From Candidatus Heimdallarchaeum aukensis (GTDB lineage Archaea; Asgardarchaeota; Heimdallarchaeia; Heimdallarchaeales; Heimdallarchaeaceae), in contig CP084166.1 in assembly GCA_021513695.1 (NCBI GenBank), positions 2,496,001 to 2,560,000 on the forward strand: a DNA stretch of 64,000 nt, written 5' to 3'. Under the pieces are notes generated by a model. That model did no database searches, was not told where the DNA came from, and worked only from the letters and a program-made list of their open reading frames with translations. This document shows, one piece after another, positions 1 to 64,000 of the stretch (positions within the stretch are counted from its first letter, which is position 1; each line of letters opens with the position of its first letter). A program made the position numbers and the translations under genes.

Positions 1-993
1 GAAGAAGCTGAGAAAAAAAGTGTTGAAACTGCAACTTATTTTGAAGAAAAACTTTTTCCCGGATTTTCTATGAAATTTGTTGAAAATATACTGGAAGAGT
101 TACGTCTACTAGGATTAGTTGATAATGGACATAAATTAACACAGAAAGGAATAGAAACAATAGAAGAAGAAGATGTTACTGTACCAGATGAAGGAACTTT
201 TGAAATACACGTTGTTAATGATGTTCTAATACCACAAGTTATTATTGATATCAAACCCCTTGAACCAAATTTATCAAGTGAACTAGCCATAAAAAGAAAG
301 CAAGGTAAACAATCAAAATTAGAGTTACCTGAATTAATCTTAAAAACAAAGGGAAGCACATTTAACATTTTTGACGACAAAAGGCGTAAAGTTACAATTC
401 ACGAAATACAAAAAGTAGGTTTAAAAAATAAAAATAATGAAAAATTAGACGTTGAATTAGCATTTGACGAAAAAAAATGGACACTCAAAGTTACTTTTAA
501 TAAAGAAAAGTTTGATCTGCACTTACCACAATGGTTTAATCAAACTGATGTTGTTGATAAAGTACTTACGTTATTCTCAGCAAAGGCTGATTTAAAACAA
601 TGGAGGTTACCGCAAGATCCGACTAAGCTAGAAAAAAAAGAAATTACTAGTTTTAATAAAAATTTCCAAAAAGATAATGTAAAACTTTCTTCATTAGGCA
701 AATTTAACATAGTTAGACTAATTGGCGTTCCCATTTTTCCGGATAGTCAAAAAAGTGCAGAAAAATGGTCAAAGAAATTATTTATTGAAAAAAAACTTTC
801 TAATTATATGACAACAAAAGATTTTGAGACTGAATGGCGACAAATGATCAAAGAATATAGTGGAAAGTTTGATAAGTTTGACCTACCACCTCCAAAAATT
901 ATGGATTTGTTAGATGAGATAACTTATGCTTCACAAAAATATTGGTTTCTGCAAGCACCATTAGATATGAATATTGAGGAGTTTGTCATATGA
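1..993 (+). CDS. hypothetical protein, probably 5'-partial (first in-window ATG at 70); first visible gene of a co-directional PLD / CARF-like / PIN-like cluster
   Basis: Frame 1 is open from nt 1 to the TGA at 991-993. That stop overlaps the next gene's start (ATGA at 990-993). 'LEELRLLGLVDNGHKLTQKG' looks like a winged-helix segment. No catalytic motif recognised. Confidence 0.55.
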   Translation, partial: EEAEKKSVETATYFEEKLFPGFSMKFVENILEELRLLGLVDNGHKLTQKGIETIEEEDVTVPDEGTFEIHVVNDVLIPQVIIDIKPLEPNLSSELAIKRKQGKQSKLELPELILKTKGSTFNIFDDKRRKVTIHEIQKVGLKNKNNEKLDVELAFDEKKWTLKVTFNKEKFDLHLPQWFNQTDVVDKVLTLFSAKADLKQWRLPQDPTKLEKKEITSFNKNFQKDNVKLSSLGKFNIVRLIGVPIFPDSQKSAEKWSKKLFIEKKLSNYMTTKDFETEWRQMIKEYSGKFDKFDLPPPKIMDLLDEITYASQKYWFLQAPLDMNIEEFVI

Positions 994-2522
994 TTAAACA
1001 AAAAGAACAGACTAACACTTATTTAAATGATAAAGAAGTTCCATCGCATTGGAGAAGTTTAATAAAAGAACAACCTGTTTTTAAAGATACCAACAAAATT
1101 ATTCCAATAGATAAAAAAAATAATCGATTTCGTACTCTTTTATTGAACTCTATAAAAAACGCAAAACAAACGATTATGATGTGTTCTTTTATTCTTAGTG
1201 ATCCTGATATTATTGATTCGTTATTAAAAGCTTCAGAAAGGGGGGTTAGGTGTTATCTATTATTTTCTACAGAAGCTCAATTGTCAAAGGAATATAAAAA
1301 AGAACAATCAGAGTTTGATGAAAAGACCCTAGAAGAACATAAGCAGATGTTAGATAGACTTGCTGGAAAAATTTTAGCTAGAACGTGTGATCATTTACAT
1401 GCTAAATTTTTGTTAGTCGATTATGGCAATCCAGAACAGAAGGGTTTCATTTCAACTGCGAATTTTACAAAAGAAGCGCTTACAAGAAATCAGGAACTAG
1501 GTGTAATTCTTAGTGATTCTGAAATAAATTTTCTATTTAATTTCTTTGTATTAGGTTTTTGGGTCGAAAGTAAAAATGAACTAGTAAGAAAAAATAATTG
1601 GGACGCTGTTAAATTAATTAATCTTAAACCACTAAAAGGAAATAATCAAATTTTTTATACTACTAGTTCCAACCAAACCCTAAAAAACGAATTAGAAAAA
1701 ATAATCGAGAATGAAACAAAAGAATTAGTGGTCTCAAGTTATGGGTTTGATGATGAACATCCTATTGTAGAGTTACTAATAAATAAAGCACAAAATATTA
1801 ACTTGACCATAATTACAAGACCAAGAGAAAAAAATCATAAAGTCATAGAAAAATTTACAAATGCTGGAGCAAAGGTTGTTGCTTATGATTATCTACATGC
1901 AAAGTTTATTCTTTCGCCTTCAACAAATCAAGGAATAATTATGACTGCAAATTTAGAGAGTAAAGGTCTAGAAACTGGTTATGAGGTTGGTATTAAAATT
2001 ACAAGAAAATATTTTGATGAACTGTTAACAATCTCAAGAGTCTGGATCGATTCTGCACCATTAATTTGGTATAATAAGACTTCTATTAAAAATTTGGAAC
2101 CTGGTACAATCAAAATTCCTAAAGGGAAGGATTATGATACCATAGAAATTATTGATGAGTTTATAGATGAGCAAAAGATAGAGCCACAAGATTTGCATAA
2201 AATGGAGAAGTTATTAAAAGAAGAACCTAAATTAAAGAAAAATCTGGATAACAAACTTCCAAAAAAGATTATTGTTAAGAGAACAATTATTCCTCCAGTA
2301 CTTCCAAAGGATGCAGTAAAAGTAGAGTCTAAGCAACTATTTACTAGTAAGAAAAGTAGAAGAAGAGAAGCTGACGTAAAAGATAAGGAAATAAAGTTTC
2401 CCTTTGAAACTTATCGTTTAAAGAATATATATTATGTTGTTGTTAAGTCATTAAAAGATTTAGAAAAACTTAAGGAATTCCCTAAATTTAGACAAACTGT
2501 ACGTATTGTAACTAAAGGCTAA
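990..2522 (+). CDS. PLD-superfamily protein with two HKD motifs (putative nuclease), Lys-rich C-terminal tail
   Basis: Two HxK(x4)D-type motifs: 'HLHAKFLLVDYG...GFISTANFT' and 'YLHAKFILSPSTNQGIIMTANLES'. Start overlaps the upstream stop by 4 nt. Confidence 0.8.
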   Translation: MIKQKEQTNTYLNDKEVPSHWRSLIKEQPVFKDTNKIIPIDKKNNRFRTLLLNSIKNAKQTIMMCSFILSDPDIIDSLLKASERGVRCYLLFSTEAQLSKEYKKEQSEFDEKTLEEHKQMLDRLAGKILARTCDHLHAKFLLVDYGNPEQKGFISTANFTKEALTRNQELGVILSDSEINFLFNFFVLGFWVESKNELVRKNNWDAVKLINLKPLKGNNQIFYTTSSNQTLKNELEKIIENETKELVVSSYGFDDEHPIVELLINKAQNINLTIITRPREKNHKVIEKFTNAGAKVVAYDYLHAKFILSPSTNQGIIMTANLESKGLETGYEVGIKITRKYFDELLTISRVWIDSAPLIWYNKTSIKNLEPGTIKIPKGKDYDTIEIIDEFIDEQKIEPQDLHKMEKLLKEEPKLKKNLDNKLPKKIIVKRTIIPPVLPKDAVKVESKQLFTSKKSRRREADVKDKEIKFPFETYRLKNIYYVVVKSLKDLEKLKEFPKFRQTVRIVTKG

Positions 2523-2556
2523 AACTGCAACTCAATAGATTTATAAATTGTAAAAT

Positions 2557-2560
2557 GGAG
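2557..2560 (+). promoter_or_regulatory. Shine-Dalgarno-like GGAG 8 nt upstream of the GTG start at 2569
   Basis: 'aaaatGGAGctaaaaaaGTG'. The nearby ATG at 2555 is in another frame and terminates after 14 codons. Confidence 0.3.
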
Positions 2561-2568
2561 CTAAAAAA

Positions 2569-3108
2569 GTGTCATACGATTTACTATATATTTCATTAAT
2601 GGGCTCATCAGAAAAAGCTGTAGCAAATTCAATATATGCTTCTTTAAAGAATTTAGTTAAAACTGATAAGAAAAATTGGGTTCTGGTGTTTGCAAAATCT
2701 AAATCAACACCAATAAATGGAGAAAGAATTGTTGAAATATTAGATGAGTATAAAAACACTTATACTAAAGCTAAATGGTACAACGCTCCTGTTGATTTTG
2801 ATGAGTTTGAAATTGAAGAATCCAACCTTCTTAAATCAATGGAACAGATAATAAATTATGTGGAAGAAACAGAAAAGAACTACTCTGACATCTTTATAGA
2901 TATAACACCAGGTAGAAAAGTAATGTCTGTTGCAGCCACTCTAGCCGCAATAAATCTCTGTAAATCATCAGAGTTCAATGATATCAAAATAATATACTAT
3001 TTGTTGAAAAATGTTGATGAACATAAAGATAAAGACGCACCTGAACTATATCCTGATGAGTACAAAGTGTCGAGTTGGTCTGTTAAAGATATAAGTAAAA
3101 GAATTTAG
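2569..3108 (+). CDS. small stand-alone CARF-like domain protein (possible cyclic-oligonucleotide sensor or ring-nuclease-like)
   Basis: N-terminal strand followed by polar residues ('LLYISLMGSSEKA'). 'DITPGRK' fits the CARF beta4 signature [DN]x[ST]xxx[RK] and resembles the DxTHG motif of Csx1-type proteins. At 179 aa it is a single-domain protein. GTG start. Confidence 0.45.
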   Translation: MSYDLLYISLMGSSEKAVANSIYASLKNLVKTDKKNWVLVFAKSKSTPINGERIVEILDEYKNTYTKAKWYNAPVDFDEFEIEESNLLKSMEQIINYVEETEKNYSDIFIDITPGRKVMSVAATLAAINLCKSSEFNDIKIIYYLLKNVDEHKDKDAPELYPDEYKVSSWSVKDISKRI

Positions 3109-3118
3109 AGGAAAAAGA

Positions 3119-4219
3119 ATGTCTGAAAAGCCAGTAATTTTGGAGTTTAGTGAGTTTTTTGAGAGTTATTTGTCAGAAAAACCTTTCATTATTCGAGGTT
3201 GGGATGAAGATGAGAATCAAGAATTTAGAATTGAATATAATGAAGGTATTACAACATTTGATAAAAATTTAAAACCCTTAGATATAAAGAATTATCTCTT
3301 TAATATTGGTATCTTCCCTTCTGATGAAAAATGGTGGAGAGAAAAAGCATTTAAAAAATTGGAAAAACGATATAATGAAGCAATTGAAGAAGAAGAGGTT
3401 CCTGCTCTGGGTTTAGATACAAATATAATAATAAATGGCGTTTTTATCAACAGGTTAAGAGGATTATTAAAAAGGAAACTTAAATGGGAAAATCCTCTCC
3501 TTCTACTGTCTCTTGCTTCATCTCACGAGCTTCACTATGGAGCAGAATCAAAATATAATGACTCGTTTTATAACAAATCAAAATTGGACAATATATGGGA
3601 ATTTATTTTATCACTAGATTCTCAAACACAGGAACTAGCTAAGACTGTTTTTGGCACCTATAAACCTATAGAAAACAAAAACATTTTGAGTTCTTTACAT
3701 TGTAAAAGAGGAAGAATAGGGCTTATAGGTTCATATAACTATTATAAACATAAGAAACTACCAAATACTCTCATCATAAAATCGATTCATCCTTATAATG
3801 TTGCAAAGTTTGATTCAGATGGGCATAAATATAAAGGAATTGATGCAATTTACGACACTTTAATTGCTTATGAGTTCACTCAGTTTATGACCTTTACAAA
3901 TACAAAAGTAACGATTTTAACAATGGATAATTCTTTAGCAAGTTTATTACAAAATGCATCAGTGGATGTAGTTTATATACCACCTCCAAGTAAATTTCAA
4001 TTACCAAAAGAAATAATTATCCCTCAAAGAAATTGTTCTATCCTTCTGAGAGAACTATTAGTAAGATCTCCTTTTATCGTTATTGAGGATGAAAATAAAA
4101 AAATAGTATTATCAATGATTTGGATAGGACAAACAGATGAAGAAAAAGCAAAAGGAGTAATTCATGGAGTAGTGAAAGAAAAAAATAAAACTAGATATTT
4201 ATTAATAAAGAGCCAATAA
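3119..4219 (+). CDS. PIN-like nuclease domain protein with uncharacterised ~95-aa N-terminal region
   Basis: 'ALGLDTNIIINGVF' is a typical first PIN acidic motif. Later candidate acidic positions are 'HYGAESKY', 'IDAIYDTLIAYE' and 'ILTMDNSLASLL' (T-x-D type last motif). GAGG lies upstream of the ATG. Confidence 0.45.
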   Translation: MSEKPVILEFSEFFESYLSEKPFIIRGWDEDENQEFRIEYNEGITTFDKNLKPLDIKNYLFNIGIFPSDEKWWREKAFKKLEKRYNEAIEEEEVPALGLDTNIIINGVFINRLRGLLKRKLKWENPLLLLSLASSHELHYGAESKYNDSFYNKSKLDNIWEFILSLDSQTQELAKTVFGTYKPIENKNILSSLHCKRGRIGLIGSYNYYKHKKLPNTLIIKSIHPYNVAKFDSDGHKYKGIDAIYDTLIAYEFTQFMTFTNTKVTILTMDNSLASLLQNASVDVVYIPPPSKFQLPKEIIIPQRNCSILLRELLVRSPFIVIEDENKKIVLSMIWIGQTDEEKAKGVIHGVVKEKNKTRYLLIKSQ

Positions 4220-4305
4220 ATTCTTATCATCTTTTTGTAATTCGCTTAATTGCTTCTTAAGTATTGAATAGATAAATTAAAGCAAGCTGATGCTAAAATA
4301 TTTAA

Positions 4306-5127
4306 GTGAAAAACACTTTTACTGTTATGGAAAATTGCTCTCTTTCTTCTAAAGATATGATTAAATTATACCTAGAAGTTGAAAAGGTTGCACGGTTTTA
4401 TGGAAAAATAAGACTTGTAGTCAATGATAAATTAAAGGCTGATCTTAAGGGAGAAGAGAAGACGAATTGTGGGCAGTTTCCTGCAAATAGTAAAAAGTTC
4501 CAAAAGTATTGGGGACTATTTAAAGAATTAAATATGAATACAAAGAAAATAAACAAATCCTATAAAACAATTAGTATTCCTAAAGAAGAATATAATAATT
4601 TAAAGAATAACAATAATAAATTAAAATATCAACGTTTTAATGTTCTTCGAGACTATTTTGCAATAAAAAGAATTCAAACTCTTCCACCAGAAAAAAAAGA
4701 ACAAATAATAATTACACTAGGATATAGAGATATCTTGCCACCAAACGTAGAAATGAAAACTTCAAATGAAAACCTAATCAAAATAATTGAAAATACAGAA
4801 GATTATTTAATTTATTTTAATTTGGAATCAGAGTTTGCGTTTCGTATGATATTTAGACATTTTTTGTGTTCGTTTTTGTTTAATGAACTTAACCTTTTTC
4901 CTGATAAAGAGATTCATATTTTAAAAAGAAATAGTTTGAAAAGCAAAAATAAGAATAATAAAGCTATTTCTAATCGTCTAATTATTTATAAGAGTGACAA
5001 GAAAAACTTTGAACTTATTTCAGAAACTACTTATCAAAACTTATTGAAACTTGTGGATGATACACAACTACACCAAAAACTTATGAAAATTCATTTAGAT
5101 TTTGAAAGAAATAAAGAAGGAATATAG
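4306..5127 (+). CDS. hypothetical Lys/Asn-rich protein (start uncertain: GTG 4306 or ATG 4327)
   Basis: Long ORF with no competing ORF on the other strand. No motif recognised. Confidence 0.4.
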   Translation: MKNTFTVMENCSLSSKDMIKLYLEVEKVARFYGKIRLVVNDKLKADLKGEEKTNCGQFPANSKKFQKYWGLFKELNMNTKKINKSYKTISIPKEEYNNLKNNNNKLKYQRFNVLRDYFAIKRIQTLPPEKKEQIIITLGYRDILPPNVEMKTSNENLIKIIENTEDYLIYFNLESEFAFRMIFRHFLCSFLFNELNLFPDKEIHILKRNSLKSKNKNNKAISNRLIIYKSDKKNFELISETTYQNLLKLVDDTQLHQKLMKIHLDFERNKEGI

Positions 5128-5172
5128 GACTAAAGAAATTAGTTAACAAGTTTTTATCATTAGATAAAATCA

Positions 5173-5949
5173 TTAATAATCATTAATGCAAATATCTTTG
5201 ATTTTAAAATTCTCTTTGCCTTCTTTAATTGGATACAAAAACCACCAACGCTTTGACAGCTCTTTTTCAGATATATTCTCTATGAGATTCGAAATAAAGT
5301 AAGAAAATGACAAGTTCTCTATTTTGTAGATAGAATACACATCATTAAGTTTGTCTTGCATTTCTCTTTCTAGCCATAATTTAATAAATAGATTTTCACC
5401 CATGCAAATATGATTTACAAACCCTTGACTATTTTTTAATGCTGCAATAATGTGTCCTTGAATTAATCCTTCATTTAAACTATTAGATCCACTATAAGCG
5501 AAAATTCCATTAAACTTGCTTTTTCCAATTATTTTTCCATTAAAAGACGCATTATCCATAATTTCTTTAATGTTGCTATTGTTTACTTTTGTTTTGACTT
5601 CAATGATACCTTTAACATTATCTGGTGTTGTAATTACAAAATCTCCTTCTACAAATAACGCTGGATATGTATTATCGTATAGAATTATATCTATTTGTTT
5701 TGATATTTCAGTTCCGAAATTCTCACAATTATGTTTATAATTAATTATGAATCCTGTTCCTATGCTTATGTTAGAAGGCAAAAAACGTTTAATAACATTT
5801 TTTAATATAGCTTCCTTAAATCTTCCTTCTTCTCCCCAGTGTCTATTTCCTATAAGATTTCTTACTCTATTTTGAACAATTTTCAACTCTCTTGTAATAG
5901 AACTATGAAATTCTTTAGGGTTTATATCCCATCTATTCCTCTGATTCAT
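5173..5949 (-). CDS. PD-(D/E)xK-type nuclease-like protein (resembles DUF6602 family)
   Basis: 'SKQIDIILYD...' followed ~30 aa later by 'VKGIIEVKTK' gives a D...E-x-K arrangement. Family assignment is from memory of the consensus, not a search. Confidence 0.5.
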   Translation of the reverse strand: MNQRNRWDINPKEFHSSITRELKIVQNRVRNLIGNRHWGEEGRFKEAILKNVIKRFLPSNISIGTGFIINYKHNCENFGTEISKQIDIILYDNTYPALFVEGDFVITTPDNVKGIIEVKTKVNNSNIKEIMDNASFNGKIIGKSKFNGIFAYSGSNSLNEGLIQGHIIAALKNSQGFVNHICMGENLFIKLWLEREMQDKLNDVYSIYKIENLSFSYFISNLIENISEKELSKRWWFLYPIKEGKENFKIKDICINDY

Positions 5950-6346
5950 ATGATTTATTCTTTTTGATGTTGAGTATATATTATTTACTACGTGTAATGC
6001 TTTACTGCTTATTCTTCCTACATTGATAACAGATAAATAAGTGGTTATGAGAGCAAATGATGTAGAATGATTAATCTTAATCGTAGTCTAGTGAGACTAA
6101 GGAAAATGTAGTAAAAAACTTAGGAAGAAGAACAGGTAGATAACAAAGTGGATAGTTCACAAAAACACAGATCTATTGGTAAAAAATGAACTGTTAGGAC
6201 ATAAAAGAAAAAAAGATAAATTAAGTAATCCATGATGACGAAATAAAACGGTGATATTAAACATATTTAAAAAATATAATTTAAAGATATACAATAATGA
6301 TTCGATTCATGAATTCTCAAGCAAGAATAATAGTAATATATAAAGC

Positions 6347-7109
6347 GGTAGTGTCTAGTTTTTTTCCGACAAAAATATTTGTGGGGACTCTAATAGTAAG
6401 ATATGAAAACACAAAAACTATCTGCTCTTTTTAAGAGATGCAGAGTCCCCAAAAAAATAATAATAAAAGCTATTTATGAATATATTGGTTCAAAGAATGG
6501 TTTGAGGACAGTAGCATGGAAGAATGGTTTAACGCATCAAACATTATTGTATTGGGTAAAGAAGTTCAGGCTCTTTAGGGAAAGTTTACATAGAGTTGTA
6601 GCAGAGAGAGGGGGAATACCAGAGATTATAGTAGTAGATGAAACAGAGATTAGGACCTCTCAAGGCTCAATATATCTGTGGTTCGCGTTAGATCCTTACA
6701 ACAAGACTTTACTGGGTTTTAGTATTACTAAAGGACGGAGTAATCTTGAATGTTTACTAACTTTCCGTTATTGGCTCAAATGTTGGGGTTTTAAGCCTCG
6801 TATTGTCGTTACAGATGCAGGGGTATGGTATCCTGTCTTACTTCGTCTAGGTATCAAAATCTCCGTTATCAAAGGTGGTTTACGCTCCTATATTGAACGT
6901 TTTAATGCTACTCTTAAGAGTTATCGTTGGTTTCATTCTATTCTCCACTGCACTTGTCCTATCCGTGCCGTCTATGGCTCTACTCATCTTTCTGGTTTTC
7001 TTACTCTCTTTATGCTCCATTATAATTTCGTTCGTCCTCATCAGAGCTTGGGACATCCTCCCCTTAGTTCCTTTTTACCTAGGAGGTGGTATAAAAACTA
7101 GACACTACC
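6347..7109 (+). mobile_element. IS6-like insertion sequence, copy A (763 bp), with its own flanking direct repeat
   Basis: Terminal inverted repeats: GGTAGTGTCTAGTTTTT (6347-6363) and its reverse complement (7093-7109). A 9-bp direct repeat ATATAAAGC abuts each end (6338-6346 and 7110-7118). Single DDE ORF inside. Confidence 0.85.
6403..7101 (+). CDS. DDE transposase (IS6-like; family tentative)
   Basis: Candidate D-D-E: 'VVDETEI', 'VVTDAGVWY', 'YIERFNATLK' (K at E+7). C-terminal 'YNFVRPHQSLG' is integrase-core-like. About 93% identical to the copy at 14619-15317. Confidence 0.85.
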   Translation: MKTQKLSALFKRCRVPKKIIIKAIYEYIGSKNGLRTVAWKNGLTHQTLLYWVKKFRLFRESLHRVVAERGGIPEIIVVDETEIRTSQGSIYLWFALDPYNKTLLGFSITKGRSNLECLLTFRYWLKCWGFKPRIVVTDAGVWYPVLLRLGIKISVIKGGLRSYIERFNATLKSYRWFHSILHCTCPIRAVYGSTHLSGFLTLFMLHYNFVRPHQSLGHPPLSSFLPRRWYKN

Positions 7110-7408
7110 ATATAAAGCATTGGCAATAGTTTTATCAATAAATTTTACTGTACAATCAGCTGGAGGACAAAGTTGGGAAGCTAAAATGGTGACATAGATC
7201 ATATCGCTGTGGAAGATTGTTATTAACTCAATATTAAGCCTAATAGAAAGAAGAGATTCAATAGAAGTATAATTAAGATATCTCGTGATAATAATTAACT
7301 GTTTATTACGTACGAAGCAGTGTTACTTTATCAAAATTACAAATAAATTGACGCTTCAATATTAAATTCTTGACATTCGTGGAGAAAGATTGATTTATCA
7401 ATTGATTA

Positions 7409-9922
7409 TTATTTATCTCTATTTATGAAATTCATTAAAACCTTTAAGCAAGAATATTCTTCTAATTTACCAATATAAACATTCTTGAATTCACCATTGA
7501 TTTTTTCTCTTAAAATTAAATGTTTCTGTTTATTTATTATCAGGCGCCCACCAGTTGGTTTAAATTTTCTAAAAATAAACCACAAACTTTGAGCTTCTGG
7601 AAAAGTAATTTTTTCTGCTAATTCTTTTGGTTTGTTCAATAATAATTTTCCATTTGATTTAAAACTCAGAGTAATTATTGCTTTAGTATCTCCTAGGTAA
7701 AAATCTCCAATCTCTAGTTTTTGCAAATCTTCTTCTTCAATTTCCTCTTTTTTCTTATATTCCTTTTCTAGCGGCTTTTCTGATATAAACTCTCCAAATT
7801 CTGACCACAAACGATATTCAATATTGCTTTCACCAATCACCTCATTCCAATTTAATTTATAGAATATTTTTTCATCTGTTGTGTTTTTTACATAAATATT
7901 GAACAATGTTGTGTGAGTTTTTCCTTTTGCTTTTCGGAGTATTCTTCCCAAGGATTGAATTCTTTGTATTTTTGAAGACGATGATGCCATTATAATTCCT
8001 ATATTTGTTGAAGGGATATCTACTCCTTCAATTAGTGCCTTAGCTGATAATAGAACTCTGGTTATTCCTCTTCTATACAAAGTTAAACCAATCCTATTAA
8101 GTGATGAAGGAAATCCTGAATGATAAATGCTTACATAGGGAGAATCTAATTCAACAAAAACTCTATTTATCTCCCCTATAAGTTCATGAAATAAAATAAC
8201 TCTATCGTTTCTTGAAATTGTATATAAAGGACTAGTTTCATCGCTATATTCTTGAATATTTTTTGAAATCACTCTATTTAATATTTTTAATGTGAGTTTT
8301 TTTCTATTTTCTGACTGATATACTAAGTCCTTCCTTTCCTTTATTTTTTTGAAGTATTGGTTAATAAGTGGATCTTTTTTTTCTTTACTCATTTTCTGTA
8401 GAACGGGATAAATATTTATCATGTCAAGTGATAGTTGAGGATATTTGTAATTTAATGCATCAATAATTTTACTTATTTCTTTAGTTAAATTTTCATATTT
8501 TCTTTTTTCATGATTTGTAAGGACTACTCCATAGTTGTAAATATTGTATTTTGGTATTATTCCATCATCAAATGCATTTTTGTAAGTATAATTTCCTATT
8601 ATTTCTCCTAATTCTCGAATAATAACTTCATTAAAAGCATCATCCGATTCTCTTTCTGGTGTAGCTGATAGTCCTAAAGTGTAAGATCTCTTAGCTTTAT
8701 ATATCTCACGAAACTTCGGGGCGCCAGATTTGTGACACTCATCTACAATTAAAAGATTTGCTTGTAATTTTTCTGTAACTTTTCCTATTAGATTGTTTTC
8801 TATTGCAGAATTAATGACAAAAATGAAAATTTCTTTTTGATCAAAACTGTCTGAATAATCACCACCTTTTAATGCAATTTTTGACGGTTCAACGTGTAGT
8901 TTTTCTATAAGATTATCATACCATTGTTCTAGAAGTACTATTGTTGGGACAACTATAGTAACTGTCAAATTTGGTTCAATTTTCTTCATTTCTTGAATAA
9001 TTGCCATGGCTAAGTGTGTTTTCCCAGCTCCAGTAACTACTTTAGCAATACCTCTTTTCTGTTTCATCCATCGTTCAAGGAATTTTGATTGCCATGAATA
9101 AAGAGAATCTTGCAATTGCCATTCTAGTCCTTTAGTTTTTTTTATCTCTTTTTTCATGTCAATAATTGGGTTTTTCATGAATTCATCAAAATCGTTTTGA
9201 TGTTTAAGTATTTGATATCTCCACTTTCGATTAGGGAGATGGGCTTTAATTGTTAAGTGATATAGTTTTCTCAATTCTCTTATTGGTACATCTCTTCTAT
9301 TTAGTTTCTGTAATCGAGTAAGTAATTCTTTACTTAAATTGTGGGCGTAGGATAAAATTTCTTTTCTATCTCTCTCTCCTAAACTAATAGTTCCTTGATA
9401 GTAGTGGATCACTCCACATAAATCTAATACTTTCAAAATTTCTGACAAATATCTTCTGATTGTGTCTACATTCTCAATTTCATAATCATTTGCTTTAAGT
9501 AAGGTAATAAACTTAGAAAGTTTCAATCCTGAATTGTTTTTGCAAACGATATCATAAACATCTGGTAAAAAGTAAGCCCATTCTAAATTTCGACAAAGGC
9601 ATTTTAAAATATAGTTTTTATATTTAATTTTTCCGTCTAAATATTGGACAGAAAGATCAGAGAGAAAATAAAATTCATCTAAATATAGCATTTTATATGT
9701 AACTAAGCTGCCCAAATATCTTTTTGCCGTAGTGACTTTTATCTTTCCTTCTAATGTGTTACATAGTAGTAGCTTTGCTTCTTCTTCTGTAACTTTTTTA
9801 TCACGCAATTGCTTTAGAAAATTCTTCATTTTTTCTTCTGACTCAAGAATTGGATAAATTAGAGTCATATGGGGAACTTTCTTTTTTGTATCAATCAAAC
9901 CATCTGTCATAATTATCATCAA
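7409..9922 (-). CDS. SF2 (DEAD/DEAH, ResIII/XPB-like) helicase with ~270-aa unknown N-terminal region and a C-terminal copy of the module shared with the two upstream genes
   Basis: Motif I 'VVTGAGKTHLA', II 'LIVDECHKSG', III 'LGLSATPE', VI 'IQSLGRILRKAKGK'. The C-terminal 102 aa (nt 7412-7717) carry 'IGDFY...FKPTGGRLIINK...VYIGKL'. Start is ambiguous (several Met within the first 19 codons). Confidence 0.85.
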   Translation of the reverse strand: MMIIMTDGLIDTKKKVPHMTLIYPILESEEKMKNFLKQLRDKKVTEEEAKLLLCNTLEGKIKVTTAKRYLGSLVTYKMLYLDEFYFLSDLSVQYLDGKIKYKNYILKCLCRNLEWAYFLPDVYDIVCKNNSGLKLSKFITLLKANDYEIENVDTIRRYLSEILKVLDLCGVIHYYQGTISLGERDRKEILSYAHNLSKELLTRLQKLNRRDVPIRELRKLYHLTIKAHLPNRKWRYQILKHQNDFDEFMKNPIIDMKKEIKKTKGLEWQLQDSLYSWQSKFLERWMKQKRGIAKVVTGAGKTHLAMAIIQEMKKIEPNLTVTIVVPTIVLLEQWYDNLIEKLHVEPSKIALKGGDYSDSFDQKEIFIFVINSAIENNLIGKVTEKLQANLLIVDECHKSGAPKFREIYKAKRSYTLGLSATPERESDDAFNEVIIRELGEIIGNYTYKNAFDDGIIPKYNIYNYGVVLTNHEKRKYENLTKEISKIIDALNYKYPQLSLDMINIYPVLQKMSKEKKDPLINQYFKKIKERKDLVYQSENRKKLTLKILNRVISKNIQEYSDETSPLYTISRNDRVILFHELIGEINRVFVELDSPYVSIYHSGFPSSLNRIGLTLYRRGITRVLLSAKALIEGVDIPSTNIGIIMASSSSKIQRIQSLGRILRKAKGKTHTTLFNIYVKNTTDEKIFYKLNWNEVIGESNIEYRLWSEFGEFISEKPLEKEYKKKEEIEEEDLQKLEIGDFYLGDTKAIITLSFKSNGKLLLNKPKELAEKITFPEAQSLWFIFRKFKPTGGRLIINKQKHLILREKINGEFKNVYIGKLEEYSCLKVLMNFINRDK

Positions 9923-10712
9923 TTGAGTAGATTATTTTGGGCTCTCTTGGTCTGTCAATTTGTATTTGATGCTCATATTTTCCCAGATAGATAGGATACC
10001 AACTTATTTCTTTATCTTTGTTTCGACGATCTTTTTGAGGTTTTGTATACTCATTTAACAAATTTTTTTGGAGATTAGAAAAATCACGCCATTGTTGATC
10101 AATTATATCGCTTTTTAATACATCTTTTTTTATTAGATACTTCATTCTATCTTGAGTAATGGCTGTCCACATGTGCCCATATTCATTTATCCAAATAGAA
10201 CCTGCATTAAGCCAATTATATGAATTCTGCATTCTTCCTCTTAATTGGCATATCCTTTTCAGAAAACTGTTATTAAAATTTTGTACATAATAAGTTATTG
10301 AAGTACTTTTTGTATTACTTTGAATTTTTTCTAGAAAATAAATTCGTCCTTCTCTAGAAAATTTATACTTTGAACCGTGCTTTCTTAAAAATCCTGTCCA
10401 TAAAGAGCCAATTTCTAGATTTCTGGGGTTAATCTCAATATCTTCAAAAACTAACTCCTTATTTAATTGTCCAACATAAACTGGCAACCATTCATTCTTC
10501 TTTTTTCTAATATAAGTAATAATCTCTCTTTCTTCATTAATTATTATTCGACCACTATTCTCCTTTCTGACATCAATTATGTCTTCTATAATCTTTGAGA
10601 CGTCAGTGGTTGTTGGAATTTTTATATCTCTATCTTTGTAGTAAATGCCATCAATATTATAAACATATTTTGACCCTCGAACATGCTTGTCATAAATATC
10701 TCCTTTTTTCAT
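9891..10712 (-). CDS. hypothetical protein made of two copies of the shared module
   Basis: Copy 1: 'KKGDIY..GSKYVYNIDG..ENSGRIIINEEREIIT..PVYVGQL'. Copy 2: 'IGSLW..GSKYKFSREG..AGSIWINEYGHMWT..YPIYLGKY'. ATGA overlap with the upstream gene at 10709-10712. Confidence 0.6.
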   Translation of the reverse strand: MKKGDIYDKHVRGSKYVYNIDGIYYKDRDIKIPTTTDVSKIIEDIIDVRKENSGRIIINEEREIITYIRKKKNEWLPVYVGQLNKELVFEDIEINPRNLEIGSLWTGFLRKHGSKYKFSREGRIYFLEKIQSNTKSTSITYYVQNFNNSFLKRICQLRGRMQNSYNWLNAGSIWINEYGHMWTAITQDRMKYLIKKDVLKSDIIDQQWRDFSNLQKNLLNEYTKPQKDRRNKDKEISWYPIYLGKYEHQIQIDRPREPKIIYSIDDNYDRWFD

Positions 10713-12403
10713 TTTAATACACCAATTCTCGATAAAAATTCATTATCATCTTCTTCTGACCATTCTTTCTCTAAATCATAAGGAGGTTTGAATTTTATAT
10801 TTCCTGAAAATTTACCTAAATAAATTGGAATCATTCCGTCTCTATCGGTTTTTTTCCTAATATCAATCAAATTTTTTTCAAAATTTGATAACTTTGATAT
10901 TTGGTTTAATATTCTTCTAGGATAAGGAGCAGAGTACATTAATGTCAATATTGCTCCATTCTCGTTTATTTTTATTCTTCCACCTTGTGGTTTAAATTGT
11001 AAAACTGTTTCCACTATCTTTTCATGCCCTTCAACAGCATAAAATTTCCTGCCAGATACTTTTATGAATAATTGTCGATTAGCATTAATTCCAAAAGTGG
11101 TTCCATCATATATACTTGGCCATAAATCTCCTTTTTTTAACTTTAAAGGTTTCCAGGAAATTTTATTTTCTTTGAAAATTATTTCTCCAGTTAACATTGT
11201 AACAAATATCTGTTTGTATTCGCCATTTACTTCTTTTTTAGTGATTATTTCTCCGCTTTCAGTGATACGAAAACTACCACCTAGTGGTCTACAATTAAGA
11301 AGTTTGTTTTTTACTCTATTATCAGAAAATTCTATCTCAAGTTTTGTGTCTGTACCACTCAAAGACCACCAAAAACGACCATCAGAATTAAAATGATATT
11401 TAGTTCCACGATAGATACTGTGGTAGGTTTCATTCTCTTTGGAGTCCAAAGGAGCTAACCAAAAATCAGAGCGATAAAGATATTGATCATGAGATTTTGT
11501 GGTGTTTATTTCTTCTCGTTTTTTTAATAGTTCTTTCCAGTTTTCTTGCAAAGATATTTTGCCGTCTTTTACTGTATTCACTAGTTTAAGTTCTTTTAAT
11601 GTTTCTAGCAATCTTAATCCGTTTTCTTCACCAATTAAAATCAAAATTTCATTTAATTTTAACTCCAGTTTATTATTGAATAAGAGCAAAATTAATTTTT
11701 CTAGTTCATATGGTGATGGATCAATAAGATCAATTTCATTGATTATATTTTGTAAAGTAAATTTGTTATCATCTTTTAAATTATCTATTTCAAATAGTTC
11801 ATCAATACTGTACTCAACTACGCCAAATTTTTCAATAATTAAAGATAGCTCTGATTGTTTAAAAACAAATTCATTTGATGAAGTATTAGATAAAAATTGA
11901 GTGAGATTAATTTCATTTAGAACATTAAACCATAGATGTTTATCTCTTTCAATTTGATTGGTATCGTAAGAACTATCTCCTTTAAAACAAACAATAGAAC
12001 TAATATGCCTAACTGGTTGTTGTATAAAGCGGGCTGAAATAGATTTTAATACTTCATTAATGTAGTTCATTAATTCATATCTCTGTGATCTAACTTGCCT
12101 GAAAATGTTTTTTCCTCCATTAATAGGCAATTTTTTATTTTGGTCAGTTACAACATACCATTCACTGTTTTCGGATCCAATTACTTTTCCTTCATAATTT
12201 TTGACTTCAACACTAATAATAGCTTTATCTTTGAGGATAATTAAGTCATACTGGTGTTTTCCAATAATATAATCTAAAATTATGTGAATTGTTTGCTTAC
12301 TATTTTGAAATTCATCATAGATATTTTTTAATATCTTAGTAATTTGTTTTTTTTCATTTTCTTCAAAATCTAAAAAACCTGAATAATATGCCTTCACAGT
12401 CAT
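10709..12403 (-). CDS. NERD-domain protein with central helical/wHTH-like region and two C-terminal copies of the shared module
   Basis: NERD-like 'YDLIILKDKAIISVEVKNYEGKVIGSENSEWYV...NIFRQVRSQRYEL' (aa ~50-112). Module copies at aa ~308-412 ('GTKYHFNSDG..RPLGGSFRITESGEIIT') and ~413-540 ('KKGDLW..KPQGGRIKINENGAILT..IPIYLGKF'). Confidence 0.7.
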   Translation of the reverse strand: MTVKAYYSGFLDFEENEKKQITKILKNIYDEFQNSKQTIHIILDYIIGKHQYDLIILKDKAIISVEVKNYEGKVIGSENSEWYVVTDQNKKLPINGGKNIFRQVRSQRYELMNYINEVLKSISARFIQQPVRHISSIVCFKGDSSYDTNQIERDKHLWFNVLNEINLTQFLSNTSSNEFVFKQSELSLIIEKFGVVEYSIDELFEIDNLKDDNKFTLQNIINEIDLIDPSPYELEKLILLLFNNKLELKLNEILILIGEENGLRLLETLKELKLVNTVKDGKISLQENWKELLKKREEINTTKSHDQYLYRSDFWLAPLDSKENETYHSIYRGTKYHFNSDGRFWWSLSGTDTKLEIEFSDNRVKNKLLNCRPLGGSFRITESGEIITKKEVNGEYKQIFVTMLTGEIIFKENKISWKPLKLKKGDLWPSIYDGTTFGINANRQLFIKVSGRKFYAVEGHEKIVETVLQFKPQGGRIKINENGAILTLMYSAPYPRRILNQISKLSNFEKNLIDIRKKTDRDGMIPIYLGKFSGNIKFKPPYDLEKEWSEEDDNEFLSRIGVLK

Positions 12404-12561
12404 AATTTTTCCTCATTATGATAAATTAAGACAACTTAAAAATATTATATCTGAATTTCTTAAAAGCTTTGCTTTAAAAATGCAAAAAATTGCTATTTAT
12501 GTAGATCAAATAAAATTAATTTTTTAATAATGACGAAATTCTGTAAAAAAATAAGTTTATC

Positions 12562-12611
12562 CTCTCTTTAAATGATAAAATTAAATAATTCCTTTTGTTA
12601 TTTAAAGAGAG
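12562..12611. promoter_or_regulatory. 12-bp perfect inverted repeat (CTCTCTTTAAAT / ATTTAAAGAGAG) with 26-nt spacer in the divergent NERD-operon / HNH intergenic region
   Basis: Arms at 12562-12573 and 12600-12611, read directly. One such repeat could occur by chance in an AT-rich 64-kb window. Confidence 0.2.
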
Positions 12612-12800
12612 ATTCAATTTAGTTTAAAAAAGGAATCCTAGAATTGATGTTTTACTGATAAAAGCACTTCCTTAATTCCAAGTTATATTATTTTAAACAA
12701 ATTTAATATAGATAATAATTAAAAAAGAATCTTGTGAGTTCGATATATTTATTCCTTCTTGATGACATTATTTTTATAATCTCTATTTAAATCATGAATT

Positions 12801-13994
12801 ATGGATGTTCTTCTTGCAATAGAATCTGTTCTTTTTGATGAGAAGAAAACTAGTACATACAAATTTGCTTTGGTAACTGCAATTATTGATTATGTCATAG
12901 AAAATCCAAACGAGTTTCCAGAAAACGGTTTTCACTATATACCAATTATTTATCTAGCAAAAAGGTGGTTATATTATTATTATCCATTGATGGTTTATGG
13001 GGAGAGAGGAGTTAGACAAGGATCAACACAGATATCTTTGCATCGATTTATTAGAGAATTTGTTGAAAAGCAAAGGGATAAGTCAATAAATTATTTTGAA
13101 CCTGAAGCAATTCTTAAAATTAAAGAAAGAATAGAAGATAATGAAATATTGGATAAGGAACTGATTTCTTTACTAATAAAGATAAGAAGAGTTATAATAA
13201 GCCAACCTTTACAATTCATTAAAATTGCCAGTAATAGTTTTATTCAAGAAGAGTTAGTAGAAGGAATAAAATTTAAAGATGAAACCTTTTCTCTCTTTGG
13301 ACTATATAACAGTTTACTAAAATATAATGAAAAAGAAAACTATCAAAGTATTAGATCGAAATCAACTAATTGGGAAGGAGAAAGAGGAGAACAAACTTGG
13401 TTGGAATTGGAAGCTGAAGAGACATTATTTATACAAATGGGACATTATACTTACAAAGAATTAGCAGAATCAAGATTTTTTATAAAAGATGCAATAATAA
13501 AAAGATGGTTAGAATATTCAGTAGAAAAGTATCTGCAAGCAGATGCTAAAGCAATTTATGCATTATTTTACGGACTAAAACTACATGAAAAAAGACTGGA
13601 AAGAGAATCAGGAAAAATACAGAAGATGAGAAAAATAGCCTTAACAGTTTTTAAACCGATGAAATGTATTTACTGTGGAAAAGAAATAAGAAAATTTGAA
13701 CTAGATCACCTAATACCTTGGTCAAAGTTTCCAGTTGATAGATTCTGGAATCTCTTTCCAGCATGCGAAAGTTGCAATAGAAAAAAATCAGATAAGATCA
13801 TAAGTATAGAAAGAAATATTCAAAGTAAAATAGCTGAATATTTAAAAGCGTGGCTGGAATATTTTATAGAAAATAAGGAAGAATTGGCAGTCCTAGGAGG
13901 AAAAGAAACTCACAATCTAAATATGGAAAATATAGAATCTTCAATTCATCTGTTATTAGAACAAATAAAAGAAATAAATCAGAATTTAATTTAG
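12801..13994 (+). CDS. HNH endonuclease with ~290-aa uncharacterised N-terminal region
   Basis: C-terminal 'CIYCGKEIRKFELDHLIPWSKFPVDRFWNLFPACESCNRKKSDK' has the CxxC...DH...N...CxxCN pattern. The N-terminus ('TSTYKFALVTAIIDYV') is unassigned. Confidence 0.85.
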   Translation: MDVLLAIESVLFDEKKTSTYKFALVTAIIDYVIENPNEFPENGFHYIPIIYLAKRWLYYYYPLMVYGERGVRQGSTQISLHRFIREFVEKQRDKSINYFEPEAILKIKERIEDNEILDKELISLLIKIRRVIISQPLQFIKIASNSFIQEELVEGIKFKDETFSLFGLYNSLLKYNEKENYQSIRSKSTNWEGERGEQTWLELEAEETLFIQMGHYTYKELAESRFFIKDAIIKRWLEYSVEKYLQADAKAIYALFYGLKLHEKRLERESGKIQKMRKIALTVFKPMKCIYCGKEIRKFELDHLIPWSKFPVDRFWNLFPACESCNRKKSDKIISIERNIQSKIAEYLKAWLEYFIENKEELAVLGGKETHNLNMENIESSIHLLLEQIKEINQNLI

Positions 13995-14013
13995 ACAGAA
14001 GAATTCAGCTTGA

Positions 14014-14400
14014 CTAATAGTCATCTGTTTCTTCTAAACAAATATAATTAAACAACTCAAATCCTTTTTCAGTTAAATTGTTGTTTGTTACCAGCTCTAA
14101 AGACAAAAGAAGATTCAGTAAATCAACAATTGCCTTTTGATTTAAAAAAGAATATTTTCTATGTAATTCAAGAAATAATCTTTTGTATATTTTTGCTTTG
14201 AGTATTTAGTGAGATTTTTGAAAATAAATAGCTAATAATATTTTATACTCTTCTAGATTGATACTAGCTGGAGAAAAAATTTGTAATGAACTTGTATAAA
14301 GATAATTCAATAGCTGTTCATTTTTGATTTTTATTTGATTCTTTTTTTCTATTTTCAAAAGCATTCTATTTTTGTAATTAAGAAAATTATACAAAAACAA
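14014..14400 (-). pseudogene. small wHTH-like gene interrupted by one in-frame TAA (14206-14208)
   Basis: The 64-aa ORF 14206-14400 continues in the same frame for 63 more codons after the TAA ('ILKAKIYKRLFLELHRKYSFLNQKAIVDLLNLLLSLELVTNNNLTEKGFELFN...') to the TAG at 14014-14016. The downstream half has no start codon of its own. Confidence 0.4.
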
Positions 14401-14610
14401 AAGGAAATTTATGATATATGGTTAACTTTTTCCACCGAACTTCTACTTATAAAATATACCAGATAATTATCGTTCACAATAACATTAATGAAAATTTTAT
14501 CCTCTTACAAAAATTTGCTAAAATCTTTTTACAAAAATATTTTAAGGTATCACTGTATGTTTTTCTCATCTCTTTAATGTGTGGGAAAGAAATAGGGTAT
14601 ATAGAAAACC

Positions 14611-15372
14611 GGTAGTGTCTAGTTTTTATACCACCTCCTAGGCAAAAAGGAACTAAGGGGAGGATGTCCCAAGCTCTGATGAGGACGAACGAAATTATAA
14701 TAGAGCATAAAGAGTGTAAGGAAACCAGAAAGATGGGTAGAGCCATAGACGGCACGGATAGAACATGTGCAGTGGAGAATAGAATGAAACCAACGATAGC
14801 TCTTAAGGGTAGCATTAAAACGTTCAATATAGGAGCGTAAACCACCTTTGATAACGGAGATTTTAATACCGAGACGACGTAATACAGGATACCATACCCC
14901 TGCATCTGTAACGACAATACGAGGCTTAGAACCCCAACATTTGAACCAATAACGAAAAGTTAGTAAACATTCAAGATTACTCCGTCCTTTAGTAATACTA
15001 AAACCCAGTAAAGTCTTGTTGTAAGGATCTAACGCGAACCACATGTACATTGAGCCTTGAGAGGTCTTAATCTCTGTTTCATCAACTACTATAATCTCTG
15101 GTATTCCCCCTCTCTCTGCTACAACTCTATGTAAACTTTCCCTAAAGAGCCTGAATTTCTTTACCCAATACCATAGTGCCTGGTGTGTTAAACCATTCTT
15201 CCATGCTACTGTCCTCAAACCATTCTTTGAACCGATATATTCATAAATAGCTCTTATGATTATTTTCTTGGGGATTCTGCTCCCTTTAAAAAGGGAGTAT
15301 ATTCTTAGTTTGTTCATATTTTCACATTAGAATCCCCAATAATATTTTTGTCGGGAGAAACTAGACACCACC
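14611..15372 (-). mobile_element. IS6-like insertion sequence, copy B (762 bp), inverted relative to copy A, with its own flanking direct repeat
   Basis: IRs: GGTAGTGTCTAGTTTTT at 14611-14627, and ...AAACTAGACACCACC ending at 15372 (one mismatch). A 10-bp direct repeat ATAGAAAACC sits at 14601-14610 and 15373-15382. Confidence 0.85.
14619..15317 (-). CDS. DDE transposase (IS6-like), copy B
   Basis: 232 aa, collinear with the 6403-7101 product. Differences cluster in the first 13 aa, with scattered substitutions elsewhere. Confidence 0.85.
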   Translation of the reverse strand: MNKLRIYSLFKGSRIPKKIIIRAIYEYIGSKNGLRTVAWKNGLTHQALWYWVKKFRLFRESLHRVVAERGGIPEIIVVDETEIKTSQGSMYMWFALDPYNKTLLGFSITKGRSNLECLLTFRYWFKCWGSKPRIVVTDAGVWYPVLRRLGIKISVIKGGLRSYIERFNATLKSYRWFHSILHCTCSIRAVYGSTHLSGFLTLFMLYYNFVRPHQSLGHPPLSSFLPRRWYKN

Positions 15373-15423
15373 ATAGAAAACCATTAGAAAAAATTTTAAT
15401 ATGATAACGTAGGAAGAAAAGAA

Positions 15424-16245
15424 ATGAAAAAAGAGAAAGAGGACGCAATTAAAAAATTTGCGAATATTTTTTCAATGACAGCGGGAAATAGAAGTATATA
15501 TAAACACCTGGATTTTCTATTTAAAGATGATTATAATGGTTCAACAAAGAGAGATCAAATTATCTATTTATTAAAGAAATATTATCCTGATAATAAAAAA
15601 CTTATGTACATCTTAAGAGAGATTTTTGCAGTTCATAATGTTTCTTTTGTTAAACGTAATATTGATAAAATCAATGAATGCCTTATAAATTTTAATCTAT
15701 ATGTTGATGAAAATTTAAAACTTAATGTAATTGATTCTGTGATTATGTGTCTTAATGAGGCTGAATTCATAGTCAATTCTCAATTAGACAATATTCCGAA
15801 AAACTTACCCCAAATGCCAGAAGATATCCTGGAAAAAGGAAAAAATATGGCTTATGCATATTTACTTTTATATATCCTTGAAAATTATTTGAGGTTATTC
15901 ATAAGCCAAGCTAATAAGAATAAAAAATTAGAATACAGCGCTGGACAGAAAAAGAAAATAGAAAATAGAAAAAATCAAGAAGAAAAAAACACGTATCACG
16001 CTGTAAGAGGTACAAATGATCTCTTTTATCTTGATCTTAGTGATTTATGTTCTATAATTGTAAATAATTGGAATAGTTTTATTAAATATTTTCCAAATCA
16101 AAATTTCATCAAAACTAGGCTTGAGGAATTAGTAATAACACGGAATCACGTTGCTCATAATAGTATCATTTCTGACAATGATTTCAGGAGATTAATAACA
16201 TATTTTGAAGATATCCTTAATCAAATAGCCTTTTACTTTCATTAA
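15424..16245 (+). CDS. HEPN-domain protein (Swt1-like R-N-x-x-A-H motif) with unknown N-terminal region
   Basis: 'LEELVITRNHVAHNSIISDNDFRRL' near the C-terminus matches the Rx4H HEPN signature. Confidence 0.5.
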   Translation: MKKEKEDAIKKFANIFSMTAGNRSIYKHLDFLFKDDYNGSTKRDQIIYLLKKYYPDNKKLMYILREIFAVHNVSFVKRNIDKINECLINFNLYVDENLKLNVIDSVIMCLNEAEFIVNSQLDNIPKNLPQMPEDILEKGKNMAYAYLLLYILENYLRLFISQANKNKKLEYSAGQKKKIENRKNQEEKNTYHAVRGTNDLFYLDLSDLCSIIVNNWNSFIKYFPNQNFIKTRLEELVITRNHVAHNSIISDNDFRRLITYFEDILNQIAFYFH

Positions 16246-16317
16246 GATCTGTGTATGTTGTTTGATATATGTGTAGTCTAAGTTTAGATATTGAACAGAC
16301 TTCTTTTTGATTATTCT

Positions 16318-17919
16318 TTATTTCTCAAGTTCTTCTTTTATAGATGGAGTTACCCCCCCATGTTTCATTCTACGTTTCTTAATATTAACTAAAAGTGTAA
16401 AAGGAACAGATAATCCTGTAACCATAGCTTCACCAGTAGCTAGCCCTTTAATTGCTTCGAAATCTTCTTTTGTCATATGTTCTGCAATGTTTTGTACATA
16501 ATTTTGGTCTTTTGGATTCATCATTCTTAGTATAAAATGGGTGTTACATTGGCTTAAAATGTCTGCATCAACTTTAGAAGGTCTTTGTGATACAATACAC
16601 AATCCCATACCAAATTTTCTTCCTTCAGAAGCAACTCTTGCAATTATCTGTTTAGAAGCAGAAGGGCTTGTTCCTGGAGGAATGAAATTATGTGCTTCTT
16701 CAATAATTGTTAAAAATGGCTTTATTTTTGATTCATAACTTGTTTTCCTCAAATCAAAGAGTTTTCTTAGAATTAATCCTACTAAAGCTTGTTGATCAAA
16801 AGCTTCAATTCCTCCTAAGTCTAATATTGATATTTGCCCTTTCTTTACAAATTCTGAAACATCAGTTCCTTTTCCAAAAGTAAAATATGGTCTTTTCAAT
16901 AGTGCTCTCATTTTATTTTCAAGTGCTCTTCTTGTTCCTTTGTGTTCTATTCTTTCTATTGACTTTTCTATTAATTCCTCAATGCTGGTTGGAGGATTTC
17001 CATCAAGTGCTTCCATATGTATTTCATCCCAACCTCGATCTAATGATGCACTCTGAGCCTCTGAAATACCATAGTACTGTGAAAGTAAAGTCTTGATTTG
17101 CCATGTCTCTAACTCTGCTGGATGAAACTTAACACTAATTGTTACTCTTTTTCTTCCATGAACATCTTCAAACTTCTTTTCAAGTAAATAATTAAATTCT
17201 CCAGGAACAAATGTTAGTACTGACTTTGAGATTTCACGTGCTTCTCTTGAATCTTCATTAGGAATAAGTGTTGAAGAATATTCGCTATGAGGATCAATAA
17301 GAATGATGGGTAGTTTGAGATTATCTATTAAATATAATTCTTCGAGAATAACACCAACAGTATAACTTTTTCCTGCTCCTGTCATTGCTAAAACTGAAAA
17401 ATGATGTGTTACAAGTTTTTCATAATCTATATATGCTGGAACATTATGATTATCTCTCAAATTACCAATAATAATTGTTCTATCCTTAATGAAAAAAGAA
17501 GAAACAAATTCATCATCGGCCATATAAATAATTGTACCAGGATTAAGAGGGATTCGAGGTCTGACAAAGGCATTTCCTATTTTTCTTCCAATTATTAAAA
17601 CTGAAAATCCCATCATTCCAGCAATTTCAGAAGCTAATCCTAAATGTTCAATAGTCATAGAACTTGCCTCTAAGTCTTTTGTTCTAAGTTTTGGCATCAT
17701 ATTTTCATCTAATAGTAATCTGTTTTTTGTCCAAACAGATATAACTCTCCCTAGTAAAAATTCTTGTTTTTTATTTTCATCTAGATATTGTATTTTTACT
17801 AGTCTACCAATACCAATACTTGGCGAGTCTTTCAGAGCAATTGCTTCTACCAAGTATGGTGTTGTTTTTCCATAAACTATTCCAACAGGTATGTTTTTTT
17901 TCTCTCTATTTTGTTCCAT
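16318..17919 (-). CDS. herA: HerA-type (DUF87/FtsK-HerA superfamily) ATPase
   Basis: Walker A 'LAMTGAGKSYT', Walker B 'LTIIEEAHNFIP', 'GMGLCIVSQRPSKVD'. The N-terminal barrel-like region is 'PVGIVYGKTTPYLVEAIA'. Lies 9 nt downstream of the nurA-like gene. Confidence 0.85.
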   Translation of the reverse strand: MEQNREKKNIPVGIVYGKTTPYLVEAIALKDSPSIGIGRLVKIQYLDENKKQEFLLGRVISVWTKNRLLLDENMMPKLRTKDLEASSMTIEHLGLASEIAGMMGFSVLIIGRKIGNAFVRPRIPLNPGTIIYMADDEFVSSFFIKDRTIIIGNLRDNHNVPAYIDYEKLVTHHFSVLAMTGAGKSYTVGVILEELYLIDNLKLPIILIDPHSEYSSTLIPNEDSREAREISKSVLTFVPGEFNYLLEKKFEDVHGRKRVTISVKFHPAELETWQIKTLLSQYYGISEAQSASLDRGWDEIHMEALDGNPPTSIEELIEKSIERIEHKGTRRALENKMRALLKRPYFTFGKGTDVSEFVKKGQISILDLGGIEAFDQQALVGLILRKLFDLRKTSYESKIKPFLTIIEEAHNFIPPGTSPSASKQIIARVASEGRKFGMGLCIVSQRPSKVDADILSQCNTHFILRMMNPKDQNYVQNIAEHMTKEDFEAIKGLATGEAMVTGLSVPFTLLVNIKKRRMKHGGVTPSIKEELEK

Positions 17920-17928
17920 TTTCCTTCC

Positions 17929-19053
17929 TCAATGTAGTAATTTTCTCATTTTTGAATTAATCAAATCTCTGGCAATATCTGGTGCAATATCTCGTATCTC
18001 ATAAATTAGTTGGGTAAAGACTTTGGATGAAAATGATTTTGTTACTCTTGTAAGTTCGTCTACAAAAACTAAAGGATAAGGATATCCAACAACAGGTGAA
18101 ATCCGACATAAGTCATTAAATAATTCAAATAGTGAGTCCAATTTGGATAAATCCCATTTTGGAAATTCTAGATATAGTGCATGAGATGAATTAGGATACA
18201 AATAATAGGTACTACAAACACCTTCTCTTTTTAAGATTGAAATTGGGATTTCACCATGGGTGATACCAGCGACTGAAACATCTAAAGGTTCAAAATAAGC
18301 TGGTTTATCAGGCGAATATTTTCGTATTATATGTTGTAAAGCTATTCTTTCTCTCCAAGATTCATTTTCAATTAAATTTCGAAGAATTTCTAACTTTTCT
18401 TTATTAATATTTAATTTATCCATTACTTCCTTATCACACTTTAAAGCTCTTAGATATTTAGCTCTTCTCGCATCTTTTGATACTGCAATTACACTCACTT
18501 TACTCTTTTTTAAAGCTAAATTAAAAAAATCATTAGCATTTTTTTGATACTTTAGGAAAGCATCTGACAATTCTCTTATGTTAGTAACATTTACAGAAGT
18601 ATCAGGAAATGTGATAGCTCCATCAAGTAAAACAAGAGTTGGAATATCATCATCTATTTCATTAATTGCTTTTTTTGCAACATAATATTCTAAAGACTTC
18701 ATGAAAGTGGATGAAACTATTGAAGCTATATCTGAAGCTGGAGTATCAAAAAGTTGAATATCATTAAAATCAGTAATTTTTGCCTTTCCAAGTGTAATCA
18801 TAAAGGCTCGAGCAGAAGCAACAGCAAATCCCACTCCTTCTAAAGATGTATGATCCATCCCCCCATCAACGGCTATAACTCTCCAATTTTCATCTGAAAA
18901 TGATTTATATTTTGGAATATTTATGATAAGATCTTTTAAAATTTTGAAGTTATTGGCCTGTCTTCTAACTTTTGCAACAAGTTTTGGTACTTCTATTCTT
19001 CTATATCTATCAATTTCTTTCATAATAAGATTGAAATTATCCATTATCTTCAC
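17929..19053 (-). CDS. nurA: NurA-like nuclease
   Basis: 'WRVIAVDGGMDHT', 'LVLLDGAITFPD', 'VIAVSKDARR' and 'VGYPYPLVFVDELTRV' match conserved NurA blocks. Adjacency to herA supports the call. Confidence 0.72.
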   Translation of the reverse strand: MKIMDNFNLIMKEIDRYRRIEVPKLVAKVRRQANNFKILKDLIINIPKYKSFSDENWRVIAVDGGMDHTSLEGVGFAVASARAFMITLGKAKITDFNDIQLFDTPASDIASIVSSTFMKSLEYYVAKKAINEIDDDIPTLVLLDGAITFPDTSVNVTNIRELSDAFLKYQKNANDFFNLALKKSKVSVIAVSKDARRAKYLRALKCDKEVMDKLNINKEKLEILRNLIENESWRERIALQHIIRKYSPDKPAYFEPLDVSVAGITHGEIPISILKREGVCSTYYLYPNSSHALYLEFPKWDLSKLDSLFELFNDLCRISPVVGYPYPLVFVDELTRVTKSFSSKVFTQLIYEIRDIAPDIARDLINSKMRKLLH

Positions 19054-19783
19054 ATTCTTTTAGCTTGTTATCTAATTCTGGCCATTTCAGCCTTAGTTGA
19101 TGTAATCTGTCATTAAAATCTGTAGCACATCCAATTTTTTCGTCTTTAATCTCTAAAATGCCTTTTTCAATAAAAATTTCCATCCATTCTGATATTTCAT
19201 CAATCTCAGCTAATCTGTAAAAATCGCTTAGGGATATTGATTCTCCGAAACTCATCAAAAAGGTTAATGAACGTTGAATTCCATCCCATACTCTTTTAGA
19301 GAATTTTGGAAATGCAGCTTCAGATACTGTGATATTTTTGAATATCTCTTTAAATATGTTTTTTATCAGTTCTGTTTCAAGTTTTCTGTGATACTCTGTA
19401 AAGTATGGCAAACAATAGATAAAGTTGTCTCGAATGATAGCAATAATGTGTTTTTGGAATTTAATTGTTTTGTCTTTAGCTTCTATTCCAACGTTTCCAA
19501 CTTTCAAGATTTCTCTCTGATTTTCAAATTTGATTGAATCTAAAGTAACCTCACAACTTTTTATCGTTTTACAAAAATGTTCAATATCTATTTTAGAAAG
19601 AGCGATTATTATTCCTATGCGGTTACTAGTTATTTCTTTTTTATAGTCTTCAATTAATGAGTAAGTAATTAAGATACAATTTGATTGTTTAATATCATCT
19701 GTTCTTGAAAATTCAGTGTCTTCTAAAATAAATTTTAGAGGATTATATATTTGAGGAGGAATGAACATCTTCATACTTAACAC
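19037..19783 (-). CDS. hypothetical protein (248 aa), operon member
   Basis: Its 3' end overlaps the nurA-like start by 17 nt. Its start abuts the stop of the 1224-aa gene. No motif recognised. Confidence 0.5.
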   Translation of the reverse strand: MLSMKMFIPPQIYNPLKFILEDTEFSRTDDIKQSNCILITYSLIEDYKKEITSNRIGIIIALSKIDIEHFCKTIKSCEVTLDSIKFENQREILKVGNVGIEAKDKTIKFQKHIIAIIRDNFIYCLPYFTEYHRKLETELIKNIFKEIFKNITVSEAAFPKFSKRVWDGIQRSLTFLMSFGESISLSDFYRLAEIDEISEWMEIFIEKGILEIKDEKIGCATDFNDRLHQLRLKWPELDNKLKECEDNG

Positions 19784-22700
19784 CTATGTAGAAATTGTTT
19801 TAATAATTAGTTTTCTATTAATTAGATCTTCTATACAATTATCTACTTTATTTTTACCAAACTTTTCGTACAATTTTTCTAACTCTATTGCTCTCTTTGG
19901 TCCCTCTTTTCCTATCTCAAAGGCTATATCTTTATATTTAGTGAAATGTTCTTCTAAAAATTTATCTGTTACTTGTTTAAGATTGTACAAATCGTCAATA
20001 ACATTAAAAGATATTTCACGTTTTGAATCAACTTTATTAAGTAAACTAGGGATTTCATTAATACTTTTTACATCTTGATTTGATAGGATTAGATCTATAT
20101 TTCGTTCCTTTATCCAATTAAAAAAATTTGAAATTTGATTTAGAATTTTTTGTACATTGCGAAGCAGTATAGTTTGAATATCCTTATAAAAAGTTTCAAT
20201 TTCAGCACAAATTCGTGCAAACCAATCTAAGTATTTGTTAGCAAAAAACGGATCCTCTGGTAGTTCTGCTTTTAAGACATCATTTTCTAATTCTCTAAAC
20301 TCTCTCTCACCAATTTTATCTATGATTGATGAAATTTCAGTACTATTCTCAAAAACATAATCCCATTTTTTAATATCAACCAATTTTAGATTTTTTAAAG
20401 TGCTTAAGTATTTGTTAATAATTTCTGTTTGTTTTTCTAGTTTGGAATACAATGAAGATATTTGACTTTTAGCTTCAATGTGCTTGTTAAGTTCCTTCTT
20501 TATATTCTCAATTTTTACAATAGCTTTGTTTATTTCATTAATTTTCTTTATTGAATTTAATACACTAATGATTTTTTGAACAATATTATTAATTTTCGGA
20601 TCTGATTTTTTACTATGTTTATTACATTCTGCACTTATCTGTTTTAACAAAATTCTTAAGCTTTCTAGCTCACTTGTCACTTTTGAATAATCTTCTTCAT
20701 ATGCTTCAACTACTTCTGAAAAATCCCTCAATTTTTCATGTAATTTGCTTCTTTCATTGTAAATTTCAACTAATAATTCTCCTGTAATGTCAATAAAGTT
20801 TTTAGGTACTATTTCTTCAATATCTTTAGCATTTTTCTCAATTTCAGAAAGTTCATTTTCTAAATTCTTCAACTCTTGTAAAGTTTCAATTTCTAAATTG
20901 ATTGTGTGAGTATTTTCAGAAAAATCGACTCTAATAGTTTCTAACTCTGTAAACTTCTCAACTAAATTTAAATATTGTTTGGTTACCTCGTTAAGGTAAG
21001 TTCTATCCAATTTAGGATTGTAAAAATCAAATTTAAATTTCTTTTTTGCCTTTGGTGCTTGATCTATTAGAATACCTTTTACTGTTAGGAGTCTGAGGAT
21101 CTCTATTTCTTCTAAAATTGAACATGAAAGAGCATATCGTCTTCTTAATCTTATTCTTGCCAATTCAGGATCAATAGAATGAGCAAAAACAGAAAACAGT
21201 TCTATTATATCACGTTCTATTAAACTTAATTTTTGTACTTTATTGAACTTGAAAAGGCTACCAAAGCGTTCAAGTTTAGTTTTTAATTCGTTTATTTTTT
21301 GGTTGTTGGGTTCTTCTGAAACAATTTCTTCCCATAATTCATAATAAGTATCTAGTAGATCGTTAAAATCTCTTTTTTGGAAAATTCTATTGTCAAGAGG
21401 TATTCTATCCATTTTGTCAAATTCAGTTCTTATTTCCTTTTGAGTGTTGGTAAGCCAAGTAATGAAATTGTTTTTTATATCATCATGATTTTTCTCTTGA
21501 TGTGTTTCTTTTGGATATAAAATGTGAATTAGATCTTTTTTAGGAATTCCATACACTTTAATTAAAGGACTGTCTCTAGGTTTTAAATCCACTATTCCAG
21601 TTAATTCTTGTGATAGTTTTTCATGTTTGATTATTTCGTCTGTTTCTTCAGGCACCAAAAATGTAATTGCTTCAAAAAGTTCTGAACTTTTTACACATAA
21701 CTTTAGGTAGGTTTTAAGAATATCTTTTATATCCTTCTCTATTGATGGCTTAGCAAGCATGATTGCATTTTTTGGAGAGTCAATTGCACATACCAAATCG
21801 TTAATATTCTTATCTTTAGTTCCTAAAACGGAAATATAATGCATTTTTAGTATTTCTTTTAGATTTTTTGAGAATTTAACTGATATTTTTCTAGAAGATT
21901 CATTATCAAATTGCTGTAATGCTTTTCTCTCACCACTTATTTCTATACCTCTTATCTGTTTTTCTTTAATTTCATTTTTCCATCTTTGTTCAGAAATAAG
22001 TATATATGATTTTGCTTTGTTTTCAAACAATTCTCTTAATTCTTCATTTAACGTTTTCAGATTTTTTTTCTTAACTGCAATATAAGTGTTATATTCGCTA
22101 ACTGGAACTGTAGTAGGATCGTAATTATTCTTTACTAAATCATTATCAATATATGTTGCATACTTTTTAATAAGTCTGATATTTCTGTATTGACTGTCTT
22201 TTTCGCTGTATTCGATGTCTTTAACTATTTCTTCGTAATTTTCTATATTATCTTCATAATTAATAATTAATAAATCATCAACAAGACCTGAATCGATTAA
22301 CCGGTTTTTAAAGAATTCTACCAAATTTTGATCGATGTAATTTTTAAGTTCAGCATCAGAAATTGCAGAGTGGTCAAAATAAATTCGAAAAAGTAATTTG
22401 TAGATTGTTTCTTCATTAATGTTTATTTCTTTTGCAAACTTTCTTGCTACCTCAATTAACGAGGAATTAATCTTTCTTAACGCATTTTCAAAATTCTCAT
22501 TATTTAATCCTAAGATTTCAGGTTTTTTTATTATCTCTTCAAAATGTTCTAAGGTGAATTGAATTATTATTTCTTCTTTTCTTTCTAAGGTTTTTTTTGC
22601 TAAATACACCACTAGTCTATCCATCAATTTTATTAACATTCTTGTATTAACATAGGTATATTCATGTACTAAGGCAGAAAGCTTAGCTAAAGCTAAAGCA

Positions 22701-23458
22701 GTTCCTTCACTAAATGGATAATAAGGGTTTTTTAAATTAATTAAATTCCTTAAATCTTGATTTGCGTAAAAGTAAATGTAGCGACGAACTAATCCAGCCA
22801 TCTTCCAATCTTCAGGCTCTGGAATTATTATTTTGAATCCAATTAATCTATTATCACTTATATCCGGGTGGTAACTTAAGACATAATTCCAAGATGGAAC
22901 ACCAAAACCTAAAACTAGCATAATATTTTTGAAATCACTAAACCTATCATTTCTTTCTAAAAATCTCCTAAAATCTTTAAAGAATCGATCCGCATCGTTT
23001 CTTGATATCTGATTATTTGAAATCATTCTAGGAATATCATCTATTTCATCGATAAAAATAATAACTCGTTTTGAGGTATTTTCATCTTTTAAATTTCTAG
23101 ATAATTGTTTTTTTAAAAAAGAGTATAAATTTAGTGTGTCTCTACTAAATTGAGTGAAAATTGATATTATACCTATACTTTTAGTATATCTAGCAAGATA
23201 TTTCATAAGTTCAGATTTTCCTGAACCATATTCACCAATTACTGCTAAAGCAATATTGTCCCTATAATTAGTTGATTCTTCTAGTTTTCCGATAGCTCGT
23301 ATTAAAGCATTTCTTACCCCTACTGGAGGTGGAACATCTTCGTCCAATCCTTTAGTAACCCCCATTGGATTAAAAGGATTACTTGTAAAACCAACCTTTT
23401 TGAATAAATTCATTTCGTTACTCATATTTAAAATCCTCCTTAATTTCAGTAATCCCAT
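19784..23458 (-). CDS. large P-loop NTPase (N-terminal AAA/ORC-like core) with ~900-aa Lys/Glu/Ile-rich helical, probably coiled-coil, extension
   Basis: Walker A 'GEYGSGKS' (aa 75-82) and Walker B 'VIIFIDEIDD' (aa ~131-140) lie close together at the N-terminus. The rest is low-complexity helical sequence. The true start is possibly Met12 or Met16. Confidence 0.65.
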   Translation of the reverse strand: MGLLKLRRILNMSNEMNLFKKVGFTSNPFNPMGVTKGLDEDVPPPVGVRNALIRAIGKLEESTNYRDNIALAVIGEYGSGKSELMKYLARYTKSIGIISIFTQFSRDTLNLYSFLKKQLSRNLKDENTSKRVIIFIDEIDDIPRMISNNQISRNDADRFFKDFRRFLERNDRFSDFKNIMLVLGFGVPSWNYVLSYHPDISDNRLIGFKIIIPEPEDWKMAGLVRRYIYFYANQDLRNLINLKNPYYPFSEGTALALAKLSALVHEYTYVNTRMLIKLMDRLVVYLAKKTLERKEEIIIQFTLEHFEEIIKKPEILGLNNENFENALRKINSSLIEVARKFAKEININEETIYKLLFRIYFDHSAISDAELKNYIDQNLVEFFKNRLIDSGLVDDLLIINYEDNIENYEEIVKDIEYSEKDSQYRNIRLIKKYATYIDNDLVKNNYDPTTVPVSEYNTYIAVKKKNLKTLNEELRELFENKAKSYILISEQRWKNEIKEKQIRGIEISGERKALQQFDNESSRKISVKFSKNLKEILKMHYISVLGTKDKNINDLVCAIDSPKNAIMLAKPSIEKDIKDILKTYLKLCVKSSELFEAITFLVPEETDEIIKHEKLSQELTGIVDLKPRDSPLIKVYGIPKKDLIHILYPKETHQEKNHDDIKNNFITWLTNTQKEIRTEFDKMDRIPLDNRIFQKRDFNDLLDTYYELWEEIVSEEPNNQKINELKTKLERFGSLFKFNKVQKLSLIERDIIELFSVFAHSIDPELARIRLRRRYALSCSILEEIEILRLLTVKGILIDQAPKAKKKFKFDFYNPKLDRTYLNEVTKQYLNLVEKFTELETIRVDFSENTHTINLEIETLQELKNLENELSEIEKNAKDIEEIVPKNFIDITGELLVEIYNERSKLHEKLRDFSEVVEAYEEDYSKVTSELESLRILLKQISAECNKHSKKSDPKINNIVQKIISVLNSIKKINEINKAIVKIENIKKELNKHIEAKSQISSLYSKLEKQTEIINKYLSTLKNLKLVDIKKWDYVFENSTEISSIIDKIGEREFRELENDVLKAELPEDPFFANKYLDWFARICAEIETFYKDIQTILLRNVQKILNQISNFFNWIKERNIDLILSNQDVKSINEIPSLLNKVDSKREISFNVIDDLYNLKQVTDKFLEEHFTKYKDIAFEIGKEGPKRAIELEKLYEKFGKNKVDNCIEDLINRKLIIKTIST

Positions 23459-24176
23459 AAGTGCCAGGTATGATGTTCTCGACTCCTACACCAAATTTAA
23501 ATTGAATCTGAAGATCATCTTTCAGTGTTTTTAATAGATTAAAAGCAGTTTCTAACGTCATTACTTTATTTGATTCTAGCACCTTCTGGGTAAAGCACTC
23601 TATGATGTCATATGTTCTCAATTGCTTTATTTTGGCTTCTTTTGAGATAATTCCTATACATTTTTTAAACAAACTAACATATGTTCTTGTTGTCATCTTG
23701 CTTTCATAATAAATTCCTTCTGATTCCTTTTTTAGTAATGAGCTCATTATTGCTAATGCTGTTAAAGTGTTAAATGTAGGTTCAGGAAGATTCCAACCAT
23801 AACTGAACTGTTTCTCCTTGATTAAATTAAAAAGGGATTTTTTACTTTCAAAAAATTTATCACTACTTTCATCTAAAAAATCAGTTAAAACTCTATATTG
23901 AGGTATCTGACTCATTAAAATGTTATGAAGCAAATCTGAAAACTTATCTTTTTCATTACGAAATTCAAACAATTTTTGACCATTTTGTGTGAATTTTAGA
24001 TATTTATTTTTCTCTTCTTCAATAATTCCAAGCTGTTTCATGAGTCTTCTAACATCATTACCTGATGTATCAAATTGTTTAAACTGTTCTACTGGAATTT
24101 TCCCTTTATATAGACCTATGGCTGTTAAACACCTCATAAATGAACCTTCAGTAACTTGAGGTAATGATTTAATCAT
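23418..24176 (-). CDS. hypothetical protein (252 aa), first gene of the HerA/NurA-containing operon
   Basis: Long ORF overlapping the next gene. No motif recognised. Confidence 0.5.
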   Translation of the reverse strand: MIKSLPQVTEGSFMRCLTAIGLYKGKIPVEQFKQFDTSGNDVRRLMKQLGIIEEEKNKYLKFTQNGQKLFEFRNEKDKFSDLLHNILMSQIPQYRVLTDFLDESSDKFFESKKSLFNLIKEKQFSYGWNLPEPTFNTLTALAIMSSLLKKESEGIYYESKMTTRTYVSLFKKCIGIISKEAKIKQLRTYDIIECFTQKVLESNKVMTLETAFNLLKTLKDDLQIQFKFGVGVENIIPGTYGITEIKEDFKYE

Positions 24177-24259
24177 CGAGTGTTTATTTAATTTTTATTA
24201 TATTTATTTTATGGAAAAAGTATGTTTTTTTTAAAAAAATATTATCTCTTTTAAGAAAA

Positions 24260-25267
24260 AAGCATGTCCAAAAATTCTTTTTCACCAACTATACAGTCCG
24301 AAGGAGTAAACGGTAGTTATAACAGAGGAGAGAACTGTACAAGGTAGAAAGGATGGTAGAGGGTAAGCGATCAAGTATCGGGGGAAGAGAGAGTTTGAGG
24401 AGACCAAAGACATGTTCAATACTACTACGATACTCGGGGTGGTGATTATGACGATAGAGACCAGGGTAGAGACGATGAGCTTGAACTATTGGTCCAAGAG
24501 GAGGAGGAGAGGGATAACGAGCATTACTTTTTGGGGGAATAACAGGAAAAAAGGAATGTTGGCTAAGAAGACCGACGATATTTTCTGTCCAGTAGGCACA
24601 GTCTCCATAGAATCGCAAGAAAGGTCTCAAGAGTGCAGAAGGAAGTTTCTGCCATAACAAACCGAAGACTTTACTATCGTGAGTGTTACTAGCAGAATGA
24701 GTAAGAGAGACTATAGCTCGAGAGGGTAAACCAACTATAAGGTGTATCTTCCAGAAAAGTTTAGTTTGGAGGTTTTCTTTAGTCCTCCTCTTGCCCACTT
24801 GAGAAAACGCCAAACAGAAGCTTGACGGATTTTAAACCCTGAACTATCCACCGCCATAGCTTTCAACCCTTTTTTCCTCACTATTTTCCTACCTAAATCT
24901 ATTATCCACCGCTCCAGCAACTCACTTTCTGTCGCTCTCCACACTGCATGAAAAGTAGATTTGGAAGGAATCTTCTTCATCCACCCCTCTTCTATCAAAA
25001 AAGCGCATAAAGACAACTTTTCCTCTAACTTCCTCCAAGCAATTCCTTCTATTCTAGCAATGATCGCTAAAGCCAGTATCACCCATCTTTCTGCTATTCT
25101 CTTTCTCCCTCTCTTGCTTTCTCTCGGTTCCTCTTTCACCAGTTTCTTAAGGAAAGGTTCATTAATGATTATGAATTCTCTTGCTTTGTGGGGGTCTATG
25201 ATCTGAAAGAAATTCATACTTCCGACATAAACCCCCACATTAATAAAAATTAATTTTTGGACATGCT
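24260..25267 (-). mobile_element. IS5/IS4-superfamily insertion sequence (~1.0 kb), visibly GC-richer than its flanks
   Basis: Perfect 16-bp IRs: AGCATGTCCAAAAATT (24261-24276) and AATTTTTGGACATGCT (25252-25267). Direct repeat TTAAGAAAA at 24251-24259 and 25268-25276. Confidence 0.8.
24289..25238 (-). CDS. DDE transposase split into two overlapping ORFs (24735-25238 and 24289-24813); the frameshift is either programmed or inactivating
   Basis: 'AMAVDSSGFK' (D) is in the first ORF. 'WKIHLIVG...THDSK', 'FYGDCAYWT' (D) and 'YRSSIEHVFGLLK' (E, K at +7) are in the second. The overlap contains 'CTAAAGAAAAC'. Confidence 0.7.
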
Positions 25268-25282
25268 TTAAGAAAATTTAAA

Positions 25283-26515
25283 TTAGTTTATTTTGTTTAT
25301 ATCTTCATTTTCTAAATAGTAATCTTGAATTATGTCAGAAAGATTGTAATTTTTAAAATATCCATTATTTAACTCTATTATGAATGGAATATATTTTCTT
25401 AATGGAGAGGTCTTTAAATACGTTTTTAACTGTTCTAACTTATCGCTAGTAAAGGGTAACATATTTTTTATTCGTTCAAATTCGTTTAAATAAACGTAAG
25501 CATTATGTAAAGCTCTTAAGTTAAAGCTTTTATCTAAATTCTCTCTTGTATGAGGATTCACTCCGCATTCGCATTTTAAAAATTCTTCTTCATGTTCTTC
25601 TTCGAGAACTTTTCTTGATTTATTTTTTCTAGGAAATAGAAATCTATCTGACAGTCCTGGTAATTGTATCGCGCCATGAGCAGCTTTTAATCTCCATCCA
25701 ACAGAATCAACAGAATCAGCTCCCGCTCCATAAATGAGATTCATTGTTGTAGTTCCTCCAATGCCAAATACATGAAGTTTACTTTTAGGAAACAATTTTT
25801 TGACTAATGCCGTTGCAGCAAAAACGAACATTGGGGCATTTAACCTTTTATCTTTTGAATGTGTTGGAATATTCTTTGAACCTTTGCTATATTTTAATAA
25901 TGGAACCATTGAACCTAATCCTATCCACTTTGGATACGAATTAGTATAATCTTTGTAAATCTCTAGGATTTTTTTAGAATAATTAATAATTTTTCTAAAT
26001 GAATGACCGTGAACGACAGGTATTAACGTTGTATCCAGATTTGCTTGTAACATCTTTTCTAAATTATCTAGTGTTTTTTTTTGCCTGTAATAGTTTTTGG
26101 AATATGTGGCTGTAGGATCTAAAGGATGATCTAAAACTACTGCATAATCCGGTGATGCCTTATTATACAATTTTATTAGATCTTCAACTTTAATTGAGAT
26201 ACCTTGTTTTTTTTGAAAAATAAAACCTCCACTATCCATCATAACATTAGAATTAATTTCTAAAAAATTTTTTAATCCTTTTTTCTCAATTTTTTCTCTA
26301 ATTTTTGGCTTGAAAATAATTTCTGCTCCATTTACTAAAATTCCTACATTTTTTGAAGTAAACTTGGCTATACTTTTGACTTTAGGTTGTGGATTTATAG
26401 GTGTTCCAAACCAAAAAAAAAGGTCATTTTTACCAGAGTTATTATCGAATATGTCACTTACTATCTGTTGCTCAGTTTTTTCATCATCAGAAGAAATTTT
26501 ACATGTAGTAATCAT
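25283..26515 (-). CDS. tRNA-guanine transglycosylase (TGT)-fold protein, DpdA/TgtA5-like candidate
   Basis: 'MMDSGGFIFQ' corresponds to the TGT DSGGFQ motif. 'LHVFGIGGTTTMNLIYGAGADSVDSVGWRLKAAHGAI' corresponds to the GxGxP...GxDxFD...A..G block carrying the second catalytic Asp. 'CECGVNPH' is only a partial Zn motif. No PUA-like C-terminus was seen. Confidence 0.65.
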   Translation of the reverse strand: MITTCKISSDDEKTEQQIVSDIFDNNSGKNDLFFWFGTPINPQPKVKSIAKFTSKNVGILVNGAEIIFKPKIREKIEKKGLKNFLEINSNVMMDSGGFIFQKKQGISIKVEDLIKLYNKASPDYAVVLDHPLDPTATYSKNYYRQKKTLDNLEKMLQANLDTTLIPVVHGHSFRKIINYSKKILEIYKDYTNSYPKWIGLGSMVPLLKYSKGSKNIPTHSKDKRLNAPMFVFAATALVKKLFPKSKLHVFGIGGTTTMNLIYGAGADSVDSVGWRLKAAHGAIQLPGLSDRFLFPRKNKSRKVLEEEHEEEFLKCECGVNPHTRENLDKSFNLRALHNAYVYLNEFERIKNMLPFTSDKLEQLKTYLKTSPLRKYIPFIIELNNGYFKNYNLSDIIQDYYLENEDINKIN

Positions 26516-26607
26516 TTATGACCCAACAAGTTAGTTGTTAATTGGTAATATAATAAATCTTACTTAGATACTTTCATTCATACAATAATAAATATTTTTA
26601 TCTATAA

Positions 26608-26717
26608 TAGTACTTCCGCAATAAGTTGACTGATTTCTATAGGTTAAAATTATAGGAGTTCATACTATCATTGGCGTGTTCTCAATTCATACTTTTTGAG
26701 ATAATTCGGAAGTACTA
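26608..26717. mobile_element. 110-bp MITE derived from the IS4/ISH3-type element family (copy 1)
   Basis: Termini TAGTACTTCCG...CGGAAGTACTA. Flanking direct repeat CTATAA (26602-26607 and 26718-26723). It is the exact reverse complement of 50806-50915. Confidence 0.85.
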
Positions 26718-27122
26718 CTATAAATCAAAAACGTTTTGTTTTTATTTTTTCTTCTATAGGTGAATTTGCTAAAATTGTTAGTTTTTTCACAGTAGAATTG
26801 GGTTACGCTTTTGTATGATTGAAGCATAAGGCTGATTCTTAATTTTTTTATATTCTATAAGCGTAAGTCAAAGCTTTTGAGTTATTATTTATTAATGAAT
26901 TATAAATTATACTGCATAAATAACCAGTACTTGCTGTAACAATACAAGCAATATGTTAATAAATAACAAAATCATAAATTCAAAAAAATAAAGTAGATTT
27001 AAAAACCTGTATAATAAATAAACTTAAGGAATAGAATTTAGATTAGGTTATTTTATAATAGGTATTTAATAATCATCAAATATTAACAAAACGTTTAAGT
27101 ATCGTTATTATTCCCTTTCTTT

Positions 27123-29267
27123 ATGGTTCAACCGAAGAAGCTTTATAGTTTTTTAGATTCAGAATTAAAAACTTATCAGTTTCCAGAATTTCAAAGACCA
27201 TATGTATGGGGCCAAAATGAGATATATGATTTAATTGATACAGTAGTAAGGGGATATTCTGTTGGATTGATACTACTTTGGGAAGGAGATAGTAATGCTC
27301 TGAATTATTCTCTTCGAGATTGGGTATCTCCTCCAAGCAATAGTGATCGTTTAAGACTAAAGTACATTCTAGATGGACAACAAAGAATAAAAACACTTTC
27401 AAGAACCTTCGGAATTGATTTTTTAGTCAATAATGGTTTTATGTCAGAAGTAAAAACTGATTCAATTCCAAGAGCACTCTCCAAATACCCATATTTTATT
27501 TTTCCATCTCGATCAAATTTCTTAAATGTTACAAAAAACAAAAAAAATCGCTGGGTTAGTTTCGATATTTTCTTAGATTTAGCTAAAGTTGACTTAAGTA
27601 AAGAAAAATGGTATGAACGCATATCTCCTGATTGCTGGGTTTCTTTATTGGATATTATGAGGATGAATTGGAAGAAGGAAGAAATAGCAGAATTTAGCAT
27701 ATTAACTGAGAAAAAAGGTCCACTTAATAATTTAGAATTTTTTATTGTTGAGTATAAAAATGGTAAAATTGAAAGAGATAACCCAAACAACAAGTGGTAC
27801 AAAAAACAAGAGGATGGTGTTCAAGATACAAACTTAGTAAAACCAATTAGATTCATTTACATTAACTCATTAGAAAATATAGAAGATATAATTAAATATT
27901 TTAGATTATATTACCAGTTAAACGGAAGTATTCAAATTTCTCAAGATAAAAATTTTCTACATTTAGAACTTAGGCGAGAATTGATTTCACTACTAAAAAT
28001 AAAGCCAACAGATATAGATTTATTATTTCAAGAAACAGAATCAGCAGAACTTACACAGTTAACGCATTACTTTTCTAGGTTAAATAGAGCTGGTGTGTTA
28101 CTGGATGTAGTTGATTTGCTTATAGCAAAAATTTATGGTGAGAGAAATGAGCCGTTTCCTTTGCGCAATATCTTACAGAACACCTTTAGCGATGATACTC
28201 TTCGAAATTTTTTTAATCTAAAAGATGATGATGACCCAAGTACAAAATTTAAACTATTATTACAAGTAGTTTCTCTTTACTTTTATAACAAACTATCTGA
28301 TGATGCAATATTAAAAATAACGCAGCAAAATTTGTTAGATTTTGAGTTTGAGAAATTCTCGATGACATCTATTCCAATAAATAAGAAAGTATTAATACGT
28401 GAATCATGGAGAAAAACAATAGAATTTTTGAGAGAGAAACTTGCTATAAATTCTATTTCTAAATTAAGGTATGACCGGTTGTTTGTTATATTAATGGCAC
28501 TTAATTATCATGTTTATAAAGAAGAAATACTAAACAAAAGCTATAGAGACTTATTTGAGAATGAGTTTGATGAGATTCTCAAAGTTTGGATACTAAGGGA
28601 ATCTATATCGTTCAATCTAGCAACTGGAAGTAATAAACCTCCTGAAAGATATAAAACATTTATAAATAAGAGTATACCTTCTATAATACGATGCATTGAA
28701 AATGAAGAAGAAATAAGTAGAAAAGAAATATTAGATGAAATATTCGTTCCCACTTTGTCAGATGAAAACTTATCAGATAAGGAGTTTGGAAAAGCTCTAA
28801 TGAGTATTTTGTTGAAAGAAAATGGGATTTACGATTTCTACGATAAAACATTGTCAAAAAAGATCACAACTTGTTCTCAAGTTATTGAAGATACAATAGA
28901 GCTACATCATATTTTTCCAAAAAATATGGTTAATGATGCCAATTTAAAGAGGGTATTTGATATAGGATTAAACTTGACACCTTTAAAGAAAAAGACTAAT
29001 AGTGATAAACTTGGTAATAAACACCCATTTAAATATATTCAAGAAATGATGGGGGAGATTCAAGATGAAGCTATATTCAACGAAATAATGAACTCTCATT
29101 GGTTGCCAGAATTAGAATGGTGGCGTGATATTATGCAAAAATACGATTATCCAGATAATGAAGATGCAATAAAAAATGTTGAGAAAATAAAAGAGCAATT
29201 TGATTTATTTATTGAAAAAAGAAAAGAAATTGTTTTAGATAAAATCAAACCCCTCTTATACTTATAG
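27123..29267 (+). CDS. GmrSD-family type IV (modification-dependent) restriction enzyme: N-terminal DUF262, C-terminal DUF1524
   Basis: 'YQFPEFQRPYVWGQNEIYDLIDTVVRGYSVG' and 'DGQQRIKTL' indicate DUF262. C-terminal 'IELHHIFPKN...GLNLTPLKKKTNSDKLGNK' indicates the DUF1524 His-Me finger. Confidence 0.8.
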   Translation: MVQPKKLYSFLDSELKTYQFPEFQRPYVWGQNEIYDLIDTVVRGYSVGLILLWEGDSNALNYSLRDWVSPPSNSDRLRLKYILDGQQRIKTLSRTFGIDFLVNNGFMSEVKTDSIPRALSKYPYFIFPSRSNFLNVTKNKKNRWVSFDIFLDLAKVDLSKEKWYERISPDCWVSLLDIMRMNWKKEEIAEFSILTEKKGPLNNLEFFIVEYKNGKIERDNPNNKWYKKQEDGVQDTNLVKPIRFIYINSLENIEDIIKYFRLYYQLNGSIQISQDKNFLHLELRRELISLLKIKPTDIDLLFQETESAELTQLTHYFSRLNRAGVLLDVVDLLIAKIYGERNEPFPLRNILQNTFSDDTLRNFFNLKDDDDPSTKFKLLLQVVSLYFYNKLSDDAILKITQQNLLDFEFEKFSMTSIPINKKVLIRESWRKTIEFLREKLAINSISKLRYDRLFVILMALNYHVYKEEILNKSYRDLFENEFDEILKVWILRESISFNLATGSNKPPERYKTFINKSIPSIIRCIENEEEISRKEILDEIFVPTLSDENLSDKEFGKALMSILLKENGIYDFYDKTLSKKITTCSQVIEDTIELHHIFPKNMVNDANLKRVFDIGLNLTPLKKKTNSDKLGNKHPFKYIQEMMGEIQDEAIFNEIMNSHWLPELEWWRDIMQKYDYPDNEDAIKNVEKIKEQFDLFIEKRKEIVLDKIKPLLYL

Positions 29268-29699
29268 TTTCATTTTCATTTTTTTATACTTTATAAGATC
29301 AGTGTTTACTCAATAAAACTGTGTTACAGTTTTTTGCATTAGATAAACATCCTTTATTAGCTTGAATATAAGTTTTCATTTTCTTTAAATTTGAAGAATT
29401 ATTACCTAATAAAGGTTTTTTCACTTTTTACATGTGATCTTTTAAATATCTCTATTAAATGTTTAAAATAATATTTTTGAAGCTTTGCAATTCTTTGTAA
29501 ATGATTTTATTTAATCCTTCATTTATTTCAGTTTTAAAAATTCAAAACAATACTATTCTTGGTGTAAGCGAAATATAAAATTGAAAAAGCAGACTCTTTA
29601 ACTTGTGTAACCACATCTTAAAATCAATAGATGTAACTGTATACATATGAAATTGCTCTATACAAATCCAAAAAGAAGGATAATATGGATGCTTTTAGA

Positions 29700-30275
29700 C
29701 TATGCAAAAACGCTGTTAGGCTGTTTTTTATGTTGTTCGTATACACTTGGTAGAGTCTTTAATAGCCATTGATATAATTTCAGGAATTCTTTTGCCTCTG
29801 TTTCAATATATTCTATTATTTCATCATATTTTTTATCTTTATATAAATCAAGTATATCCTCTCCTGTTTTCTTTTTTTTGGTAAAAGTATCTAATCTAGC
29901 ACCTTTAAATGATCCTTTATTTAGTATAAATAAGGTAGAACTAATATCTACGTGGGGATGAGTTAATAATTTCTCTAATTCAATATTTAGACCATATTTT
30001 TTAGCTCTTTTAGACAATACGATAAAATCATATTTTAAATTGGAACCAACAGGTGTAAAATTCCATTTATCTTTTATGTTTAATTTTCTAAGAAATTTTT
30101 TTATTATTTCTTCTTCAGAATTTTCCCAACTTTTAAGAATAGTTAAAGGCTCTCCACTTAATTTTTTTCCTGTTTGCTGCAATATTTTTTGGTATTGTAT
30201 AGTGATAATTTCATAATTGTAAGAATCTTCTTCTTTTTTACCATATGTTTCAATATCAAAATAATATGTTGTCAT
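29700..30275 (-). CDS. DEDD-type 3'-5' exonuclease (RNase H-like, PolB-exonuclease-like small protein)
   Basis: 'TYYFDIETYG' (Exo I, DxE) and 'GSNLKYDFIVL' (Exo II-like). Confidence 0.55.
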   Translation of the reverse strand: MTTYYFDIETYGKKEEDSYNYEIITIQYQKILQQTGKKLSGEPLTILKSWENSEEEIIKKFLRKLNIKDKWNFTPVGSNLKYDFIVLSKRAKKYGLNIELEKLLTHPHVDISSTLFILNKGSFKGARLDTFTKKKKTGEDILDLYKDKKYDEIIEYIETEAKEFLKLYQWLLKTLPSVYEQHKKQPNSVFA

Positions 30276-30499
30276 ATTATCATTATTTAATTTGAGAATA
30301 TTTAAATTAGTTGGTTTTAGTTGATAAACCTAGAAGAAAAAAGTAAATTTAACCTAAATTTAATAGAAAAGAAAGAATCAACAGAAGCAGAATTGGTTAG
30401 ATATAACTTATACTATAAAGGTTTGAATGTTTATTTTAAGTTAACACTGAAATTCAATTTTTCTTATTTCTCTTGTCTTTTATATTTTTCTTTATTTTT

Positions 30500-33400
30500 T
30501 CATTCTTCACAAGGCCCACCTACTATTTTTGAGTATGGGCAAGTTCTACATCTACTATACTCATCATCCTTATTTGGGTTTTTCACAAAGCCTTGTTCCA
30601 CATCAATTTTTATTCTGTTTTTAATAGCATCTTCAACTTGAGATTTGAAAGATTCAAGGTTATGATTTATTTTTACAACTTTGAATTGGGGATGTACAAA
30701 AACAATCAATGTTCCAATATCTTTGATATTTGGATAATTTTGTTTTAAAAGCCAAGCATATGTTGTTAGTTGATTCTCATACATTGTGTAGAGATCGCTG
30801 CTTTCATTTGGTGGATTTCCAGTTTTATAGTCAATGATTATCCATTTTTCTTCTTCAATTTTAAATAAAAGATCTATAGTTCCTGTTATTATAACGGGTT
30901 TATAATCATCGTAGGAAAATTTTGCTTGTAACTGATATTCTGTGAAAAAATCGGATGTTCTCTTATTGAAAAGATTTGAAATTGTTTTGTCTTTTAGATA
31001 AGAATTTATTATTTGTATAAGATGTTGTTTCGCATTATCAACTTGAATTTTACTAAGAATATTTAAAATAAGTTCAGAATCTATTTTTTCTTCTGAATTT
31101 ATTGCTTTATGAAATGATTCCATGAACAAATGGACTATATCTCCCCATTCTGCTGCTGAATTGATCCCCTTTGGAGGTGTTGTTCCTGGGGGTAAATGTT
31201 CCTCTCCAAATTTGCCAGATAAATAATAATTATCCACTTTATTTAAAACTGCATAGGCATATCTTCGGGGACAGAAAAGTAGATTGTAAAGTTCTTTTGC
31301 TGCAATAGATATGGGTACAAATTGTATATTTGCTAGTGTATTTAGTTTTTTAATTTTACTTCTTTTAACTTCTTTCTCATAATCTTTTTCTCTAAAAGAT
31401 AGAGGTTGATCTTCTTTAGGTGATGGCTTAATGATCTCTATTTTAATCTCTTCAACAATTTCTTTTTCTTCTAAACTATCGATAACTAGATTCTGTTCAT
31501 TCCAATTTAATGTTACATAAAAACAATCTCCTTCTGGGTTAAAATCTCTATTATTTAAAACTCCAAGTTTGTTTTGAATAGTATACATCCACCTAGTATA
31601 TTTATTTCCCTTAGGTTCTATAAGACCAAGATGAAAAATAAGATGATCTCTTGCTCTTGTAGTCGCAACATAAAAAAGGCGCCAAAATTCAGCAATATCT
31701 TTTTTGATAAATTGATTTAAAGGGTTGTTAAACTTAAAAACACCATTGTCTTCTCTTTTGTTACTAACCCAAAAGATTCCAGACGATAGATTACCAGGTA
31801 TTAATCTCTCTCCTGGGCCATTAATATCTTCTACTGTTTCTACATTAATATCAATTGGTTTAATAGCCACACCAATCTCTCTATCTAAAAATATTCTTTC
31901 CCTATAAGGGTCTCTTAATACATCTTTCACAAGCAGATCTGGAATAATTACTATTGGGAATTCAAGTCCTTTGCTTCTATGTATTGTCATTATTTTTACG
32001 CTATTTTTTGATTCGTAATCACCGATTTTTATGGTAGAATAATCTTGTTTTCCAGCATAAGCTCTATCTCGTAATACTTTTATTTTATAAACAAATTCAT
32101 TATACGAAAGTAGTTCTTCTTCTTCCCATTCTTTAATAATTTCAGTCAGTAATCTGAGATTTGCTAGAGTCTCAAAAGAACTTGAGGATGAAGAGAGAAA
32201 AACGATGTCTAATGCGCCATGATTAATTATTTTATCGATAAGGACTGCTTTTTCACCTTCTCTATCCCATCTTAGGTCATTTCTGAGTTTCAATAGCGCT
32301 TTTAATCTAATTAAATCTGTCTCCTTAATAATATTCTTTGAAGGTTGATTTTCTATTTCCATAAGTGCTTTTCTGAGCATAAAATTATGTGAAGCTAAAA
32401 ATCGAAGTGTTTCATCAGATATTGCAATTAAAGGAGAACGAAGTATATGTAATAATGCATATTTGTTGTGAGGGTTTGCAAACCAATCTAAAAAATCAAC
32501 AATTAAAGAAACTTCATGTTGTGCAAATAAAGAATTATCCAAAATCAGAGAATAGTTGATGCCGTATCTATCAAATAGCCTCAGAAAAGGATAGATCTTA
32601 CTTCTTCTTCTGAATAGTAAAGCAATATCTCCTGGCAAGGGAGATCTCTCTATTATTTCATCCTTTTCTTCTTCATAAATATTCAATCTGATTTTTTGGT
32701 CAAGAATATCCTTTATGCAAGAAACTATAGCTTCAGCATCTTTAGAATCCCAGTCAGCCCAATATATTGGCTTATTATTTGGTCCTTGGGTAAAAATGGT
32801 GTGGATGTTAGCAGTTTCTTTTTTATTTTTAGCGGTATTCCTTTTTGGAATTAACGGTACATAATCTACTTTTATTTTTCCAATTCTACCTGTAACATTA
32901 GAATCAAAAATCTCGCTGAATAGTGAATTAATGAGATAGATAATATCTGGTTGACTTCTAAAATTAGAAACCAATGCAACATATTCAGGATTCTTTATTT
33001 CAAAGGGCAAATCAATTTCATTTTTTGTTTTTGCATATTCTATAATTGAAGAGAATATTCCTGGCTCTGCTGATCTCCATTGATAAATTGACTGTTTAAC
33101 ATCTCCTATAATCATAATATTATTCTTTGTTCTAATTGTATCTTCATTTCGAATTAAATGTGAAATGATACGACACTGTACATAACTTGTATCTTGGAAC
33201 TCATCAATTAAAATATGATCAAACTTTAAGTTTAGACTTTTAACCCATGGACTTGTAGGATTTTTTTCTAAATATTCCCACAACATATATGCGATATCAA
33301 TATAGGTCAAATGTCCTGTTTTTTTAGTTTTTTCTGTATAAAGTTCGTCATATTTTTCTAGTAATAAGGTAAATTTATCGTATCTATCGCGCATCTCATA

Positions 33401-34222
33401 ATATATATGTTCAAGCGACTTTGACAATGTCAAAATTTCATCTTCATCTAGCTCATTCAATTTTTGTTCATTATTCTCGTTTGTAAGATTAATTATGATC
33501 TCTTTAGCTTGTTCTATTGAAAAAGGAGGAGTGTAATTAGAAAATAACATTGTAATTGTTTTTTTCATTTTCTTTGAGTAGTCTTCTCTAGTCCAACAAA
33601 ATTCTCTTGATTTTTGATGAACTTGACGTATCATGTCAAAAAGCCCAGGTAATCTAAAGTATCCAGTATACACTTCTTGGTATATTTCTTCCAACTCTTC
33701 AACGATATCTCTATATTTACTTTCTGTTTTAAGATAATCTTCAATCTCCTCAACAATTTCATCAGAATCCATTAAGAGAGCTACGTCAAATAAAGGGTAT
33801 AATGATATTTCAAGGCATATTTCTTGTAGCAACTTTAGAAGGTAAGAGTCAATGGTTTGAATAAATGACTCTGTTTCTAACCAACGGAAAAGATCATTGG
33901 ATATGGAAATGGTTTCATCCTTTCGAATCTCATTTAATCGTGACTTTAATTTAATTTTAAGCTGTCGAGATGCTTCTCTACCAAAAGATAGTACCAGTAT
34001 TCTTTCGAAAGGATTAATTTTTTCGTTGTTACGATGTTCTACTAAAGTAATATTGCTCAAAATTTCAATTAATGTGGTTGTTTTTCCTGTACCAGCTCCT
34101 GCATCAACAACCACTCGCCCTGAACCAAAAAAATATTTTTCCACAACTCTTTTCTGATCTTCAGTCAACTTTGATTTTTCTATTAATTCTTTTACTATTT
34201 TCAGTGTTGAGTCATTCATCAT
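30500..34222 (-). CDS. AddA/AdnB-like SF1 (UvrD-family) helicase fused to a C-terminal Cas4/RecB-type PD-(D/E)xK nuclease with Cys cluster
   Basis: Helicase motifs: 'DAGAGTGKTT', 'LIDEFQDTS', 'GDVKQSIYQWRSA', 'VSNFRSQ', 'TIHRSKGLEFP', 'FYVATTRARDHL'. Nuclease motifs: 'CPRRYAY', 'GTIDLLF...WIIIDYKTG', 'QLTTY', 'CRTCPYSKIVGGPC'. Confidence 0.85.
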   Translation of the reverse strand: MMNDSTLKIVKELIEKSKLTEDQKRVVEKYFFGSGRVVVDAGAGTGKTTTLIEILSNITLVEHRNNEKINPFERILVLSFGREASRQLKIKLKSRLNEIRKDETISISNDLFRWLETESFIQTIDSYLLKLLQEICLEISLYPLFDVALLMDSDEIVEEIEDYLKTESKYRDIVEELEEIYQEVYTGYFRLPGLFDMIRQVHQKSREFCWTREDYSKKMKKTITMLFSNYTPPFSIEQAKEIIINLTNENNEQKLNELDEDEILTLSKSLEHIYYEMRDRYDKFTLLLEKYDELYTEKTKKTGHLTYIDIAYMLWEYLEKNPTSPWVKSLNLKFDHILIDEFQDTSYVQCRIISHLIRNEDTIRTKNNIMIIGDVKQSIYQWRSAEPGIFSSIIEYAKTKNEIDLPFEIKNPEYVALVSNFRSQPDIIYLINSLFSEIFDSNVTGRIGKIKVDYVPLIPKRNTAKNKKETANIHTIFTQGPNNKPIYWADWDSKDAEAIVSCIKDILDQKIRLNIYEEEKDEIIERSPLPGDIALLFRRRSKIYPFLRLFDRYGINYSLILDNSLFAQHEVSLIVDFLDWFANPHNKYALLHILRSPLIAISDETLRFLASHNFMLRKALMEIENQPSKNIIKETDLIRLKALLKLRNDLRWDREGEKAVLIDKIINHGALDIVFLSSSSSSFETLANLRLLTEIIKEWEEEELLSYNEFVYKIKVLRDRAYAGKQDYSTIKIGDYESKNSVKIMTIHRSKGLEFPIVIIPDLLVKDVLRDPYRERIFLDREIGVAIKPIDINVETVEDINGPGERLIPGNLSSGIFWVSNKREDNGVFKFNNPLNQFIKKDIAEFWRLFYVATTRARDHLIFHLGLIEPKGNKYTRWMYTIQNKLGVLNNRDFNPEGDCFYVTLNWNEQNLVIDSLEEKEIVEEIKIEIIKPSPKEDQPLSFREKDYEKEVKRSKIKKLNTLANIQFVPISIAAKELYNLLFCPRRYAYAVLNKVDNYYLSGKFGEEHLPPGTTPPKGINSAAEWGDIVHLFMESFHKAINSEEKIDSELILNILSKIQVDNAKQHLIQIINSYLKDKTISNLFNKRTSDFFTEYQLQAKFSYDDYKPVIITGTIDLLFKIEEEKWIIIDYKTGNPPNESSDLYTMYENQLTTYAWLLKQNYPNIKDIGTLIVFVHPQFKVVKINHNLESFKSQVEDAIKNRIKIDVEQGFVKNPNKDDEYSRCRTCPYSKIVGGPCEE

Positions 34223-37200
34223 CTACATCTCCATTTTCTTCTGTAGGTAGGGTTAATATTGGTGAGTAACCACTGCAGAGCCTTCTGTAGTCACACAAAA
34301 CACACTCTGTATTTATGCGTTTTGAGGCATCAAAAATTCCTTTTTTAATATCCGATAATCTTTCATTTAGACTAGAAATCACATCGTCCATTTTTTGAGT
34401 AAAATCCCTTTTTTTTGTCCAAGAACCAATAAATATGGGATTAGAAAGGATGTCTTCCGGATAAATCTCTGAAACTTTATAATAACTGTATTTGGTTTTA
34501 GAGTACTGTTTGTATATTCCTCTACGTTTTCCAGAAAATGGTTCAATAAACTCTATGCCAAAAAAAGGTTTTCCCATTTTCGTTTCATATAAATATTGAG
34601 TAATCGCTATTCTAACATCATTTATTCTTCCACTTAAAAATTTGTTAAAATTACTTCCTTCAAAATTATCCGACAATGAGTACGATGTATTGTTGTAAAA
34701 AACAGGTAAATAAAATGTGTTTTTAGTTCCATCAGGTTTTGTGATTGTTATACTATCCATCCTATGTCTTGGAAAAAGAATAACACAACCATTATCTAAA
34801 ATTATATCTGTTTCATTTTCTACTTCCCAATTTCTGGTTATTTTATATTCAATTTCATTTATAACTATTTTTTCTTCATTTTCAAAAATAGGTTTGTACT
34901 TTTTACAATAATAATCTGAATATCGTTCAAAAATATTTTCTATTTTATCTTCAAAATCTATTCCTTTTATCTCCATTCGTTCAGGAACTTCTTGTTGAAT
35001 GAAGTTTAATAATTTATTTTTTTCTTCATCTTTCAGATATATTTTACGTAGAAGCTTTGGATAGAAACCAAATCGGTAATGTAATCTTTTTGTTGTGTAA
35101 AAAGGAATCTCACGTGAAATCTCATGACCTTTATACCAATTGAAATAAAATTGGTAAAAATAATATCTTAGTGGGCAATCATAAATAAGAGATAGTTCAT
35201 GGATTCTATAAGGATCACCAACTATTTTTTCAAAAATATCATTTGATAAATAAAATTGATTAACCTTTGCTTCAATTCTATGTGGAGGATTTAGGTATCT
35301 TTCAATTCTGTCATTTATTTCTTTTTCTTGAATATCCATATTTGCATAGGCGTAAATGTCAAGAAATTCTTCTTCTGTTATTTGTGGAAAAATATTATTA
35401 TTTGCTCTATGGAGAATCCAGTTATATAATTGTAGTATCTCCTTTTCAGAAAGTAATGCCAAGTTTTGTTGAAAATCGCCGGTGCTAGTTAAAATATTGA
35501 AGATCTCTGTAGGATAAATCTTTCTCTCTTTTTTCTTTATTTCTTTTACATTATCAGTAAAAGAAGACCAATCTAGTCTTCTACCCTCTCTGTCAAGGTA
35601 AGTTCGCGATAAAAATAAAGTGTCTTTAGAAGAAAATAATACCTGTTCAAAGAAGTCTAACTCAGAAGCATAATCATTTTCGGGGCTTAAATTGTAAATA
35701 TATCCATAAGAGGGATCTTTTTTTACTAAATGAGATTTCTTTCTTTCTAGTTCTTTTTTGATTTCTAGTGGTAGAAAGATTGAATCAGGACATTTTCTCG
35801 GAAATTCGTCGGTTTGAAAACCAAGAAGGAAAATATACTCCGCATCTCTAAAGTAAACGTTTGCAGCATCAATAAAACAGACAGTATTTTGATCAAAATT
35901 TTGAATACCAAAAGTTTCTCTACCTATTAATTCACCAAGTGCTTGAGAAACATATTTCCATTTAATTATATCAGCTTCATTTTTATTTAGTAAATAATCC
36001 AAATAAGCAGATAGGTTTGAAACTTTATTTTTCAATCTATTAGCTTGATATGTAGGGTGAGTTTGAAAAAACTGTTGTCTTTTGTTTTCTATTCCTGGTC
36101 CTTCAATTGAATGAGTTATAACTTTTCTAATATTTCGAATAAAGAAATAAATAAGAGAATTTATTATTCTGACAAAATCACTAGGTTTATTGGATGAAAT
36201 CTCTAATAGCTCTTTAATATAGTTCAAATATTCAATTATTATTTTTCTCAACCATGAAGGGAGTTCTGCTATAGCTTTTTTCCAATCTTCAAAAGATAAT
36301 TTTTCAGTATTTGACTGCTGTATAAGCTTTTTCTCTAAAAAATCTAAACTTTCTTCCAAACTTAAAAAAATTTTATCATCTAGAGGATACTTGGCTGAAA
36401 GACTCCTTTTAGGCAGACATAATCCTAATCTTAAGGGATTCATTATGTCTGCATAACTGATATTTTTCTCTTCTTCTATTTTAACAAGTAAATCAACTGT
36501 AGCTTTTAAGAAGCGATAAGCTGTAGAGTATGCTAAAGGATAACGCGTTTCTATAGAATAGGGAATTCCTGCAGTTTCAAAAATATTTTTGATGTAAGTT
36601 TTATATTTGCCGATATTTCTCGCTAAAACAAGTATCTCATGCGGTTGAACTTTTTCCAATAAGATTAATTTCCTTATTTGTTGAGAGATCTCTTTTATTT
36701 CCATGTAAGGGGAAGGTGCCGAAATAAAATTAATTTTTGTTTCATCAAATCTGTAGTCTTTCATATTTTTCTTTAAAAACAGTTTCCAATGAGAATATTC
36801 TGAAGATTGCTCTGAAAGTTTTTCAATAAGTGAAATATATTCATAATCAATGTTAATATATTTTAATCTTTGAATAAGCTGATCTTTTGTTCCTTTACCA
36901 ACAAAAATATGAACATTGAGCTCTGGAAACTTGTTGGCTATCGAAGTTATCAGATGTAAAGTAGGCGAGTCATAAACTGTTATTCCCATAACGTAAATGT
37001 TCTTTAAATTAGGATACAAATTTAACCATTTACTCTCTTCTCCGTTGTCAATTACTTGATAGGTTTCAGTAATTAAATGGCTCCTAGATAAGAAGTTATC
37101 ATTTTTTATCAGTTTCAATTCTTTATTCAGAAGATTGTGAATTATTTGAAAAACTTCATAAATTTCAACTGCTCTTATCTTCCAAAATGGAGATTCAATT

Positions 37201-37667
37201 TTGTTACACATTTCTAGTAATTTATCATGATCTAAACCACTGTTAGAACTTCTAAAATATTCATCTAATTCTTGATTAAAAATAGTTAGCACGTCTGGAT
37301 CTTTAAAGTCAATCTGTTGAAAAAATCTTTTTGTACTTATTGAAACTTTGATATCTCCATTTTTTATTTGTTCAACTATGTCTAAAATCAACTGCTTCCT
37401 AACAGATTCTGATAAAATTGTTGGTTCTTTATTCGTGTAGGTTTTTAGGATTTTTATGGCTAAATCTTCAAAAGTTGTTAATTCTACCTTGTTAGTAAAA
37501 TCTTTTACATTAAGAGCTAATTTTCTTCTTAGATTCTGCAAGACTATAAAACCAGGTAAAATACATAATGATTCTATCTTTTGAGAGGGAGTAGGACTTT
37601 CTAATTCTTTTAATCTTACAAATAAATATTTTTCAGGATTACCATAAAGAATAGATAATTTACCCAT
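34212..37667 (-). CDS. AddB-like subunit: degenerate (Walker-A-less) helicase-like region plus C-terminal nuclease-like domain with Cys cluster
   Basis: N-terminus 'LSILYGNPEKY' occupies the position where AddB has GxGKT. 'CPLRYYFYQF' and terminal 'CVLCDYRRLC' mark the nuclease-like domain. Size and the 11-nt overlap with the AddA-like gene support pairing. A catalytic D/ExK is not clearly recognisable. Confidence 0.6.
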   Translation of the reverse strand: MGKLSILYGNPEKYLFVRLKELESPTPSQKIESLCILPGFIVLQNLRRKLALNVKDFTNKVELTTFEDLAIKILKTYTNKEPTILSESVRKQLILDIVEQIKNGDIKVSISTKRFFQQIDFKDPDVLTIFNQELDEYFRSSNSGLDHDKLLEMCNKIESPFWKIRAVEIYEVFQIIHNLLNKELKLIKNDNFLSRSHLITETYQVIDNGEESKWLNLYPNLKNIYVMGITVYDSPTLHLITSIANKFPELNVHIFVGKGTKDQLIQRLKYINIDYEYISLIEKLSEQSSEYSHWKLFLKKNMKDYRFDETKINFISAPSPYMEIKEISQQIRKLILLEKVQPHEILVLARNIGKYKTYIKNIFETAGIPYSIETRYPLAYSTAYRFLKATVDLLVKIEEEKNISYADIMNPLRLGLCLPKRSLSAKYPLDDKIFLSLEESLDFLEKKLIQQSNTEKLSFEDWKKAIAELPSWLRKIIIEYLNYIKELLEISSNKPSDFVRIINSLIYFFIRNIRKVITHSIEGPGIENKRQQFFQTHPTYQANRLKNKVSNLSAYLDYLLNKNEADIIKWKYVSQALGELIGRETFGIQNFDQNTVCFIDAANVYFRDAEYIFLLGFQTDEFPRKCPDSIFLPLEIKKELERKKSHLVKKDPSYGYIYNLSPENDYASELDFFEQVLFSSKDTLFLSRTYLDREGRRLDWSSFTDNVKEIKKKERKIYPTEIFNILTSTGDFQQNLALLSEKEILQLYNWILHRANNNIFPQITEEEFLDIYAYANMDIQEKEINDRIERYLNPPHRIEAKVNQFYLSNDIFEKIVGDPYRIHELSLIYDCPLRYYFYQFYFNWYKGHEISREIPFYTTKRLHYRFGFYPKLLRKIYLKDEEKNKLLNFIQQEVPERMEIKGIDFEDKIENIFERYSDYYCKKYKPIFENEEKIVINEIEYKITRNWEVENETDIILDNGCVILFPRHRMDSITITKPDGTKNTFYLPVFYNNTSYSLSDNFEGSNFNKFLSGRINDVRIAITQYLYETKMGKPFFGIEFIEPFSGKRRGIYKQYSKTKYSYYKVSEIYPEDILSNPIFIGSWTKKRDFTQKMDDVISSLNERLSDIKKGIFDASKRINTECVLCDYRRLCSGYSPILTLPTEENGDVDDE

Positions 37668-38530
37668 GTTTAACTCATCTTCAATAAATTTTCTAAATTT
37701 TTAAATATTATTGGTAGTTATTATAAAGATTTAAAGAAATTTTTAAAAAAAGATTTGGTTTTAATGATGAGTATATGATTATCAAACTCTTGCTTTTTGT
37801 TTTATTCCTAAAATATTTATCCTTTATGTACAATTTAGTTTCATACATCGATTAAAAATTTTAAAACTAGTTACGAAAAAGGTTATCTTTATTACTTTTT
37901 AGAAAAAACTTTTATCTAAAATTTCTACAATGTCTAAGTGATAATTTGTTGATATTTGTAGTTTCTTTTTTTACTTTAGGTTCTCATGTATTTCAAACAA
38001 ATCTTTCAAAGTACAAGAATAGACATAAATTGTAAATCCTGGGAAGGCAACTATTATTTAATCTTGTGATTTTCAATTTCAAATATTTCAATTATTATGT
38101 ATTGTATTCTAACTGAAACAAATAACCACTATTGTTTAACAATTCTTTATATTACACATAAATAAAATACTTTTATATAGTTTATAAAAAATAAGTATCA
38201 TACTTTTTATGATTTTTTATGTTTATAAAATCAAAATGTGATTCCTCCTACAGTTCTGTGATAGATTCCTTTGTTTAGTGACAGTCACTTCTGAAATCTA
38301 TATTATCAACTTATTTAGGGTACAATTATAAACAATTTAAAAAGAATGAAAAAACTATAGACGGTGAATTTAGCATGTATAGTGAAGTAATCACTGACAT
38401 AAACATAATATTTTATAATTTTACAACATAATATTAACATGATTTAATCGTTTTTTATTAGTGTTTCCTTTATTTTGAGATTATAACAATTAGCACAACG
38501 TTTTAAAATTTTTTTATTACTATATTATTA

Positions 38531-38665
38531 ATGAAGCAAAAAGCGAAATTATTTTTTGAGAAGTTAAGAGATATATTTATAGGTGCCCAAGTTGAAGGAA
38601 ACTCTGGCTTTATCAAATTCATGAGTTGGAGTTTTGTAAAATAAAATTTTCAATTTGGTGGTAAG
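38531..38665 (+). pseudogene. internally deleted relic of a type III mod gene (5' ~110 nt fused to the last ~30 nt) immediately upstream of res
   Basis: The 37-codon ORF 'MKQKAKLFFEKLRDIFIGAQVEGNSGFIKFMSWSFVK' aligns to Mod aa 9-40 ('KEEQFFKQLKDIFCGARVEGDSGFINLMRIKS'). The 14 nt AATTTGGTGGTAAG at 38652-38665 are identical to the 3' end of mod (45562-45575). Confidence 0.6.
38657..38662 (+). promoter_or_regulatory. GGTGGT Shine-Dalgarno-like element 3 nt upstream of the res TTG start
   Basis: 'tttGGTGGTaagTTGagt'. The same sequence is the Trp-Trp-stop end of mod, so it may simply be a remnant of coding sequence. Confidence 0.25.
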
Positions 38666-41659
38666 TTGAGTGAGCGATTACCTTTAATTTATCAAGATCT
38701 GGTCAATGAAATTTCAATTGATGCAATACCAATTGAATGGTTTTCTAAAATTAATTTAAAAGAGTTTTCAAACAAAATTTCATTATATGATTATCAACAG
38801 CAAGCTTTAGAAAGTGCAATAAAATTTCTATTTTATTATTATAGTTTATTGCATAAATATTGCATCTCAGAACGTGAAAAACACAACATTGAACGAAAAA
38901 GCAAATTATACACTGAATTAGTGAATAGAGAAAAGACAATTGTAGAATCATTATTTATTGATAATAGAAAAAACAGAGCTCTTTTTTATCAGCTTAAACA
39001 GTATTATGGCGTAATACCTACAATGAACTACGAGAAAATATCCTTTAGCAACTTTGTTAACCGAATGAGTTTCTGGATGGCAACAGGTTCTGGTAAAACT
39101 ATTGTATTAATCAAGATCATTGAATTATTGTATGAACTTGGTCAAGCGAAATTAATACCTAACCATGATATACTAATTTTAACTCAAAGAGATGATCTTA
39201 TTGAACAGATTAGAGCTCATATTAGACAATTTAACGAAAAAAGAACTAAGAAGATAAAACTATGGAATTTGAGAAACTTTGATGCTGTAAAAAATGGACG
39301 AGTTTTAGTCTTTAGAGATGAAATTAATGTCTTTATATATAAATCTGATTTAATCTCAAATCAAACAAAAGAGAAACTGTTAAATTTTGAGGACATCGAA
39401 AACAATGGCAATTGGTATGTTTTGTTAGATGAAGCTCATAAAGGAGATAAAGAAGATTCAAAAAGGCAACAATATTATTCTGTCCTTTCGAGAAATGGGT
39501 TTCTGTTTAATTTTTCAGCAACTTTTACCGACCCTTGGGATATCATCACCACAACTTTTAATTTTAATTTGCAAAAATTTATTGAATCAGGGTATGGGAA
39601 GAATATTTTTCTTTCTGAGAAAGAGTTTATCTCATTTGAAAAAGAAAGGGATTTTAATGAGGAGAGTAAACGCAAAATTGTATTGCAAACACTCATTGTT
39701 CTAGCAGCTATAAAAAAGATTAGGAAAAAAATTGAACAAAGTTTAGGTGACAATTTTTACCATTCTCCACTACTTTTAGGCCTTGTGAATACAGTGAGTA
39801 CCAAAGATTCTGATCTTGAATTATTTTTTAAGGAGCTAGCAGCAATTGCTAAAGGAGAGATTAATGAAGAAGAAGTAACTATAGCCAAGCAAGATATATT
39901 AAAAGAAATTAAAAATACTCCAGGTTATTTTTTCGGAAAAAGTTCTATTAAATATAATGAGAATTTATTGGATAATATTAACTATAGTTGCATTCTTCAG
40001 GAGGTTTTTAACACTTCTACTCCAGGAAATATTGAGGTACTGAAAATTCCTCAAAACAAGCAAGAATTAATTTTTAAGCTTAAGACTTCTGATCTTCCAT
40101 TTGCCCTCCTAAAAATTGGTGATATCACAAGATGGCTAAGAGAAAAATTGACCAACTACGAAGTCTATGAATCCCATGACAATGAAAGTTATTTCAAAAA
40201 TATTTCTAACTCTGATTTCATTAATATATTAATGGGGTCAAGAGCTTTTTATGAAGGTTGGGATTCCAATAGACCAAATGTTATAACATTTATTAATATT
40301 GGAAAAGCAGATGCAAAAAAATATGTTATTCAAGCAATAGGAAGAGGAATAAGGATTGAGCCTGTAAAAGGAAAACGGAAAAGAATTAGTTTTCTTAAAG
40401 CTGAAATTGATCCTAGTATAGAAAAACAAATATATAATAAGTTAGCACCAGAGGATATAGCTCTAATTGAAACACTCTTCGTTTTTGGGACAAAAAAGAA
40501 ACACATTGCAGATGTTCTAGGTGCATTAAAAAGAGAAAAAATAACTGTTGGTAAATCCCTAGAATTAGCCAAAAATGATATGGCGATAGATTTACCTCTT
40601 TACATTCCAGTTTACAAGAGAAGAGCAACTTCGACAGAAGTTGAAAAGCTTCCAAGTTTTAAAGGAAATCCAAAGTTATTGAAAAAATATATTGAATGGT
40701 TAGATGATGATAAAGTACTTTTTGCCCTTCTTTCAGAAAATCAAAAAATTGAACCAAAAATAATTCAACAAATAAAAGAATACGTTGAAAAAGGAAAATT
40801 TGACATAAATGAAGATATGAACATAAATAATCAATTGAACAAATTAGTACGACATTTGACCCTAGTTCAAAGCGATTTTGAAACTTTAAAACCACTAGAA
40901 GAAGAGATAATTCATTTTAAAAATATTAGGCTTTTGTTGGATGATGAAGAAATAAGTAAAATAAAAGAAATTGTGAAAAAAGTTCAAAGATACAAATGTT
41001 CACAAAATGAAGAAATGAAATTGGATAAACTTTTAGAAAACAAAAAAATTACATTGAATGAATATAAGACAAAACTTAAACAGTTAGCTGAATATAAACA
41101 GGAAATAGAATATAGAAATATACTCTTTAAACACATGTTGCAACACTACTACAACCCAATGATTATCTCAAAAGAAGAGCACTTTACTCTAATAAAACAT
41201 ATTATCACCGTTCCAAGTGAAAAAAAATTCATAGAGAAGTTATCTAAATTTATTTCTGATGGTAAAAGTTTTTTTGATGAAGATTTTGATTGGTGGATAT
41301 TCAGCAAGTTAAATGAGCATTTAGATGAAGTCTATATACCCTATTATGATCCTGAACATGGGCGAATAAGAAAATTTATTCCCGACTTTATTTTTTGGTT
41401 TAAAAAGAATAAGAACTACGATATTGTCTTTGTTGATCCAAAAGGAACTGCACATATAAATTATGTAAATAAGATATTAGGTTACAAGGTTTTATTTGAA
41501 GAAAATAATATGGTACGGGTTTTCAACTTTAATGGTCTTAACGTCAGAATATATCTGCTACTTTATACTAGTGATAAAAATAAAGTACGTGCCTATTCAG
41601 AATACTGGATTGATAGTATTAGTGATATCAAAAAAGTTCTAGTGAGAAATGGAGAGTAG
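38666..41659 (+). CDS. res: type III restriction enzyme Res subunit (SF2 helicase + C-terminal PD-(D/E)xK endonuclease)
   Basis: 'MATGSGKTIV', 'VLLDEAHKG', 'FNFSATF' and 'QAIGRGIRI'. C-terminal 'IPDFIFWF...IVFVDPKGT'. TTG start. Overlaps the following mod reading frame by 11 nt. Confidence 0.85.
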   Translation: MSERLPLIYQDLVNEISIDAIPIEWFSKINLKEFSNKISLYDYQQQALESAIKFLFYYYSLLHKYCISEREKHNIERKSKLYTELVNREKTIVESLFIDNRKNRALFYQLKQYYGVIPTMNYEKISFSNFVNRMSFWMATGSGKTIVLIKIIELLYELGQAKLIPNHDILILTQRDDLIEQIRAHIRQFNEKRTKKIKLWNLRNFDAVKNGRVLVFRDEINVFIYKSDLISNQTKEKLLNFEDIENNGNWYVLLDEAHKGDKEDSKRQQYYSVLSRNGFLFNFSATFTDPWDIITTTFNFNLQKFIESGYGKNIFLSEKEFISFEKERDFNEESKRKIVLQTLIVLAAIKKIRKKIEQSLGDNFYHSPLLLGLVNTVSTKDSDLELFFKELAAIAKGEINEEEVTIAKQDILKEIKNTPGYFFGKSSIKYNENLLDNINYSCILQEVFNTSTPGNIEVLKIPQNKQELIFKLKTSDLPFALLKIGDITRWLREKLTNYEVYESHDNESYFKNISNSDFINILMGSRAFYEGWDSNRPNVITFINIGKADAKKYVIQAIGRGIRIEPVKGKRKRISFLKAEIDPSIEKQIYNKLAPEDIALIETLFVFGTKKKHIADVLGALKREKITVGKSLELAKNDMAIDLPLYIPVYKRRATSTEVEKLPSFKGNPKLLKKYIEWLDDDKVLFALLSENQKIEPKIIQQIKEYVEKGKFDINEDMNINNQLNKLVRHLTLVQSDFETLKPLEEEIIHFKNIRLLLDDEEISKIKEIVKKVQRYKCSQNEEMKLDKLLENKKITLNEYKTKLKQLAEYKQEIEYRNILFKHMLQHYYNPMIISKEEHFTLIKHIITVPSEKKFIEKLSKFISDGKSFFDEDFDWWIFSKLNEHLDEVYIPYYDPEHGRIRKFIPDFIFWFKKNKNYDIVFVDPKGTAHINYVNKILGYKVLFEENNMVRVFNFNGLNVRIYLLLYTSDKNKVRAYSEYWIDSISDIKKVLVRNGE

Positions 41660-42479
41660 TTATATGAACACAAAAGAAGAGCAATTTTTCAAACAATTAA
41701 AGGATATATTTTGTGGAGCTAGAGTTGAAGGTGATTCTGGTTTTATAAACTTAATGAGAATTAAATCTAGTTACTTTAATGCTCTATTTAACGAATTAAA
41801 AAAGGAAATTAATATTAAAATTGCAAATGAACCTTCTTTTAAAGAAGAGCTCTTTGATAAACTCTACACCTTCTTTAAAACTTATTTTTCAGATACTGGT
41901 AGTGTTTATTTTAACTATACTCCTTTAAAATCCAAAGTATATGAAAAAGTTTATACCAACAATGAAGACACAATGCTTTTTTGGAAAACTCATATGCTTC
42001 ATTATGTTAAAACAGCAAGAATATGGAATAATTTGAAAATAAGTTTAGAAATAAATAACAAAGATTACATCTTTTTATTTGATATATCTGATCTCAACAA
42101 ACAAGATTCTGCTGAAAAAAATGATGTTATTTATATTTTAGATAGCATCACTGATAACATTGTGAAGTTTAATGTTGTTTACTCAAAAAGAGGGAAAACT
42201 ACGAAATTAACAGAAATTGTAAAAAAACTATATAAAAACAACATTCCTATTGGAGTAGATCAATTATCTGGCCTTTTTATGATATTTGAAAAACAGAATG
42301 AGGTTGATTATTTCATTAATAAAAACGCCAACATGTTTCTAAAGGAACAGTTTAATATGTGGCTCAAACAATATGTTCTAGATGTAGATAGTATTTTTAA
42401 TAGACGGCGATTAAATCAATTGAAAATATTGCATGATATAGCTTATAAAATTATAGATTTCACAGGAAATAGAATATAG
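41649..42479 (+). pseudogene. truncated mod copy (N-terminal 271 aa + 5 junction-encoded codons) created by the duplication
   Basis: Identical to the 43013-45574 product up to 'YKIIDF', then 'TGNRI*' read from res-derived sequence. Confidence 0.8.
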
Positions 42480-42498
42480 AAATATACTCTTTAAACAC

Positions 42499-43023
42499 AT
42501 GTTGCAACACTACTACAACCCAATGATTATCTCAAAAGAAGAGCACTTTACTCTAATAAAACATATTATCACCGTTCCAAGTGAAAAAAAATTCATAGAG
42601 AAGTTATCTAAATTTATTTCTGATGGTAAAAGTTTTTTTGATGAAGATTTTGATTGGTGGATATTCAGCAAGTTAAATGAGCATTTAGATGAAGTCTATA
42701 TACCCTATTATGATCCTGAACATGGGCGAATAAGAAAATTTATTCCCGACTTTATTTTTTGGTTTAAAAAGAATAAGAACTACGATATTGTCTTTGTTGA
42801 TCCAAAAGGAACTGCACATATAAATTATGTAAATAAGATATTAGGTTACAAGGTTTTATTTGAAGAAAATAATATGGTACGGGTTTTCAACTTTAATGGT
42901 CTTAACGTCAGAATATATCTGCTACTTTATACTAGTGATAAAAATAAAGTACGTGCCTATTCAGAATACTGGATTGATAGTATTAGTGATATCAAAAAAG
43001 TTCTAGTGAGAAATGGAGAGTAG
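42499..43023 (+). pseudogene. duplicated res 3' fragment (C-terminal endonuclease region, 174 codons from an internal Met)
   Basis: Identical to the last 174 aa of Res. Whether it is expressed cannot be judged from the sequence. Confidence 0.75.
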
Positions 43024-45574
43024 TTATATGAACACAAAAGAAGAGCAATTTTTCAAACAATTAAAGGATATATTTTGTGGAGCTAGAGTTGAAGGTGATT
43101 CTGGTTTTATAAACTTAATGAGAATTAAATCTAGTTACTTTAATGCTCTATTTAACGAATTAAAAAAGGAAATTAATATTAAAATTGCAAATGAACCTTC
43201 TTTTAAAGAAGAGCTCTTTGATAAACTCTACACCTTCTTTAAAACTTATTTTTCAGATACTGGTAGTGTTTATTTTAACTATACTCCTTTAAAATCCAAA
43301 GTATATGAAAAAGTTTATACCAACAATGAAGACACAATGCTTTTTTGGAAAACTCATATGCTTCATTATGTTAAAACAGCAAGAATATGGAATAATTTGA
43401 AAATAAGTTTAGAAATAAATAACAAAGATTACATCTTTTTATTTGATATATCTGATCTCAACAAACAAGATTCTGCTGAAAAAAATGATGTTATTTATAT
43501 TTTAGATAGCATCACTGATAACATTGTGAAGTTTAATGTTGTTTACTCAAAAAGAGGGAAAACTACGAAATTAACAGAAATTGTAAAAAAACTATATAAA
43601 AACAACATTCCTATTGGAGTAGATCAATTATCTGGCCTTTTTATGATATTTGAAAAACAGAATGAGGTTGATTATTTCATTAATAAAAACGCCAACATGT
43701 TTCTAAAGGAACAGTTTAATATGTGGCTCAAACAATATGTTCTAGATGTAGATAGTATTTTTAATAGACGGCGATTAAATCAATTGAAAATATTGCATGA
43801 TATAGCTTATAAAATTATAGATTTCATTTCTCAGTTTGAAGATGAATTAGTGAAAATTTGGAATAAACCCCGTTTTGTTATTAATTCAAATTATATTATA
43901 ACTTTAGACAAAATTTATAATAGTGATGCTGGTGCAGAAATACTTGAAAAAATAATCAACCATGAAAAATTTACAGAACAAATTAATGAATGGAAAAAAT
44001 TAGGTTTTCTTGAGGATTTTGAGAAAAACAAGCTCTATAATACAACATTAATGGGTAAAGAGTTAAACGATGAGTATAAATTTTTACCTTTAGATACCAA
44101 GTTTTTTGATGAAGAACTTAAATTTTCAATCATATCACTATTTAATAACTTAGATGAATCCTTAGATGGTTGGCTTATACACTCCGAAAATTATCAAGCA
44201 CTAAAAACAATTCTACCTAAATTTAATAATAAAATTAAATCCATATATATAGACCCCCCATATAATACTGGTAGTGATTCCTTTATCTACAAGGATAAAT
44301 TCAAACATTCTTCTTGGTTAACAATGATGTGTGACAGGTTGGAGCTAGCTAAAGAATTGCTTTGTGATGATGGTGTTCTTTATTCTAGTATTGATGATAA
44401 TGAAGTGGATTATTTAAGTATTCTATTACAAAAAATCTTCGGTGAAAATAAAGTTGATAAAATGATTTGGAAAAAAGCCAGTGAAGGAAGATGGGGGAAA
44501 ATGAAAAATGTGCGAACTTTCCGTAAAGATCATGAATATGTACTTGTAGCTTTTAAAGAAAAAGAACAGTTGAATAAAATTATAGAAAAACCTCGGTTTT
44601 TAAAACGTTATGGTAATCCAGATAGTGATCCTAGGGGCAATTGGATGTCTGGAACAATATCTAGAAAGGAATCTGCTTCTAATCCAAACCATCCAAATTT
44701 TTATACTGTTACTTCTCCTTCTGGTAAAAAATTTACTAGACAATGGGATGTTCCAAAAGAAGAATTTGATAAACTTAATAGAGAAAAAAGAATCTATTGG
44801 GGGCCAACGGGAGAAAATGTTCCAAGGATTAAAGTATTTGAAAACGAGTACCGTGAAATCACACCCTATTCTGTTTTGATTGATAAAGGAAGTAATACTG
44901 AAGCAAAGGAAGAGTTTATTAATATACTAGGGAAAGAATATGAGAAAATAGTTCATATTCTTAACCCCAAACCGTCTAAACTTATTTCTACTTTACTTCA
45001 GCTTTCGACAAATAAAGATTCTATAATTGTGGATTTTTTTGCTGGTAGTGGAACAACTGCTCATGCTATAATGGCTCTGAATAAAAAGGATAATGGAAAT
45101 AGAAAATTCTTACTAGTTGAAATGGCTGAGTATTTTGAAGATATTATACTCCCTAGAATAAAAAAGTTAGCTTTTTCACTGAATTGGAAGAAAGGAAAAC
45201 CAGAGGATTATGATGGTAATGGAATTTTCATTAAGTATTTTCAATTAGAGCAATATGAACAAACATTACAAAAAGTAGTTTATAGAGAAGGTGATCCATT
45301 CCTTGACATAGAAAGTTCAGATATTTATTGCCAATATATTTTCCTTAAAGATCAAAAACTTCTAGATGCAATTGACATCAATTATGAAGAAAATAGGATT
45401 AAAGTTGATTTTTCAAAACTTTATTCAAATGTAGATATAGGTGAAACATTATCCTATTTATTAGGAAAAAAAATTAAGAGAGTTGACTCAAGCTACGTAA
45501 TATTTACTGATGGAGAACAAATAAATTATTACTCTCTTGACTTCAAGGTAATAAAACCATTAATTTGGTGGTAA
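43013..45574 (+). CDS. mod: type III R-M Mod subunit (beta-class N6-adenine/N4-cytosine DNA methyltransferase)
   Basis: Motif IV 'IYIDPPYNTGSD' precedes motif I 'VDFFAGSGTTAHA', which is the beta-class order. Confidence 0.85.
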   Translation: MESSYMNTKEEQFFKQLKDIFCGARVEGDSGFINLMRIKSSYFNALFNELKKEINIKIANEPSFKEELFDKLYTFFKTYFSDTGSVYFNYTPLKSKVYEKVYTNNEDTMLFWKTHMLHYVKTARIWNNLKISLEINNKDYIFLFDISDLNKQDSAEKNDVIYILDSITDNIVKFNVVYSKRGKTTKLTEIVKKLYKNNIPIGVDQLSGLFMIFEKQNEVDYFINKNANMFLKEQFNMWLKQYVLDVDSIFNRRRLNQLKILHDIAYKIIDFISQFEDELVKIWNKPRFVINSNYIITLDKIYNSDAGAEILEKIINHEKFTEQINEWKKLGFLEDFEKNKLYNTTLMGKELNDEYKFLPLDTKFFDEELKFSIISLFNNLDESLDGWLIHSENYQALKTILPKFNNKIKSIYIDPPYNTGSDSFIYKDKFKHSSWLTMMCDRLELAKELLCDDGVLYSSIDDNEVDYLSILLQKIFGENKVDKMIWKKASEGRWGKMKNVRTFRKDHEYVLVAFKEKEQLNKIIEKPRFLKRYGNPDSDPRGNWMSGTISRKESASNPNHPNFYTVTSPSGKKFTRQWDVPKEEFDKLNREKRIYWGPTGENVPRIKVFENEYREITPYSVLIDKGSNTEAKEEFINILGKEYEKIVHILNPKPSKLISTLLQLSTNKDSIIVDFFAGSGTTAHAIMALNKKDNGNRKFLLVEMAEYFEDIILPRIKKLAFSLNWKKGKPEDYDGNGIFIKYFQLEQYEQTLQKVVYREGDPFLDIESSDIYCQYIFLKDQKLLDAIDINYEENRIKVDFSKLYSNVDIGETLSYLLGKKIKRVDSSYVIFTDGEQINYYSLDFKVIKPLIWW

Positions 45575-45953
45575 GATCTACTCAATCAAAAAAATAGAGT
45601 ATAAATATTGTTTAAAGAAATTATCTGCCCATTAAATCATAATTTTTGTTGTTGTTTGATATCATTTTCTATATACAAACTCCCTAATCAACCATAAACT
45701 TGTGAACTACCTCTTTTATCTCTTATTTCCTTCCAAAGATGTTTTAACCACAATCTTTCTTAATTTCTCTAAGTTACGATCAGGATTGTTCATATTGTAT
45801 CATTTACCCTCGTAACCCACTTTTTATCTATTTGTTACCATTATGGGTGGCGTAAACAATTATTTTAAATGTTTTAGTAATATTTAAAAGATAAAAGATC
45901 TGCTTTGGACTAATTTATGCCTTCAGTGATAGAGCTAACCTTATCTTGTTTCC

Positions 45954-47033
45954 ATGACATATCAAAGGTGGAAGATTAAAGTGGGTGATATACTTACAGA
46001 TAAAAGTTTAAAATTCAGAAACAATTCAATTACTCTTGAAGTCTTTTGTGACGAAATAAACAAGGTAAGACTCCCCTATGATAATAGTTGGTGGATGTAT
46101 TTAGGTGCATTATTCGTTCCAGTAACCAAAAAACAAGAATTAATTGACACCCTTCTGAATCTTCGCTGTATTAAACATCATAACTGGCATTGGGATACTG
46201 CAAATTGCCCTCATAAGTGCAAATATCACACATCCAATAATGCTGAACTACACTTTCATAGTATCCATAAACGTATTGATAAATTTAAGATTGCAAAAAA
46301 GTGGCTATCTTTCTTAGTAGAGGAAAATAACAAGAGAGATCTTGGGTTAATTTATTTTTATATTCTTGGATTGGATTTAACTAAACTAAATCTTGAAAAT
46401 TTTGGAGAAAAAAAGGGTGTAGATATGAATATATATAATAGGTTTTTTAGAACCGTTATATCGGGAGCAAAATACTTCTTCAATGAATATGAAATCATTT
46501 TTATTAATAAAATTTACCATGATAAAGGAAATCAAGAAAAACATAGATACTTCCCATGGTATACCCCATACAAATTAAATATCAATGATAATAAGTTATT
46601 TATACTTGATAAAGACATTAGATTTGTAGATTCTAATCATAAGAACTATCCTGATACTATGGGAAATGATTTTCGTCGCGAATCTCAACTAATTCAATTT
46701 ATTGATATAATTCTTGGAAGTGTGCACTGTTTATTACATGCTACATCAAAACATCCTAAAAAAATTGAGCTTGCACAAATAATGGAACCATTACTGGAGC
46801 GATTAATGTATAAACCTCAAAATAAGAATAGTAAGTATCACTATTACAGAAAACAACAAATTAAGTTTTTTCCAAAAAATCCTATTAACACTCATGAAAA
46901 TAAGTTAAAACAGTTAGATATGCAAGGGGATCTTATTGAAACAAAAATATTAGAATCAAATAACTTTTACACAAAAAGAAAGATAATGTTAAAAGATCCA
47001 AAACAACAAACGCTTGATCCTTTCTTTGTATAG
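45954..47033 (+). CDS. hypothetical protein, possibly DUF3800-like
   Basis: 'VFCDEINK...WWMYLGALFVP' near the N-terminus and 'ESQLIQFIDIILGSVHCLL' near the C-terminus resemble the DUF3800 blocks. Weak, from memory of the consensus. Confidence 0.3.
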   Translation: MTYQRWKIKVGDILTDKSLKFRNNSITLEVFCDEINKVRLPYDNSWWMYLGALFVPVTKKQELIDTLLNLRCIKHHNWHWDTANCPHKCKYHTSNNAELHFHSIHKRIDKFKIAKKWLSFLVEENNKRDLGLIYFYILGLDLTKLNLENFGEKKGVDMNIYNRFFRTVISGAKYFFNEYEIIFINKIYHDKGNQEKHRYFPWYTPYKLNINDNKLFILDKDIRFVDSNHKNYPDTMGNDFRRESQLIQFIDIILGSVHCLLHATSKHPKKIELAQIMEPLLERLMYKPQNKNSKYHYYRKQQIKFFPKNPINTHENKLKQLDMQGDLIETKILESNNFYTKRKIMLKDPKQQTLDPFFV

Positions 47034-47352
47034 TGAAATAGTTTGACCTCATATGTTCTTTCATGATAAATTACTTTTAGTAAAAATTAGTTCACGTAAC
47101 ATCTTGTAACAGAGTTATATGTATTTTAGTTTTATACCAAAATAATTTTGAAAGTGAGCTAAAAGTTTTTCAATATCAACTACTATTCAATATCCTCTTT
47201 TCTTATTTGGTGGACTTAACAAAAAGGCATGTTCTTGTCGACAACTGGTGTCTTCTAAAAAGGTCTTGTGTGCAAAAATCGCTATTTTAAACTCCTTAAA
47301 CTAAATACACCTATCTTATTGAAAGGTAGGTTAAAATAAACATTTATTAGAT

Positions 47353-48540
47353 TTATCGATTCTTCAAATGTTCTAATTCTTTTAGATCTTTTATACTTTT
47401 GACAAGAATCTTCTTTTTAAACTCCGAATTATAGAAATATGCTAGTTGTTTATGGTCTATTTCTCGTTTGTATTTTACTTCTATTGCACAATCTTTCCCT
47501 ACTATAAAATCAATTTCTTTCCCATTAATGACACTGTAGCAAGGATTTTTGTTTTTTAGTTTTAAAAATACTAGATTCTCAAACAGTGCTCCCTTGTCCT
47601 TATAACCTACAAACATTGTTCGTATTCCTGTATCTGCAATATACACTTTTTTTGGTCCTCTTATTTGCTCATTTAATGATTTTGAACATTTAGGAACCAA
47701 GTAAATAAGATAGGTCTCTTCTAAATATGATAGATAGTTAGCAATTGTCTCATTTTTTATTCCTAGCACTTTTCTTAACTTATTAATTGTTAATCTTTTT
47801 CCTAGCCTCTCACAGAGCAGTACGAACAACTCTTCAAGCTTTTTTATATTCCTTATATTGTACCTGGAGACTATATCTTTGTATAGAATATCTTTAACCA
47901 ACTGTAGTAATTTCTCTTTATTTCTTGATAATACATATTCTGGCATTCCTCCTTCACGCAAATATTCTTCTACGTATTTCTCATATAAGTAGGATTCAGT
48001 TTTTGTTATTGTAAGATTATTAAAATTCAAATATTCTTCAAAAGTCAAAGGCTCTATTTTAACCACAATGTTCCGCCCAGTAAGGTAAGCTTTCTTATCC
48101 TTTACTACTAGACTATTTGAACCACTCGCATAAATTTTGACATTTTCACTATCGTGTAAGACTTTAAGTTCTCGTTCGAAGTCCTCCTTATATTGAACCT
48201 CATCAAAAAATAAGAATAATTTCTCTTTTCTTTTTAACCCGTGAATCTTTCTAACTTCCTCTACGATATCTAGCAGACTAATGGTGTCAAGTGCTGGATG
48301 CTCTAGACTTAAGTAAAGTAGTTTTTCAGGTTGTGCTATTTTGTCTTTTAAGATTTTTGCGATTAATTGCTTCATAATAGTTGTTTTTCCAACTCTTCTT
48401 AATCCCGTAATTATGACTATTTCTGAACTGTTCAATAATTTATATAATCTACTCAAATATTCTTCTCTTTTTATTCCTGGAGTAGAATATTCCTCTTCCC
48501 ACCATGGATTATACAAAAAGAGAATTTCTTCAAGATCCAT
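47353..48540 (-). CDS. AAA-type ATPase of the archaeal/bacterial DUF4143 (COG1373-like) family
   Basis: Walker A 'ITGLRRVGKTT' and Walker B 'LFLFFDEVQY'. The C-terminal region has 'EIDFIV...AIEVKY', a PD-(D/E)xK-like tail typical of this family. Confidence 0.75.
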   Translation of the reverse strand: MDLEEILFLYNPWWEEEYSTPGIKREEYLSRLYKLLNSSEIVIITGLRRVGKTTIMKQLIAKILKDKIAQPEKLLYLSLEHPALDTISLLDIVEEVRKIHGLKRKEKLFLFFDEVQYKEDFERELKVLHDSENVKIYASGSNSLVVKDKKAYLTGRNIVVKIEPLTFEEYLNFNNLTITKTESYLYEKYVEEYLREGGMPEYVLSRNKEKLLQLVKDILYKDIVSRYNIRNIKKLEELFVLLCERLGKRLTINKLRKVLGIKNETIANYLSYLEETYLIYLVPKCSKSLNEQIRGPKKVYIADTGIRTMFVGYKDKGALFENLVFLKLKNKNPCYSVINGKEIDFIVGKDCAIEVKYKREIDHKQLAYFYNSEFKKKILVKSIKDLKELEHLKNR

Positions 48541-48812
48541 ACTTTTTTATTTTCATTTTCCTATTAAAGTTTTCCTCTATACTGGAAAAAAAGAGTTATT
48601 TTTTCCCCCTTATGCCGTGAAATGTGTTTTACAAAAGAGCTTGGAGAAATTTGTAGTTAATATTATCAATCTTTCTGAGCTGAATAGTATTCATATAATT
48701 TAAAAAAGCTTAATAGTAGTATATCTCCAATTTCAATTAATACATCATCAGCTATTGTAGCAATTCTTTGTGCTTTTAATTAAATAAAATTATATAGTGA
48801 AATTATAAACTA

Positions 48813-49394
48813 TTGACAATGAGTTCTTATTATTTGGTGAACGAGAAGGAGTTCATATATATTCTTGCTTTTCTTTATAAATACCTAAAGAGGAGTAAAG
48901 AGTTTATCAATAGTATTTTTTTTCAGAAAGCAATATTTTTCCTTTCAAGAGATTTTCATGTTTTAGAAGAAAAATTAGTATTTCGTCCTCACAGATTTGG
49001 TCCTCACAGTTATAAACTAGAAAAGGTACTTGATTTACTGATTAATGAGGAAATTTTAAAAGAGAAAATTCAGGAAAAAGATAAAATATTTTTTCTCACT
49101 GAATATGGGAAAAGACTTGGTAAAGAAGCTTTTGATTTACTAACTGAAAAAGAACAAAATGTAATTGATTGGATAGTTGATCAACTAGTTGGGCTTACTT
49201 TAGATGAATTGCTTGCTCTTGTATACTATACGTATGAATATATGACAGTAAACTCTGAAATAAAAAAAGAGATTGATTCAAAGCGAAAAAAATTGGCGTT
49301 ATCATTGTTTCGGAAAGAGAAAATAACTTTTGAAAGAGCATCTGAGATTGCTGGAGTTTCAAAAGATGGGTTCAAAAAAATAATTAAGAACTGA
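48813..49394 (+). CDS. hypothetical protein, possibly Panacea/SocA (DUF4065)-like antitoxin domain with C-terminal HTH-like tail (start TTG 48813 or ATG 48819)
   Basis: 'FFQKAIFFLSRD...FRPHRFGPHSYKLEKVLDLL' resembles the DUF4065 core (QK..Y.....GP). The C-terminal 'ITFERASEIAGVSKDGFKKII' is HTH-like. Confidence 0.35.
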   Translation: MTMSSYYLVNEKEFIYILAFLYKYLKRSKEFINSIFFQKAIFFLSRDFHVLEEKLVFRPHRFGPHSYKLEKVLDLLINEEILKEKIQEKDKIFFLTEYGKRLGKEAFDLLTEKEQNVIDWIVDQLVGLTLDELLALVYYTYEYMTVNSEIKKEIDSKRKKLALSLFRKEKITFERASEIAGVSKDGFKKIIKN

Positions 49395-49536
49395 GGATTT
49401 ATTATTTATTTATAACATTGTTATCATTAATTAGAACTAAGACACTTGTAAAAAATGAAATCTTCAATATATACTTTTGGAAGGGACATTTTGTTATGGT
49501 TGTTTTTTATATTTTTAATAGATTTAATTTAATGTA

Positions 49537-50265
49537 CTACAATATTACAGCTGACTCTTTGAAATCTATGCTTTCTTCAAAACAAGTTTTTATAAATTTG
49601 ATAATCTTTTTTAAAGACATATTTGGTAACTCGCTGTGAGTGCAGTTTACTTTATAGACGAGTATATTATCCGCTAAACTTATCGTTGGATAATATTTGC
49701 TGTAGTCCTCTGATAAATTAATCATAAACGGAATTTTCAATTCTCTACATCTTACTATTACTCTCTCTAAAGTTGTTCCTGGATCCAAGAGAATTATACA
49801 GCTTATTTTTTCCATCAATTCTTTTTCATTCATCACTTTTTCTATTGTTATTTTTCCACCAAAAGAATAACCGATCAAAACTATTTTTGTGCTATCACTA
49901 ATTTTTTTTAACACATATTTCAGCTGTTCAATGTATTTTTTTCCTGTTTTGTCTATATTATGCAAATGTGGAGTGAGGTTAACTAGTCCCCAACCATTTT
50001 CTGCAAAACTCTTAAAATACAAGTACTTTGACGAAGAATGCATTTCTCCCTCTTTTACTAAATTATATGACCAAAAGGCTACTTTTTCAGGTATGCCTGG
50101 TAATATTACTCCAACTACTTTTGCTTTTTCAAAATTATTACTCGTTATTATATAATAATTTACTTTATTTTCATCAAATTGTTCTTTTATTGTTGTGACT
50201 TTCAGTTCTTTCATCATTCTTTTTGTTTCATAATGTTCAAAGCTATTGATTACTTCTATATTCAT
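49537..50265 (-). CDS. alpha/beta-fold hydrolase
   Basis: Nucleophile elbow 'LIGYSFGGK' (GxSxG). Size is typical for the fold. Confidence 0.6.
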   Translation of the reverse strand: MNIEVINSFEHYETKRMMKELKVTTIKEQFDENKVNYYIITSNNFEKAKVVGVILPGIPEKVAFWSYNLVKEGEMHSSSKYLYFKSFAENGWGLVNLTPHLHNIDKTGKKYIEQLKYVLKKISDSTKIVLIGYSFGGKITIEKVMNEKELMEKISCIILLDPGTTLERVIVRCRELKIPFMINLSEDYSKYYPTISLADNILVYKVNCTHSELPNMSLKKIIKFIKTCFEESIDFKESAVIL

Positions 50266-50805
50266 ATAACACTACAAAGTTACTTAACTTGTTAAAAGGC
50301 TTATGATTCTATGATAACATATTTGTTTCTGAAACACTTGATATCTGTTTCTATTTACCTGATGACATAACTACATCAAAAGTAATGTATCATAATATTG
50401 TATTTATTATTACTATTATGCTTTTGAGTTCGAGAAAAAGGATGAAGAACAATTGCTATTTTTATTCTCTCGATTTTTCAGTAACTGTTTCTCGCCCTCT
50501 CACTTAATAATTTGCCGAAAATCAAGGAAAAGTTAATGTGGACAAATTATTGAATTCAAAGAATTTTGATTTAACTTTTTTGCAATTTCTTCATATGTAT
50601 AATTCGGTAAAAACGAATGATAAAGGAAGAGAGACTCTAACTTTTATTATAGGATAATTTTCTTCTTAACTTGATGGTGAAAAAAACAGAAAAAGAGATA
50701 ATAGCTATTAATTGGAGGTACAGTTATAATATTTTTATCATAGAGAGTAAAAATAGTTGAAAAAGAATCGTTTTCATGTATACTTATAAAGATTGCTAGC
50801 AAAAA

Positions 50806-50915
50806 TAGTACTTCCGAATTATCTCAAAAAGTATGAATTGAGAACACGCCAATGATAGTATGAACTCCTATAATTTTAACCTATAGAAATCAGTCAACTT
50901 ATTGCGGAAGTACTA
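50806..50915. mobile_element. 110-bp MITE (copy 2), inverted relative to copy 1
   Basis: Same termini as copy 1. Flanking direct repeat CAAAAA (50800-50805 and 50916-50921). It matches the reverse complement of 26608-26717 at 110/110 positions by my base-by-base comparison. Confidence 0.85.
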
Positions 50916-51039
50916 CAAAAAATAAAAAATTACTTTTATTGATACTAAGATAGTATGATTTGATAATTCAAGTTGTTTATTAGCTCATTGTTGGTTTATA
51001 ACCAAAGATTTTAAGGTAAATAGGGAAGATTAGAAAACA

Positions 51040-51810
51040 ATGTCTTATAACTTTGAAAAATACCTATGCCGTTTTAATATATATCTGAAACAATGGTATA
51101 ACACTGATAGTGAGTTAGTGAAAAAAAATCTTCGATTAAAAGAAGGGCATACAGAGCGAGTAATAGAAAATATTGTTGAATTATCTAATCTACTACATCT
51201 TTCTGAAAGACAGAAATTTTTAGCTGAAGTTATTGCATTATTTCACGATATCGCTCGATTTAAGCAGTTTTACTATTACAAGACTTTTGATGACAAAAAA
51301 TCCTTTGACCACGCTGAAGAAGGAGTGAAAATTATTAAGGAAAATGGTTTCTTGAATGGAATATCTGTTGATGATCAATATAGAATTCTTTCTTCTATTA
51401 AATATCATAATAAAAAGACTTTACCAATAATAAAGGATGATAATGAAAAGCTTTTAGCCCGTCTTATACGTGATGCTGACAAACTAGACATTTGGCGTAT
51501 TGTAGGAGATGAGTTAGAGAAAAAAGATGAACCTTCAATCTCTTTGGGTTATACAGGAAATAGCAAATTTAATCCTGAGATTGTTAAACTAATAAAAAAT
51601 GAAGAATCTGTAGATTACAAGCTAGTTCGCTCAACATTAGATTTCAAGCTTGTAACTCTTGGGTGGATATATGATATTAATTTTAGAGAGACTTTTTTTC
51701 TTATTCGCAAAAATAAAGTGTTAGATCCAATACTCAATTCATTACCAGAAATTCCTGAAGTTTTGAGTATAAAAAAAACTGTAGAAGATTATGTTAGTAA
51801 ATTGGCTTAG
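51040..51810 (+). CDS. HD-domain metal-dependent phosphohydrolase
   Basis: 'GHTERV' ... 'ALFHDIARF' ... 'IRDADKLD' gives the H...HD...D pattern. Confidence 0.7.
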   Translation: MSYNFEKYLCRFNIYLKQWYNTDSELVKKNLRLKEGHTERVIENIVELSNLLHLSERQKFLAEVIALFHDIARFKQFYYYKTFDDKKSFDHAEEGVKIIKENGFLNGISVDDQYRILSSIKYHNKKTLPIIKDDNEKLLARLIRDADKLDIWRIVGDELEKKDEPSISLGYTGNSKFNPEIVKLIKNEESVDYKLVRSTLDFKLVTLGWIYDINFRETFFLIRKNKVLDPILNSLPEIPEVLSIKKTVEDYVSKLA

Positions 51811-51960
51811 ATTAGTTTCTCTTTTTTATTTTTTATTATTCTATTCTAATCGTTGTAATTAAGTTTCCTTTCCAATTTTTTGATGCCAATAATATTTAGC
51901 ATGTTAAGAAGTCAAATAGGACTTACAATAATAAAATGAAAGAAAAAATAGCAAGTGTAT

Positions 51961-53925
51961 TCAATATTTTCTTTTTCTTTTTAGTATTGAAATTGGTATA
52001 AGGATTACTGTACTAGTAAACATGAATGAATTTAACGTTAATGACTTTGTTGCTGTTTTCGTAAGTTCTGATTGGTGATAACCTGCTAGTTCCATCCACT
52101 TCCAAGCAGTAGCTAGATCGTGGTTGTACTTGATAATGTCATTATAATACCAGTATGCTTGTGCTGGGTAAATAACGCTGTGGGATATGAAGTAATCTCC
52201 ATCATGAAGAACATTGTTGATCTCTTCTCTGTTGATTGCGTATGCAATAGCTTTTCTGACAGCGAGAGCTTTTGTATATTCCTTATATCCTGGTTCAGTT
52301 AAGAAAACATGATTGTCGTCTCCACCGATGAAAGCTCTACTAAGGTTGAATCCTATGAAGTTAACATAGCTTCTTAGAGCTGATTGAACTTCAAATCTTG
52401 GATCAGTTTCCATCTCCTTTCTTATTTTTGGTAATGTAGTTATATGCACGATATCGAGTTTTCCTGCTTCAAATTCTGCTAATGCGGATGTTTGATCTGG
52501 AATAACACGAATATTAATGGTTTTAATGTCTAGGTCTTGTTCTGTTCCATCAATGGCCCCAATACCAAACCAGAATGGTGAAGCTTTCAAGACAGTAACT
52601 GAATTCTCTACATAATAGTCCAGCATGTACTTACCGCAGCCAAATGCAGAAGTACTGTATGCTGTCCATTGAGAATTGTTTAAGATGCCATTATGGATAC
52701 CAACCATTGGTACTCCACCAGAAGAGTAGGTGACAGTTGTATTACTGGTGTTCAAGAAGAATTCTGGCAAAAGTTTTGGTGTCATATATTTCCAGAAAGG
52801 AGCGTAGGGTTCAAGTTCTGTTGTTGTAGGGTCTCCGTCTATTTCTATCCAGAAGGATAGCGGGTCTGAAGGGTCAACCCATATGTCATTAATCCAATTG
52901 TAGTCCTCTGCGTCGTGATTGGTGATTGGATTAGCCCATGCAAGTAAGGTGAAAACAGCATCCTTAGCTGTCACCTGTTGATTTGTACCGTCACTGAATG
53001 CTCCATCATCAGCGTATATGAGTATGGAAGGGTCTACAATAGTACCGTTTTCATCAACAAGAGGACCACGACTACTATCACGTCCTGTGATATGAAAAGA
53101 TGGGTTCCAATAAATATTATCTCTGATTGTGATTTTGTAGAGATTGGGGTTGGTTTCATCTTGTTGCCAATCAACGATTAAACCAGTTTTTATAGGTTCA
53201 AAGCCAGGAGACATCTGCAGTAACGGTTCCATAATTAATGATGAGATGTAGGCGCTTGCTTCATCATCTTGTAACAACGGGTTCAATTCTGTCCATTTAT
53301 TATCAGAATCATAGAATTCTTCTGTTGAATTTTGACCTTCGTGTAAGGATGTGAACTCCATGTAAGGTAATGAATCAACTATACCCCACTCACTGTTATA
53401 TCCGTCTAATGTTGCCCAAGTAGCAACATATGAACGAGGACTGAAGAAAGGCAACATTGGCAAGATTTTGTCCATAATTAACTGTTGCCATTCATAGTAA
53501 TGTTGTTGTCTTTCTTCAAGATCCATTATGCGGTCTCCTTCTTCCAGCATTTCTTCATTTTCTGCGCCATAGGGAATTTTTGTATTAATTCCAAACATGT
53601 TGCGAGAGCCATTTTCACTAAAGACTTCTTTTAAATCAAGATCTTCATATCCCGCTAAATCTGCAAAAGCGAGATCACAATCATATGTTTCTGTTATTGT
53701 TCCAAAGAAGATATGAAATTCTGCGGGTTTTAAGTTTACTTTAATACCAATTTCTTTTAGATATTGGACACAGTAGAGCCAATAGTCTGTACTAAATTCT
53801 CCACCTTTTGTTTGATAATCTAATTCAAAAAAATAATTTTGGATTGATGTTTCGTTTTCACCAGAAATAGTAACAGTAAGAAATAATGTGGTAATCAGAA
53901 AAGAAAATAACACTTTTTTATTCAT
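51961..53925 (-). CDS. ABC transporter substrate-binding protein (family 5, oligopeptide/dipeptide/nickel type) with signal peptide and C-terminal TM anchor
   Basis: N-terminal hydrophobic 'VLFSFLITTLFLTVTISG'. C-terminal 'FMFTSTVILIPISILKRKRKY'. Size and overall composition are typical of family-5 SBPs. The family call is from general resemblance only. Confidence 0.6.
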   Translation of the reverse strand: MNKKVLFSFLITTLFLTVTISGENETSIQNYFFELDYQTKGGEFSTDYWLYCVQYLKEIGIKVNLKPAEFHIFFGTITETYDCDLAFADLAGYEDLDLKEVFSENGSRNMFGINTKIPYGAENEEMLEEGDRIMDLEERQQHYYEWQQLIMDKILPMLPFFSPRSYVATWATLDGYNSEWGIVDSLPYMEFTSLHEGQNSTEEFYDSDNKWTELNPLLQDDEASAYISSLIMEPLLQMSPGFEPIKTGLIVDWQQDETNPNLYKITIRDNIYWNPSFHITGRDSSRGPLVDENGTIVDPSILIYADDGAFSDGTNQQVTAKDAVFTLLAWANPITNHDAEDYNWINDIWVDPSDPLSFWIEIDGDPTTTELEPYAPFWKYMTPKLLPEFFLNTSNTTVTYSSGGVPMVGIHNGILNNSQWTAYSTSAFGCGKYMLDYYVENSVTVLKASPFWFGIGAIDGTEQDLDIKTINIRVIPDQTSALAEFEAGKLDIVHITTLPKIRKEMETDPRFEVQSALRSYVNFIGFNLSRAFIGGDDNHVFLTEPGYKEYTKALAVRKAIAYAINREEINNVLHDGDYFISHSVIYPAQAYWYYNDIIKYNHDLATAWKWMELAGYHQSELTKTATKSLTLNSFMFTSTVILIPISILKRKRKY

Positions 53926-54035
53926 TTCTCCTACTTCGCTTTTTTAAGTGGAAATTGAAAGAACATTTCTTTCATTTAATCACTGATAGTAACTTAAAAT
54001 CATGTTCATACACTTAAAAAAATTTCTGCTTTAAC

Positions 54036-55253
54036 TAGTACTTCCGAATTATCGTAAAAGTTATGGGTTGAAAGCCCGACAATAATAATATGAAACACTG
54101 TAACTTCAACCTATTAAAATCGGTCAAAAGTTTTTTAGAAAAACGCTTTCAACCCACAAGAGAAGATAGGAAAACAAGTATAAAAGTTTGTCACTGGATA
54201 AGAAAGATGGATTTTCCGCACAAAGGACAGAGGAAAAGAGGGGAAACAAAAGAAGAGGTTAAGAAGACTGTCATGGGGGCAGTGGTGGAACAAACATCTA
54301 TCGAGCAGTCAGCTGAACAATTTTCGACTAAAGACGGAGATACAATACGTTATCACTTGAACAAATTGGATATAAACGGCATATCAGAGGTTTTCATCTC
54401 TTCATTTCAGAAGTGTGGGGAACTATTGAAAAGAAAGAAGAAAATAAAGAGGCCATTAATACTAGCAGTAGACACGATGGACATACGATATTATGGGAAA
54501 AGAAGAGATGAGTATATTCACCAGTATAAAAATGAATGGTTTTATCGATATATCACGGTTTCAACAGTCAAATCACCTTATGGTGCTCTTCCTTTAGGTG
54601 CATTTCCCGTGTCAACTTTTGATTCTAAGGAGGGACTATTAGAATCGCTCTTCAACAAGTTTAGTCTTAAAAACAGGAGCATAAAGGTGTTGTATGCAGA
54701 TAGAGGTTTCTATTCTGTTGAAGTAGTGAAACTACTACAAGCCTACACTATTCCTTTTGTCATTGGGGCACGAGAAAACAAGAAGATTAGGTCATACCTG
54801 GAAAACTTTCCTAAAACAGGTAAAATAACTTCTGTTCCTTACACTATGAAAAGTGGGCAAGGTGAAACTACAGAAGTTATGTTGCATGCTTATTGGCTCC
54901 CAAAGCGGAAAGACTGGTTTGTGTGTATCAGTTGGCATATTTCTTCAGAGCAACAGATCTACGATTATTGTCATCGGTGGAGTATAGAGACATCCTACCG
55001 TCTTCTCAAGAGTATTAGTGTTTCTACAACTACCAATAATGCCACCGTCAGGTTCTTGTATCTTTGTTTTTCTCTTCTCGTCCTCGGTTTATATGTCTGT
55101 TTTCGCTCTTCTGTTATCCCTCCTTTTTTCACTCCCCCGTCTAACAAACCTTTGTTGAAACGCTCAAGACCTGTTACGCTCTATTTCACCTTGAGGTGTT
55201 TACGCTCAAGTTTGTATGGAGGTGAGATAGTCTAAGTTATTGCGGAAGTACTA
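54036..55253 (+). mobile_element. IS4/ISH3-superfamily insertion sequence (1218 bp), parent type of the MITEs
   Basis: Termini TAGTACTTCCGAATTA... and ...TTATTGCGGAAGTACTA. 6-bp direct repeat TTTAAC (54030-54035 and 55254-55259). Confidence 0.9.
54090..55235 (+). CDS. DDE transposase with Y(2)R(3)E(6)K signature (IS4-related)
   Basis: 'LAVDTMDIRYYG' (D), 'LYADRGFYS' (D) and 'YCHRWSIETSYRLLK' (YREK). Confidence 0.85.
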   Translation: MKHCNFNLLKSVKSFLEKRFQPTREDRKTSIKVCHWIRKMDFPHKGQRKRGETKEEVKKTVMGAVVEQTSIEQSAEQFSTKDGDTIRYHLNKLDINGISEVFISSFQKCGELLKRKKKIKRPLILAVDTMDIRYYGKRRDEYIHQYKNEWFYRYITVSTVKSPYGALPLGAFPVSTFDSKEGLLESLFNKFSLKNRSIKVLYADRGFYSVEVVKLLQAYTIPFVIGARENKKIRSYLENFPKTGKITSVPYTMKSGQGETTEVMLHAYWLPKRKDWFVCISWHISSEQQIYDYCHRWSIETSYRLLKSISVSTTTNNATVRFLYLCFSLLVLGLYVCFRSSVIPPFFTPPSNKPLLKRSRPVTLYFTLRCLRSSLYGGEIV

Positions 55254-55491
55254 TTTAACTGTTAAATTAAAGTTTATAGATAACTAAATCTCATTTTTTG
55301 TCACTCGTAGGTATAACTCAATTTTGCTAAGTAAAAGCGAAAAAAGTTTACACAAATTTGGAGGGATATTTCTTAATTTAGAAATTGATTAAAGCTTCAA
55401 TATTTACGTAAATATATTGTAGATTTGAATGATAGAACAGCTAAACTTTTCCTTTTTTCCAGAATCTTATTTTTTTCTACAATTAATGAGG

Positions 55492-55923
55492 TTAGACTTC
55501 TTTTTCCTTCTTTCTTAGAAACTCGACGATAGAATCACATATTATCGTGAAATCTTCCAGATCTTCTTTTAATAATTCAAAAACAAGTTCGTCATTTATT
55601 TTTCCATATCTGTGTTCAAGGATATTCCTAAAACTTTTCATTTTTCTAATTTTCTCTATTATTTCTTTGTCTAGTATCTTATTCTTTTCTATATTATCAA
55701 TAACACTTGATTCTCCGTCAGGAATACCTAGCTTCAAATCTGCATTTATTATTGCTAAAATATCTAAAACCAGTTCTATACTATATTCTAAACGCTTATA
55801 AATTCCATCTTTTATTAACCCTAAATTCAAAAACCCTTCTAAATCTGTGGGTAAATGGTTTGAAATAAGTTCTAGATTTTCTTCAATCTCTTCTAGTTTT
55901 GCTACAATTATGTCATTTCTCAA
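55492..55923 (-). CDS. hepT: HEPN/DUF86 toxin (HepT-like); TTG start
   Basis: 'SFRNILEHRYGKIN' is the RxxxxH(xY) motif. Located immediately downstream of the MNT gene. Confidence 0.75.
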   Translation of the reverse strand: MRNDIIVAKLEEIEENLELISNHLPTDLEGFLNLGLIKDGIYKRLEYSIELVLDILAIINADLKLGIPDGESSVIDNIEKNKILDKEIIEKIRKMKSFRNILEHRYGKINDELVFELLKEDLEDFTIICDSIVEFLRKKEKEV

Positions 55924-56299
55924 CTAAAACTCTCCTCACGTAATCTTCTCTATATTTTCTAAATCTTTCATAGTCCTTAATAGTTTTGTAGGCAATTTCA
56001 TAAAGTTCTTTGGTTTCGTATAAAACCTTTCCTTTTAAAACCTCTTTTTTTACAGCTAAAGGTAGTGTTTAATAAATTTGGATATCAAACTTTTCCGGTA
56101 GTTCTGCCAAATATTCTACTCTTTTTTTTATTGAAGTTCTTTCATCAATTCCTTCTCTGGTTACTAACGCAAGATCAATATCATTAAATCCGTAATTTTG
56201 TAAATAACTACCAAATAGGATAACTCCTACGACATCTCTATCCTTCTTGGCTTTTTCAACTATTTTTTGCAGATATTTATTAATAATATTTTCTTCCAT
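55913..56299 (-). pseudogene. mntA: minimal nucleotidyltransferase (MntA-like antitoxin) interrupted by an in-frame TAA at 56069-56071
   Basis: N-terminal 76 aa carry 'VILFGSY...FNDIDLALV' (GS...DxD). After the TAA the same frame continues for 51 codons ('TLPLAVKKEVLKGKVLYE...') to the TGA at 55913-55915, overlapping the hepT start by 11 nt as in intact MNT-HEPN operons. Confidence 0.7.
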
Positions 56300-56623
56300 T
56301 AATACTTAATAAAACAGTTGTTCCTTATATCTTTATTTATTTTTTATAGAAATTCAATTGAGTAGAGAAAAAATAGAACAAATAAATTTACATTATCTTT
56401 TTCTCAATTTTTATTTGTAATATTTTCCACTTTAGTCTTGTTTAGAGCAAATTTTTATTTCTAGTAATGCTTTTTTTTGAAAAAATTGACGTAAAACAAG
56501 TGTCCTACCTTTTCTTTTTTCCTGTTTCCTTCGATTTTTTATTTTTTACTGAACTCTGTTTGTATAATTTTATAAATGACTTTTGACCTATGTTGACTAT
56601 ATCAATAAAAATGGGGAAGTTTT

Positions 56624-59600
56624 ATGTTTCATAAATATTTTTCAAAAAGTCTTTTTGTCACGTTTTTAGCTCTTTTGGTAAGTTTTTCTTTATTCAACTT
56701 ACCGGCAAAAGCTAATTTTGATTCTAGAATAACTGATATTCAAGATAATTTCGGATCGAGTTCTAGTATTTCTGTTGATTCTTTTTCTTCAGGAGCTGAT
56801 AAAGAAGTCTATAATAAGGATAAAAGAAAAACCGATGTCTATCCTTCAAATTTTCTTTCAACCTCGGTTTTAGACAAATATCAATCTTCTTCTCTTTCTA
56901 AGCCTCAGATACTTTCTAGTAGTGTTTTATCAGAGCTGGAACGAACACCTAAGAATCGTTGGCAAAGTCAGATGGTAAAACTTATTGTTACTTTTGATCC
57001 CTCTTATAGTGATGTTAAGCATACTCTTTCTTTTTCCTATGGAGCTGAAATACTTGATAATATTCCTGTTGCATTTGTTACTACTAGTTTAGACAATGTT
57101 TTTTCGTTATCAACCCTTTCTGGCGTAAAAGGCTTATATTTAGACCAGTATTACCAGTTTATCGATCCTTCTTGGAAACAATTAGATGAGAGTGTTTTAA
57201 CTTATCCCTCTGAAGCATACATTGGGGCTAGAGCTCTCTTAGATTTGGGTATTACCGGTAGCGGAATTAAAATTGCTATTGTTGATACTGGTATAGACAA
57301 GTATCATTCTGATTTGGATGACTTTGACAATGATCCAAGCACAAATGACCCTAAAGTCATAGCTGAGATGTCCTTTATTGATTATGATAATGATGGGATT
57401 AATGATACAGATGCTATGGATGAATTTGGGCATGGAACTCATTGTGCTGGAATAGCGGCTGCGAATGGGTCTTTGCAAGGAGTAGCCCCTGGTGCTTATC
57501 TTATTAATGCTCGAGCTTTAGACGCTTTTGGTGGAGCATATGTTTCTTGGGTCGTTAACGCTATCGATTGGGCTGTTTCTCAAGGAGCAGATGTTATTTC
57601 TATGTCTATTGGATGGATGCCAGGAGATATTGTACAACTTTTAAACGATGCTTCTGATGCTGCGTGGGAAAGCGGTTCGATGGTGGTTGTTGCCGCAGGA
57701 AATAGTGGACCTTCTTCAGGTACTATTTCCAGTCCCGGAATGGCTTCTCGAGCTATAACTGTAGGGGCTTCTGATATGTTTAATGGGACTACTTATTGGT
57801 CAAGTAGGGGTCCTTCTACTAACGGTCTTATTGATCCTGATGTTATTGCTCCTGGGGCAGGTATTCTCTCAACTATTCCTAATAATATGTACGAAGTCTA
57901 TAGTGGGACTTCTATGGCCACGCCTGCCGTCGCTGGTGTTGTCGCTCTTTTAAAATCTGTTTTTCCATCAGTAGATATTGATCTTATTCGTAGTGCGATA
58001 TTAAGTACTGCAACAGACATGGGAAGAAGTGTTTTTGAACAAGGAGCAGGGATGATCAATGCTCTTGAAGCGTATAATTATCTATCCAACCCCCAAGCTT
58101 TTGTTTTTCCGAGTTTCACTGAAACCTCTCCTCTTAAACTTTCTCCCAATGAAATCTTAACTTATCAATTAGATATTTTTGTTGAACAAGTTTATAATTC
58201 TCTGTCTCTTGAACCAAGTGCTGAAATACTTCCATATGTTAGTACTAGTTTCATTGATTCTCCAGATTCTTCTGGATGGATTAGGGCAGCACTTACTGTT
58301 ACAATGCCTGATGCTCTCACAATTGGTAGTATTATTGTTAAAAATGGTTCAACTTCTCTTTACGAGGTGCCTCTTACGTTAGAGCCAGAGGAAGAAGCAA
58401 ACGACGCAAATACTTCTACAGATGCTGGAGAAACTTTATCCGGAGCCATCTCTCTTAATTTTGGTGTTTCCTACCCTGGTGAGCTTAAATCTGGTGACCT
58501 TCAAGACTTCTATAAATTTTCAGTTATTGAAGGAAAGAATTACAGCTTAGTTCTTACTGATTTGGAAAGAGATATCGATCTTTTACTAACAGATGAAAAT
58601 GGAACAGTAATAGCTTATAGTATAAATTATGGATTAGACGACGAACAGATTGCCTTTACTGCTCTCAGCTCTGGAGATTATTATGCAAGAGTTGTGGCTT
58701 ATGATTTTGGTTACTATACAATTCAAGTTAGCGAGATGGATTCTCTATTATCAGCTTCCAAGGTTCTTTTAACTAGAAATTATGATGACTTTGGTTTTGA
58801 CTCTGATTCTGATGGTCTATATGATAATCTAACAATTACGGTAGAAGTAGAAGTAAATGAAGCGGGTACATATGATTTCCTTTATACTATTTGTCAGAAT
58901 AGAGATGATTACATCTTTCCAAAATATTATGTTGCATCAGGATGGAATACGATATACCTTGAAGAAGGTATCCAAACGATTGAACTAGCAATTGATGGAG
59001 GATCTATTGAGCAGTCTAATTATGACGGTGATTATATATTAAGTGAGTTACTTATTGGTGATCCAACAACTTGGATGGTAATTGAGTATCTTCGAGATGA
59101 TTATGTTACAGGAACATATTCTCACACTGAATTTGATCCCCCTGAAGCCAGATTATTAAGCATATCTTATTCTCAAGAGAATTTAGATGGTGCTGGAGGA
59201 CCAGAACTGTTTACTATACAATGCTCTTTTGGTATAGACTTAGAGGAAGAAGTTAATGTTGTATTCTGGCTAATAGACTCTCAACACTTGTTTGGAGTAT
59301 ATAGTGAAACTTCTATTATGGGACCTCTTACTACAGATGTAATTTTTGAATTTTCAGGCTATAACCTACTCCAAATATTAAAAGGAGATATTGTTGTTGC
59401 TGGTGTAGTATTCAGTAGTGAAAATTATCTCTTCTTTTTACCTATATATGATACTAAATCTAGTGCTGATTTTTCGACATATGAACCCCTGTATACTTTT
59501 CAAATAACAGATAAAGTGGTGGACTATGACTCAAATGGATTATATGACACTTTAATGGTTGATATTCTTATCGACTCAAAGGTATCTACAGAGGTAGAAT

Positions 59601-61480
59601 TATATTACAATCAGCTCTTATATAGTCTTCCGGCTGAGAAAATGGTTCCTAGCTCGGGTTACGGTGAATACATCCAACAAACTATAAACGAAGGGAAAAA
59701 TCATATCTACTTCGAATATTCGTTAACTTCTGCTGGAGCGAGAAAATTAAGCGGTCCTTATTTGATACCTATTATTGTATTAACTGACTTTGTTTATAGA
59801 ACAATATTTACTGTGCATCATGTCTCTAATCAATACGACTATAACACATTTGATACTCCTACTGCTTATCTTTCAAAATTTTTAGGAAGTGAAAATGTTA
59901 TCTCTGAATTTGGAGGTATAAAACTCACATTTGAAATTATGGCAAAAAAAGAATTAGATGTTACAATTTCAATCGATATAGAATCTTATTATAGCCTAAC
60001 TGGTACTTATTTCTATTTCTGGCAAGTGTTTGAGGAACACATTTATACAGGAAAAAACAATATCTCTATTATTATTCCCTATCAAGAGCTTTTCTGGTAT
60101 AAATTTATTGGAGACCTAATTGTTAGACAAATATCTATCATTTCTTGGACTTCAGAAGACATTCTATACGATCAAATAATCATTCATGATGTGAATTATT
60201 TGGACTTTAGCTCTTTATTCGATGCTTATTTTGAGGGAACATATGACTTTGAATTCATAGACGATGATGCAGATCCACTTTATGAAGGAGTAAACTTCAC
60301 GTTTCCAATTCACATAAACAAAGCAGGAAACTATAAATTCACTTTATTTTTATCAAGTGGATATAGCATCCCATATAGTATTACAATTAGCGAATACTAC
60401 GAAGTAGGAAAACATTTTGTTTCCTTTGTTGTTCCTGCTAGTGCAATTGTACGAAGCGCTTCATCAAATAATAGGTTAGGTATATTCTGCTCCTTACAAA
60501 ATACCGAAAGTGGTTGGGATGATGAGTTTACAGACACATTTGAAGTAAAAGATATTAATGACTTTGACTATATTTTGCCTTTAACTTATTATAAGATTAA
60601 GTCTGTTTCCTCATTCGATAACAACAGTGACGGACTTTTTGATGGGATTAATATTGATTTACAATTAAATGCTAGCACAACAGGAACATACTATTTAAGT
60701 TTGTACTTCAGTACTTCTCTCCTCGGAGAATCCTATTTCCTTGATACAATTGATATACATACTCAATTCACTATTAATTCCCCTGGACTTTATGATATTG
60801 ATTTAACAATTTATTCATATGACCTAATAGGTACAAGCCTTTCGTTAAGTTATTTTGATTCTACAGAATTTGAATTAAATCTGGATGTTATAACAATATA
60901 TGACAACTTAGGAGAATATACGATTATAATAGATGAAAAAATTCCAAAAGCATTTGACATTACTAATTTTGACATGAGCCCTCCTGTTGAAATAATAGCT
61001 GTAACTGTAGATTTGGAGGATTTTACTGGCGATTCTGTAGCTGATTATTTAATTTTCACAATTGATTATGTTCTCAGTAAGCCTATACCATATATAATAT
61101 TTGAACTAAATATTGAAATCAGCTATTTGGATAATGGAATAGAATACTATATTTTCTATAACACCGAGTTGGGATTTTATCCTGAAGTTGGAGAGGACTC
61201 TGTTGAATTTAGAATCAATCTCTATCATATTTTCTACGATATTCCTGATGAATTTGAAATGTCATATGTTATTCTTGTAAATAATGGTGATTATGAAATA
61301 ATTACTTACTATTCTTCAGATAGAGAATCATTTAATACAATAATTGACACTTCTACTCCTACTCCTACTCCTACAAATACAACCCCAACAGAGCCAACAA
61401 AAAACGATTTTCCAATGCTAATTTCTTTTGCAGTGATATTTATACTTGGAGTATTCTTCCTTAAGAAAAAGAAAAGATAA
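56624..61480 (+). CDS. very large secreted S8 (subtilisin-like) serine protease with PPC-like domain, tandem ~120-aa modules, Thr/Pro linker and C-terminal TM anchor
   Basis: Catalytic 'IVDTGID', 'HGTHCAG', 'AAGNSGP' and 'GTSMATP'. Signal peptide 'LFVTFLALLVSFSLF'. C-terminus 'TPTPTPTNTTPTEPT...LISFAVIFILGVFFLKKKKR'. Confidence 0.9.
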   Translation: MFHKYFSKSLFVTFLALLVSFSLFNLPAKANFDSRITDIQDNFGSSSSISVDSFSSGADKEVYNKDKRKTDVYPSNFLSTSVLDKYQSSSLSKPQILSSSVLSELERTPKNRWQSQMVKLIVTFDPSYSDVKHTLSFSYGAEILDNIPVAFVTTSLDNVFSLSTLSGVKGLYLDQYYQFIDPSWKQLDESVLTYPSEAYIGARALLDLGITGSGIKIAIVDTGIDKYHSDLDDFDNDPSTNDPKVIAEMSFIDYDNDGINDTDAMDEFGHGTHCAGIAAANGSLQGVAPGAYLINARALDAFGGAYVSWVVNAIDWAVSQGADVISMSIGWMPGDIVQLLNDASDAAWESGSMVVVAAGNSGPSSGTISSPGMASRAITVGASDMFNGTTYWSSRGPSTNGLIDPDVIAPGAGILSTIPNNMYEVYSGTSMATPAVAGVVALLKSVFPSVDIDLIRSAILSTATDMGRSVFEQGAGMINALEAYNYLSNPQAFVFPSFTETSPLKLSPNEILTYQLDIFVEQVYNSLSLEPSAEILPYVSTSFIDSPDSSGWIRAALTVTMPDALTIGSIIVKNGSTSLYEVPLTLEPEEEANDANTSTDAGETLSGAISLNFGVSYPGELKSGDLQDFYKFSVIEGKNYSLVLTDLERDIDLLLTDENGTVIAYSINYGLDDEQIAFTALSSGDYYARVVAYDFGYYTIQVSEMDSLLSASKVLLTRNYDDFGFDSDSDGLYDNLTITVEVEVNEAGTYDFLYTICQNRDDYIFPKYYVASGWNTIYLEEGIQTIELAIDGGSIEQSNYDGDYILSELLIGDPTTWMVIEYLRDDYVTGTYSHTEFDPPEARLLSISYSQENLDGAGGPELFTIQCSFGIDLEEEVNVVFWLIDSQHLFGVYSETSIMGPLTTDVIFEFSGYNLLQILKGDIVVAGVVFSSENYLFFLPIYDTKSSADFSTYEPLYTFQITDKVVDYDSNGLYDTLMVDILIDSKVSTEVELYYNQLLYSLPAEKMVPSSGYGEYIQQTINEGKNHIYFEYSLTSAGARKLSGPYLIPIIVLTDFVYRTIFTVHHVSNQYDYNTFDTPTAYLSKFLGSENVISEFGGIKLTFEIMAKKELDVTISIDIESYYSLTGTYFYFWQVFEEHIYTGKNNISIIIPYQELFWYKFIGDLIVRQISIISWTSEDILYDQIIIHDVNYLDFSSLFDAYFEGTYDFEFIDDDADPLYEGVNFTFPIHINKAGNYKFTLFLSSGYSIPYSITISEYYEVGKHFVSFVVPASAIVRSASSNNRLGIFCSLQNTESGWDDEFTDTFEVKDINDFDYILPLTYYKIKSVSSFDNNSDGLFDGINIDLQLNASTTGTYYLSLYFSTSLLGESYFLDTIDIHTQFTINSPGLYDIDLTIYSYDLIGTSLSLSYFDSTEFELNLDVITIYDNLGEYTIIIDEKIPKAFDITNFDMSPPVEIIAVTVDLEDFTGDSVADYLIFTIDYVLSKPIPYIIFELNIEISYLDNGIEYYIFYNTELGFYPEVGEDSVEFRINLYHIFYDIPDEFEMSYVILVNNGDYEIITYYSSDRESFNTIIDTSTPTPTPTNTTPTEPTKNDFPMLISFAVIFILGVFFLKKKKR

Positions 61481-61609
61481 GGATAAAACTATTCGGTTTC
61501 TTTTTTTTATTTTTTCAATATACGCTGCAAGGTCAAAGTTGAATCTTTTTCTGCTTCATTTTAATTTAAATAAGCTTGATTAGAAAATAAGGAAAAAAGT
61601 GATTTTTAT

Positions 61610-63202
61610 TTAGTTAGTCTCTTGTAATATCAGTTCAATTAGTGCATTGTAATCTCCATATTCGCTTTCAAATTTGTAATCTGGTAATACAAAAGTTTCT
61701 TCGTCAGCTTCACCATTTGCTTTTATTCCCATTACTTGCGGTATTCTGATTACTAATTTGCTATTAGGTAAAACAAATACTATTGGATCGATTCCTATTC
61801 CATCTCCTCCTGTATACGTACCATATAATTCTGCAAAATGTGTTTGCTTACATGCATATGCAAAACTTTCTGCTGCTGAATATACCGAATCACTTGTTAA
61901 TAGATAGATTTTTCCATCAAAGTTAAACTGGTGTTGTGGTTCTATAGTTTCTTCTTCCCAATATAAATCTGTGAAGTCTTCAGTATATACTTCTGGAGGA
62001 AGGGATACTGTTACATCTTCTTTTGGCATATTAAGAGTAATTGATCGATTTTCTCGGAAATAGTTGACATAATCACCATCTCTAAAAGCAAGATAGTATT
62101 CATACTTTAAGGTTGTTTTAGCTAAAGGCTCAATAATATTTTCGTACCAATACCTAGTTGAACCTCCGTAATTATCTCTTATGTCAAAGATTAATTTAGA
62201 ACAATTTTCTATTTGTTTATAGAAGTTGAAAAGCATTGTTTTATCACTATCTATATACATACTGCTAAAAGAACTTAAGTAGACATATCCACAATCTTCT
62301 GATAATTTTGTTACATAGTTACTTTTGGCTGATGAATAGCTCCAAATTTTTGGAAAAGTAGAAAAACTGACATTTACCATTGCATCGTTAGTGGCGTTTT
62401 TTACTGTAAAGACAGCATTTTCTCCAAATAGTTCTGGTGTGATAATTCGAACATAGAGTTTTTCTCGAAAAGGATCGAAACGAAGATAGGTTTTCCTATA
62501 GCTTTCTTTGATTGCATTATCTATTGGTGTTCCATTTACTGCTATAACGATTGATCCATTTGTAATATTATATTTTTCTTTCCAATTAAATGAATATCCT
62601 TCAACTATAGTGTAATTTCCTTGTGAATAAACCATTTTTGCATCATAATCTTGTTTTTGTGGTAGTTTTTTCATTATTTGGTACCAATAAAATTGTGCAT
62701 CAGCTACTTGTTCGTTGGTAAAAACTTCAACATAAGCCCCCATGTTATATTTAGAATATATTTGTGCATAGTAATCAAATAATTCATAAGGTATAATGGT
62801 ACAATGAAGATTTTGTAAAGCTGTAATAGCTTCTGATATGATCTCAAGGAATTCTTCATTTGAATCCGCTTGCTTGATTTTGTCAATAAAATATTCCTTT
62901 AGATCAAGCCAGTTAAAGCCATGTGTTCGTTGTTTTAATACTAGATATGGATAATTCTCTTTGATTACATTGTAGAAGAATTTGAAATCTTCAATTCTCT
63001 CTTTTGTCCCCATATCTTGTGGTTCTATTGAAGTAAGTGCAAGGGGAAAATCATACTTGGGTTGAACAATAAATACGGATAAAATGGCTGAAAAACTAAT
63101 AATTACTACAGAAAGAGTAGAAATTAATACTATTGTCTTTCTTTTCATTTTATCACCTTTTTTCTCTAATTTAAGGTCATTGAAATATTTAAATTTGTCC
63201 AA
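61610..63202 (-). CDS. S41-family (tail-specific/C-terminal processing type) peptidase with N-terminal TM anchor
   Basis: 'FDIRDNYGGS' and 'LLTSDSVYSAAESFA' match S41 blocks. N-terminal 'IVLISTLSVVIISFSAILSVFIV'. Confidence 0.65.
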   Translation of the reverse strand: MDKFKYFNDLKLEKKGDKMKRKTIVLISTLSVVIISFSAILSVFIVQPKYDFPLALTSIEPQDMGTKERIEDFKFFYNVIKENYPYLVLKQRTHGFNWLDLKEYFIDKIKQADSNEEFLEIISEAITALQNLHCTIIPYELFDYYAQIYSKYNMGAYVEVFTNEQVADAQFYWYQIMKKLPQKQDYDAKMVYSQGNYTIVEGYSFNWKEKYNITNGSIVIAVNGTPIDNAIKESYRKTYLRFDPFREKLYVRIITPELFGENAVFTVKNATNDAMVNVSFSTFPKIWSYSSAKSNYVTKLSEDCGYVYLSSFSSMYIDSDKTMLFNFYKQIENCSKLIFDIRDNYGGSTRYWYENIIEPLAKTTLKYEYYLAFRDGDYVNYFRENRSITLNMPKEDVTVSLPPEVYTEDFTDLYWEEETIEPQHQFNFDGKIYLLTSDSVYSAAESFAYACKQTHFAELYGTYTGGDGIGIDPIVFVLPNSKLVIRIPQVMGIKANGEADEETFVLPDYKFESEYGDYNALIELILQETN

Positions 63203-63355
63203 ATTTGGACTATTTTTCTGAATTGATTACTTATTGACTAAGGTTATTTTTGAGAAATTATAGGAATTTTGAGATAAAAATTAGAAAAAAGAAGTTAAAA
63301 AAAAGAATTGAATTAGCCTTTCGTTTTTTTACCAATATTTTCATCTATAAGACTT

Positions 63356-64000
63356 TTATTCTTCTAAATGTTCAAATTGACTGTTGTATATTTCAGCGTA
63401 GAATCCGTTTTTCTCAAGTAGCTCTTTATGTGTTCCTTGTTCTACAATATCTCCATCTCTCATAACCAATATTAGATCTGCATTTCGAATTGTTGAAAGT
63501 CTGTGTGCTATTACAAAACTTGTTCTGTTTTCCATTAACTTGTCCATTGCTTTCTGTATTAGTAGTTCTGTGTGTGTATCCACTGAACTCGTTGCTTCAT
63601 CTAGAATTAATATTTTTGGATCTTTTAGAATTGCTCGAGCTATTGTTATTAGTTGTTTTTGCCCCTCGGAGATATTTGTTACTTCTTCATTTATTTCCAT
63701 ATTATAACTACCTGGTAGTGTATCTACAAAGTGGTCAACATAAGCAGCTTCAGCCGCCATTACTACCTCTGCATCTGTTGCATCTAGTTTTCCATATCTG
63801 ATATTTTCTAGTATAGTTCCACTGAATAACCATGTGTCTTGTAAAACCATTCCAAAGTTTTCTCTTAAGTCATATCTAGTGAGGTCTCTTATATCTACTC
63901 CTTCTAATAGAATTGCTCCGTCATTTACATCGTAGAATCGCATAAGTAATTTAACCATTGTTGTTTTTCCTGCTCCTGTGGGTCCAACAATTGCGATTTT
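63356..64000 (-). CDS. ABC transporter ATP-binding domain (exporter type), N-terminal part lies beyond the window
   Basis: Walker A 'GPTGAGKTT' (63959-64000, read in frame upstream of the listed ORF), signature 'ISEGQKQL', Walker B 'ILILDEATS' and H-loop 'IAHRLSTI'. Confidence 0.85.

Follow-up and report, generated by a model that had tools for sequence, protein, structure and literature searches.

The four co-directional, closely spaced genes at the start of the window (the whole 64,000-nt stretch of Candidatus Heimdallarchaeum aukensis DNA analysed here) are best explained, taken together, as part of a single composite defence operon, of which they make up the 3' half, a reading that we hold with about even confidence. 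Two of them, encoding a 179-aa CARF protein and a 366-aa PIN-fold protein, constitute a conserved, translationally coupled two-gene module that is separate from the neighbouring PLD nuclease gene and is found only in Asgard archaea. Within a composite defence cassette, this module most likely serves as the arm that responds to cyclic oligoadenylate, with its signal made elsewhere.

Positions 1-4219 hold the 3' part of a first gene (g1), a PLD gene with two HxK motifs, the CARF gene and the PIN-like gene (g4), all on the forward strand. Contig L001, which is identical to the window over the stretch compared and places window nt 1 at its nt 7433, extends 7.4 kb further upstream. The portion of g1 in the window (nt 1-993; 70-993 in the ORF listing) comprises the C-terminal 330 codons of the 366-aa K9W45_11170, whose full-length gene (L001 7325-8425) begins 108 nt upstream of window nt 1. 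The g1 and PLD genes overlap by 4 nt, while 46 nt separate the PLD and CARF genes and 10 nt the CARF and PIN-like genes. The four ORFs are as the preliminary description had them. A fifth co-directional ORF follows, g5 (nt 4306-5127, forward strand; 266-273 aa), and the annotation of L001 includes it as a gene. Read across L001 and the window, the operon order is viperin AsgVip01, MkoA-like helicase, g1, PLD, CARF, PIN-like and g5, with a Csa3-like regulator divergent from them. The earlier suspicion that the operon starts upstream was therefore correct, but no cyclase had been missed there, the place being taken by the viperin, the Mokosh-like helicase and the regulator-type CARF instead. It is uncertain whether g5 belongs to the system, as it matches no known family and the other three composite loci described below offer no clear homologue. 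The convergent neighbour, a DUF6602 / PD-(D/E)xK nuclease gene (nt 5173-5949, reverse strand; Pfam DUF6602 1.5e-19, PADLOC PD_DExK 1e-23), is likewise not conserved in those loci. It has NucC-like similarity (PADLOC 1e-10; PDB Serratia NucC 7zgv, 3e-4) and may act as an additional effector of the kind that responds to cyclic oligonucleotides.

The 179-aa protein (K9W45_11180; nt 2569-3108, forward strand), which has an identical counterpart recorded for Ca. H. aukensis, is assigned by profile comparison to the CARF domain, in agreement with the motifs that had first pointed to it: MGSS at aa 11-14 (G12-S13-S14, nt 2602-2610) and DITPGRKVMS at aa 111-120 (D111-I-T-P-G-R116-K117, nt 2899-2919). 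Its best PADLOC model is CARF_m1--CARF (3e-10) and its second best the fused architecture CARF_m1--CARF_PIN (7e-9), and among solved structures the family profile (A5) finds the Crn1 ring nucleases Sso2081 (8e-8) and Sis0455 (5e-7) as its best matches. Residues S13/S14, E84, R116 and K117 align with T10/S11, D75, R105 and K106 of Sis0455/Sso2081, which are the cA4-binding and -cleaving residues of those enzymes, and the positions corresponding to the Ser/Thr, Arg and Lys on which cA4 cleavage depends are invariant in the CARF family. These similarities, the fact that the protein is a CARF domain alone and the occurrence of Thorarchaeota pairs among toxin-antitoxin genes are all consistent with a stand-alone Crn1-like ring nuclease acting as a cA4 off-switch, next to an independent PIN-like nuclease, for example a toxin, that the CARF does not regulate. 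We consider this explanation unlikely, given that the NCBIfam Crn1 model scores only 22.7 bits, far under its cut-off of 125, that a fused CARF-PIN profile ranks second, and that the PIN-like gene lies directly downstream nearly always, even in loci such as L016, which have no further cOA effector for an off-switch to act on.

The 366-aa product of g4 (nt 3119-4219, forward strand) has a PIN fold, as the preliminary description had proposed, with an acidic tetrad; none of the Pfam and PADLOC PIN models matches it. The tetrad, D100 (nt 3416-3418), E137, D246 and D270 (nt 3926-3928), is invariant in the family. A small N-terminal alpha/beta domain (aa 1-90) precedes the PIN core (aa 94-300), which carries a helical insert with G198-R-x-G-x-x-G204 and is followed by a beta-rich C-terminal domain. 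The best multi-domain match of the structure model is the cA4-bound SiRe_0806 (PDB 9jxw/9jxx).

The CARF and PIN-like genes travel as a rare pair, of which a set of 1.84 billion proteins yielded 23 representatives. In 11 of 12 informative contexts the two genes are neighbours, a CARF homologue standing directly upstream of a PIN-like homologue in L005, L010, L011, L013, L016, L017, L021, L024, L026 and L027/28; one PIN-like homologue, in L019, has no CARF neighbour. The CARF gene almost never occurs without a PIN-like gene directly downstream, and the two often overlap by 1-4 nt. We infer that the pair is a split form of the fused CARF-PIN cA4-binding proteins, and gene coupling and the fused relatives together predict that the two proteins form a physical complex.

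It had been suggested that a CARF sensor might act in trans on the PIN and/or PLD nucleases of a split sensor/effector module, and this view is supported for the CARF/PIN-like pair. A CARF that controls the PLD nuclease, whether or not the PIN-like protein takes part, would fit the adjacent and co-directional PLD and CARF genes of H. aukensis and L026, yet we regard such control as very improbable. The PLD gene lies on the strand opposite the CARF-PIN pair in L017 and L024, always overlaps or abuts g1 after the helicase, and is missing beside the pair in at least seven contexts (L005, L010, L011, L013, L016, L021 and L027).

The PLD protein (510 aa; nt 990-2522, forward strand) is instead the MkoB-like partner of the helicase upstream, and helicase, g1 and PLD constitute a Mokosh-like set. 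The earlier reading of it as a PLD protein with two HKD motifs is supported by Pfam PLDc_2 (2.6e-27), which covers it in two separate matched stretches, and by the motifs HAKFLLVD (aa 137-144, nt 1398-1421) and HAKFILSP (aa 303-310, nt 1896-1919), the second of which is an HxK without the Asp. In PADLOC it scores 3e-27 against DrmC and 2.8e-9 against MkoB. The helicase, encoded in L001, is of the Upf1-type SF1 group and matches PADLOC MkoA at 5.4e-89. Between the two, g1 keeps its position, with orthologues in L017 (35% identity), L024 (31%) and L026 (22%, E 3e-14), and the PLD orthologues come directly after it in each of these loci. The g1 protein has no match in Pfam, PADLOC, NCBIfam or PDB; it may contain a wHTH around aa 57-92 of its full length.

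The CARF-PIN module and a CARF-HTH regulator accompany the Mokosh-like set in every informative locus (n=4). Regulator, MkoA, g1, PLD, CARF and PIN-like genes occur together in H. aukensis, L017/L022, L024 and L026, with MkoA identity of only 32-50% and with arrangements that vary between colinear and divergent. In H. aukensis the regulator is a divergent 215-aa protein of the CARF3 class with a wHTH (PADLOC 3.4e-55; NCBIfam Csa3, 55 bits); L017 has an unrelated HTH-CARF protein, of class CARF_m5, in this role. The viperin heading the operon in L001 (pVip NCBIfam NF038283, 2.4e-85, above its cut-off) is identical in sequence to AsgVip01, an antiviral protein that protects Escherichia coli against T7. 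The window as a whole is a dense defence island that also includes PbeA-like, NERD, HNH, HEPN, HerA-NurA and GmrSD genes, a type III restriction-modification system, PDC-S01 and IS copies. Such an island raises the possibility that viperin, Mokosh-like set and CARF-PIN pair are independent systems, brought together by defence-island clustering and functionally uncoupled. AsgVip01 suffices by itself in E. coli, the CARF-PIN pair is found in many other contexts, and a crude tree does not bring together the PIN-like proteins that come from the four Mokosh-linked loci. We nevertheless think this rather unlikely: the same six gene families recur in all four loci at only 20-50% protein identity and in both colinear and divergent layouts, the gaps within units are tight (4-nt overlaps, 6-46 nt spacers), and the CARF-HTH regulator stands at the promoter side every time.

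Consistent with what had been noted for the first 4,219 nt, neither the 64-kb window nor the 7.4 kb upstream of it (71 kb) contains Cas10, CD-NTase or SMODS genes, other cas genes or a CRISPR array, and no cyclase was found in the stretches examined around the other three composite loci. Of the readings first offered for the genes, that of an orphan ancillary module answering a signal made elsewhere fits best, since sister pairs do adjoin signal-producing loci. The pair of L021 lies directly against a type III locus that encodes Cas10 (HD and AGDD motifs), RAMP proteins and Csx1, and the pair of L010 borders on genes for a CBASS cyclase (3e-31) and for an E1-E2 protein.

It could also be that no cyclase is needed and that the CARFs of the cassette sense a ligand made by the cassette itself, for example RNA fragments ending in 2',3'-cyclic phosphates, arising when viral RNA comes under attack from the helicase and nucleases, or a ddh-nucleotide produced by the viperin. 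Two CARF proteins without a cyclase in the stretches examined, in four of four composite loci, would agree with this, and activation of CARF effectors by linear A4>P has been described (PMC8284326). Besides the sister pairs next to Cas10 or a cyclase, however, the retention of the canonical cA4-contact residues of Crn1 and the lack of viperin in L026 speak against it. PLD and PIN nucleases, moreover, normally leave 3'-OH ends, not cyclic phosphates. On balance we judge a cassette-made ligand improbable.

Under the preferred reading, in which the signal comes from elsewhere, a cyclase encoded at another site in the genome, type III Cas10 or CD-NTase, would produce a cyclic oligoadenylate, cA4 being the likeliest, that the CARF dimer would bind. 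The ligand-bound CARF would then control the PIN-like nuclease through a protein complex, as a CARF-PIN effector divided over two polypeptides in a VapB-VapC-like arrangement, and the likely outcome would be RNA cleavage and arrest of the infected cell. The CARF keeps the contact and catalytic residues of Crn1 and therefore may also cleave its ligand, limiting its own activity. The regulator-type CARF would place the viperin/Mokosh-like genes under transcriptional control by this signal as well.

Several known systems share parts of this architecture. Mokosh type I reportedly consists of an MkoA helicase and an MkoB PLD nuclease (Millman et al. 2022), and the set described here has in common with it the Upf1-like, COG1112-type SF1 helicase and the separate PLD nuclease. 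It differs in the extra conserved gene g1 between the two, in a PLD that scores better against DrmC models than MkoB, in the accompanying CARF proteins and, usually, viperin, and in that no serine/threonine kinase domain was detected in the MkoA-like helicase. Viperins have been described as solitary genes or paired with nucleotide kinases, whereas here the viperin heads an operon of helicase, PLD, CARF and PIN-like genes. The divergent regulator combines CARF and wHTH as do Csa3-type regulators, of which Csa3a binds cA4 (PMC8699464), but what it adjoins is the promoter of the viperin/Mokosh-like operon and not a set of CRISPR adaptation genes. The crenarchaeal Crn1 proteins Sso2081 and Sis0455 (CARF_m13) are CARF-only proteins of about 180 aa with the same G-[ST]-[ST] and D-I-T-x-G-R-K-x-M-S motifs; the Asgard CARF has an obligate partner in the PIN-like gene, and its ring-nuclease activity is putative. 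As in VapBC, the PIN nuclease gene comes after a small gene to which it is translationally coupled, with some pairs among toxin-antitoxin loci, but the upstream partner is a ligand-binding-type CARF instead of a DNA-binding antitoxin, and the PIN-like protein has about 360 aa and three domains. The fused CARF-PIN type III ancillary proteins, which PADLOC covers by CARF_m1--CARF_PIN and the CARF+PIN Csx1-family clusters and which include SiRe_0806, ST0035 and Msed_1167, likewise join a CARF sensor to a PIN nuclease, and it is the CARF part of the fused profile that our CARF matches; for ST0035, cA4 binding was weak and RNase activity was not induced (PMC6546367). Unlike these proteins, the pair places sensor and nuclease on two polypeptides, gives the PIN-like partner an additional domain at either end as well as a GRxGxxG insert, and in this genome is embedded in a viperin/Mokosh-like operon with no cas genes close by.

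The co-directional string of closely spaced genes in which the preliminary description had placed a PLD protein, a CARF protein and a PIN-like protein is confirmed by ORF calls on the forward strand (70-993, 990-2522, 2569-3108, 3119-4219 and 4306-5127), with the correction that the first of these ORFs is truncated by the window edge. The G+C content is ~29% across the window, and no tRNA or Rfam RNA was matched anywhere in it. The operon had been suspected to begin upstream, and this is borne out by the Logan contig L001, which agrees with the window at each of the 400 nt compared (L001 nt 7433 corresponds to window nt 1) and carries a regulator, a viperin, a helicase and the complete 366-aa product of the truncated gene, here called g1. 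The regulator is a divergently encoded, 215-aa Csa3-like CARF3 protein with a wHTH (PADLOC, 3.4e-55), followed across a 106-bp spacer (L001 3543-3648) by a 292-aa viperin (NCBIfam NF038283, 286 bits vs a cut-off of 180; radical-SAM CxxxCxxC motif CMNNCSFC) and a 928-aa SF1 helicase (Pfam AAA_11/AAA_12), and the successive gaps in this upstream string are 6 nt, 4 nt and then a 4-nt overlap. The viperin is identical at every residue to AsgVip01, for which protection of E. coli from phage T7 has been reported (Shomar et al., bioRxiv 10.1101/2023.09.13.557418), and Csa3a is known to bind cA4 (PMC8699464).

Two intergenic regions contain possible control elements. The 46-nt spacer between the PLD and CARF genes (window 2523-2568) includes TTTATAAA at 2541-2548, ~21 nt ahead of the CARF start codon (GTG). 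This may be an archaeal TATA box inside the operon from which the CARF-PIN pair would have its own near-leaderless transcript, a weak signal at 29% G+C. The spacers between regulator and viperin contain the palindromes TATATTCGCTA-N7-TAGCGAATATA in the related locus L017 (8573-8697) and TTATATTAAAA-N7-TTTTAATATAA in another, L024 (4595-4703), and these may be operators; the corresponding H. aukensis spacer has short AT-rich palindromes only.

The 179-aa product of 2569-3108 (+; locus tag K9W45_11180) is a CARF protein by sequence-profile match, as had been proposed. It was matched by 57 PADLOC CARF models, with CARF_m1--CARF (3e-10) and the fused-architecture CARF_m1--CARF_PIN (7e-9) the best, while Pfam CARF models gave sub-threshold matches only (about 1e-4). 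Motif I (G12-S13-S14) and motif II (D111-I-T-P-G-R-K117) are both present and invariant in the family, and A17, A19, N20, S44, D111, T113, G115, R116, K117, M119, Y143, Y144, E159 and D163 are invariant across seven homologues. A profile of this family (A5) matched best the stand-alone Crn1 ring nucleases Sso2081 (8e-8) and Sis0455 (4.6e-7), with Csm6 and Card1 ranking after them, and also touched residues 78-98 of SiRe_0806, a Sulfolobus CARF-PIN protein. In alignment, S13/S14, E84 and R116/K117 of the H. aukensis protein correspond to T10/S11, D75 and R105/K106 of Sis0455, residues that bind cA4 there, R105 and K106 being needed for cleavage (PMC9638899). The protein thus keeps the Ser/Thr pair and the Arg-Lys pair of Crn1 and has E84 aligned to the Arg-positioning Asp, but falls well short of the NCBIfam NF040581 cas_Crn1 model (22.7 bits vs a cut-off of 125). 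From these residues we infer a cA4-type ligand, with ring-nuclease activity possible.

The PIN-like protein encoded at 3119-4219 (+), here called g4, belongs to a small family whose extent emerged only with exhaustive HMMER searching of 1.84 billion representative proteins, which recovered 23 relatives; word-indexed searches with g4, the CARF protein and g1 recovered essentially the query proteins alone. All relatives are about 340-390 aa long and match over their full length, and those that carry a name are all from Asgard archaea (Promethearchaeota, Hodarchaeales and Thorarchaeota). An alignment of 19 full-length members shows an invariant acidic tetrad (D100, E137, D246 and D270) and an equally invariant G198-R-x-G-x-x-G204 motif. 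No Pfam, PADLOC or NCBIfam model matched g4, curated PIN models included, and its sole weak profile match was to the MJ1533 PIN domain (0.003). An AlphaFold2 model built from the family alignment was predicted with high scores (pLDDT 89.9, pTM 0.90), the single-sequence model being unusable (pLDDT 35), and its top Foldseek match was 9jxx, 'SiRe_0806 in complex with cA4' (E 9e-5); a viral fold library returned nothing significant, and a literature search found no paper on SiRe_0806. The predicted model contains a PIN fold, as the first reading of this 366-aa protein had anticipated, and its nuclease part is structurally similar to SiRe_0806. Judged by this model, g4 is a divergent PIN nuclease with extra N- and C-terminal domains, its closest resemblance being to the nuclease portion of a CARF-PIN protein that binds cA4.

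The two genes travel together. In 11 of the 12 informative contexts (L005, L010, L011, L013/14, L016, L017, L021, L024, L026, L027/28 and the window; the exception is L019), a CARF homologue of 170-285 aa with a D-[IT]-T-x-G-R-K motif lies directly upstream of the PIN-like gene, commonly overlapping it by 1-4 nt, and the two are separate genes in all homologous loci. Because of this consistent pairing, the match to the fused CARF_PIN profile and the likeness of g4 to SiRe_0806, the data support a CARF-PIN effector divided into two polypeptides, in agreement with the split sensor/effector module suggested earlier for CARF and PIN. It is plausible, again on sequence grounds, that the CARF protein is a mere ring nuclease, but this would leave its obligate pairing with the PIN-like protein unexplained. 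The surroundings of the pair vary. For example, the L021 pair abuts a type III locus with genes for Cas10, a CARF-HEPN Csx1 and five RAMP proteins; L010 holds the closest g4 homologue (P0004, 35% identity), with a CBASS-type oligonucleotide cyclase (3e-31) and an E1-E2 Cap2-like gene (1.5e-14) after it; and L013 has ThiF, JAB and Cas1-Cas2 genes within 5 kb of the pair. The L021 Cas10 (16164-18932, reverse strand) has an intact HD motif, and its cyclase motif reads AGDD instead of GGDD. In a crude neighbour-joining tree without support values, the PIN-like proteins of the four loci linked to Mokosh-like genes do not cluster: the partner of the H. aukensis protein is the CBASS-linked member, and that of the L017 protein is the type III-linked member, which hints at exchange of the module.

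The 510-aa PLD protein (990-2522, +) has the two HKD motifs attributed to it: Pfam PLDc_2 matches two stretches (2.6e-27), with HAKFLLVD at aa 137-144 (H137/K139/D144) and HAKFILSP at aa 303-310 (H303/K305), the second motif having no Asp. Its best PADLOC and NCBIfam matches are to DrmC (PADLOC 3e-27; NCBIfam 70.9 bits vs a cut-off of 133); PADLOC also gave a match to MkoB (2.8e-9). A DISARM assignment was rejected, as no Drm partners (DrmA/DrmB DUF1998, methylase or other core genes) occur in the neighbourhood. The upstream helicase matches PADLOC MkoA (5.4e-89, spanning profile positions 460-835 of 1112 only), and g1, which lies between the two, has no Pfam or PDB profile match and no recognisable family. 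A search with the PLD alignment recovered one genome locus and three metagenome loci. In L017/L022 (a Promethearchaeota MAG), an HTH-CARF(m5) gene and the CARF and PIN-like genes are divergent from viperin, MkoA, g1 and PLD; L024 (metagenome) has the same layout with a Csa3-like regulator; and in L026 (metagenome) CARF3-wHTH, MkoA, g1, PLD, CARF and PIN-like genes are all colinear and viperin is absent. Besides these three loci, two more PLD matches fell on contigs that were too short or too truncated to be informative. Identities among the four composite loci are 32-50% for MkoA, 28-47% for PLD and 20-35% for g1. The PLD protein is assigned as the nuclease of a Mokosh-like helicase/g1/PLD set. 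That the CARF protein might act in trans as a sensor for the PLD nuclease, as the preliminary description had allowed, is rejected on grounds of synteny, since in two loci the PLD and CARF genes are on opposite strands and at least seven contexts have the pair but no PLD.

The CARF-PIN pair and a CARF of the regulator type are both present in all four informative Mokosh-like loci, and viperin in three of them. This recurrence, with rearrangement, weakens the reading that viperin, the Mokosh-like set and the pair are independent systems that are simply neighbours in a defence island, though the sample is small. Two additional L017 proteins, of 473 aa (348-1769, reverse strand) and 260 aa (11429-12211, forward strand), have C-terminal R-x4-H motifs (RNILMH and RNRAQH) and a HEPN-like look, and are possible extra RNase effectors; their position is taken by the unrelated g5 (window 4306-5127) in H. 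aukensis.

The earlier statement that no CRISPR-Cas or cyclase gene is in view holds for the whole window, and its caveat that a cyclase might have been missed upstream is answered for the 7.4 kb preceding the window: Cas10, CD-NTase/SMODS and CRISPR arrays were found neither there nor in the window itself. Likewise, the L010 cyclase and the L021 Cas10 and Csx1, used as tblastn queries, had no match in the sequence covered for any composite locus, a test of low sensitivity. Several CRISPR-Cas loci are present in H. aukensis and its sister genome (PMC8813620). The most economical mechanism is that a type III or CBASS cyclase acting in trans would make a cyclic oligoadenylate, which the split CARF would sense to gate the PIN nuclease; the Csa3-like regulator would sense the same molecule at the operon promoter, so that viperin and the Mokosh-like genes would come under that same alarm signal. 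We consider it improbable that the cassette is instead a self-contained CARF pathway without Cas10 or CD-NTase, in which the CARF proteins sense a product made in cis. Under such a scheme, 2',3'-cyclic-phosphate RNA fragments from helicase/nuclease attack on viral RNA, or alternatively a viperin-derived nucleotide, would activate the PIN nuclease as well as transcription. No cyclase is seen in the sequence covered for any of the four cassettes, and there is a precedent in RtcR, whose CARF senses cyclic-phosphate tRNA halves (PMC7790460); however, the canonical cA4-contact residues in the CARF protein and the sister pairs adjoining Cas10 or a CBASS cyclase both speak against it. If true, an in-cis signal would directly link CARF signalling with the prokaryotic relatives of components of eukaryotic innate immunity, namely viperin, an Upf1/MOV10-like helicase and a Zucchini-like PLD.

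Convergent on the operon, at 5173-5949 (reverse strand), is a 258-aa DUF6602/PD-(D/E)xK nuclease with weak but significant similarity to NucC (Serratia NucC, PDB 7zgv, 3e-4; PADLOC NucC, 1e-10). NucC is a cA3-activated nuclease, and the H. aukensis protein may be another signal-dependent effector without a nearby cyclase, which fits a cluster of signal-responsive effectors; its conservation does not extend to the other composite loci. Two inverted IS copies follow (6347-7109 and 14611-15372; about 766 bp, 93% identical), each encoding a 232-aa rve-type transposase, and between them lie a PbeA-like helicase (7409-9922), a 273-aa unknown, a NERD/PDC-M16A-like gene (10709-12403) and an HNH gene (12801-13994), a layout that resembles a composite transposon with defence genes. 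Next, a HEPN_Swt1/PDC-M34B-like gene (15424-16245) adjoins HerA (16318-17919) and NurA (17929-19053), and the string continues with a 248-aa unknown and a 1224-aa AAA ATPase; the whole (15424-23458) looks like a HerA-NurA-based defence candidate. The same defence island includes a DpdA/TGT-like gene (25283-26515), GmrSD (27123-29267), an AddAB-like UvrD-PD-(D/E)xK helicase-nuclease with a 1151-aa partner (30500-37667), a type III restriction-modification system with a seemingly split methyltransferase (41649-42479, MTase_III N-terminal part, 2e-86, and 43013-45574), a DUF3800 gene and PDC-S01 (47353-48540).

If the in-trans reading is true, cyclic-oligoadenylate alarms from one system would call on innate effectors that are encoded elsewhere and differ in their chemistry (a chain-terminator synthase, a PIN RNase and a nuclease-associated RNA helicase), a concrete case of immune systems engaging in cross-talk. 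A direct test of the complete operon is within reach, since AsgVip01 is already cloned and known to be active. The analysis also defines a small new protein family (PIN-like g4, 23 representatives) and a new conserved Mokosh-associated gene, g1.

To our knowledge, nearly all known CARF sensors are domains fused into effectors associated with type III CRISPR or CBASS. Ancillary modules of type III systems adjoin cas10 and effector genes, and in CBASS the cyclase adjoins its effector; the H. aukensis pair has neither arrangement, whereas its sisters in L021 and L010, respectively, do. Fused CARF-PIN effectors of the SiRe_0806 type are one polypeptide, unlike the two genes found here, 10 nt apart, whose arrangement is reminiscent of VapB-VapC. 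Type I Mokosh consists of a helicase with an STK domain plus a PLD protein (Millman et al. 2022); the H. aukensis set is similar in having a COG1112/Upf1-like helicase and a separate PLD gene, but differs in the additional gene g1 and in the helicase, where AAA_11, AAA_12, AAA_19 and AAA_30 were detected and no kinase domain was. In the searchable Asgard and archaeal defence literature, viperin and Mokosh are listed as separate systems and a CARF linkage of either is not mentioned; the split CARF/PIN-like family and its conserved place in a regulator/Mokosh-like/viperin cassette therefore seem not to have been described before. Taken singly, fused CARF-PIN proteins, Crn1, Mokosh, viperins and Csa3 are already known; what is new is a split CARF/PIN pair and a CARF-type regulator stably linked to a Mokosh-like helicase/PLD set, usually with viperin.

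Follow-up and report, generated by a model that had tools for sequence, protein, structure and literature searches.

A NERD nuclease, a two-unit module protein and an XPB/PbeA-like helicase as a probable undescribed restriction-like antiviral module of Candidatus Heimdallarchaeum aukensis

Archaeal XPB has an N-terminal damage-recognition domain and a Bax1 partner, Hachiman consists of the HamA (DUF1837) nuclease and the HamB helicase, and Nhi is a single-chain nuclease-helicase, the helicases being of the SF1 type in Nhi and Ski2-like in HamB. SauUSI is an example of an ATP-dependent type IV restriction enzyme. The PbeABCD system was described by Xiong et al. (2019; PMC6459918) and has been re-annotated as CxC-ABC-DndE (PMC10853773). 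It is reported to act by blocking replication, with no degradation of DNA (PMC6459918), and most PbeA proteins have an HKD (PLD) endonuclease fused to the N-terminus of the helicase (PMC10853773).

In a 64-kb window of the Candidatus Heimdallarchaeum aukensis genome (the window being the whole stretch of DNA analysed), three overlapping minus-strand genes encode a NERD-domain protein, a 273-aa protein and a helicase (Table 1). An earlier note on this DNA had described them as tightly coupled, and the ORFs and both overlaps were recovered as described. The ATGA at 10712-10709, read directly on the minus strand ('...GGT GTA TTA AAA TGA' and 'ATG AAA AAA GGA'), links the first two genes, while the stop codon of the second (9893-9891) lies inside the helicase ORF, an overlap within 9891-9922 of 20-32 nt for any of the candidate helicase starts. 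These overlaps imply co-translation of the three genes.

Table 1. Features of the three-gene locus and of the flanking insertion sequences (positions counted from the first nucleotide of the window).
Feature	Position	Strand	Evidence
Gene 1, NERD/module protein, 564 aa, UJG40397.1 'NERD domain-containing protein'	10709..12403	-	ORF; exact match to Ca. Heimdallarchaeum aukensis protein
NERD PD-(D/E)xK nuclease domain, aa 1-210, catalytic E19, D55, E66-x-K68	11774..12403	-	Pfam PF08378 E 1.3e-10; PADLOC PDC-M16A N-terminus E 5.6e-22; residues kept in 6 orthologues
Unannotated linker, aa 211-320	11444..11773	-	No family match; weak conservation in orthologue alignment
Module unit 1 of NERD protein, aa ~322-421	11141..11440	-	BLAST NERD 322-553 vs MID 2-267, E 1e-12; family alignments
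Module unit 2 of NERD protein, aa ~422-553	10745..11140	-	BLAST NERD 422-539 vs MID 1-90; alignment
Gene 2, free two-unit module protein (MID), 273 aa, UJG40396.1 'hypothetical protein'	9891..10712	-	ORF; AlphaFold model pLDDT 86, pTM 0.85
Module unit 1 of 273-aa protein, aa 1-97, beta3-alpha-beta3	10422..10712	-	Model secondary structure; unit 1 vs unit 2 hhalign 99.4%, E 1.9e-21
Module unit 2 of 273-aa protein, aa 98-262, fold as unit 1 plus helical insert aa 187-222	9927..10421	-	Model secondary structure; hhalign
Gene 3, helicase, 837 aa from TTG 9922 (836 from ATG 9919, 833 from ATG 9910)	7409..9922	-	ORF; start candidates; 100%-identical 836-aa database entry P0288
Helicase N-terminal tandem winged-helix DNA-recognition module, aa 1-262	9137..9922	-	
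XPB/PbeA-like SF2 motor, aa 268-690	7853..9121	-	Pfam; PADLOC PbeA 208 bits; PDB AfXPB E 2e-29 with alignment; motifs
Module unit on helicase C-terminal tail, aa ~736-822	7457..7717	-	hhalign type A tails vs unit 1 98.8%, E 5.7e-17; vs unit 2 98.3%; BLAST
Left IS copy, 232-aa rve-type transposase, arm of inverted pair	6360..7109	+	Repeat search: 750-nt arms, 93% complementary; Pfam rve
Right IS copy, second arm of inverted pair	14611..15360	-	Repeat search

The assignment of the first gene product to the NERD family is sound: the Pfam match spans aa 34-140 at 42.2 bits (gathering cutoff 22.1), the peptide quoted in the earlier note holds D55 and E66-x-K68, and the complete set of catalytic residues is kept in the orthologue alignment. 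The linker that follows looks by eye like a small helical, possibly winged-helix, domain. The second protein, for which no catalytic motif had been reported, matched no Pfam, NCBIfam or PADLOC family. It is a full-length paralogue of the C-terminal half of the NERD protein and consists of two units of ~100 aa with a beta3-alpha-beta3 fold and nothing else; two further copies make up the NERD protein C-terminal half and a fifth is found on the helicase tail (unit homology by hhalign 98-99%), where it is present in every subtype checked. The unit has no Pfam family, PADLOC match or PDB fold neighbour.

The helicase retains the core motifs expected of a DECH-box SF2 enzyme, as had been claimed (I, GAGKT 298; II, DECH 394; III, SAT 419; VI, QSLGRILR 656), and matches the ResIII/DEAD/Helicase_C families of Pfam, with ERCC3_RAD25_C at 24.8 bits just below the cutoff of 27. 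Among solved structures it is closest to the archaeal XPB translocases AfXPB and XPBII, some of the matching chains coming from XPB-Bax1 complexes, and motif III is followed by a RED-like PERESDD, the stretch SATPERESDD aligning opposite TATFERE--D of AfXPB. Both features of XPB/Rad25 proteins, an SF2 motor closest to XPB and a RED motif after motif III, are therefore present, and the helicase belongs to an XPB/PbeA-like clade. Its N-terminal 262 aa, in which no PLD Pfam family was detected, fold as a tandem winged helix similar to the recognition domains of the type IIS restriction enzymes BpuJI, N.BspD6I and FokI, a likeness at the level of fold only (11-14% identity) that is no proof of sequence-specific recognition. 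Unlike in those enzymes, the reader is attached to a motor and has no FokI-type cleavage domain.

The surroundings correspond to the dense defence island of the earlier note. Pfam and PADLOC scans, covering 30 of the 40 window ORFs of at least 150 aa, revealed a DrmC-like PLD protein, a NucC-like nuclease, HNH, HEPN, HerA-NurA, a DpdA-like TGT, GmrSD, an AddAB-like helicase-nuclease and a type III R-M system (38.7-45.6 kb), which carries the sole methyltransferase of the window. The trio and an HNH gene are bracketed by the inverted IS pair, between the arms of which there is no methyltransferase.

The gene order of the trio is repeated in at least 10 divergent low-GC loci (36-65% identity), and all its domains diverge in parallel. 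As these loci are independent and their flanks unrelated, the arrangement is confirmed to be more than chance. All three genes occur in identical order in every related low-GC contig of sufficient length, except for one orphan module gene (L011), and co-localisation across genomes thus holds. More broadly, a family defined by a PbeA/XPB-like helicase that carries one or more C-terminal beta3-alpha-beta3 units and lies next to one or more free two-unit proteins includes the window itself, the type A loci (L001-L015, L037/38), haloarchaeal loci (L016-L036, L042-45) and bacterial loci (L039-41). The distribution is extremely patchy (226 out of 1.84 billion cluster representatives). The module-fused enzyme differs between relatives, being NERD in type A loci, including this one, and an NsnB/GajA-like ABC ATPase in the bacterial L039, while haloarchaea have none. 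The conserved core is therefore the module-tailed helicase with the free module proteins, and the fused enzyme is exchangeable. NERD is not part of this core because the haloarchaeal and bacterial relatives lack it. Moreover, no nuclease is recognisable in the haloarchaeal trios, so that cleavage may not be the core activity.

Because the trio recurs in other genomes and its three proteins share an unannotated repeat domain, it is probably an undescribed restriction-like antiviral module; we infer its immune function from genomic context, which for relatives on megaplasmids includes adjacent pAgo, Mrr and UvrD-nuclease genes. The fuller proposal, that the trio works on its own as an ATP-dependent, restriction-like defence module directed at DNA whose complex is held together by the shared units, has in our judgement an even chance of being right. 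The winged helices of the helicase would select foreign DNA, the XPB-like motor would translocate along or open it, and NERD would then cut it. Solely from shared homology and fusion patterns, we infer that the five homologous units may bind one another and form a scaffold tethering the nuclease to the motor, although they could instead be sensors or DNA binders. Since the cassette has no methyltransferase, discrimination between self and non-self would probably be modification-dependent (type IV-like) or rely on some signal that is not a cognate methylation mark. The nuclease, adaptor and motor scheme of the earlier note is consistent with this evidence but needs refining, as the presumed adaptor is a paralogue of the NERD protein C-terminal half, the helicase bears a fifth unit and a restriction-like DNA-recognition module, and NERD lies outside the core.

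A bolder version, tentative and on balance doubtful, takes the beta3-alpha-beta3 unit as a new docking domain that would define an unrecognised superfamily of helicase-centred immune modules, ranging over Asgard, Thermoplasmatota and Halobacteria archaea and several bacterial phyla. At least five units from different subunits would assemble, possibly around DNA, plugging interchangeable effectors (NERD, ABC ATPase) onto an XPB-like translocase, and the versions embedded in BREX or adjoining PbeABCD would contribute an arm for cutting or clearing DNA, which seems to be missing from those systems.

It is also conceivable, if rather unlikely, that the trio is not autonomous and serves as an auxiliary or back-up effector arm of PbeABCD/CxC-ABC-DndE, BREX or R-M systems, depending on their modification or scanning machinery. 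True PbeABCD genes directly adjoin the haloarchaeal relatives in six of about 13 B2-type loci, a convergent N6/N4 methylase is conserved in the B1 subtype, and in both of the bacterial genomes examined the genes for helicase and module lie inside BREX, between PglX and PglZ, or beside PglZ-BrxL. The trio helicase being a PbeA paralogue and the fusion of the L039 module to an ABC ATPase point in the same direction. Against such dependence, neither the window nor any type A contig yielded Pbe, Dnd or BREX genes, type A flanks differ from locus to locus, and four haloarchaeal megaplasmid copies have no adjacent Pbe cassette. Defence systems also cluster for reasons besides functional coupling, and dndCDEA-pbeABCD protects alone (PMC6459918).

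Alternatively, the repeat units could be sensors of a viral protein, nucleotide or DNA structure in an abortive infection system, in which NERD, once triggered, would degrade the DNA of both host and virus. A role as suicide effectors has been proposed for stand-alone NERD nucleases (PMC10853773), the units have a basic pI (8.8-9.4, in a K-rich proteome), and extra free module genes occur at some loci (L037, L024, L035). In addition, divergence is faster in the free module protein (36-57% identity) than in the helicase core (54-72%), as expected of a component in contact with the invader. The P1-type units are nevertheless among the better conserved parts (51-65%), and mutual association is the simpler explanation for a unit that is present on each of the three subunits and, in relatives, on different enzymes. 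We consider this sensor role unlikely.

Two further explanations are highly improbable. A pair with a housekeeping role in DNA repair, comparable to archaeal XPB-Bax1, would fit the closeness of the motor to XPB and its RED-like motif but not the patchy distribution, the occurrence in defence islands, between IS copies, on megaplasmids and inside BREX, the restriction-type N-terminus in place of the XPB damage-recognition domain, or the NERD nuclease in place of Bax1. Mobile-element cargo serving the replication, partition or exclusion of a transposon or plasmid would accord with the bracketing IS copies, the variable neighbourhoods and the megaplasmid locations, whereas the IS is of an ordinary rve type and encodes a transposase itself, the trio is not accompanied by integrase, Rep or partition genes, searches of viral contigs and phage genomes gave no match, and the great majority of the neighbours are defence genes.

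No known prokaryotes are more closely related to eukaryotes than the Heimdallarchaeia. The set of defence systems catalogued in them is unusually small, an observation that has been taken to point to systems still undiscovered (PMC11291487), and the trio is a concrete candidate for one of them. The shared unit marks a coherent set of archaeal and bacterial operons in which an XPB/PbeA-like motor is paired with different enzymes and, should it serve for docking, it would provide a further, new case of modular assembly in prokaryotic immunity. The restriction-type reader of the helicase suggests a testable route to target specificity, and the repeated placement of relatives beside PbeABCD or inside BREX could shed light on the action of these two systems against foreign DNA.

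PADLOC assigned the trio to no named system, in line with the earlier note; the resemblances are confined to the helicase motor (to PbeA) and the NERD N-terminus (to PDC-M16A). PbeABCD/CxC-ABC-ATPase-DndE holds the closest named relative of the motor (PADLOC PbeA, E 8.5e-62), the alignment covering profile positions 216-635 and leaving the N-terminal ~215 unmatched. The trio helicase also scores 165 bits on TIGR04095 (dnd_restrict_1). On the same models, a true haloarchaeal PbeA scores 555 bits against 208 for the trio helicase, which places the latter in a separate, related paralogous clade. Instead of an HKD nuclease it has the tandem winged helix and the module tail. No PbeB, PbeC (CxC ABC ATPase) or PbeD (DndE-like) was found among window ORFs of at least 45 aa (phmmer with haloarchaeal PbeA/B/C/D queries, the helicase being the sole match), the 30 of 40 ORFs scanned contained no SMC/AAA_23 or DndE-like protein, and no dnd genes were seen there. 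Lacking the HKD nuclease and, in these searches, PbeB, PbeC and PbeD, the trio is by gene content not PbeABCD.

Archaeal XPB-Bax1 (PDB 6p66, 6p4f) shares with the trio an XPB-type SF2 motor, a RED-like motif and a separately encoded nuclease, and differs in the nature of this nuclease, in the N-terminus (type IIS-like in the trio) and in having no extra module protein; distribution and context of the trio indicate defence rather than repair. The likeness to Nhi and Hachiman lies in the general logic of a helicase with a PD-(D/E)xK-type nuclease. In keeping with the earlier note, the trio is neither: PADLOC gave no Nhi model match, and nuclease and SF2 helicase are on separate proteins, while HamB matched weakly (E 1e-7, aa 257-400 only) and HamA not at all. 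For the PADLOC candidate PDC-M16, the NERD N-terminal ~200 aa cover only positions 1-204 of the 917-position PDC-M16A model and the other two proteins match no PDC model, so that membership, requiring a full-length PDC-M16A and partner genes, is also ruled out.

Finally, the type I/III Res subunits and type IV enzymes combine, as the trio does, a DNA reader, an SF2 ResIII-type motor and a nuclease, and the C-lobe of the trio motor gives weak PADLOC matches to REase_MTase_IIG and mREase_IV. Identity with a type III or type I R-M system is ruled out, no cognate Mod or HsdM lying between the IS arms. Type IV enzymes likewise have no methyltransferase, and none was found in the type A loci elsewhere. 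Compared with these ATP-dependent restriction enzymes, the trio splits the three activities over three polypeptides that share a repeat domain and has NERD as its nuclease.

The trio consists of a NERD-domain protein, a smaller middle protein and an SF2 helicase, and the tight coupling of the three minus-strand genes described in the earlier note, with an ATGA overlap and a second ORF overlap, was confirmed from the ORFs and the window DNA. The ATGA at 10712-10709 is common to the first two genes, while the stop of the second (9893-9891) lies within the helicase ORF, for which TTG 9922, ATG 9919 and ATG 9910 are start candidates; an 836-aa version of the helicase, 100% identical, is present in the public protein set. 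In the closed 3.08-Mb genome of Ca. Heimdallarchaeum aukensis, these genes are publicly annotated just as "NERD domain-containing protein" and "hypothetical protein".

Features of the trio and of the surrounding island (window positions)
Feature	Position	Strand	Source
NERD/module protein, 564 aa	10709-12403	minus	ORF
Middle protein, 273 aa	9891-10712	minus	ORF
Helicase, 837 aa	7409-9922	minus	ORF
DrmC-like PLD nuclease	990-2522		
NucC-like DUF6602 nuclease	5173-5949		
rve-type IS, 750-nt copy	6360-7109		
HNH protein	12801-13994		
rve-type IS, 750-nt inverted copy	14611-15360		
Swt1-type HEPN protein	15424-16245		
HerA-NurA	16318-19053		
Operon of HerA (533 aa), NurA (374 aa), 248-aa protein and 1224-aa AAA-protein	16318-23458	minus	
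DpdA-like TGT	25283-26515	minus	
GmrSD	27123-29267		
AddA-like UvrD/PD-(D/E)xK protein	30500-34222		
Type III R-M system	38666-45574		
276-aa ORF of the R-M system	41649-42479		
Full-length Mod, 853 aa	43013-45574		

The middle protein had been described as free of catalytic motifs, and searches against Pfam, NCBIfam and PADLOC indeed retrieved no recognised motif or family for it. Self-comparison of the trio aligned its residues 2-267 with residues 322-553 of the NERD protein (E 1e-12), with a short match to the helicase tail as well, and, judged by sequence, the C-terminal half of the NERD protein and the middle protein are paralogues. Its AlphaFold model, obtained from a 48-sequence alignment (pLDDT 86, pTM 0.85), displays two tandem units, each formed by three strands, a helix and three strands, with a helical insert in the second. 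Profile-profile comparisons recovered the homology of the two units (99.4%, E 1.9e-21) and identified a further copy in the last ~90 residues of type A helicases (98.8%, E 5.7e-17). The units are found on all three proteins, and there are therefore five copies per system, of which the nuclease protein and the free middle protein carry two each and the motor one. The module profile retrieved 259 proteins by word-indexed search and, when 1.84 billion were scanned exhaustively, 226 cluster representatives, nearly all of them unannotated. No family was assigned to 48 module-family members in PADLOC, Pfam or NCBIfam, where weak matches were scattered and non-recurrent, and no relative came up when PDB sequences were searched with the module profile, the novelty of the fold being relative to solved structures only. 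No member was found in viral contigs, phage genomes or bacterial plasmids, the sole plasmid cases being haloarchaeal (type B) trios on megaplasmids.

The NERD assignment of the first gene was confirmed (PF08378, E 1.3e-10), and the catalytic residues, whose absence would have spoken against a nuclease, are intact: the PD-(D/E)xK set E19, D55 and E/D66-x-K68 is invariant in function in an alignment of six type A orthologues. A NERD protein at least 90% identical has been deposited from a "Candidatus Helarchaeota" MAG (MHA1233222.1), which suggests that either the gene passed recently from one Asgard lineage to another or the binning was wrong. The third gene is, as proposed, a DECH-box SF2 helicase with ResIII, DEAD and Helicase_C domains, in which motifs I (GAGKT 298), II (DECH 394), III (SAT 419) and VI (QSLGRILR 656) were located. 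Its closest solved proteins are archaeal XPB/Rad25 (E 2e-29) and XPBII (6e-28), with the helicase SATPERESDD aligned opposite the XPB TATFERE--D segment. The best PADLOC model is PbeA (E 8.5e-62), over the motor only (profile positions 216-635), and NCBIfam dnd_restrict_1 reaches 165 bits against a cutoff of 600. The N-terminal 262 residues have no Pfam match; their confident structure model (pLDDT 86, pTM 0.80) indicates a restriction-type winged-helix reader, so that reader, motor and docking unit would be joined in one chain.

Relatives of the 273-aa protein are few: a single-sequence search among 5.8 billion proteins retrieved just five. Where the contig is long enough, each has a NERD/module gene on one side and a helicase gene on the other, in unrelated flanks. 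When metagenomes and genomes were scanned and further look-ups added, the number of distinct type A loci rose to at least 10 (GC 27-39%), which confirms that the trio is co-localised in other genomes. The order is always NERD-module, module, helicase, and all the domains diverge in parallel between loci. Named sources are Asgard archaea (Heimdallarchaeum and one Helarchaeota MAG), Thermoplasmata/Thermoplasmatota MAGs and one MAG labelled Mollicutes. The sole exception to the gene order is an orphan module gene (locus L011, 1805-2578; E 2e-52 to the 273-aa protein), located between TPR-repeat proteins, with neither NERD nor helicase genes as neighbours. Some systems also have extra free module genes of the middle-protein type, either adjoining or a few kb away (L037 6144-6899; L024 6177-7073; L035 2437-3333).

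The type B loci encode a ~300-aa orthologue of the C-terminal half of the NERD protein, devoid of the NERD domain, a second ~300-aa protein that is orthologous to the middle one, and a helicase of 950-1080 aa with a PbeA-like motor and the unit on its tail. Part of the N-terminus of this helicase is homologous to the type A winged-helix region. No recognisable nuclease was found in the type B trios; a cryptic one in the helicase N-terminus was considered and rejected, as hhalign against NERD gave nothing and the winged-helix region alone is common with type A. Less probably than the scheme proposed below, the trio could represent an auxiliary arm of Pbe or BREX. A bona fide PbeABCD cassette directly adjoins the trio in six type B loci, which come from different genera (PbeA at 555 bits, PbeC at 726 bits with its CxC motif, a ~55-aa PbeB and a PF27807 PbeD). 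Other type B copies, including four of the five megaplasmid copies inspected, are free of Pbe and have pAgo, Mrr, UvrD-nuclease and MBL/AAA/VWA genes as neighbours. A sub-branch, B1 (loci L016, L017, L019, L025 and L029/L030, and further L042 and L044), keeps its own partners of ~800, ~372-375 and ~498 aa, without family, together with a convergent N6/N4 DNA methylase; the ~375-aa partner was found again on two of the inspected megaplasmids. On Natrinema pellirubrum pNATPE02, ~2.4 kb separate the system from a gene with a Piwi domain (pAgo). The annotated core of the Haloferax and Halorhabdus loci (L035, L043, L045) is one module protein and the helicase, with a divergent SNF2 gene, and in both Haloferax loci a gene of the middle-protein type lies ~7 kb off, adjoining an Mrr-type endonuclease (sequence-checked in L035 only).

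The association with BREX comes from bacteria, where the next-closest relatives of the window helicase are hundreds of ~730-aa helicases (type C, with loci examined from two genomes). One of them (L039; E 5e-85 to the window helicase) carries the unit on its tail and is followed by a free 229-aa two-unit protein, an ABC ATPase of the NsnB/AriA/GajA type that has two units as its N-terminal ~250 residues, then a 298-aa protein and a second free two-unit protein, these genes adjoining PglZ-BrxL. The 298-aa protein (11100-11996 of that locus), located between the module-fused ATPase and the second free module protein, has no Pfam or PADLOC family and might act as an effector in the bacterial version. 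A Pirellulaceae genome has the helicase and a 236-aa module protein inside a BREX locus, with PglX on one side and PglZ on the other. The module proteins of these loci matched no PADLOC model, not even the PDC candidates obtained from embedded genes (10.1101/2024.01.29.577857).

The proposal of a nuclease, an adaptor and a motor is supported by these results and sharpened by the repeat domain on all subunits. Because the domain has different enzymes as fusion partners (NERD, ABC ATPase) and lies on the helicase tail in every subtype checked, and because the middle protein consists of units alone, we infer that the units bind each other, which would tether NERD to the helicase. The winged helices would choose the target, the XPB-like motor would translocate on or open dsDNA, as XPB does beside Bax1, and NERD would cleave. 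Neither the cassette nor any type A locus contains a methyltransferase, and discrimination between self and foreign DNA is therefore probably modification-dependent (type IV-like) or relies on another cue. Taken as a whole, this scheme has, in our view, about an even chance of being right; its established bases are the intact nuclease and motor, the winged-helix reader, the common domain, the tight operon structure and conserved order, the parallel divergence, and the defence-gene context of the trio and its relatives in three distant lineages. Alternatively, though less probably, the units could act as sensors with an abortive outcome. A repair function, which the XPB likeness might suggest, is improbable.

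That the locus lies in a dense defence island was verified by the defence genes found across the window (table). The trio and the HNH gene lie between two inverted copies of an rve-type IS (232-aa transposase type, 93% complementary) in a composite-transposon-like arrangement; a mobile-element function of the trio is nevertheless improbable. The HNH gene was rejected as a member and is not counted as part of the system because no homologue lies next to any other trio. Scanning the window for tRNAs and Rfam families gave no match. Elsewhere in the island, the HerA of the minus-strand operon scores best in PADLOC on defence-type HerA models, and its 248-aa and 1224-aa partners have no family; the TGT matches PADLOC DpdA (E 2e-8), other Dpd genes not being detected nearby. 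The Mod gene occurs twice in the type III R-M system: the 276-aa ORF matches the first 272 positions of the MTase_III model that the full-length Mod also matches, with a 174-aa ORF in between, an arrangement that may reflect duplication or switching of the 5' end. Three ORFs of the island (366, 273 and 1151 aa; 3119-5127 and 34212-37667) have no Pfam family, nor have the first two a PADLOC match; the third shares 11 nt with the AddA-like gene and may encode its AddB-like partner.

In PADLOC, the NERD part matches the candidate PDC-M16A at its N-terminal end (positions 1-204 of 917, E 5.6e-22), and membership in PDC-M16 was rejected, since nothing else of that candidate is present. Membership also failed for Hachiman and Nhi, in agreement with the earlier note, and for type I/III R-M. 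The module and gene set are not described in the works defining or surveying the nearest systems (PMC6459918, PMC10853773, PMC12839542, 10.1101/2024.01.29.577857, PMC12458937, PMC8813620, PMC11291487), nor were the module or trio found in a non-exhaustive literature search covering PDC-M16, NERD with XPB or anti-phage, Asgard and haloarchaeal defence, Dnd/Pbe, BREX, embedded systems and YprA. The anatomy and distribution of the trio are solid: it is a helicase-nuclease, restriction-like module, of predicted function and mechanism, on a known motor and a known nuclease, and what distinguishes it is the repeat domain common to all subunits, without match in Pfam, PADLOC or PDB, together with a wider module family through which operons of Asgard archaea, haloarchaea and bacteria are tied to Pbe and BREX. 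Its presumed mode of action is that of an ATP-dependent restriction enzyme or of a translocase-nuclease pair like XPB-Bax1. The motor is paralogous to PbeA, whereas the HKD domain, PbeB, PbeC and PbeD are missing, and the trio was rejected as a PbeABCD member on these grounds.

Follow-up and report, generated by a model that had tools for sequence, protein, structure and literature searches.

Within the 64,000-nucleotide stretch of "Candidatus Heimdallarchaeum aukensis" DNA analyzed here (the window), a gene for an HNH endonuclease lies back to back with an operon for a NERD protein, a 273-amino-acid (aa) protein, and a helicase, and most of its product precedes the nuclease motif as a region of no evident identity. 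The locus thus raises the question of whether the HNH protein is a fourth component of the NERD/helicase system, as an earlier note on this DNA had suggested, or an independent enzyme of the type IV kind, which the same note had offered as its alternative.

The HNH protein and its N-terminal module

The open reading frame at 12801..13994 (+ strand, stop codon included) is complete in the ORF listing and encodes 397 aa from an ATG start, a choice of start codon that fits the alignment of family homologues with the window protein from Met1. A search of 5.8 billion proteins returned 13 full-length relatives (36 to 97% identical), one of them labeled Heimdallarchaeaceae in keeping with an Asgard host, and comparison with the 97%-identical copy at locus L005 gave a dN/dS of 0.077; the reading frame is a real gene under purifying selection. 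It is the single member of its family in the window.

The HNH (beta-beta-alpha-metal) nuclease domain spans aa 289 to 333 (13665..13799, + strand), where both Pfam HNH (PF01844; E = 2.6e-9, 37.5 bits against a cutoff of 21.4) and HNH_4 (PF13395; E = 1.4e-7, 31.8 bits against a cutoff of 22) match; HNH_5 also matches the domain (E = 3.1e-6), and the top PDB sequence match, which could be aligned residue by residue, was the Geobacter (Gme) HNH nickase 4h9d. Hallmarks of HNH/His-Me finger nucleases are a catalytic His preceded by an Asp, a loop Asn, and an Asn or His in the helix; many members, not all, additionally bind a structural zinc through two CxxC pairs. In the window protein the motif takes the variant form D-H...N...N, with D302, H303, N317, and N326 invariant across 14 close and 44 diverse relatives, and is flanked by C289-x2-C292 and C322-x2-C325. 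Both CxxC pairs are kept in the Asgard clade and close relatives; among the 44 diverse relatives of the wider family, C289 is the only one of these cysteines that is nearly invariant. Judged by its sequence, the window protein is an HNH/His-Me finger member with catalytic residues and both zinc knuckles intact. The domain thus stands as the earlier note had read it, but its placement at the extreme C terminus does not, because the motif is followed by 64 residues (aa 334 to 397; 13800..13991, + strand) that are predicted to be helical and are conserved across the family, L348, W351, F355, and G366 among them.

The N-terminal module (aa 1 to 288; 12801..13664, + strand) is indeed a region of nearly the 290 unassigned residues first counted, and the string TSTYKFALVTAIIDYV that had been quoted as its beginning lies at aa 17 to 32, not at the protein start. 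Residues 1 to 288 had no match in Pfam, NCBIfam, PADLOC, or the PDB sequence set, and a Pfam scan of 40 family members likewise left the N-domain without a match. A 40-sequence N-domain profile found nothing relevant among PDB sequences, where matches to GST were spurious and came from a YYYP string, and a homologue search with the N-domain alignment yielded 13 short fragments only. The family signature in this region reads S/T-T-Y20-K21-F-A-L-L, then Y59-Y60-x-P62. In the full-length AlphaFold2 (AF2) model (mean pLDDT of 72.8), a predicted three-stranded sheet (aa 44 to 48, 166 to 170, and 209 to 214) lies beside a helical body, with a variable, low-confidence insert at aa 141 to 164. The Foldseek and profile comparison that the earlier note had proposed for this region matched no known family beyond the HNH domain: Foldseek against the PDB recovered that domain alone, and no match to a sulfur-binding domain (SBD) or a winged helix was better than E = 9.4. 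In an AF2 model of aa 1 to 150 alone, the better of the two models, the SBD matches vanish; either truncation at residue 150 deprives the model of two of its three predicted strands, or another part of the protein is responsible for the resemblance. We infer that the N-terminal region is probably a DNA reader of the winged-helix class, structurally akin to the ORC/Cdc6 winged helices and to the ScoMcrA sulfur-binding domain, although the resemblance is a fragile one.

The NERD/helicase trio and the history of the locus

The trio occupies 7409-12403 on the - strand. Between the NERD start (12403) and the ATG of the HNH gene lies an AT-rich intergenic region of 397 bp (12404..12800), so that the roughly 400 bp between divergent genes noted at the outset is confirmed. 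It contains a TATA-like tttttataa at 12771-12779, ~25 nt upstream of the ATG, and its sequence would allow the HNH gene a promoter of its own and a leaderless transcript; TATA-like boxes are common by chance at a G+C content of ~29%. The three trio proteins are themselves related in part: aa 322 to 553 of NERD, its C-terminal half, are homologous to the whole of the 273-aa protein (E = 1.5e-12), and the GGRxxIN...YxGK unit of this module recurs in the C terminus of the helicase (aa 788 to 822). A search for the repeat module in the HNH protein gave no match. For the helicase core, PADLOC gave PbeA (E = 8.5e-62), and TIGR04095 (dnd_restrict_1) scored below threshold; the NERD N terminus matches the PADLOC candidate PDC-M16A.

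Co-occurrence of the HNH family with the trio was examined in both directions. When the three trio proteins were compared by tblastn with 89 loci carrying, or fetched for, relatives of the HNH gene, the trio was found beside a relative in L005 only, a locus of the same species or lineage that is colinear with window positions 11019-14500 at 95% nucleotide identity. Near the relatives that are 46 to 70% identical (L001-L004 and L006), there was no NERD gene, 273-aa protein, or helicase. In the reverse direction, NERD homologues of 35 to 52% identity were traced to four independent contigs, one of them from a Thermoplasmata MAG, and in all four the trio forms a tight codirectional operon (NERD of 554 to 574 aa, a protein of 252 to 265 aa, and a helicase of 818 to 837 aa). 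These operons lie at L092 3169-8175; L093 8001-12916, flanked by DpnI-like genes; L094 6452-11362, abutted by a type I RM system; and L095 1521-6470, with BREX brxA, brxB, and brxC directly after. None of the four (0/4) has an HNH family member within 8 kb. A 386-aa gene divergent from the L092 trio was considered as a cryptic family member and rejected on a negative HMM search.

The proposal that the HNH nuclease is a fourth component of the trio, as a co-regulated effector or second nuclease, therefore has to be set against these counts. It draws on the divergent intergenic region common to both, on the position of both between two insertion sequence (IS) copies, and on the adjacency kept in L005 (97% and 95% protein identity). 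However, L005 belongs to the same species and is not independent evidence, the right-hand IS is absent there, the other close relatives have other neighbors, the trio is conserved four times out of four without a family member, and the HNH protein lacks the trio's repeat module. By the measure set beforehand, namely, whether homologues are linked to the trio, a functional link is largely refuted, since relatives are solitary or have other partners and the trio is kept without the HNH gene; we now regard it as very improbable. Two things had looked like one: a complete three-gene unit and an independent neighbor. Given that independence, tests of the trio should leave the HNH gene out.

The left (6360-7109) and right (14611-15360) IS copies, each of 750 nt and encoding a 232-aa rve-type transposase, are inverted relative to one another and 93% identical, so the segment in this window is bracketed as the earlier note had described. 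The bracket is not a conserved mobile unit, however, but lineage specific, because L005 diverges from its position 3485 onward and past window position 14500 carries other genes and no IS. Downstream of the HNH gene L005 has a ferredoxin-like gene, which is also found in L006 (a 64%-identical relative). From this shared gene and the missing IS, it seems that the HNH gene is the resident here, with the trio as a neighbor particular to this lineage. Since the colinearity ends at 14500, the right IS and everything beyond it (HEPN, HerA/NurA) are joined to the HNH gene by a lineage-specific rearrangement.

By its predicted gene content, the whole window is one long defense island (990-5949 and 15424-48540). 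To the left of the bracketed segment are PLD (990-2522), a CARF/Csa3-like gene (2569-3108), and DUF6602 (5173-5949); to the right are HEPN_Swt1/PDC-M34B (15424-16245), HerA (16318-17919), NurA (17929-19053), a 1,224-aa AAA protein (19784-23458), a TGT/DpdA-like gene (25283-26515), GmrSD (27123-29267), UvrD+PD-(D/E)XK (30500-34222), and a ResIII helicase (38666-41659) paired with an N6_N4 methyltransferase (43013-45574). DUF3800 and AAA_14/DUF4143 also belong to the island. The 26 window ORFs scanned against Pfam included no dnd or ssp gene, and tRNA and Rfam scans of positions 1-64000 returned nothing at threshold. Raised stretches in the G+C content (~29% for the window) occur at 24-25 kb, 52-55 kb, and 57-59 kb.

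Extent of the family and its partner genes

A profile search of 1.84 billion cluster representatives recovered 749 at E < 1e-10, the majority of 360 to 420 aa, with matched blocks covering the N-domain (profile positions 1-140) and the helical region and HNH (~200-360); the two-part architecture of N-module and HNH is conserved family-wide. A family ORF was present in 89 of 91 fetched loci by an N-domain HMM, and a scan with a 14-sequence alignment, taking one genome per species, added 80 more loci. Hosts are Heimdallarchaeota and other Asgard MAGs, Bacteroidota (cultured examples being Mangrovibacterium, Aquirufa, Aequorivita, Psychroflexus, and Mucilaginibacter), spirochaetes, Bacillales (328-aa forms), and Nostoc plasmids. 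Where members are annotated at all, it is only as "HNH endonuclease domain-containing protein," and this large family, spread over Asgard archaea and several bacterial phyla, is unnamed, lacks a solved structure, and is without a Pfam model of the reader domain. A phage origin of the family was considered and is ruled against, as 50,697 phage records held no full-length member, matches there being limited to the HNH part (aa 249 to 365).

Relatives adjoin genes for GmrSD, AAA_15/21, PLD, KAP NTPase, SMODS, and DUF262. Three MAGs, each from an Asgard or an uncultured archaeon, carry two diverged paralogues on different contigs (L015/L016 in CAZYCQ01, L017/L018 in WAKA01, and L013/L019 in BPTO01). 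About half of the family loci have an operonic partner. This is either a MazG-like pyrophosphatase or a HIT protein, the latter sometimes together with a class I methyltransferase; in other cases a methyltransferase is fused to the N terminus. A MazG-like/PRA-PH-like protein of ~107 aa (YNKLVRDKIPEII...EELADI) adjoins the family gene in about 25 loci, covering most Bacillales, two uncultured bacteria, L007/L008, and the Asgard locus L013 (L013 5087-5422; L007 7636-7953; L060 9037-9360; also L020, L022, and most of L061-L087).

Downstream of the family gene, 17 Bacteroidota loci carry a HIT protein, a methyltransferase-HIT fusion (~290 aa), or a methyltransferase-only match, the last in L051 and L055; the neighbor usually overlaps the family stop codon by 9 to 22 nt. 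Loci linked in this way are L029, L030, L035, L039, L041, L042, L044, L047, L050-L055, L057, and L059, as in L030, where the partner (11092-11964) comes directly after the family gene (9989-11107). The methyltransferase-HIT fusion has a subthreshold match (E = 1.5e-15) to TIGR04096, a dnd-associated putative methyltransferase, and the HIT partner is similar to ThsC, an accessory protein of Thoeris, again at a subthreshold score. Members of 500 to 880 aa have a class I SAM methyltransferase fused N-terminally to the N-domain and HNH (P0084, P0099, and P0144; L009 7736-10036; L091 4789-6603). P0099 additionally has a LexA-like Peptidase_S24 domain at its C terminus. As for the methyltransferases found with relatives, these are small class I enzymes of the small-molecule type and do not belong to DNA methyltransferase families. 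No MazG-like, HIT, or methyltransferase partner accompanies the window copy, and the same holds for most of its closest Asgard relatives. This recurrent and unexplained link to nucleotide-hydrolyzing partners, more than the window locus, is the main interest of the family.

Candidate functions and relation to known nucleases

The explanation that we favor, with a probability of about one-half, is that the HNH gene encodes a solitary, self-sufficient DNA nuclease for modification-dependent (type IV-like) defense. The winged-helix reader would position an otherwise nonspecific HNH finger on target DNA by recognizing a mark that invading DNA carries and host DNA lacks, with cleavage by the HNH domain close by; a backbone phosphorothioate is one candidate mark. 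Because family genes usually stand alone and no cognate DNA methyltransferase is present here, modification-dependent restriction is the most economical proposal. Cutting of unmodified host sequence by a nuclease encoded alone would kill the host, and this is the main argument from which we infer modification dependence. Diverged paralogues within single MAGs and the presence in defense islands also point to a type IV design, as do encoding alone and the methyltransferase-free flanks. Weighing against this explanation, many relatives have a methyltransferase in fusion or in the same operon, which is not expected of a classical type IV enzyme, and the assignment of the reader stands on one method.

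The partner enzymes can be read in two ways, as sanitizers of the nucleotide pool or as regulators of a nucleotide-gated toxin. In the toxin reading, which we rank second and think unlikely, the family would comprise toxins or abortive-infection effectors that a small nucleotide restrains or activates, and the partner would control that ligand. The N-module would then be a ligand-binding or regulator domain instead of a modified-DNA reader, which would leave the window copy as an orphan effector. In its favor, the operonic partner acts on nucleotides in about half of the family loci, a MazG-like protein adjoins the gene even in Asgard locus L013, the HIT or methyltransferase-HIT gene overlaps the family stop codon in most of the 17 loci, and the HIT partner is like ThsC of Thoeris. 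Under the modification-dependent explanation, the MazG-like, HIT, or methyltransferase partner of bacterial relatives might instead clear modified nucleotides from degraded invader DNA and thereby keep them out of host DNA, which is speculation. Less probable than the toxin is a sequence- or structure-specific housekeeping or selfish nuclease (for repair, recombination, or homing) with a winged-helix domain and no role in defense. Some bacterial relatives do sit among housekeeping genes, e.g., L007 between ETF, dehydrogenase, and peptidase genes, and an HNH joined to a DNA-binding domain is the standard layout of homing endonucleases. However, full-length members are absent from the phage records, the HNH gene is not embedded in an intron, intein, or other gene, the Asgard copies and the Nostoc plasmid copy lie in defense islands, the distribution is patchy across distant phyla, and the paralogue pairs of several MAGs are typical of defense genes diversified in specificity.

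We rate lower again the full version of the pool-cleaning idea, in which a divergent SBD-like reader-HNH protein and an operonic nucleotide-pool sanitizer would together make up an undescribed, widespread defense module. The sanitizer would be the MazG-like pyrophosphatase, the HIT hydrolase, or the class I methyltransferase related to TIGR04096. The reader-HNH protein would attack DNA with a backbone or base modification, possibly phosphorothioate, and the sanitizer would keep salvage from writing the mark into host DNA, so that the host is spared its own nuclease. If true, the coupling of a restriction nuclease to nucleotide-pool cleaning would be a new idea.

Several known systems share the HNH core with the window protein, whose NCBIfam and PADLOC matches are confined to the HNH of IscB, Cas9, and PtuB. 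The best PADLOC scores, to Septu PtuB and the candidate PDC-M01B (E = 1e-8 to 1e-5), are limited to the HNH core (aa ~260 to 335), and, unlike in Septu, no PtuA-type ATPase gene adjoins the HNH gene. For RNA-guided IscB or Cas9, in which an inserted HNH splits a RuvC domain, the NCBIfam IscB model reaches 32.8 bits against a cutoff of 175 over aa 277 to 338 only, and the Rfam scan of the whole window had no match and so offers no guide RNA. As for type II restriction-modification, the flanks of the HNH gene are the NERD operon and the IS, with no cognate DNA methyltransferase beside it; the nearest DNA methyltransferase, the N6_N4 enzyme, is 29 kb away and is paired with its own ResIII helicase. 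Closer in gene neighborhood is His-Me finger Group 23, described as HNH proteins beside MazG genes, bacterial only, comprising 180 proteins with no Pfam match (Jablonska et al. 2017; PMC5714182). The present family resembles Group 23 in that an HNH protein is regularly beside a MazG-family gene, here in Bacillales, some Bacteroidota, and one Asgard locus; in contrast to Group 23 as described, it matches Pfam HNH and HNH_4 and occurs in archaea. It is plausible, from a comparison of descriptions, that the Bacillales branch is Group 23.

The closest functional parallels would be the SBD-HNH phosphorothioate-dependent type IV enzymes (ScoMcrA, SprMcrA, and EcoWI), with which the window protein has no detectable sequence relationship. 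Neither the PDB profile search, nor the Pfam scan of 40 members, nor hhalign placed the N-domain in the SBD family. The last gave a probability of 0.13% against a thin SBD profile of two partial sequences (ScoMcrA residues 111-191 and a SprMcrA fragment, taken from the PDB set through an anchor query of published residue numbers). The SBD fold is winged-helix-like and combines a helical body with a three-stranded sheet. In ScoMcrA, the sulfur pocket involves H116 and R117 (H/Y-R/K at the start of helix 1) and Y164 and P165 (Y-P at the start of the recognition helix). The SBD motif H/Y-R/Q-P-z-L-L, then Y-P, is paralleled in the window protein by Y20-K21-F-A-L-L, then Y61-P62; K21 is invariant in the family alignment, and some members read TYKPALL. 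These parallels are suggestive only, and the sole local hhalign match, which is nonsignificant, paired invariant P48, not P62, with ScoMcrA P165. Compared with SBD-HNH enzymes, the reader region of the window protein is ~100 residues longer, its HNH belongs to the HNH_4 (Cas9/IscB) type and reads D-H-N-N, and it carries the 64-aa C-terminal extension; relatives, moreover, have MazG-like, HIT, or methyltransferase partners, and none are described for SBD-HNH enzymes. Characterized SBD-HNH enzymes lie near dnd clusters in under 3.6% of cases (PMC7461809).

A reader joined to a nonspecific HNH finger is the usual modification-dependent (type IV) design, as in ScoMcrA, EcoWI, TagI, and winged-helix fusion enzymes. 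Pfam detected no SRA domain, DpnI-type winged helix, or McrA N-terminal domain in the window protein. Set beside the other reader-HNH nucleases (SRA-HNH enzymes such as TagI, EcoKMcrA, and the winged-helix fusion HhiV4I), its reader is a different, unnamed domain, and if that domain does recognize a modification, it would be a new modified-DNA reader, with a practical use like that of the SBD enzymes in phosphorothioate mapping.

Follow-up and report, generated by a model that had tools for sequence, protein, structure and literature searches.

Does a HerA-NurA motor and nuclease pair that is encoded beside three unfamiliar genes serve the resection of broken DNA ends, or does it belong to an accessory machine with a different task? 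This question is raised by a locus in a 64,000-nucleotide stretch of the Candidatus Heimdallarchaeum aukensis genome (hereafter, the window), for which the original prediction proposed an accessory, possibly immune function. We conclude that the locus probably encodes an accessory, immune HerA-NurA machine and not a housekeeping end-resection operon. The core of that prediction is thus upheld by the missing Mre11 and Rad50, the non-SMC nature of the large ATPase, the surrounding defence island and the rarity of the family, but it was incomplete, since a guanine transglycosylase (TGT) gene had been missed and the partner proteins are only partly novel. On balance, we favour the view that the genes form a six-gene Dpd-like and BREX-like restriction-modification system with a HerA-NurA nuclease, in which, judging from the sequences, host DNA would be marked with 7-deazaguanine.

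Organization of the locus

All five co-directional ORFs that had been proposed at positions 16318-24176 are present on the minus strand. A chance pattern of ORFs was ruled out, as the gene order repeats in relatives with the ATPase at 24-44% identity. The features of the locus are the following:

16318-17919, minus strand: HerA, 533 aa, HAS-barrel plus RecA-like ATPase domain (Pfam)
17929-19044, minus strand: divergent NurA, 371 aa (Pfam), start assigned according to orthologues
19037-19774, minus strand: variable small protein, 245-248 aa; alpha/beta domain at the N-terminus, winged helix-turn-helix (wHTH) at the C-terminus
19784-23425, minus strand: AAA+ ATPase, 1213 aa, or 1224 aa with translation from the first ATG (23458); P-loop module at the N-terminus, wHTH-like regions, and a further wHTH at the C-terminus
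23418-24176, minus strand: triple-wHTH protein, 252 aa (AlphaFold2 model)
24259-25269, minus strand: IS element of about 1 kb with terminal inverted repeats, separating the 252-aa gene from the TGT gene
25283-26515, minus strand: DpdA-like TGT, 410 aa, catalytic domain alone (Pfam, PADLOC)

The genes are packed as tightly as originally described, but the exact start codons and overlaps had to be corrected. Alignments of orthologues, and gene calling done independently on a Logan contig, gave products of 252, 1213, 245, 371 and 533 aa; in particular, the start of the ATPase at M12 is backed by the orthologues and by a gene call yielding exactly the 1213-aa product. With the revised starts, the 252-aa and ATPase genes overlap by 8 nt, as do the 245-aa and NurA genes, and each of the other two junctions is a gap of 9 nt, so that the operon is still tightly packed. 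The five genes did not, however, make up the complete unit, the overlooked TGT gene being its sixth member.

Defence genes are densely clustered in the window, in line with the island context noted originally. The neighbours include PLD, NERD, HNH, HEPN (PDC-M34B), GmrSD, UvrD-PD(D/E)XK, a methyltransferase-helicase cluster, CARF, HepT and several IS elements, with the type IV enzyme GmrSD encoded by the next gene past the TGT. Related loci hold UvrD/PD(D/E)XK, HNH, and a fusion protein with RNase HII and SLFN/AlbA domains. Mre11 and Rad50 domains, reported as missing from the start, are absent throughout the window and the related loci.

The HerA-NurA pair

Pfam agrees with the identities that had been assigned to both proteins. 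HerA matches DUF87 (E 6e-36) together with HerA_C and the HAS-barrel, and NurA matches PF09376 over the whole domain length (E 1.5e-11; 44.7 bits, cut-off 21). Among solved structures, HerA comes closest to its counterpart in the HerA-NurA complex of Thermococcus kodakarensis (9x1l, E 2.4e-47), followed by the Sulfolobus enzyme (4d2i, E 1.2e-37), and a strong match was also obtained with PADLOC HerA (E 4e-56). NurA is too divergent to find any solved NurA structure by sequence; nonetheless, its acidic residues D63, E122, D144 and D332 are invariant and the GYPYPLV motif is kept. HerA is a candidate motor feeding DNA to NurA, which is in turn predicted to be the DNA-degrading effector. The T. 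kodakarensis HerA-NurA degrades both DNA strands, and a defensive, antiviral role was proposed by its authors (PMC12977600). DNA ends or nicks are required by HerA-NurA; an activity that makes such entry sites was not identified, which counts against a role in restriction.

The large ATPase and the two small partner proteins

In the large protein, Walker A (GEYGSGKS) and Walker B (IIFIDE) lie 58 residues apart at the N-terminus, confirming the close spacing noticed earlier, and R273 is invariant. The protein scores 21.7 bits against Pfam AAA (cut-off 21.2) and 16.9 bits against Pfam BrxC_BrxD, the latter being below the threshold of 22.2 that is passed by two distant relatives (P0021, 33.3 bits; P0020, 27.2 bits). 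Both of these also have TrmB-like wHTH domains, and in ATPase relatives wHTH signals occur around residues 340-385 as well as at the C-terminal end. Comparison with solved structures returned nothing past a generic AAA P-loop. The Lys/Glu-rich helix that had been described does exist, but its length of about 900 aa was overstated: coiled coil or helical bundle behaviour is confined to about residues 810-1060, while many positions are invariant in residues 1-800. Since the ABC signature (LSGG), the zinc hook (CxxC) and a C-terminal ATPase half are all absent, an identity as Rad50/SMC was rejected. This also settles the alternative entertained in the original prediction, namely a divergent Rad50/SMC whose C-terminal half had been overlooked. 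The protein is an AAA+ ATPase related to Pfam BrxC_BrxD and a candidate BrxC-like scaffold and scanner.

The 248-, 1224- and 252-aa ORFs received no family assignment from Pfam, PADLOC or NCBIfam, and for the 252-aa protein no sequence-family match was found in any of the profile sets, these three included. This protein occupies position one of the operon and is kept in every relative. Its AlphaFold2 model (pLDDT 85, pTM 0.86) consists of three wHTH units, for which the longest structural matches are to BrxA; weak Foldseek matches to the FokI recognition domain, SspB, N.BspD6I and STK19 were also obtained. The modelled architecture, resembling that of BrxA, SspB and the FokI recognition domain, points to a candidate DNA-recognition or scanning subunit. 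The partners are consequently novel in part only, the 252-aa protein being BrxA/SspB/FokI-like and the ATPase related to BrxC_BrxD. The 245-aa protein was modelled by AlphaFold2 with a pLDDT of 83 and a pTM of 0.61. It contains no invariant Cys, which makes a catalytic amidotransferase unlikely, and alignment fails with the products of the same-position genes in loci L006 (306 aa) and L011 (285 aa). Its lack of a family assignment counts against a restriction-modification system. We regard it as a candidate adaptor or sensor beside the nuclease that may be a putative BrxB analogue.

Conservation of the gene order

The order triple-wHTH protein, AAA+ ATPase, variable protein of 240-306 aa, NurA and HerA was found in all five independent complete loci (the window, L001/L002, L003, L006 and L011/L012). 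A TGT gene adjoins each of them, upstream in two lineages and directly past herA in three, even though ATPase identity to the window copy goes down to 24% among these relatives. In L006, the operon and the TGT gene are followed by the preQ0 genes QueT and QueC. Further along in L011/L012 lies a stand-alone DUF5591 protein (E 6.9e-18) with an intact PC-x3-KPY-x2-S-x2-H motif, which corresponds to a stand-alone archaeosine-synthase core. Such cores are named ArcS2 and are reported to act with phage DpdA2 to give archaeosine in DNA (PMC10516641). Near the window locus there are no preQ0 or ArcS2 genes, and the lack of preQ0 genes here counts against a restriction-modification system.

A DpdA-like TGT as predicted modification module

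The TGT matches Pfam TGT (E 3e-15), PADLOC DpdA (E 2.3e-8) and the viral phrog_887 (E 5.7e-12). An identity as the tRNA enzyme was rejected on the basis of its 72 bits against NCBIfam arcTGT, for which the cut-off is 350. When the family profile was compared with solved structures, the catalytic domain of ArcTGT (1iq8, E 9e-18) came first and DpdA (7ui4, E 8.9e-5) second, and the C-terminal tRNA-binding half of ArcTGT is missing (410 aa versus 582 aa). D94, D129, H169, D270, C315, C317 and H337 are invariant. Of these, H169 is aligned with Gln169 of ArcTGT, placing a DpdA-type His where a TGT has Gln, and in DpdA the base is likewise contacted by a His (PMC10164549). The protein thus resembles the DNA enzyme rather than the tRNA enzyme, and we predict that it is a DNA 7-deazaguanine (preQ0) insertase and, as such, the modification module. 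It is this sixth gene that introduces the likely logic of a 7-deazaguanine self-mark. No DpdB or DpdC homologues are present at the locus, which counts against such a system, as bacterial DpdA requires DpdB (PMC10164549).

Between the TGT gene and the operon, 24-nt terminal inverted repeats (24259-24282 and 25246-25269; 92% complementary) delimit the IS element. It is flanked by a TTCTT duplication, holds two overlapping transposase-like ORFs with a weak DUF4096 match, and has a locally higher GC content. The insertion is absent from L001, where the TGT gene ends about 120 nt before the next gene starts. The IS element is therefore an interruption and not a member of the system. As IS elements part the TGT gene from the operon in both the window and L002, the two parts could be in the course of being uncoupled, and this separation is a further point against a joint function.

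A TGT-fold protein might also act on the DNA of the virus. In such a type IV-like, modification-dependent system it would recognise or excise viral 7-deazaguanine, and the lesions would be the entry sites of HerA-NurA. Viral 7-deazaguanine DNA is common, archaeal viruses included (PMC6884629, PMC10516641), and TGT chemistry, which cleaves the glycosidic bond via a covalent intermediate (PMC10164549), could supply the lesion and so solve the entry-site problem. The absence of preQ0 and ArcS2 genes from the window locus and the adjacent GmrSD would also suit this scheme. However, QueT and QueC in L006 and the intact ArcS2 core in L011/L012 would be useless to a mere reader of viral marks, and all residues for full base exchange, catalytic as well as base-binding, are invariant in the TGT. 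We therefore consider it unlikely.

Repair and mobile-element functions

It is more doubtful still that the locus encodes the lineage's HerA-NurA double-strand-break machine, with the AAA+ and wHTH proteins as end-recognising stand-ins for Mre11-Rad50. The nearest HerA enzymes are indeed archaeal and come from Mre11-Rad50 operons. Moreover, a distant trio of AAA+, small protein and NurA-like genes occurs in Thermoproteaceae in housekeeping-like surroundings, its neighbours there and in Pyrobaculum including genes for the large subunit of primase, ribosomal protein S7 and crenactin. Yet the universal, lineage-wide occurrence that had been envisaged for a housekeeping operon was not borne out. 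Of 1.84 billion representative proteins, 18 matched the family (E < 1e-3), and this extreme rarity and patchiness argues against a conserved housekeeping function in Heimdallarchaeia; in 185,579 species genomes, no ATPase relatives were detected and the NurA scan returned one fragment. The constant linkage to a TGT and the IS-flanked defence islands likewise oppose this role, as do scores far below the NCBIfam equivalog cut-offs, on which HerA as a housekeeping equivalog was rejected (helicase_HerA, 207.7 versus 970 bits; NurA, 23 versus 400 bits). Finally, one partner gene is unalignable between relatives, and evolution too fast for alignment is typical of genes in host-virus conflict.

Least plausible is a mobile-element cargo serving the element itself, with HerA as a transfer or packaging pump and the TGT shielding element DNA from host restriction. 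DNA transfer and viral packaging are powered by HerA/FtsK ATPases, the present HerA has matches to both CedD (86.6 bits) and a terminase-like phrog of viruses, and IS elements lie on the flanks of the locus. The phrog_887 match of the TGT is also in line with viral DpdA enzymes, which shield viral DNA (PMC6884629). Nevertheless, capsid, portal, integrase, relaxase and replication genes are missing beside the module at every locus, relatives are absent from 2.9 million viral contigs, and a HerA-coupled NurA destroys DNA, which is at odds with packaging.

Comparison with known systems

The nearest published analogue of the restriction-modification system that we favour is BRC (BREX-Related Capture), a comparative-genomics prediction (NAR 2026; PMC12839542). 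Both are rare, archaeal and predicted from genes alone, and they share a translocase of the HerA/FtsK superfamily, a large ORC/Cdc6-type AAA+, a DNA-binding protein with a tripartite wHTH and a small accessory protein that evolves fast, as well as a TGT for which marking of host DNA with 7-deazaguanine is proposed. In BRC, however, the effector is PglZ, whereas the present loci have NurA and no PglZ, and NurA is not mentioned in the text of the BRC paper or in the supplements searched (PMC12839542). The ATPase described here has no DUF6079 or DUF499 match, and an active STAND NTPase and GNAT are absent. For the BRC translocase, DndH-HerA/FtsK is reported as the best structural hit (PMC12839542), as opposed to an archaeal HerA with HAS-barrel here, and only a subset of BRC loci has a TGT, compared with five out of five complete loci in our set.

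With bacterial Dpd (dpdA-K), the locus has in common a TGT paralogue without tRNA-binding domains, situated in genomic islands beside ATPase, helicase and nuclease genes and drawing on the queuosine/archaeosine precursor pathway. The insertion of preQ0 in DNA as a self-mark, reported for Dpd (PMC10164549), would apply here by analogy. In contrast to Dpd, DpdB (a ParB-like ATPase), DpdC and the DpdD-K helicase/PLD restriction genes are lacking, the restriction module consists of HerA-NurA plus the AAA+, and the TGT is nearer to the archaeal ArcTGT catalytic domain than to bacterial DpdA, as judged from the E-values given above.

Type 1 BREX (brxA-brxB-brxC-pglX-pglZ-brxL) likewise combines a small multi-wHTH protein, an AAA+ of about 1200 aa, a small fast-evolving alpha/beta protein and a DNA-modifying enzyme. 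This likeness is at the fold or sub-threshold sequence level only. The PglX methyltransferase, PglZ and BrxL are absent, the modification enzyme is a transglycosylase, and the gene order is A-C-B-like rather than A-B-C. The HerA-NurA of Sulfolobus, Pyrococcus and T. kodakarensis is the same motor-nuclease pair, with the NurA domain and acidic residues kept; here, however, mre11-rad50 linkage is missing, NurA is too divergent to match solved NurA by sequence, the scores of both proteins are far below equivalog level, and TGT and sensor genes lie alongside. Lastly, SIR2-HerA, DUF4297-HerA and the DndFGH-related HerA/FtsK capture systems use a HerA hexamer as effector platform or motor in defence islands, to which the strong PADLOC HerA match corresponds. 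ORC/Cdc6-type AAA+ and wHTH proteins recur in capture systems (PMC10853773). The effector of the present system is nonetheless NurA instead of SIR2, DUF4297 or a restriction-endonuclease-fold nuclease, and a TGT is present; neither NurA nor TGT is mentioned in the capture-system paper (PMC10853773).

Proposed mechanism

The catalytic motifs are intact in the TGT, NurA, HerA and the AAA+. Archaea already make preQ0, for archaeosine. In the restriction-modification system that we favour, the DpdA-like TGT would swap guanine in host DNA for preQ0, and in some relatives the ArcS2 core would turn the inserted base into archaeosine. The triple-wHTH protein and the AAA+ ATPase would bind DNA, as is thought for BrxA/BrxC, and read the presence of the mark at target sites; a further role of the pair may be to offer sites to the TGT in place of the DpdB ATPase. 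The 245-aa protein would link sensing to the effector. By analogy with the homologues, a HerA hexamer would then thread unmarked foreign duplex into a NurA dimer, where both strands would be degraded, an activity demonstrated in biochemical work on T. kodakarensis HerA-NurA. The trio in Thermoproteaceae contains neither HerA nor TGT, which counts against this scheme. Given this trio, the core module on which the predicted defence system of Heimdallarchaeum is built may have originated outside defence.

Operon organization and a sixth gene

The original prediction placed five packed, co-directional genes at 16318-24176, and indeed five minus-strand ORFs are present there, in a window with a GC content of ~29%. 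Pfam confirmed the two products that had been named, HerA and a NurA-like nuclease, and gave no curated family for the other three. The tight packing also stood, while start codons were corrected by orthologue alignments and an independent gene call. The corrected products measure 252, 1213, 245, 371 and 533 aa (the second to fourth had been called as 1224, 248 and 374 aa), and successive genes are joined by alternating 8-nt overlaps and 9-nt gaps, beginning with an overlap and ending with the gap between nurA and herA. For the second gene, encoding an AAA+ ATPase, the independent gene call returned exactly the 1213-aa product that starts at M12. The five genes were correctly recognized, but the size of the unit was not, as a sixth gene had been missed:

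25283-26515, minus strand (as the operon): TGT, 410 aa, catalytic domain only (Pfam TGT E 3e-15; PADLOC DpdA E 2.3e-8)

This gene is separated from the 252-aa gene by an insertion sequence (IS) of ~1 kb, which has 24-nt terminal inverted repeats (24259-24282 and 25246-25269) and is flanked by a short target duplication. All complete related loci kept the gene order 252-like, AAA+, 240-306 aa, NurA, HerA, each with an orthologous TGT gene adjoining on the same strand (E 1e-192 to 7e-78 with the TGT profile).

Related loci, identity of their ATPase to that of the window, and position of the TGT gene
L001/L002: 44%, TGT upstream
L003: 36%, TGT after herA
L006: 24%, TGT after herA
L011/L012: 24%, TGT 1 nt after herA

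The linkage has thus been kept in five independent lineages while the TGT gene changed its position, which is the signature of a functional link. The short spacer between TGT and the first gene was hit independently by two different IS, at 24259-25269 in the window and at L002:2220-3131; the latter insertion carries an rve-family transposase and is absent from the near-identical L001. A 364-aa gene stands beside TGT in both L003 and L006, and we rejected it as a shared seventh gene, the two being equal in length but unrelated. The one in L006 (13617-14711, plus strand) has weak PCNA_N/Hus1-like matches and lies between TGT and QueT.

The TGT as a putative DNA-modifying enzyme

The TGT family profile matched the tRNA enzyme ArcTGT (1iq8) over residues 49-327 (E 9e-18), followed by DpdA 7ui4, a solved DNA-guanine transglycosylase (E 8.9e-5), and the protein also matched the viral TGT/DpdA family phrog_887. 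With NCBIfam models it reached 72 bits against an arcTGT equivalog cut-off of 350, and 29 bits against a DpdA cut-off of 200, too low for an equivalog of bacterial DpdA. Invariant are D94, D129 and D270, the equivalents of the catalytic and base-binding Asp residues, as well as H169 and a CxC...H zinc motif. H169 aligns with Gln169 of ArcTGT, and DpdA reads the base with His181 and Asp130 (PMC10164549). The protein accordingly has the features of DpdA in the Dpd system: a TGT fold without tRNA-binding domains, Asp equivalents of D95, D130 and D256, and a base-contacting His.

In relatives, the TGT gene is linked to 7-deazaguanine metabolism. Further along in L006 lie genes for QueT (a 7-deazaguanine precursor transporter) and for QueC (a preQ0 synthase). 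The continuation of L011/L012 holds a stand-alone DUF5591 protein (E 6.9e-18), whose sequence LPCAWGKPYSRSYIH is a perfect match to the ArcS catalytic motif PC-x3-KPY-x2-S-x2-H. Stand-alone DUF5591 proteins have been named ArcS2, and phage nt-1 DpdA2, acting with ArcS2, turns dPreQ0 in DNA into archaeosine (PMC10516641). In view of its domain content, residues and matches, and of the metabolic linkage in relatives, we read the TGT as a putative DNA 7-deazaguanine insertase, and the linkage to QueT/QueC and ArcS2 lends only indirect support to the predicted dPreQ0 or dADG in genomic DNA. L011 also encodes a 425-aa protein with a weak AAA_assoc_C match (9448-10725) between TGT and the ArcS2 core and, after this core, a 133-aa nucleoside 2-deoxyribosyltransferase-like protein (11441-11842; Pfam E 5.9e-8); both may be further modified-base enzymes.

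With moderate confidence, we regard the six genes as a Dpd/BREX-type epigenetic restriction-modification defence with HerA-NurA as its effector. A much less likely alternative is that they form a type IV-like system which reads 7-deazaguanine in viral DNA, and the glycosidic-bond chemistry of TGT enzymes could create an entry lesion for HerA-NurA. The association with QueT/QueC and ArcS2 in relatives argues against such a reader.

Partner proteins encoded ahead of nurA

Searches of Pfam, PADLOC, NCBIfam and PHROGs with the 252-, 1224- and 248-aa products returned no curated family, apart from weak P-loop matches of the ATPase within residues 70-170. Sequence and profile searches of the PDB gave no meaningful match for these three proteins or for NurA, the profile matches of the ATPase being confined to ClpX-type AAA P-loops. 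In its AlphaFold2 model (pLDDT 85, pTM 0.86), the 252-aa protein consists of three winged-helix (wHTH) units. Foldseek matched this model weakly to the FokI recognition domain, SspB, BpuJI and STK19 (TM-scores 0.2-0.38), and the predicted architecture resembles that of tandem-wHTH DNA readers, which is no proof of homology.

The Walker A and Walker B motifs claimed to lie close together in the ATPase were found as GEYGSGKS and IIFIDE, 58 residues apart. The possibility that this protein is a divergent Rad50/SMC was checked and rejected: it has a single Walker A with the Walker B at the said distance, no LSGG signature motif, no CxxC hook and no SMC_N match. Within Pfam, it matched AAA and AAA_22, gave a sub-threshold score of 16.9 bits with PF10923 (BrxC_BrxD) and a non-significant match to ABC_tran at the P-loop (13.9 bits, E 0.085), and did not match DUF6079 or DUF499 at E <= 0.1. 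The description of the remainder as ~900 aa of Lys/Glu-rich helix was too simple. Residues 1-800 contain many invariant positions, wHTH signals occur in relatives around residues 340-385 and again at the C-terminus, and the sole coiled-coil-like stretch covers residues ~810-1060. When a profile of residues 1-800 was searched against 1.84 billion representative proteins, 18 matches were obtained at E < 1e-3, only a handful of them full-length. Both termini of distant members from Thermoproteaceae and Pyrobaculum (~950-1140 aa) align to the family profile; these proteins carry TrmB-like wHTH domains and pass the PF10923 threshold (27-33 bits).

In the model of the 245-aa protein (pLDDT 83, pTM 0.61), a C-terminal wHTH follows an alpha/beta domain into which an antiparallel beta-sheet is inserted. 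A catalytic glutamine amidotransferase was discarded, since there is no invariant Cys. The genes at this position in L006 and L011 are not alignable to that of the window; such fast evolution and the position directly before the nuclease gene recall BrxB (PMC12839542), of which the protein may be an analogue. The partners had been called novel, which was overstated given the weak matches of the 252-aa protein to tandem-wHTH readers and the distant ATPase relatives that pass BrxC_BrxD.

Genomic surroundings of the operon

The window is a dense defence island, and besides the operon and its TGT gene it contains the following features:

990-3108, plus strand: PLD-like nuclease (510 aa) and small CARF/Csa3-like Rossmann protein (179 aa, sub-threshold), at the island edge
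6360-7109 and 14611-15360: two inverted 750-bp IS copies, 93% identical, with a 232-aa rve-type transposase
Between these IS copies, 7.5 kb: ResIII/DEAD helicase (837 aa), 273-aa ORF, NERD protein (564 aa), HNH protein (397 aa)
15424-16245, plus strand: Swt1-type HEPN protein, 273 aa (Pfam E 9e-12; PADLOC PDC-M34B E 2.5e-31), convergent with herA
27123-29267, plus strand: GmrSD-type enzyme, just beyond the TGT gene
30500-34222 and 34212-37667, minus strand: UvrD-helicase/PD-(D/E)XK fusion (1240 aa) and overlapping 1151-aa ORF without family
38666-45574, plus strand: ResIII/SWI2-SNF2 helicase (997 aa), 276-aa ORF, 174-aa ORF, N6_N4 methyltransferase (853 aa)
55492-55923, minus strand: HepT-like RNase, 143 aa (E 3e-23)
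Elsewhere in the window: DUF6602 protein, by family match

The IS-bracketed ResIII-NERD-HNH block resembles a composite transposon in its layout and holds a candidate defence cassette. The cluster at 38666-45574 resembles a restriction-modification module of type III or of a DISARM-like kind, and is followed by genes for a DUF3800 protein and an AAA_14/DUF4143 ATPase. The HEPN gene was considered as a member of the system and rejected, as it is not conserved beside the operon in relatives. Separate UvrD and PD-(D/E)XK genes are located directly upstream of TGT in L001 (770-3947); together with the fusion in the window, this pair therefore recurs near the system in two lineages.

The HerA-NurA pair and its distribution

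HerA was identified by Pfam DUF87 (E 6e-36), HerA_C and the HAS-barrel, and NurA by PF09376, with 44.7 bits where the cut-off is 21 (E 1.5e-11). Among solved structures, this HerA comes closest to that of Thermococcus kodakarensis in the HerA-NurA complex 9X1L (E 2.4e-47), and Sulfolobus HerA ranks second, ahead of the defence-type HerA proteins. NurA is divergent, no solved NurA being found by sequence, and keeps the invariant D63, E122, D144 and D332 and the motif GYPYPLV. A second, divergent HerA-like/NurA-like pair is encoded in L006 (2-2394, minus strand), upstream of the operon and on the opposite strand.

The pair shares with the housekeeping HerA-NurA(-Mre11-Rad50) operon a HerA with HAS-barrel and RecA-like ATPase and an adjacent nurA, but not the linkage to mre11 and rad50. 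The claimed absence of these genes was borne out: a scan covering nearly all ORFs of 120 aa or more in the window, as well as L001-L003, L006 and L011, revealed neither a Metallophos-type Mre11 nor a Rad50/SMC. Furthermore, the scores remained below equivalog level, with 207.7 bits for HerA against the helicase_HerA cut-off of 970 and 23.2 bits for NurA against the NurA_Sulf cut-off of 400 (NCBIfam). A check for lineage-wide conservation, as a housekeeping operon would show, revealed a very rare family instead: among 185,579 species genomes there was no relative of the ATPase and one related NurA, on a 2-kb fragment. So far, the system is known from Heimdallarchaeia and, beyond these, only from a few metagenomic relatives of unplaced origin.

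Contigs from Thermoproteaceae and Pyrobaculum (L008:1998-6999 and L018:8001-12116) encode, in this order, a distant ATPase relative that matches PF10923 (955-1141 aa), a small protein (170-218 aa) and a NurA-like protein (248-305 aa; 23.4 bits with PF09376 in L008). No HerA, TGT or BrxA-like gene accompanies this trio, and its neighbours are housekeeping-like (ribosomal protein S7, a crenactin/arcadin cluster, the primase large subunit). This arrangement points to an older module of AAA+ ATPase, small protein and NurA. The housekeeping-like neighbourhoods would also fit the idea that the operon in the window is a housekeeping repair machine, but its rarity, its location in a defence island, the sub-equivalog scores of HerA and NurA and the fast evolution of the 245-aa partner make this idea improbable. 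That the operon is mobile-element cargo for DNA transfer or packaging is unlikely, as no transfer or packaging genes accompany it and scans of viral contigs yielded only generic P-loop matches and no relative. The proposal of an accessory, probably immune HerA-NurA machine was thus supported, although it was incomplete because the TGT had been missed.

Comparison with known systems

Of the proteins in the system, PADLOC recognized only HerA and the DpdA-like protein. Neither DpdB (a ParB-like ATPase) nor DpdC (DUF328) was found in the operon or its flanks with Pfam, PADLOC and NCBIfam, and the operon proteins matched no PADLOC Dpd model other than DpdA, which leaves out DpdD-K (helicases and a PLD-type nuclease); because DpdB-K are absent, the system is not Dpd in the strict sense. 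Lacking both PglX and PglZ in its operon, the system does not qualify as BREX either. The 252-aa protein is a BrxA-like candidate by architecture. The sole methyltransferase of the window (43013-45574) is part of another cluster, at a distance of 17 kb. No SIR2 or DUF4297 match was obtained with Pfam or PADLOC; unlike in SIR2-HerA and DUF4297-HerA systems, the neighbour of HerA is NurA.

The nearest published analogue is the BREX-related capture system BRC, which has been predicted computationally in 45 taxa (PMC12839542). Its components are PglZ, a DUF6079 BrxC-like ATPase, a STAND NTPase, a DUF4007 BrxA-like protein, HerA/FtsK, a GNAT protein and TGT; HerA/FtsK is universal, TGT occurs in a subset of loci, and the active STAND NTPase is a BrxB homologue (PMC12839542). 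A HerA/FtsK-type translocase and a TGT are both present here and the logic is shared, whereas PglZ, STAND NTPase and GNAT are lacking and NurA is found instead. The ATPase may be of the BrxC type: it gave no DUF6079 match at E <= 0.1, and its distant relatives pass PF10923. Neither the window nor any related locus gave a PglZ or alkaline-phosphatase-like match. The translocases also differ, as the top structural match in BRC is DndH-HerA/FtsK (PMC12839542) and the best matches of the present HerA are archaeal HerA proteins. NurA is mentioned neither in PMC12839542 and its accessible supplements nor in the earlier paper on HerA/FtsK capture systems.

A model for the system and its implications

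The gene content and its co-conservation, the intact motifs, the link to metabolism, and the rarity and context of the system are observations; the DNA chemistry, protein contacts and immunity of the favoured restriction-modification system are inferred, as follows. The TGT would put preQ0 into host DNA at defined sites, with conversion by ArcS2 in some relatives. The triple-wHTH protein and the AAA+ ATPase would scan DNA for this mark, and may also replace the absent DpdB in presenting sites to the TGT. The variable 245-aa protein would join this sensor to the effector, and on unmarked DNA HerA would thread the duplex into NurA. Tentatively, HerA-NurA could here be the restriction nuclease of a chromosomal 7-deazaguanine restriction-modification system, the first of this kind in Asgard archaea. 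Marking of DNA with 7-deazaguanine, known from bacteria and viruses, would then also occur in chromosomes of Asgard archaea, which among archaea are closely related to eukaryotes. In addition, a new sequence-specific DNA base-exchange activity could be gained from the TGT and its partners.

For twenty years HerA-NurA has been regarded as the archaeal end-resection machine, and opinions still differ on whether it acts in recombination or as an antiviral nuclease. A 2026 study showed that the T. kodakarensis complex destroys both DNA strands, and its authors suggest an antiviral role (PMC12977600). If our reading is true, the present system is direct genomic evidence that HerA-NurA is able to act as a self/non-self-gated antiviral nuclease, and the Thermoproteaceae trio implies that the partnership of NurA with this AAA+ family is older and more widespread, and independent of HerA or Mre11-Rad50. 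It would also mean that BREX/Dpd-type sensor cores are able to swap effectors, with PglZ, restriction-endonuclease-fold nucleases and NurA in the same role. Here, HerA-NurA is under apparent epigenetic self/non-self control by a 7-deazaguanine transglycosylase and BREX-like sensors, and therefore offers a natural system for testing the defence idea.
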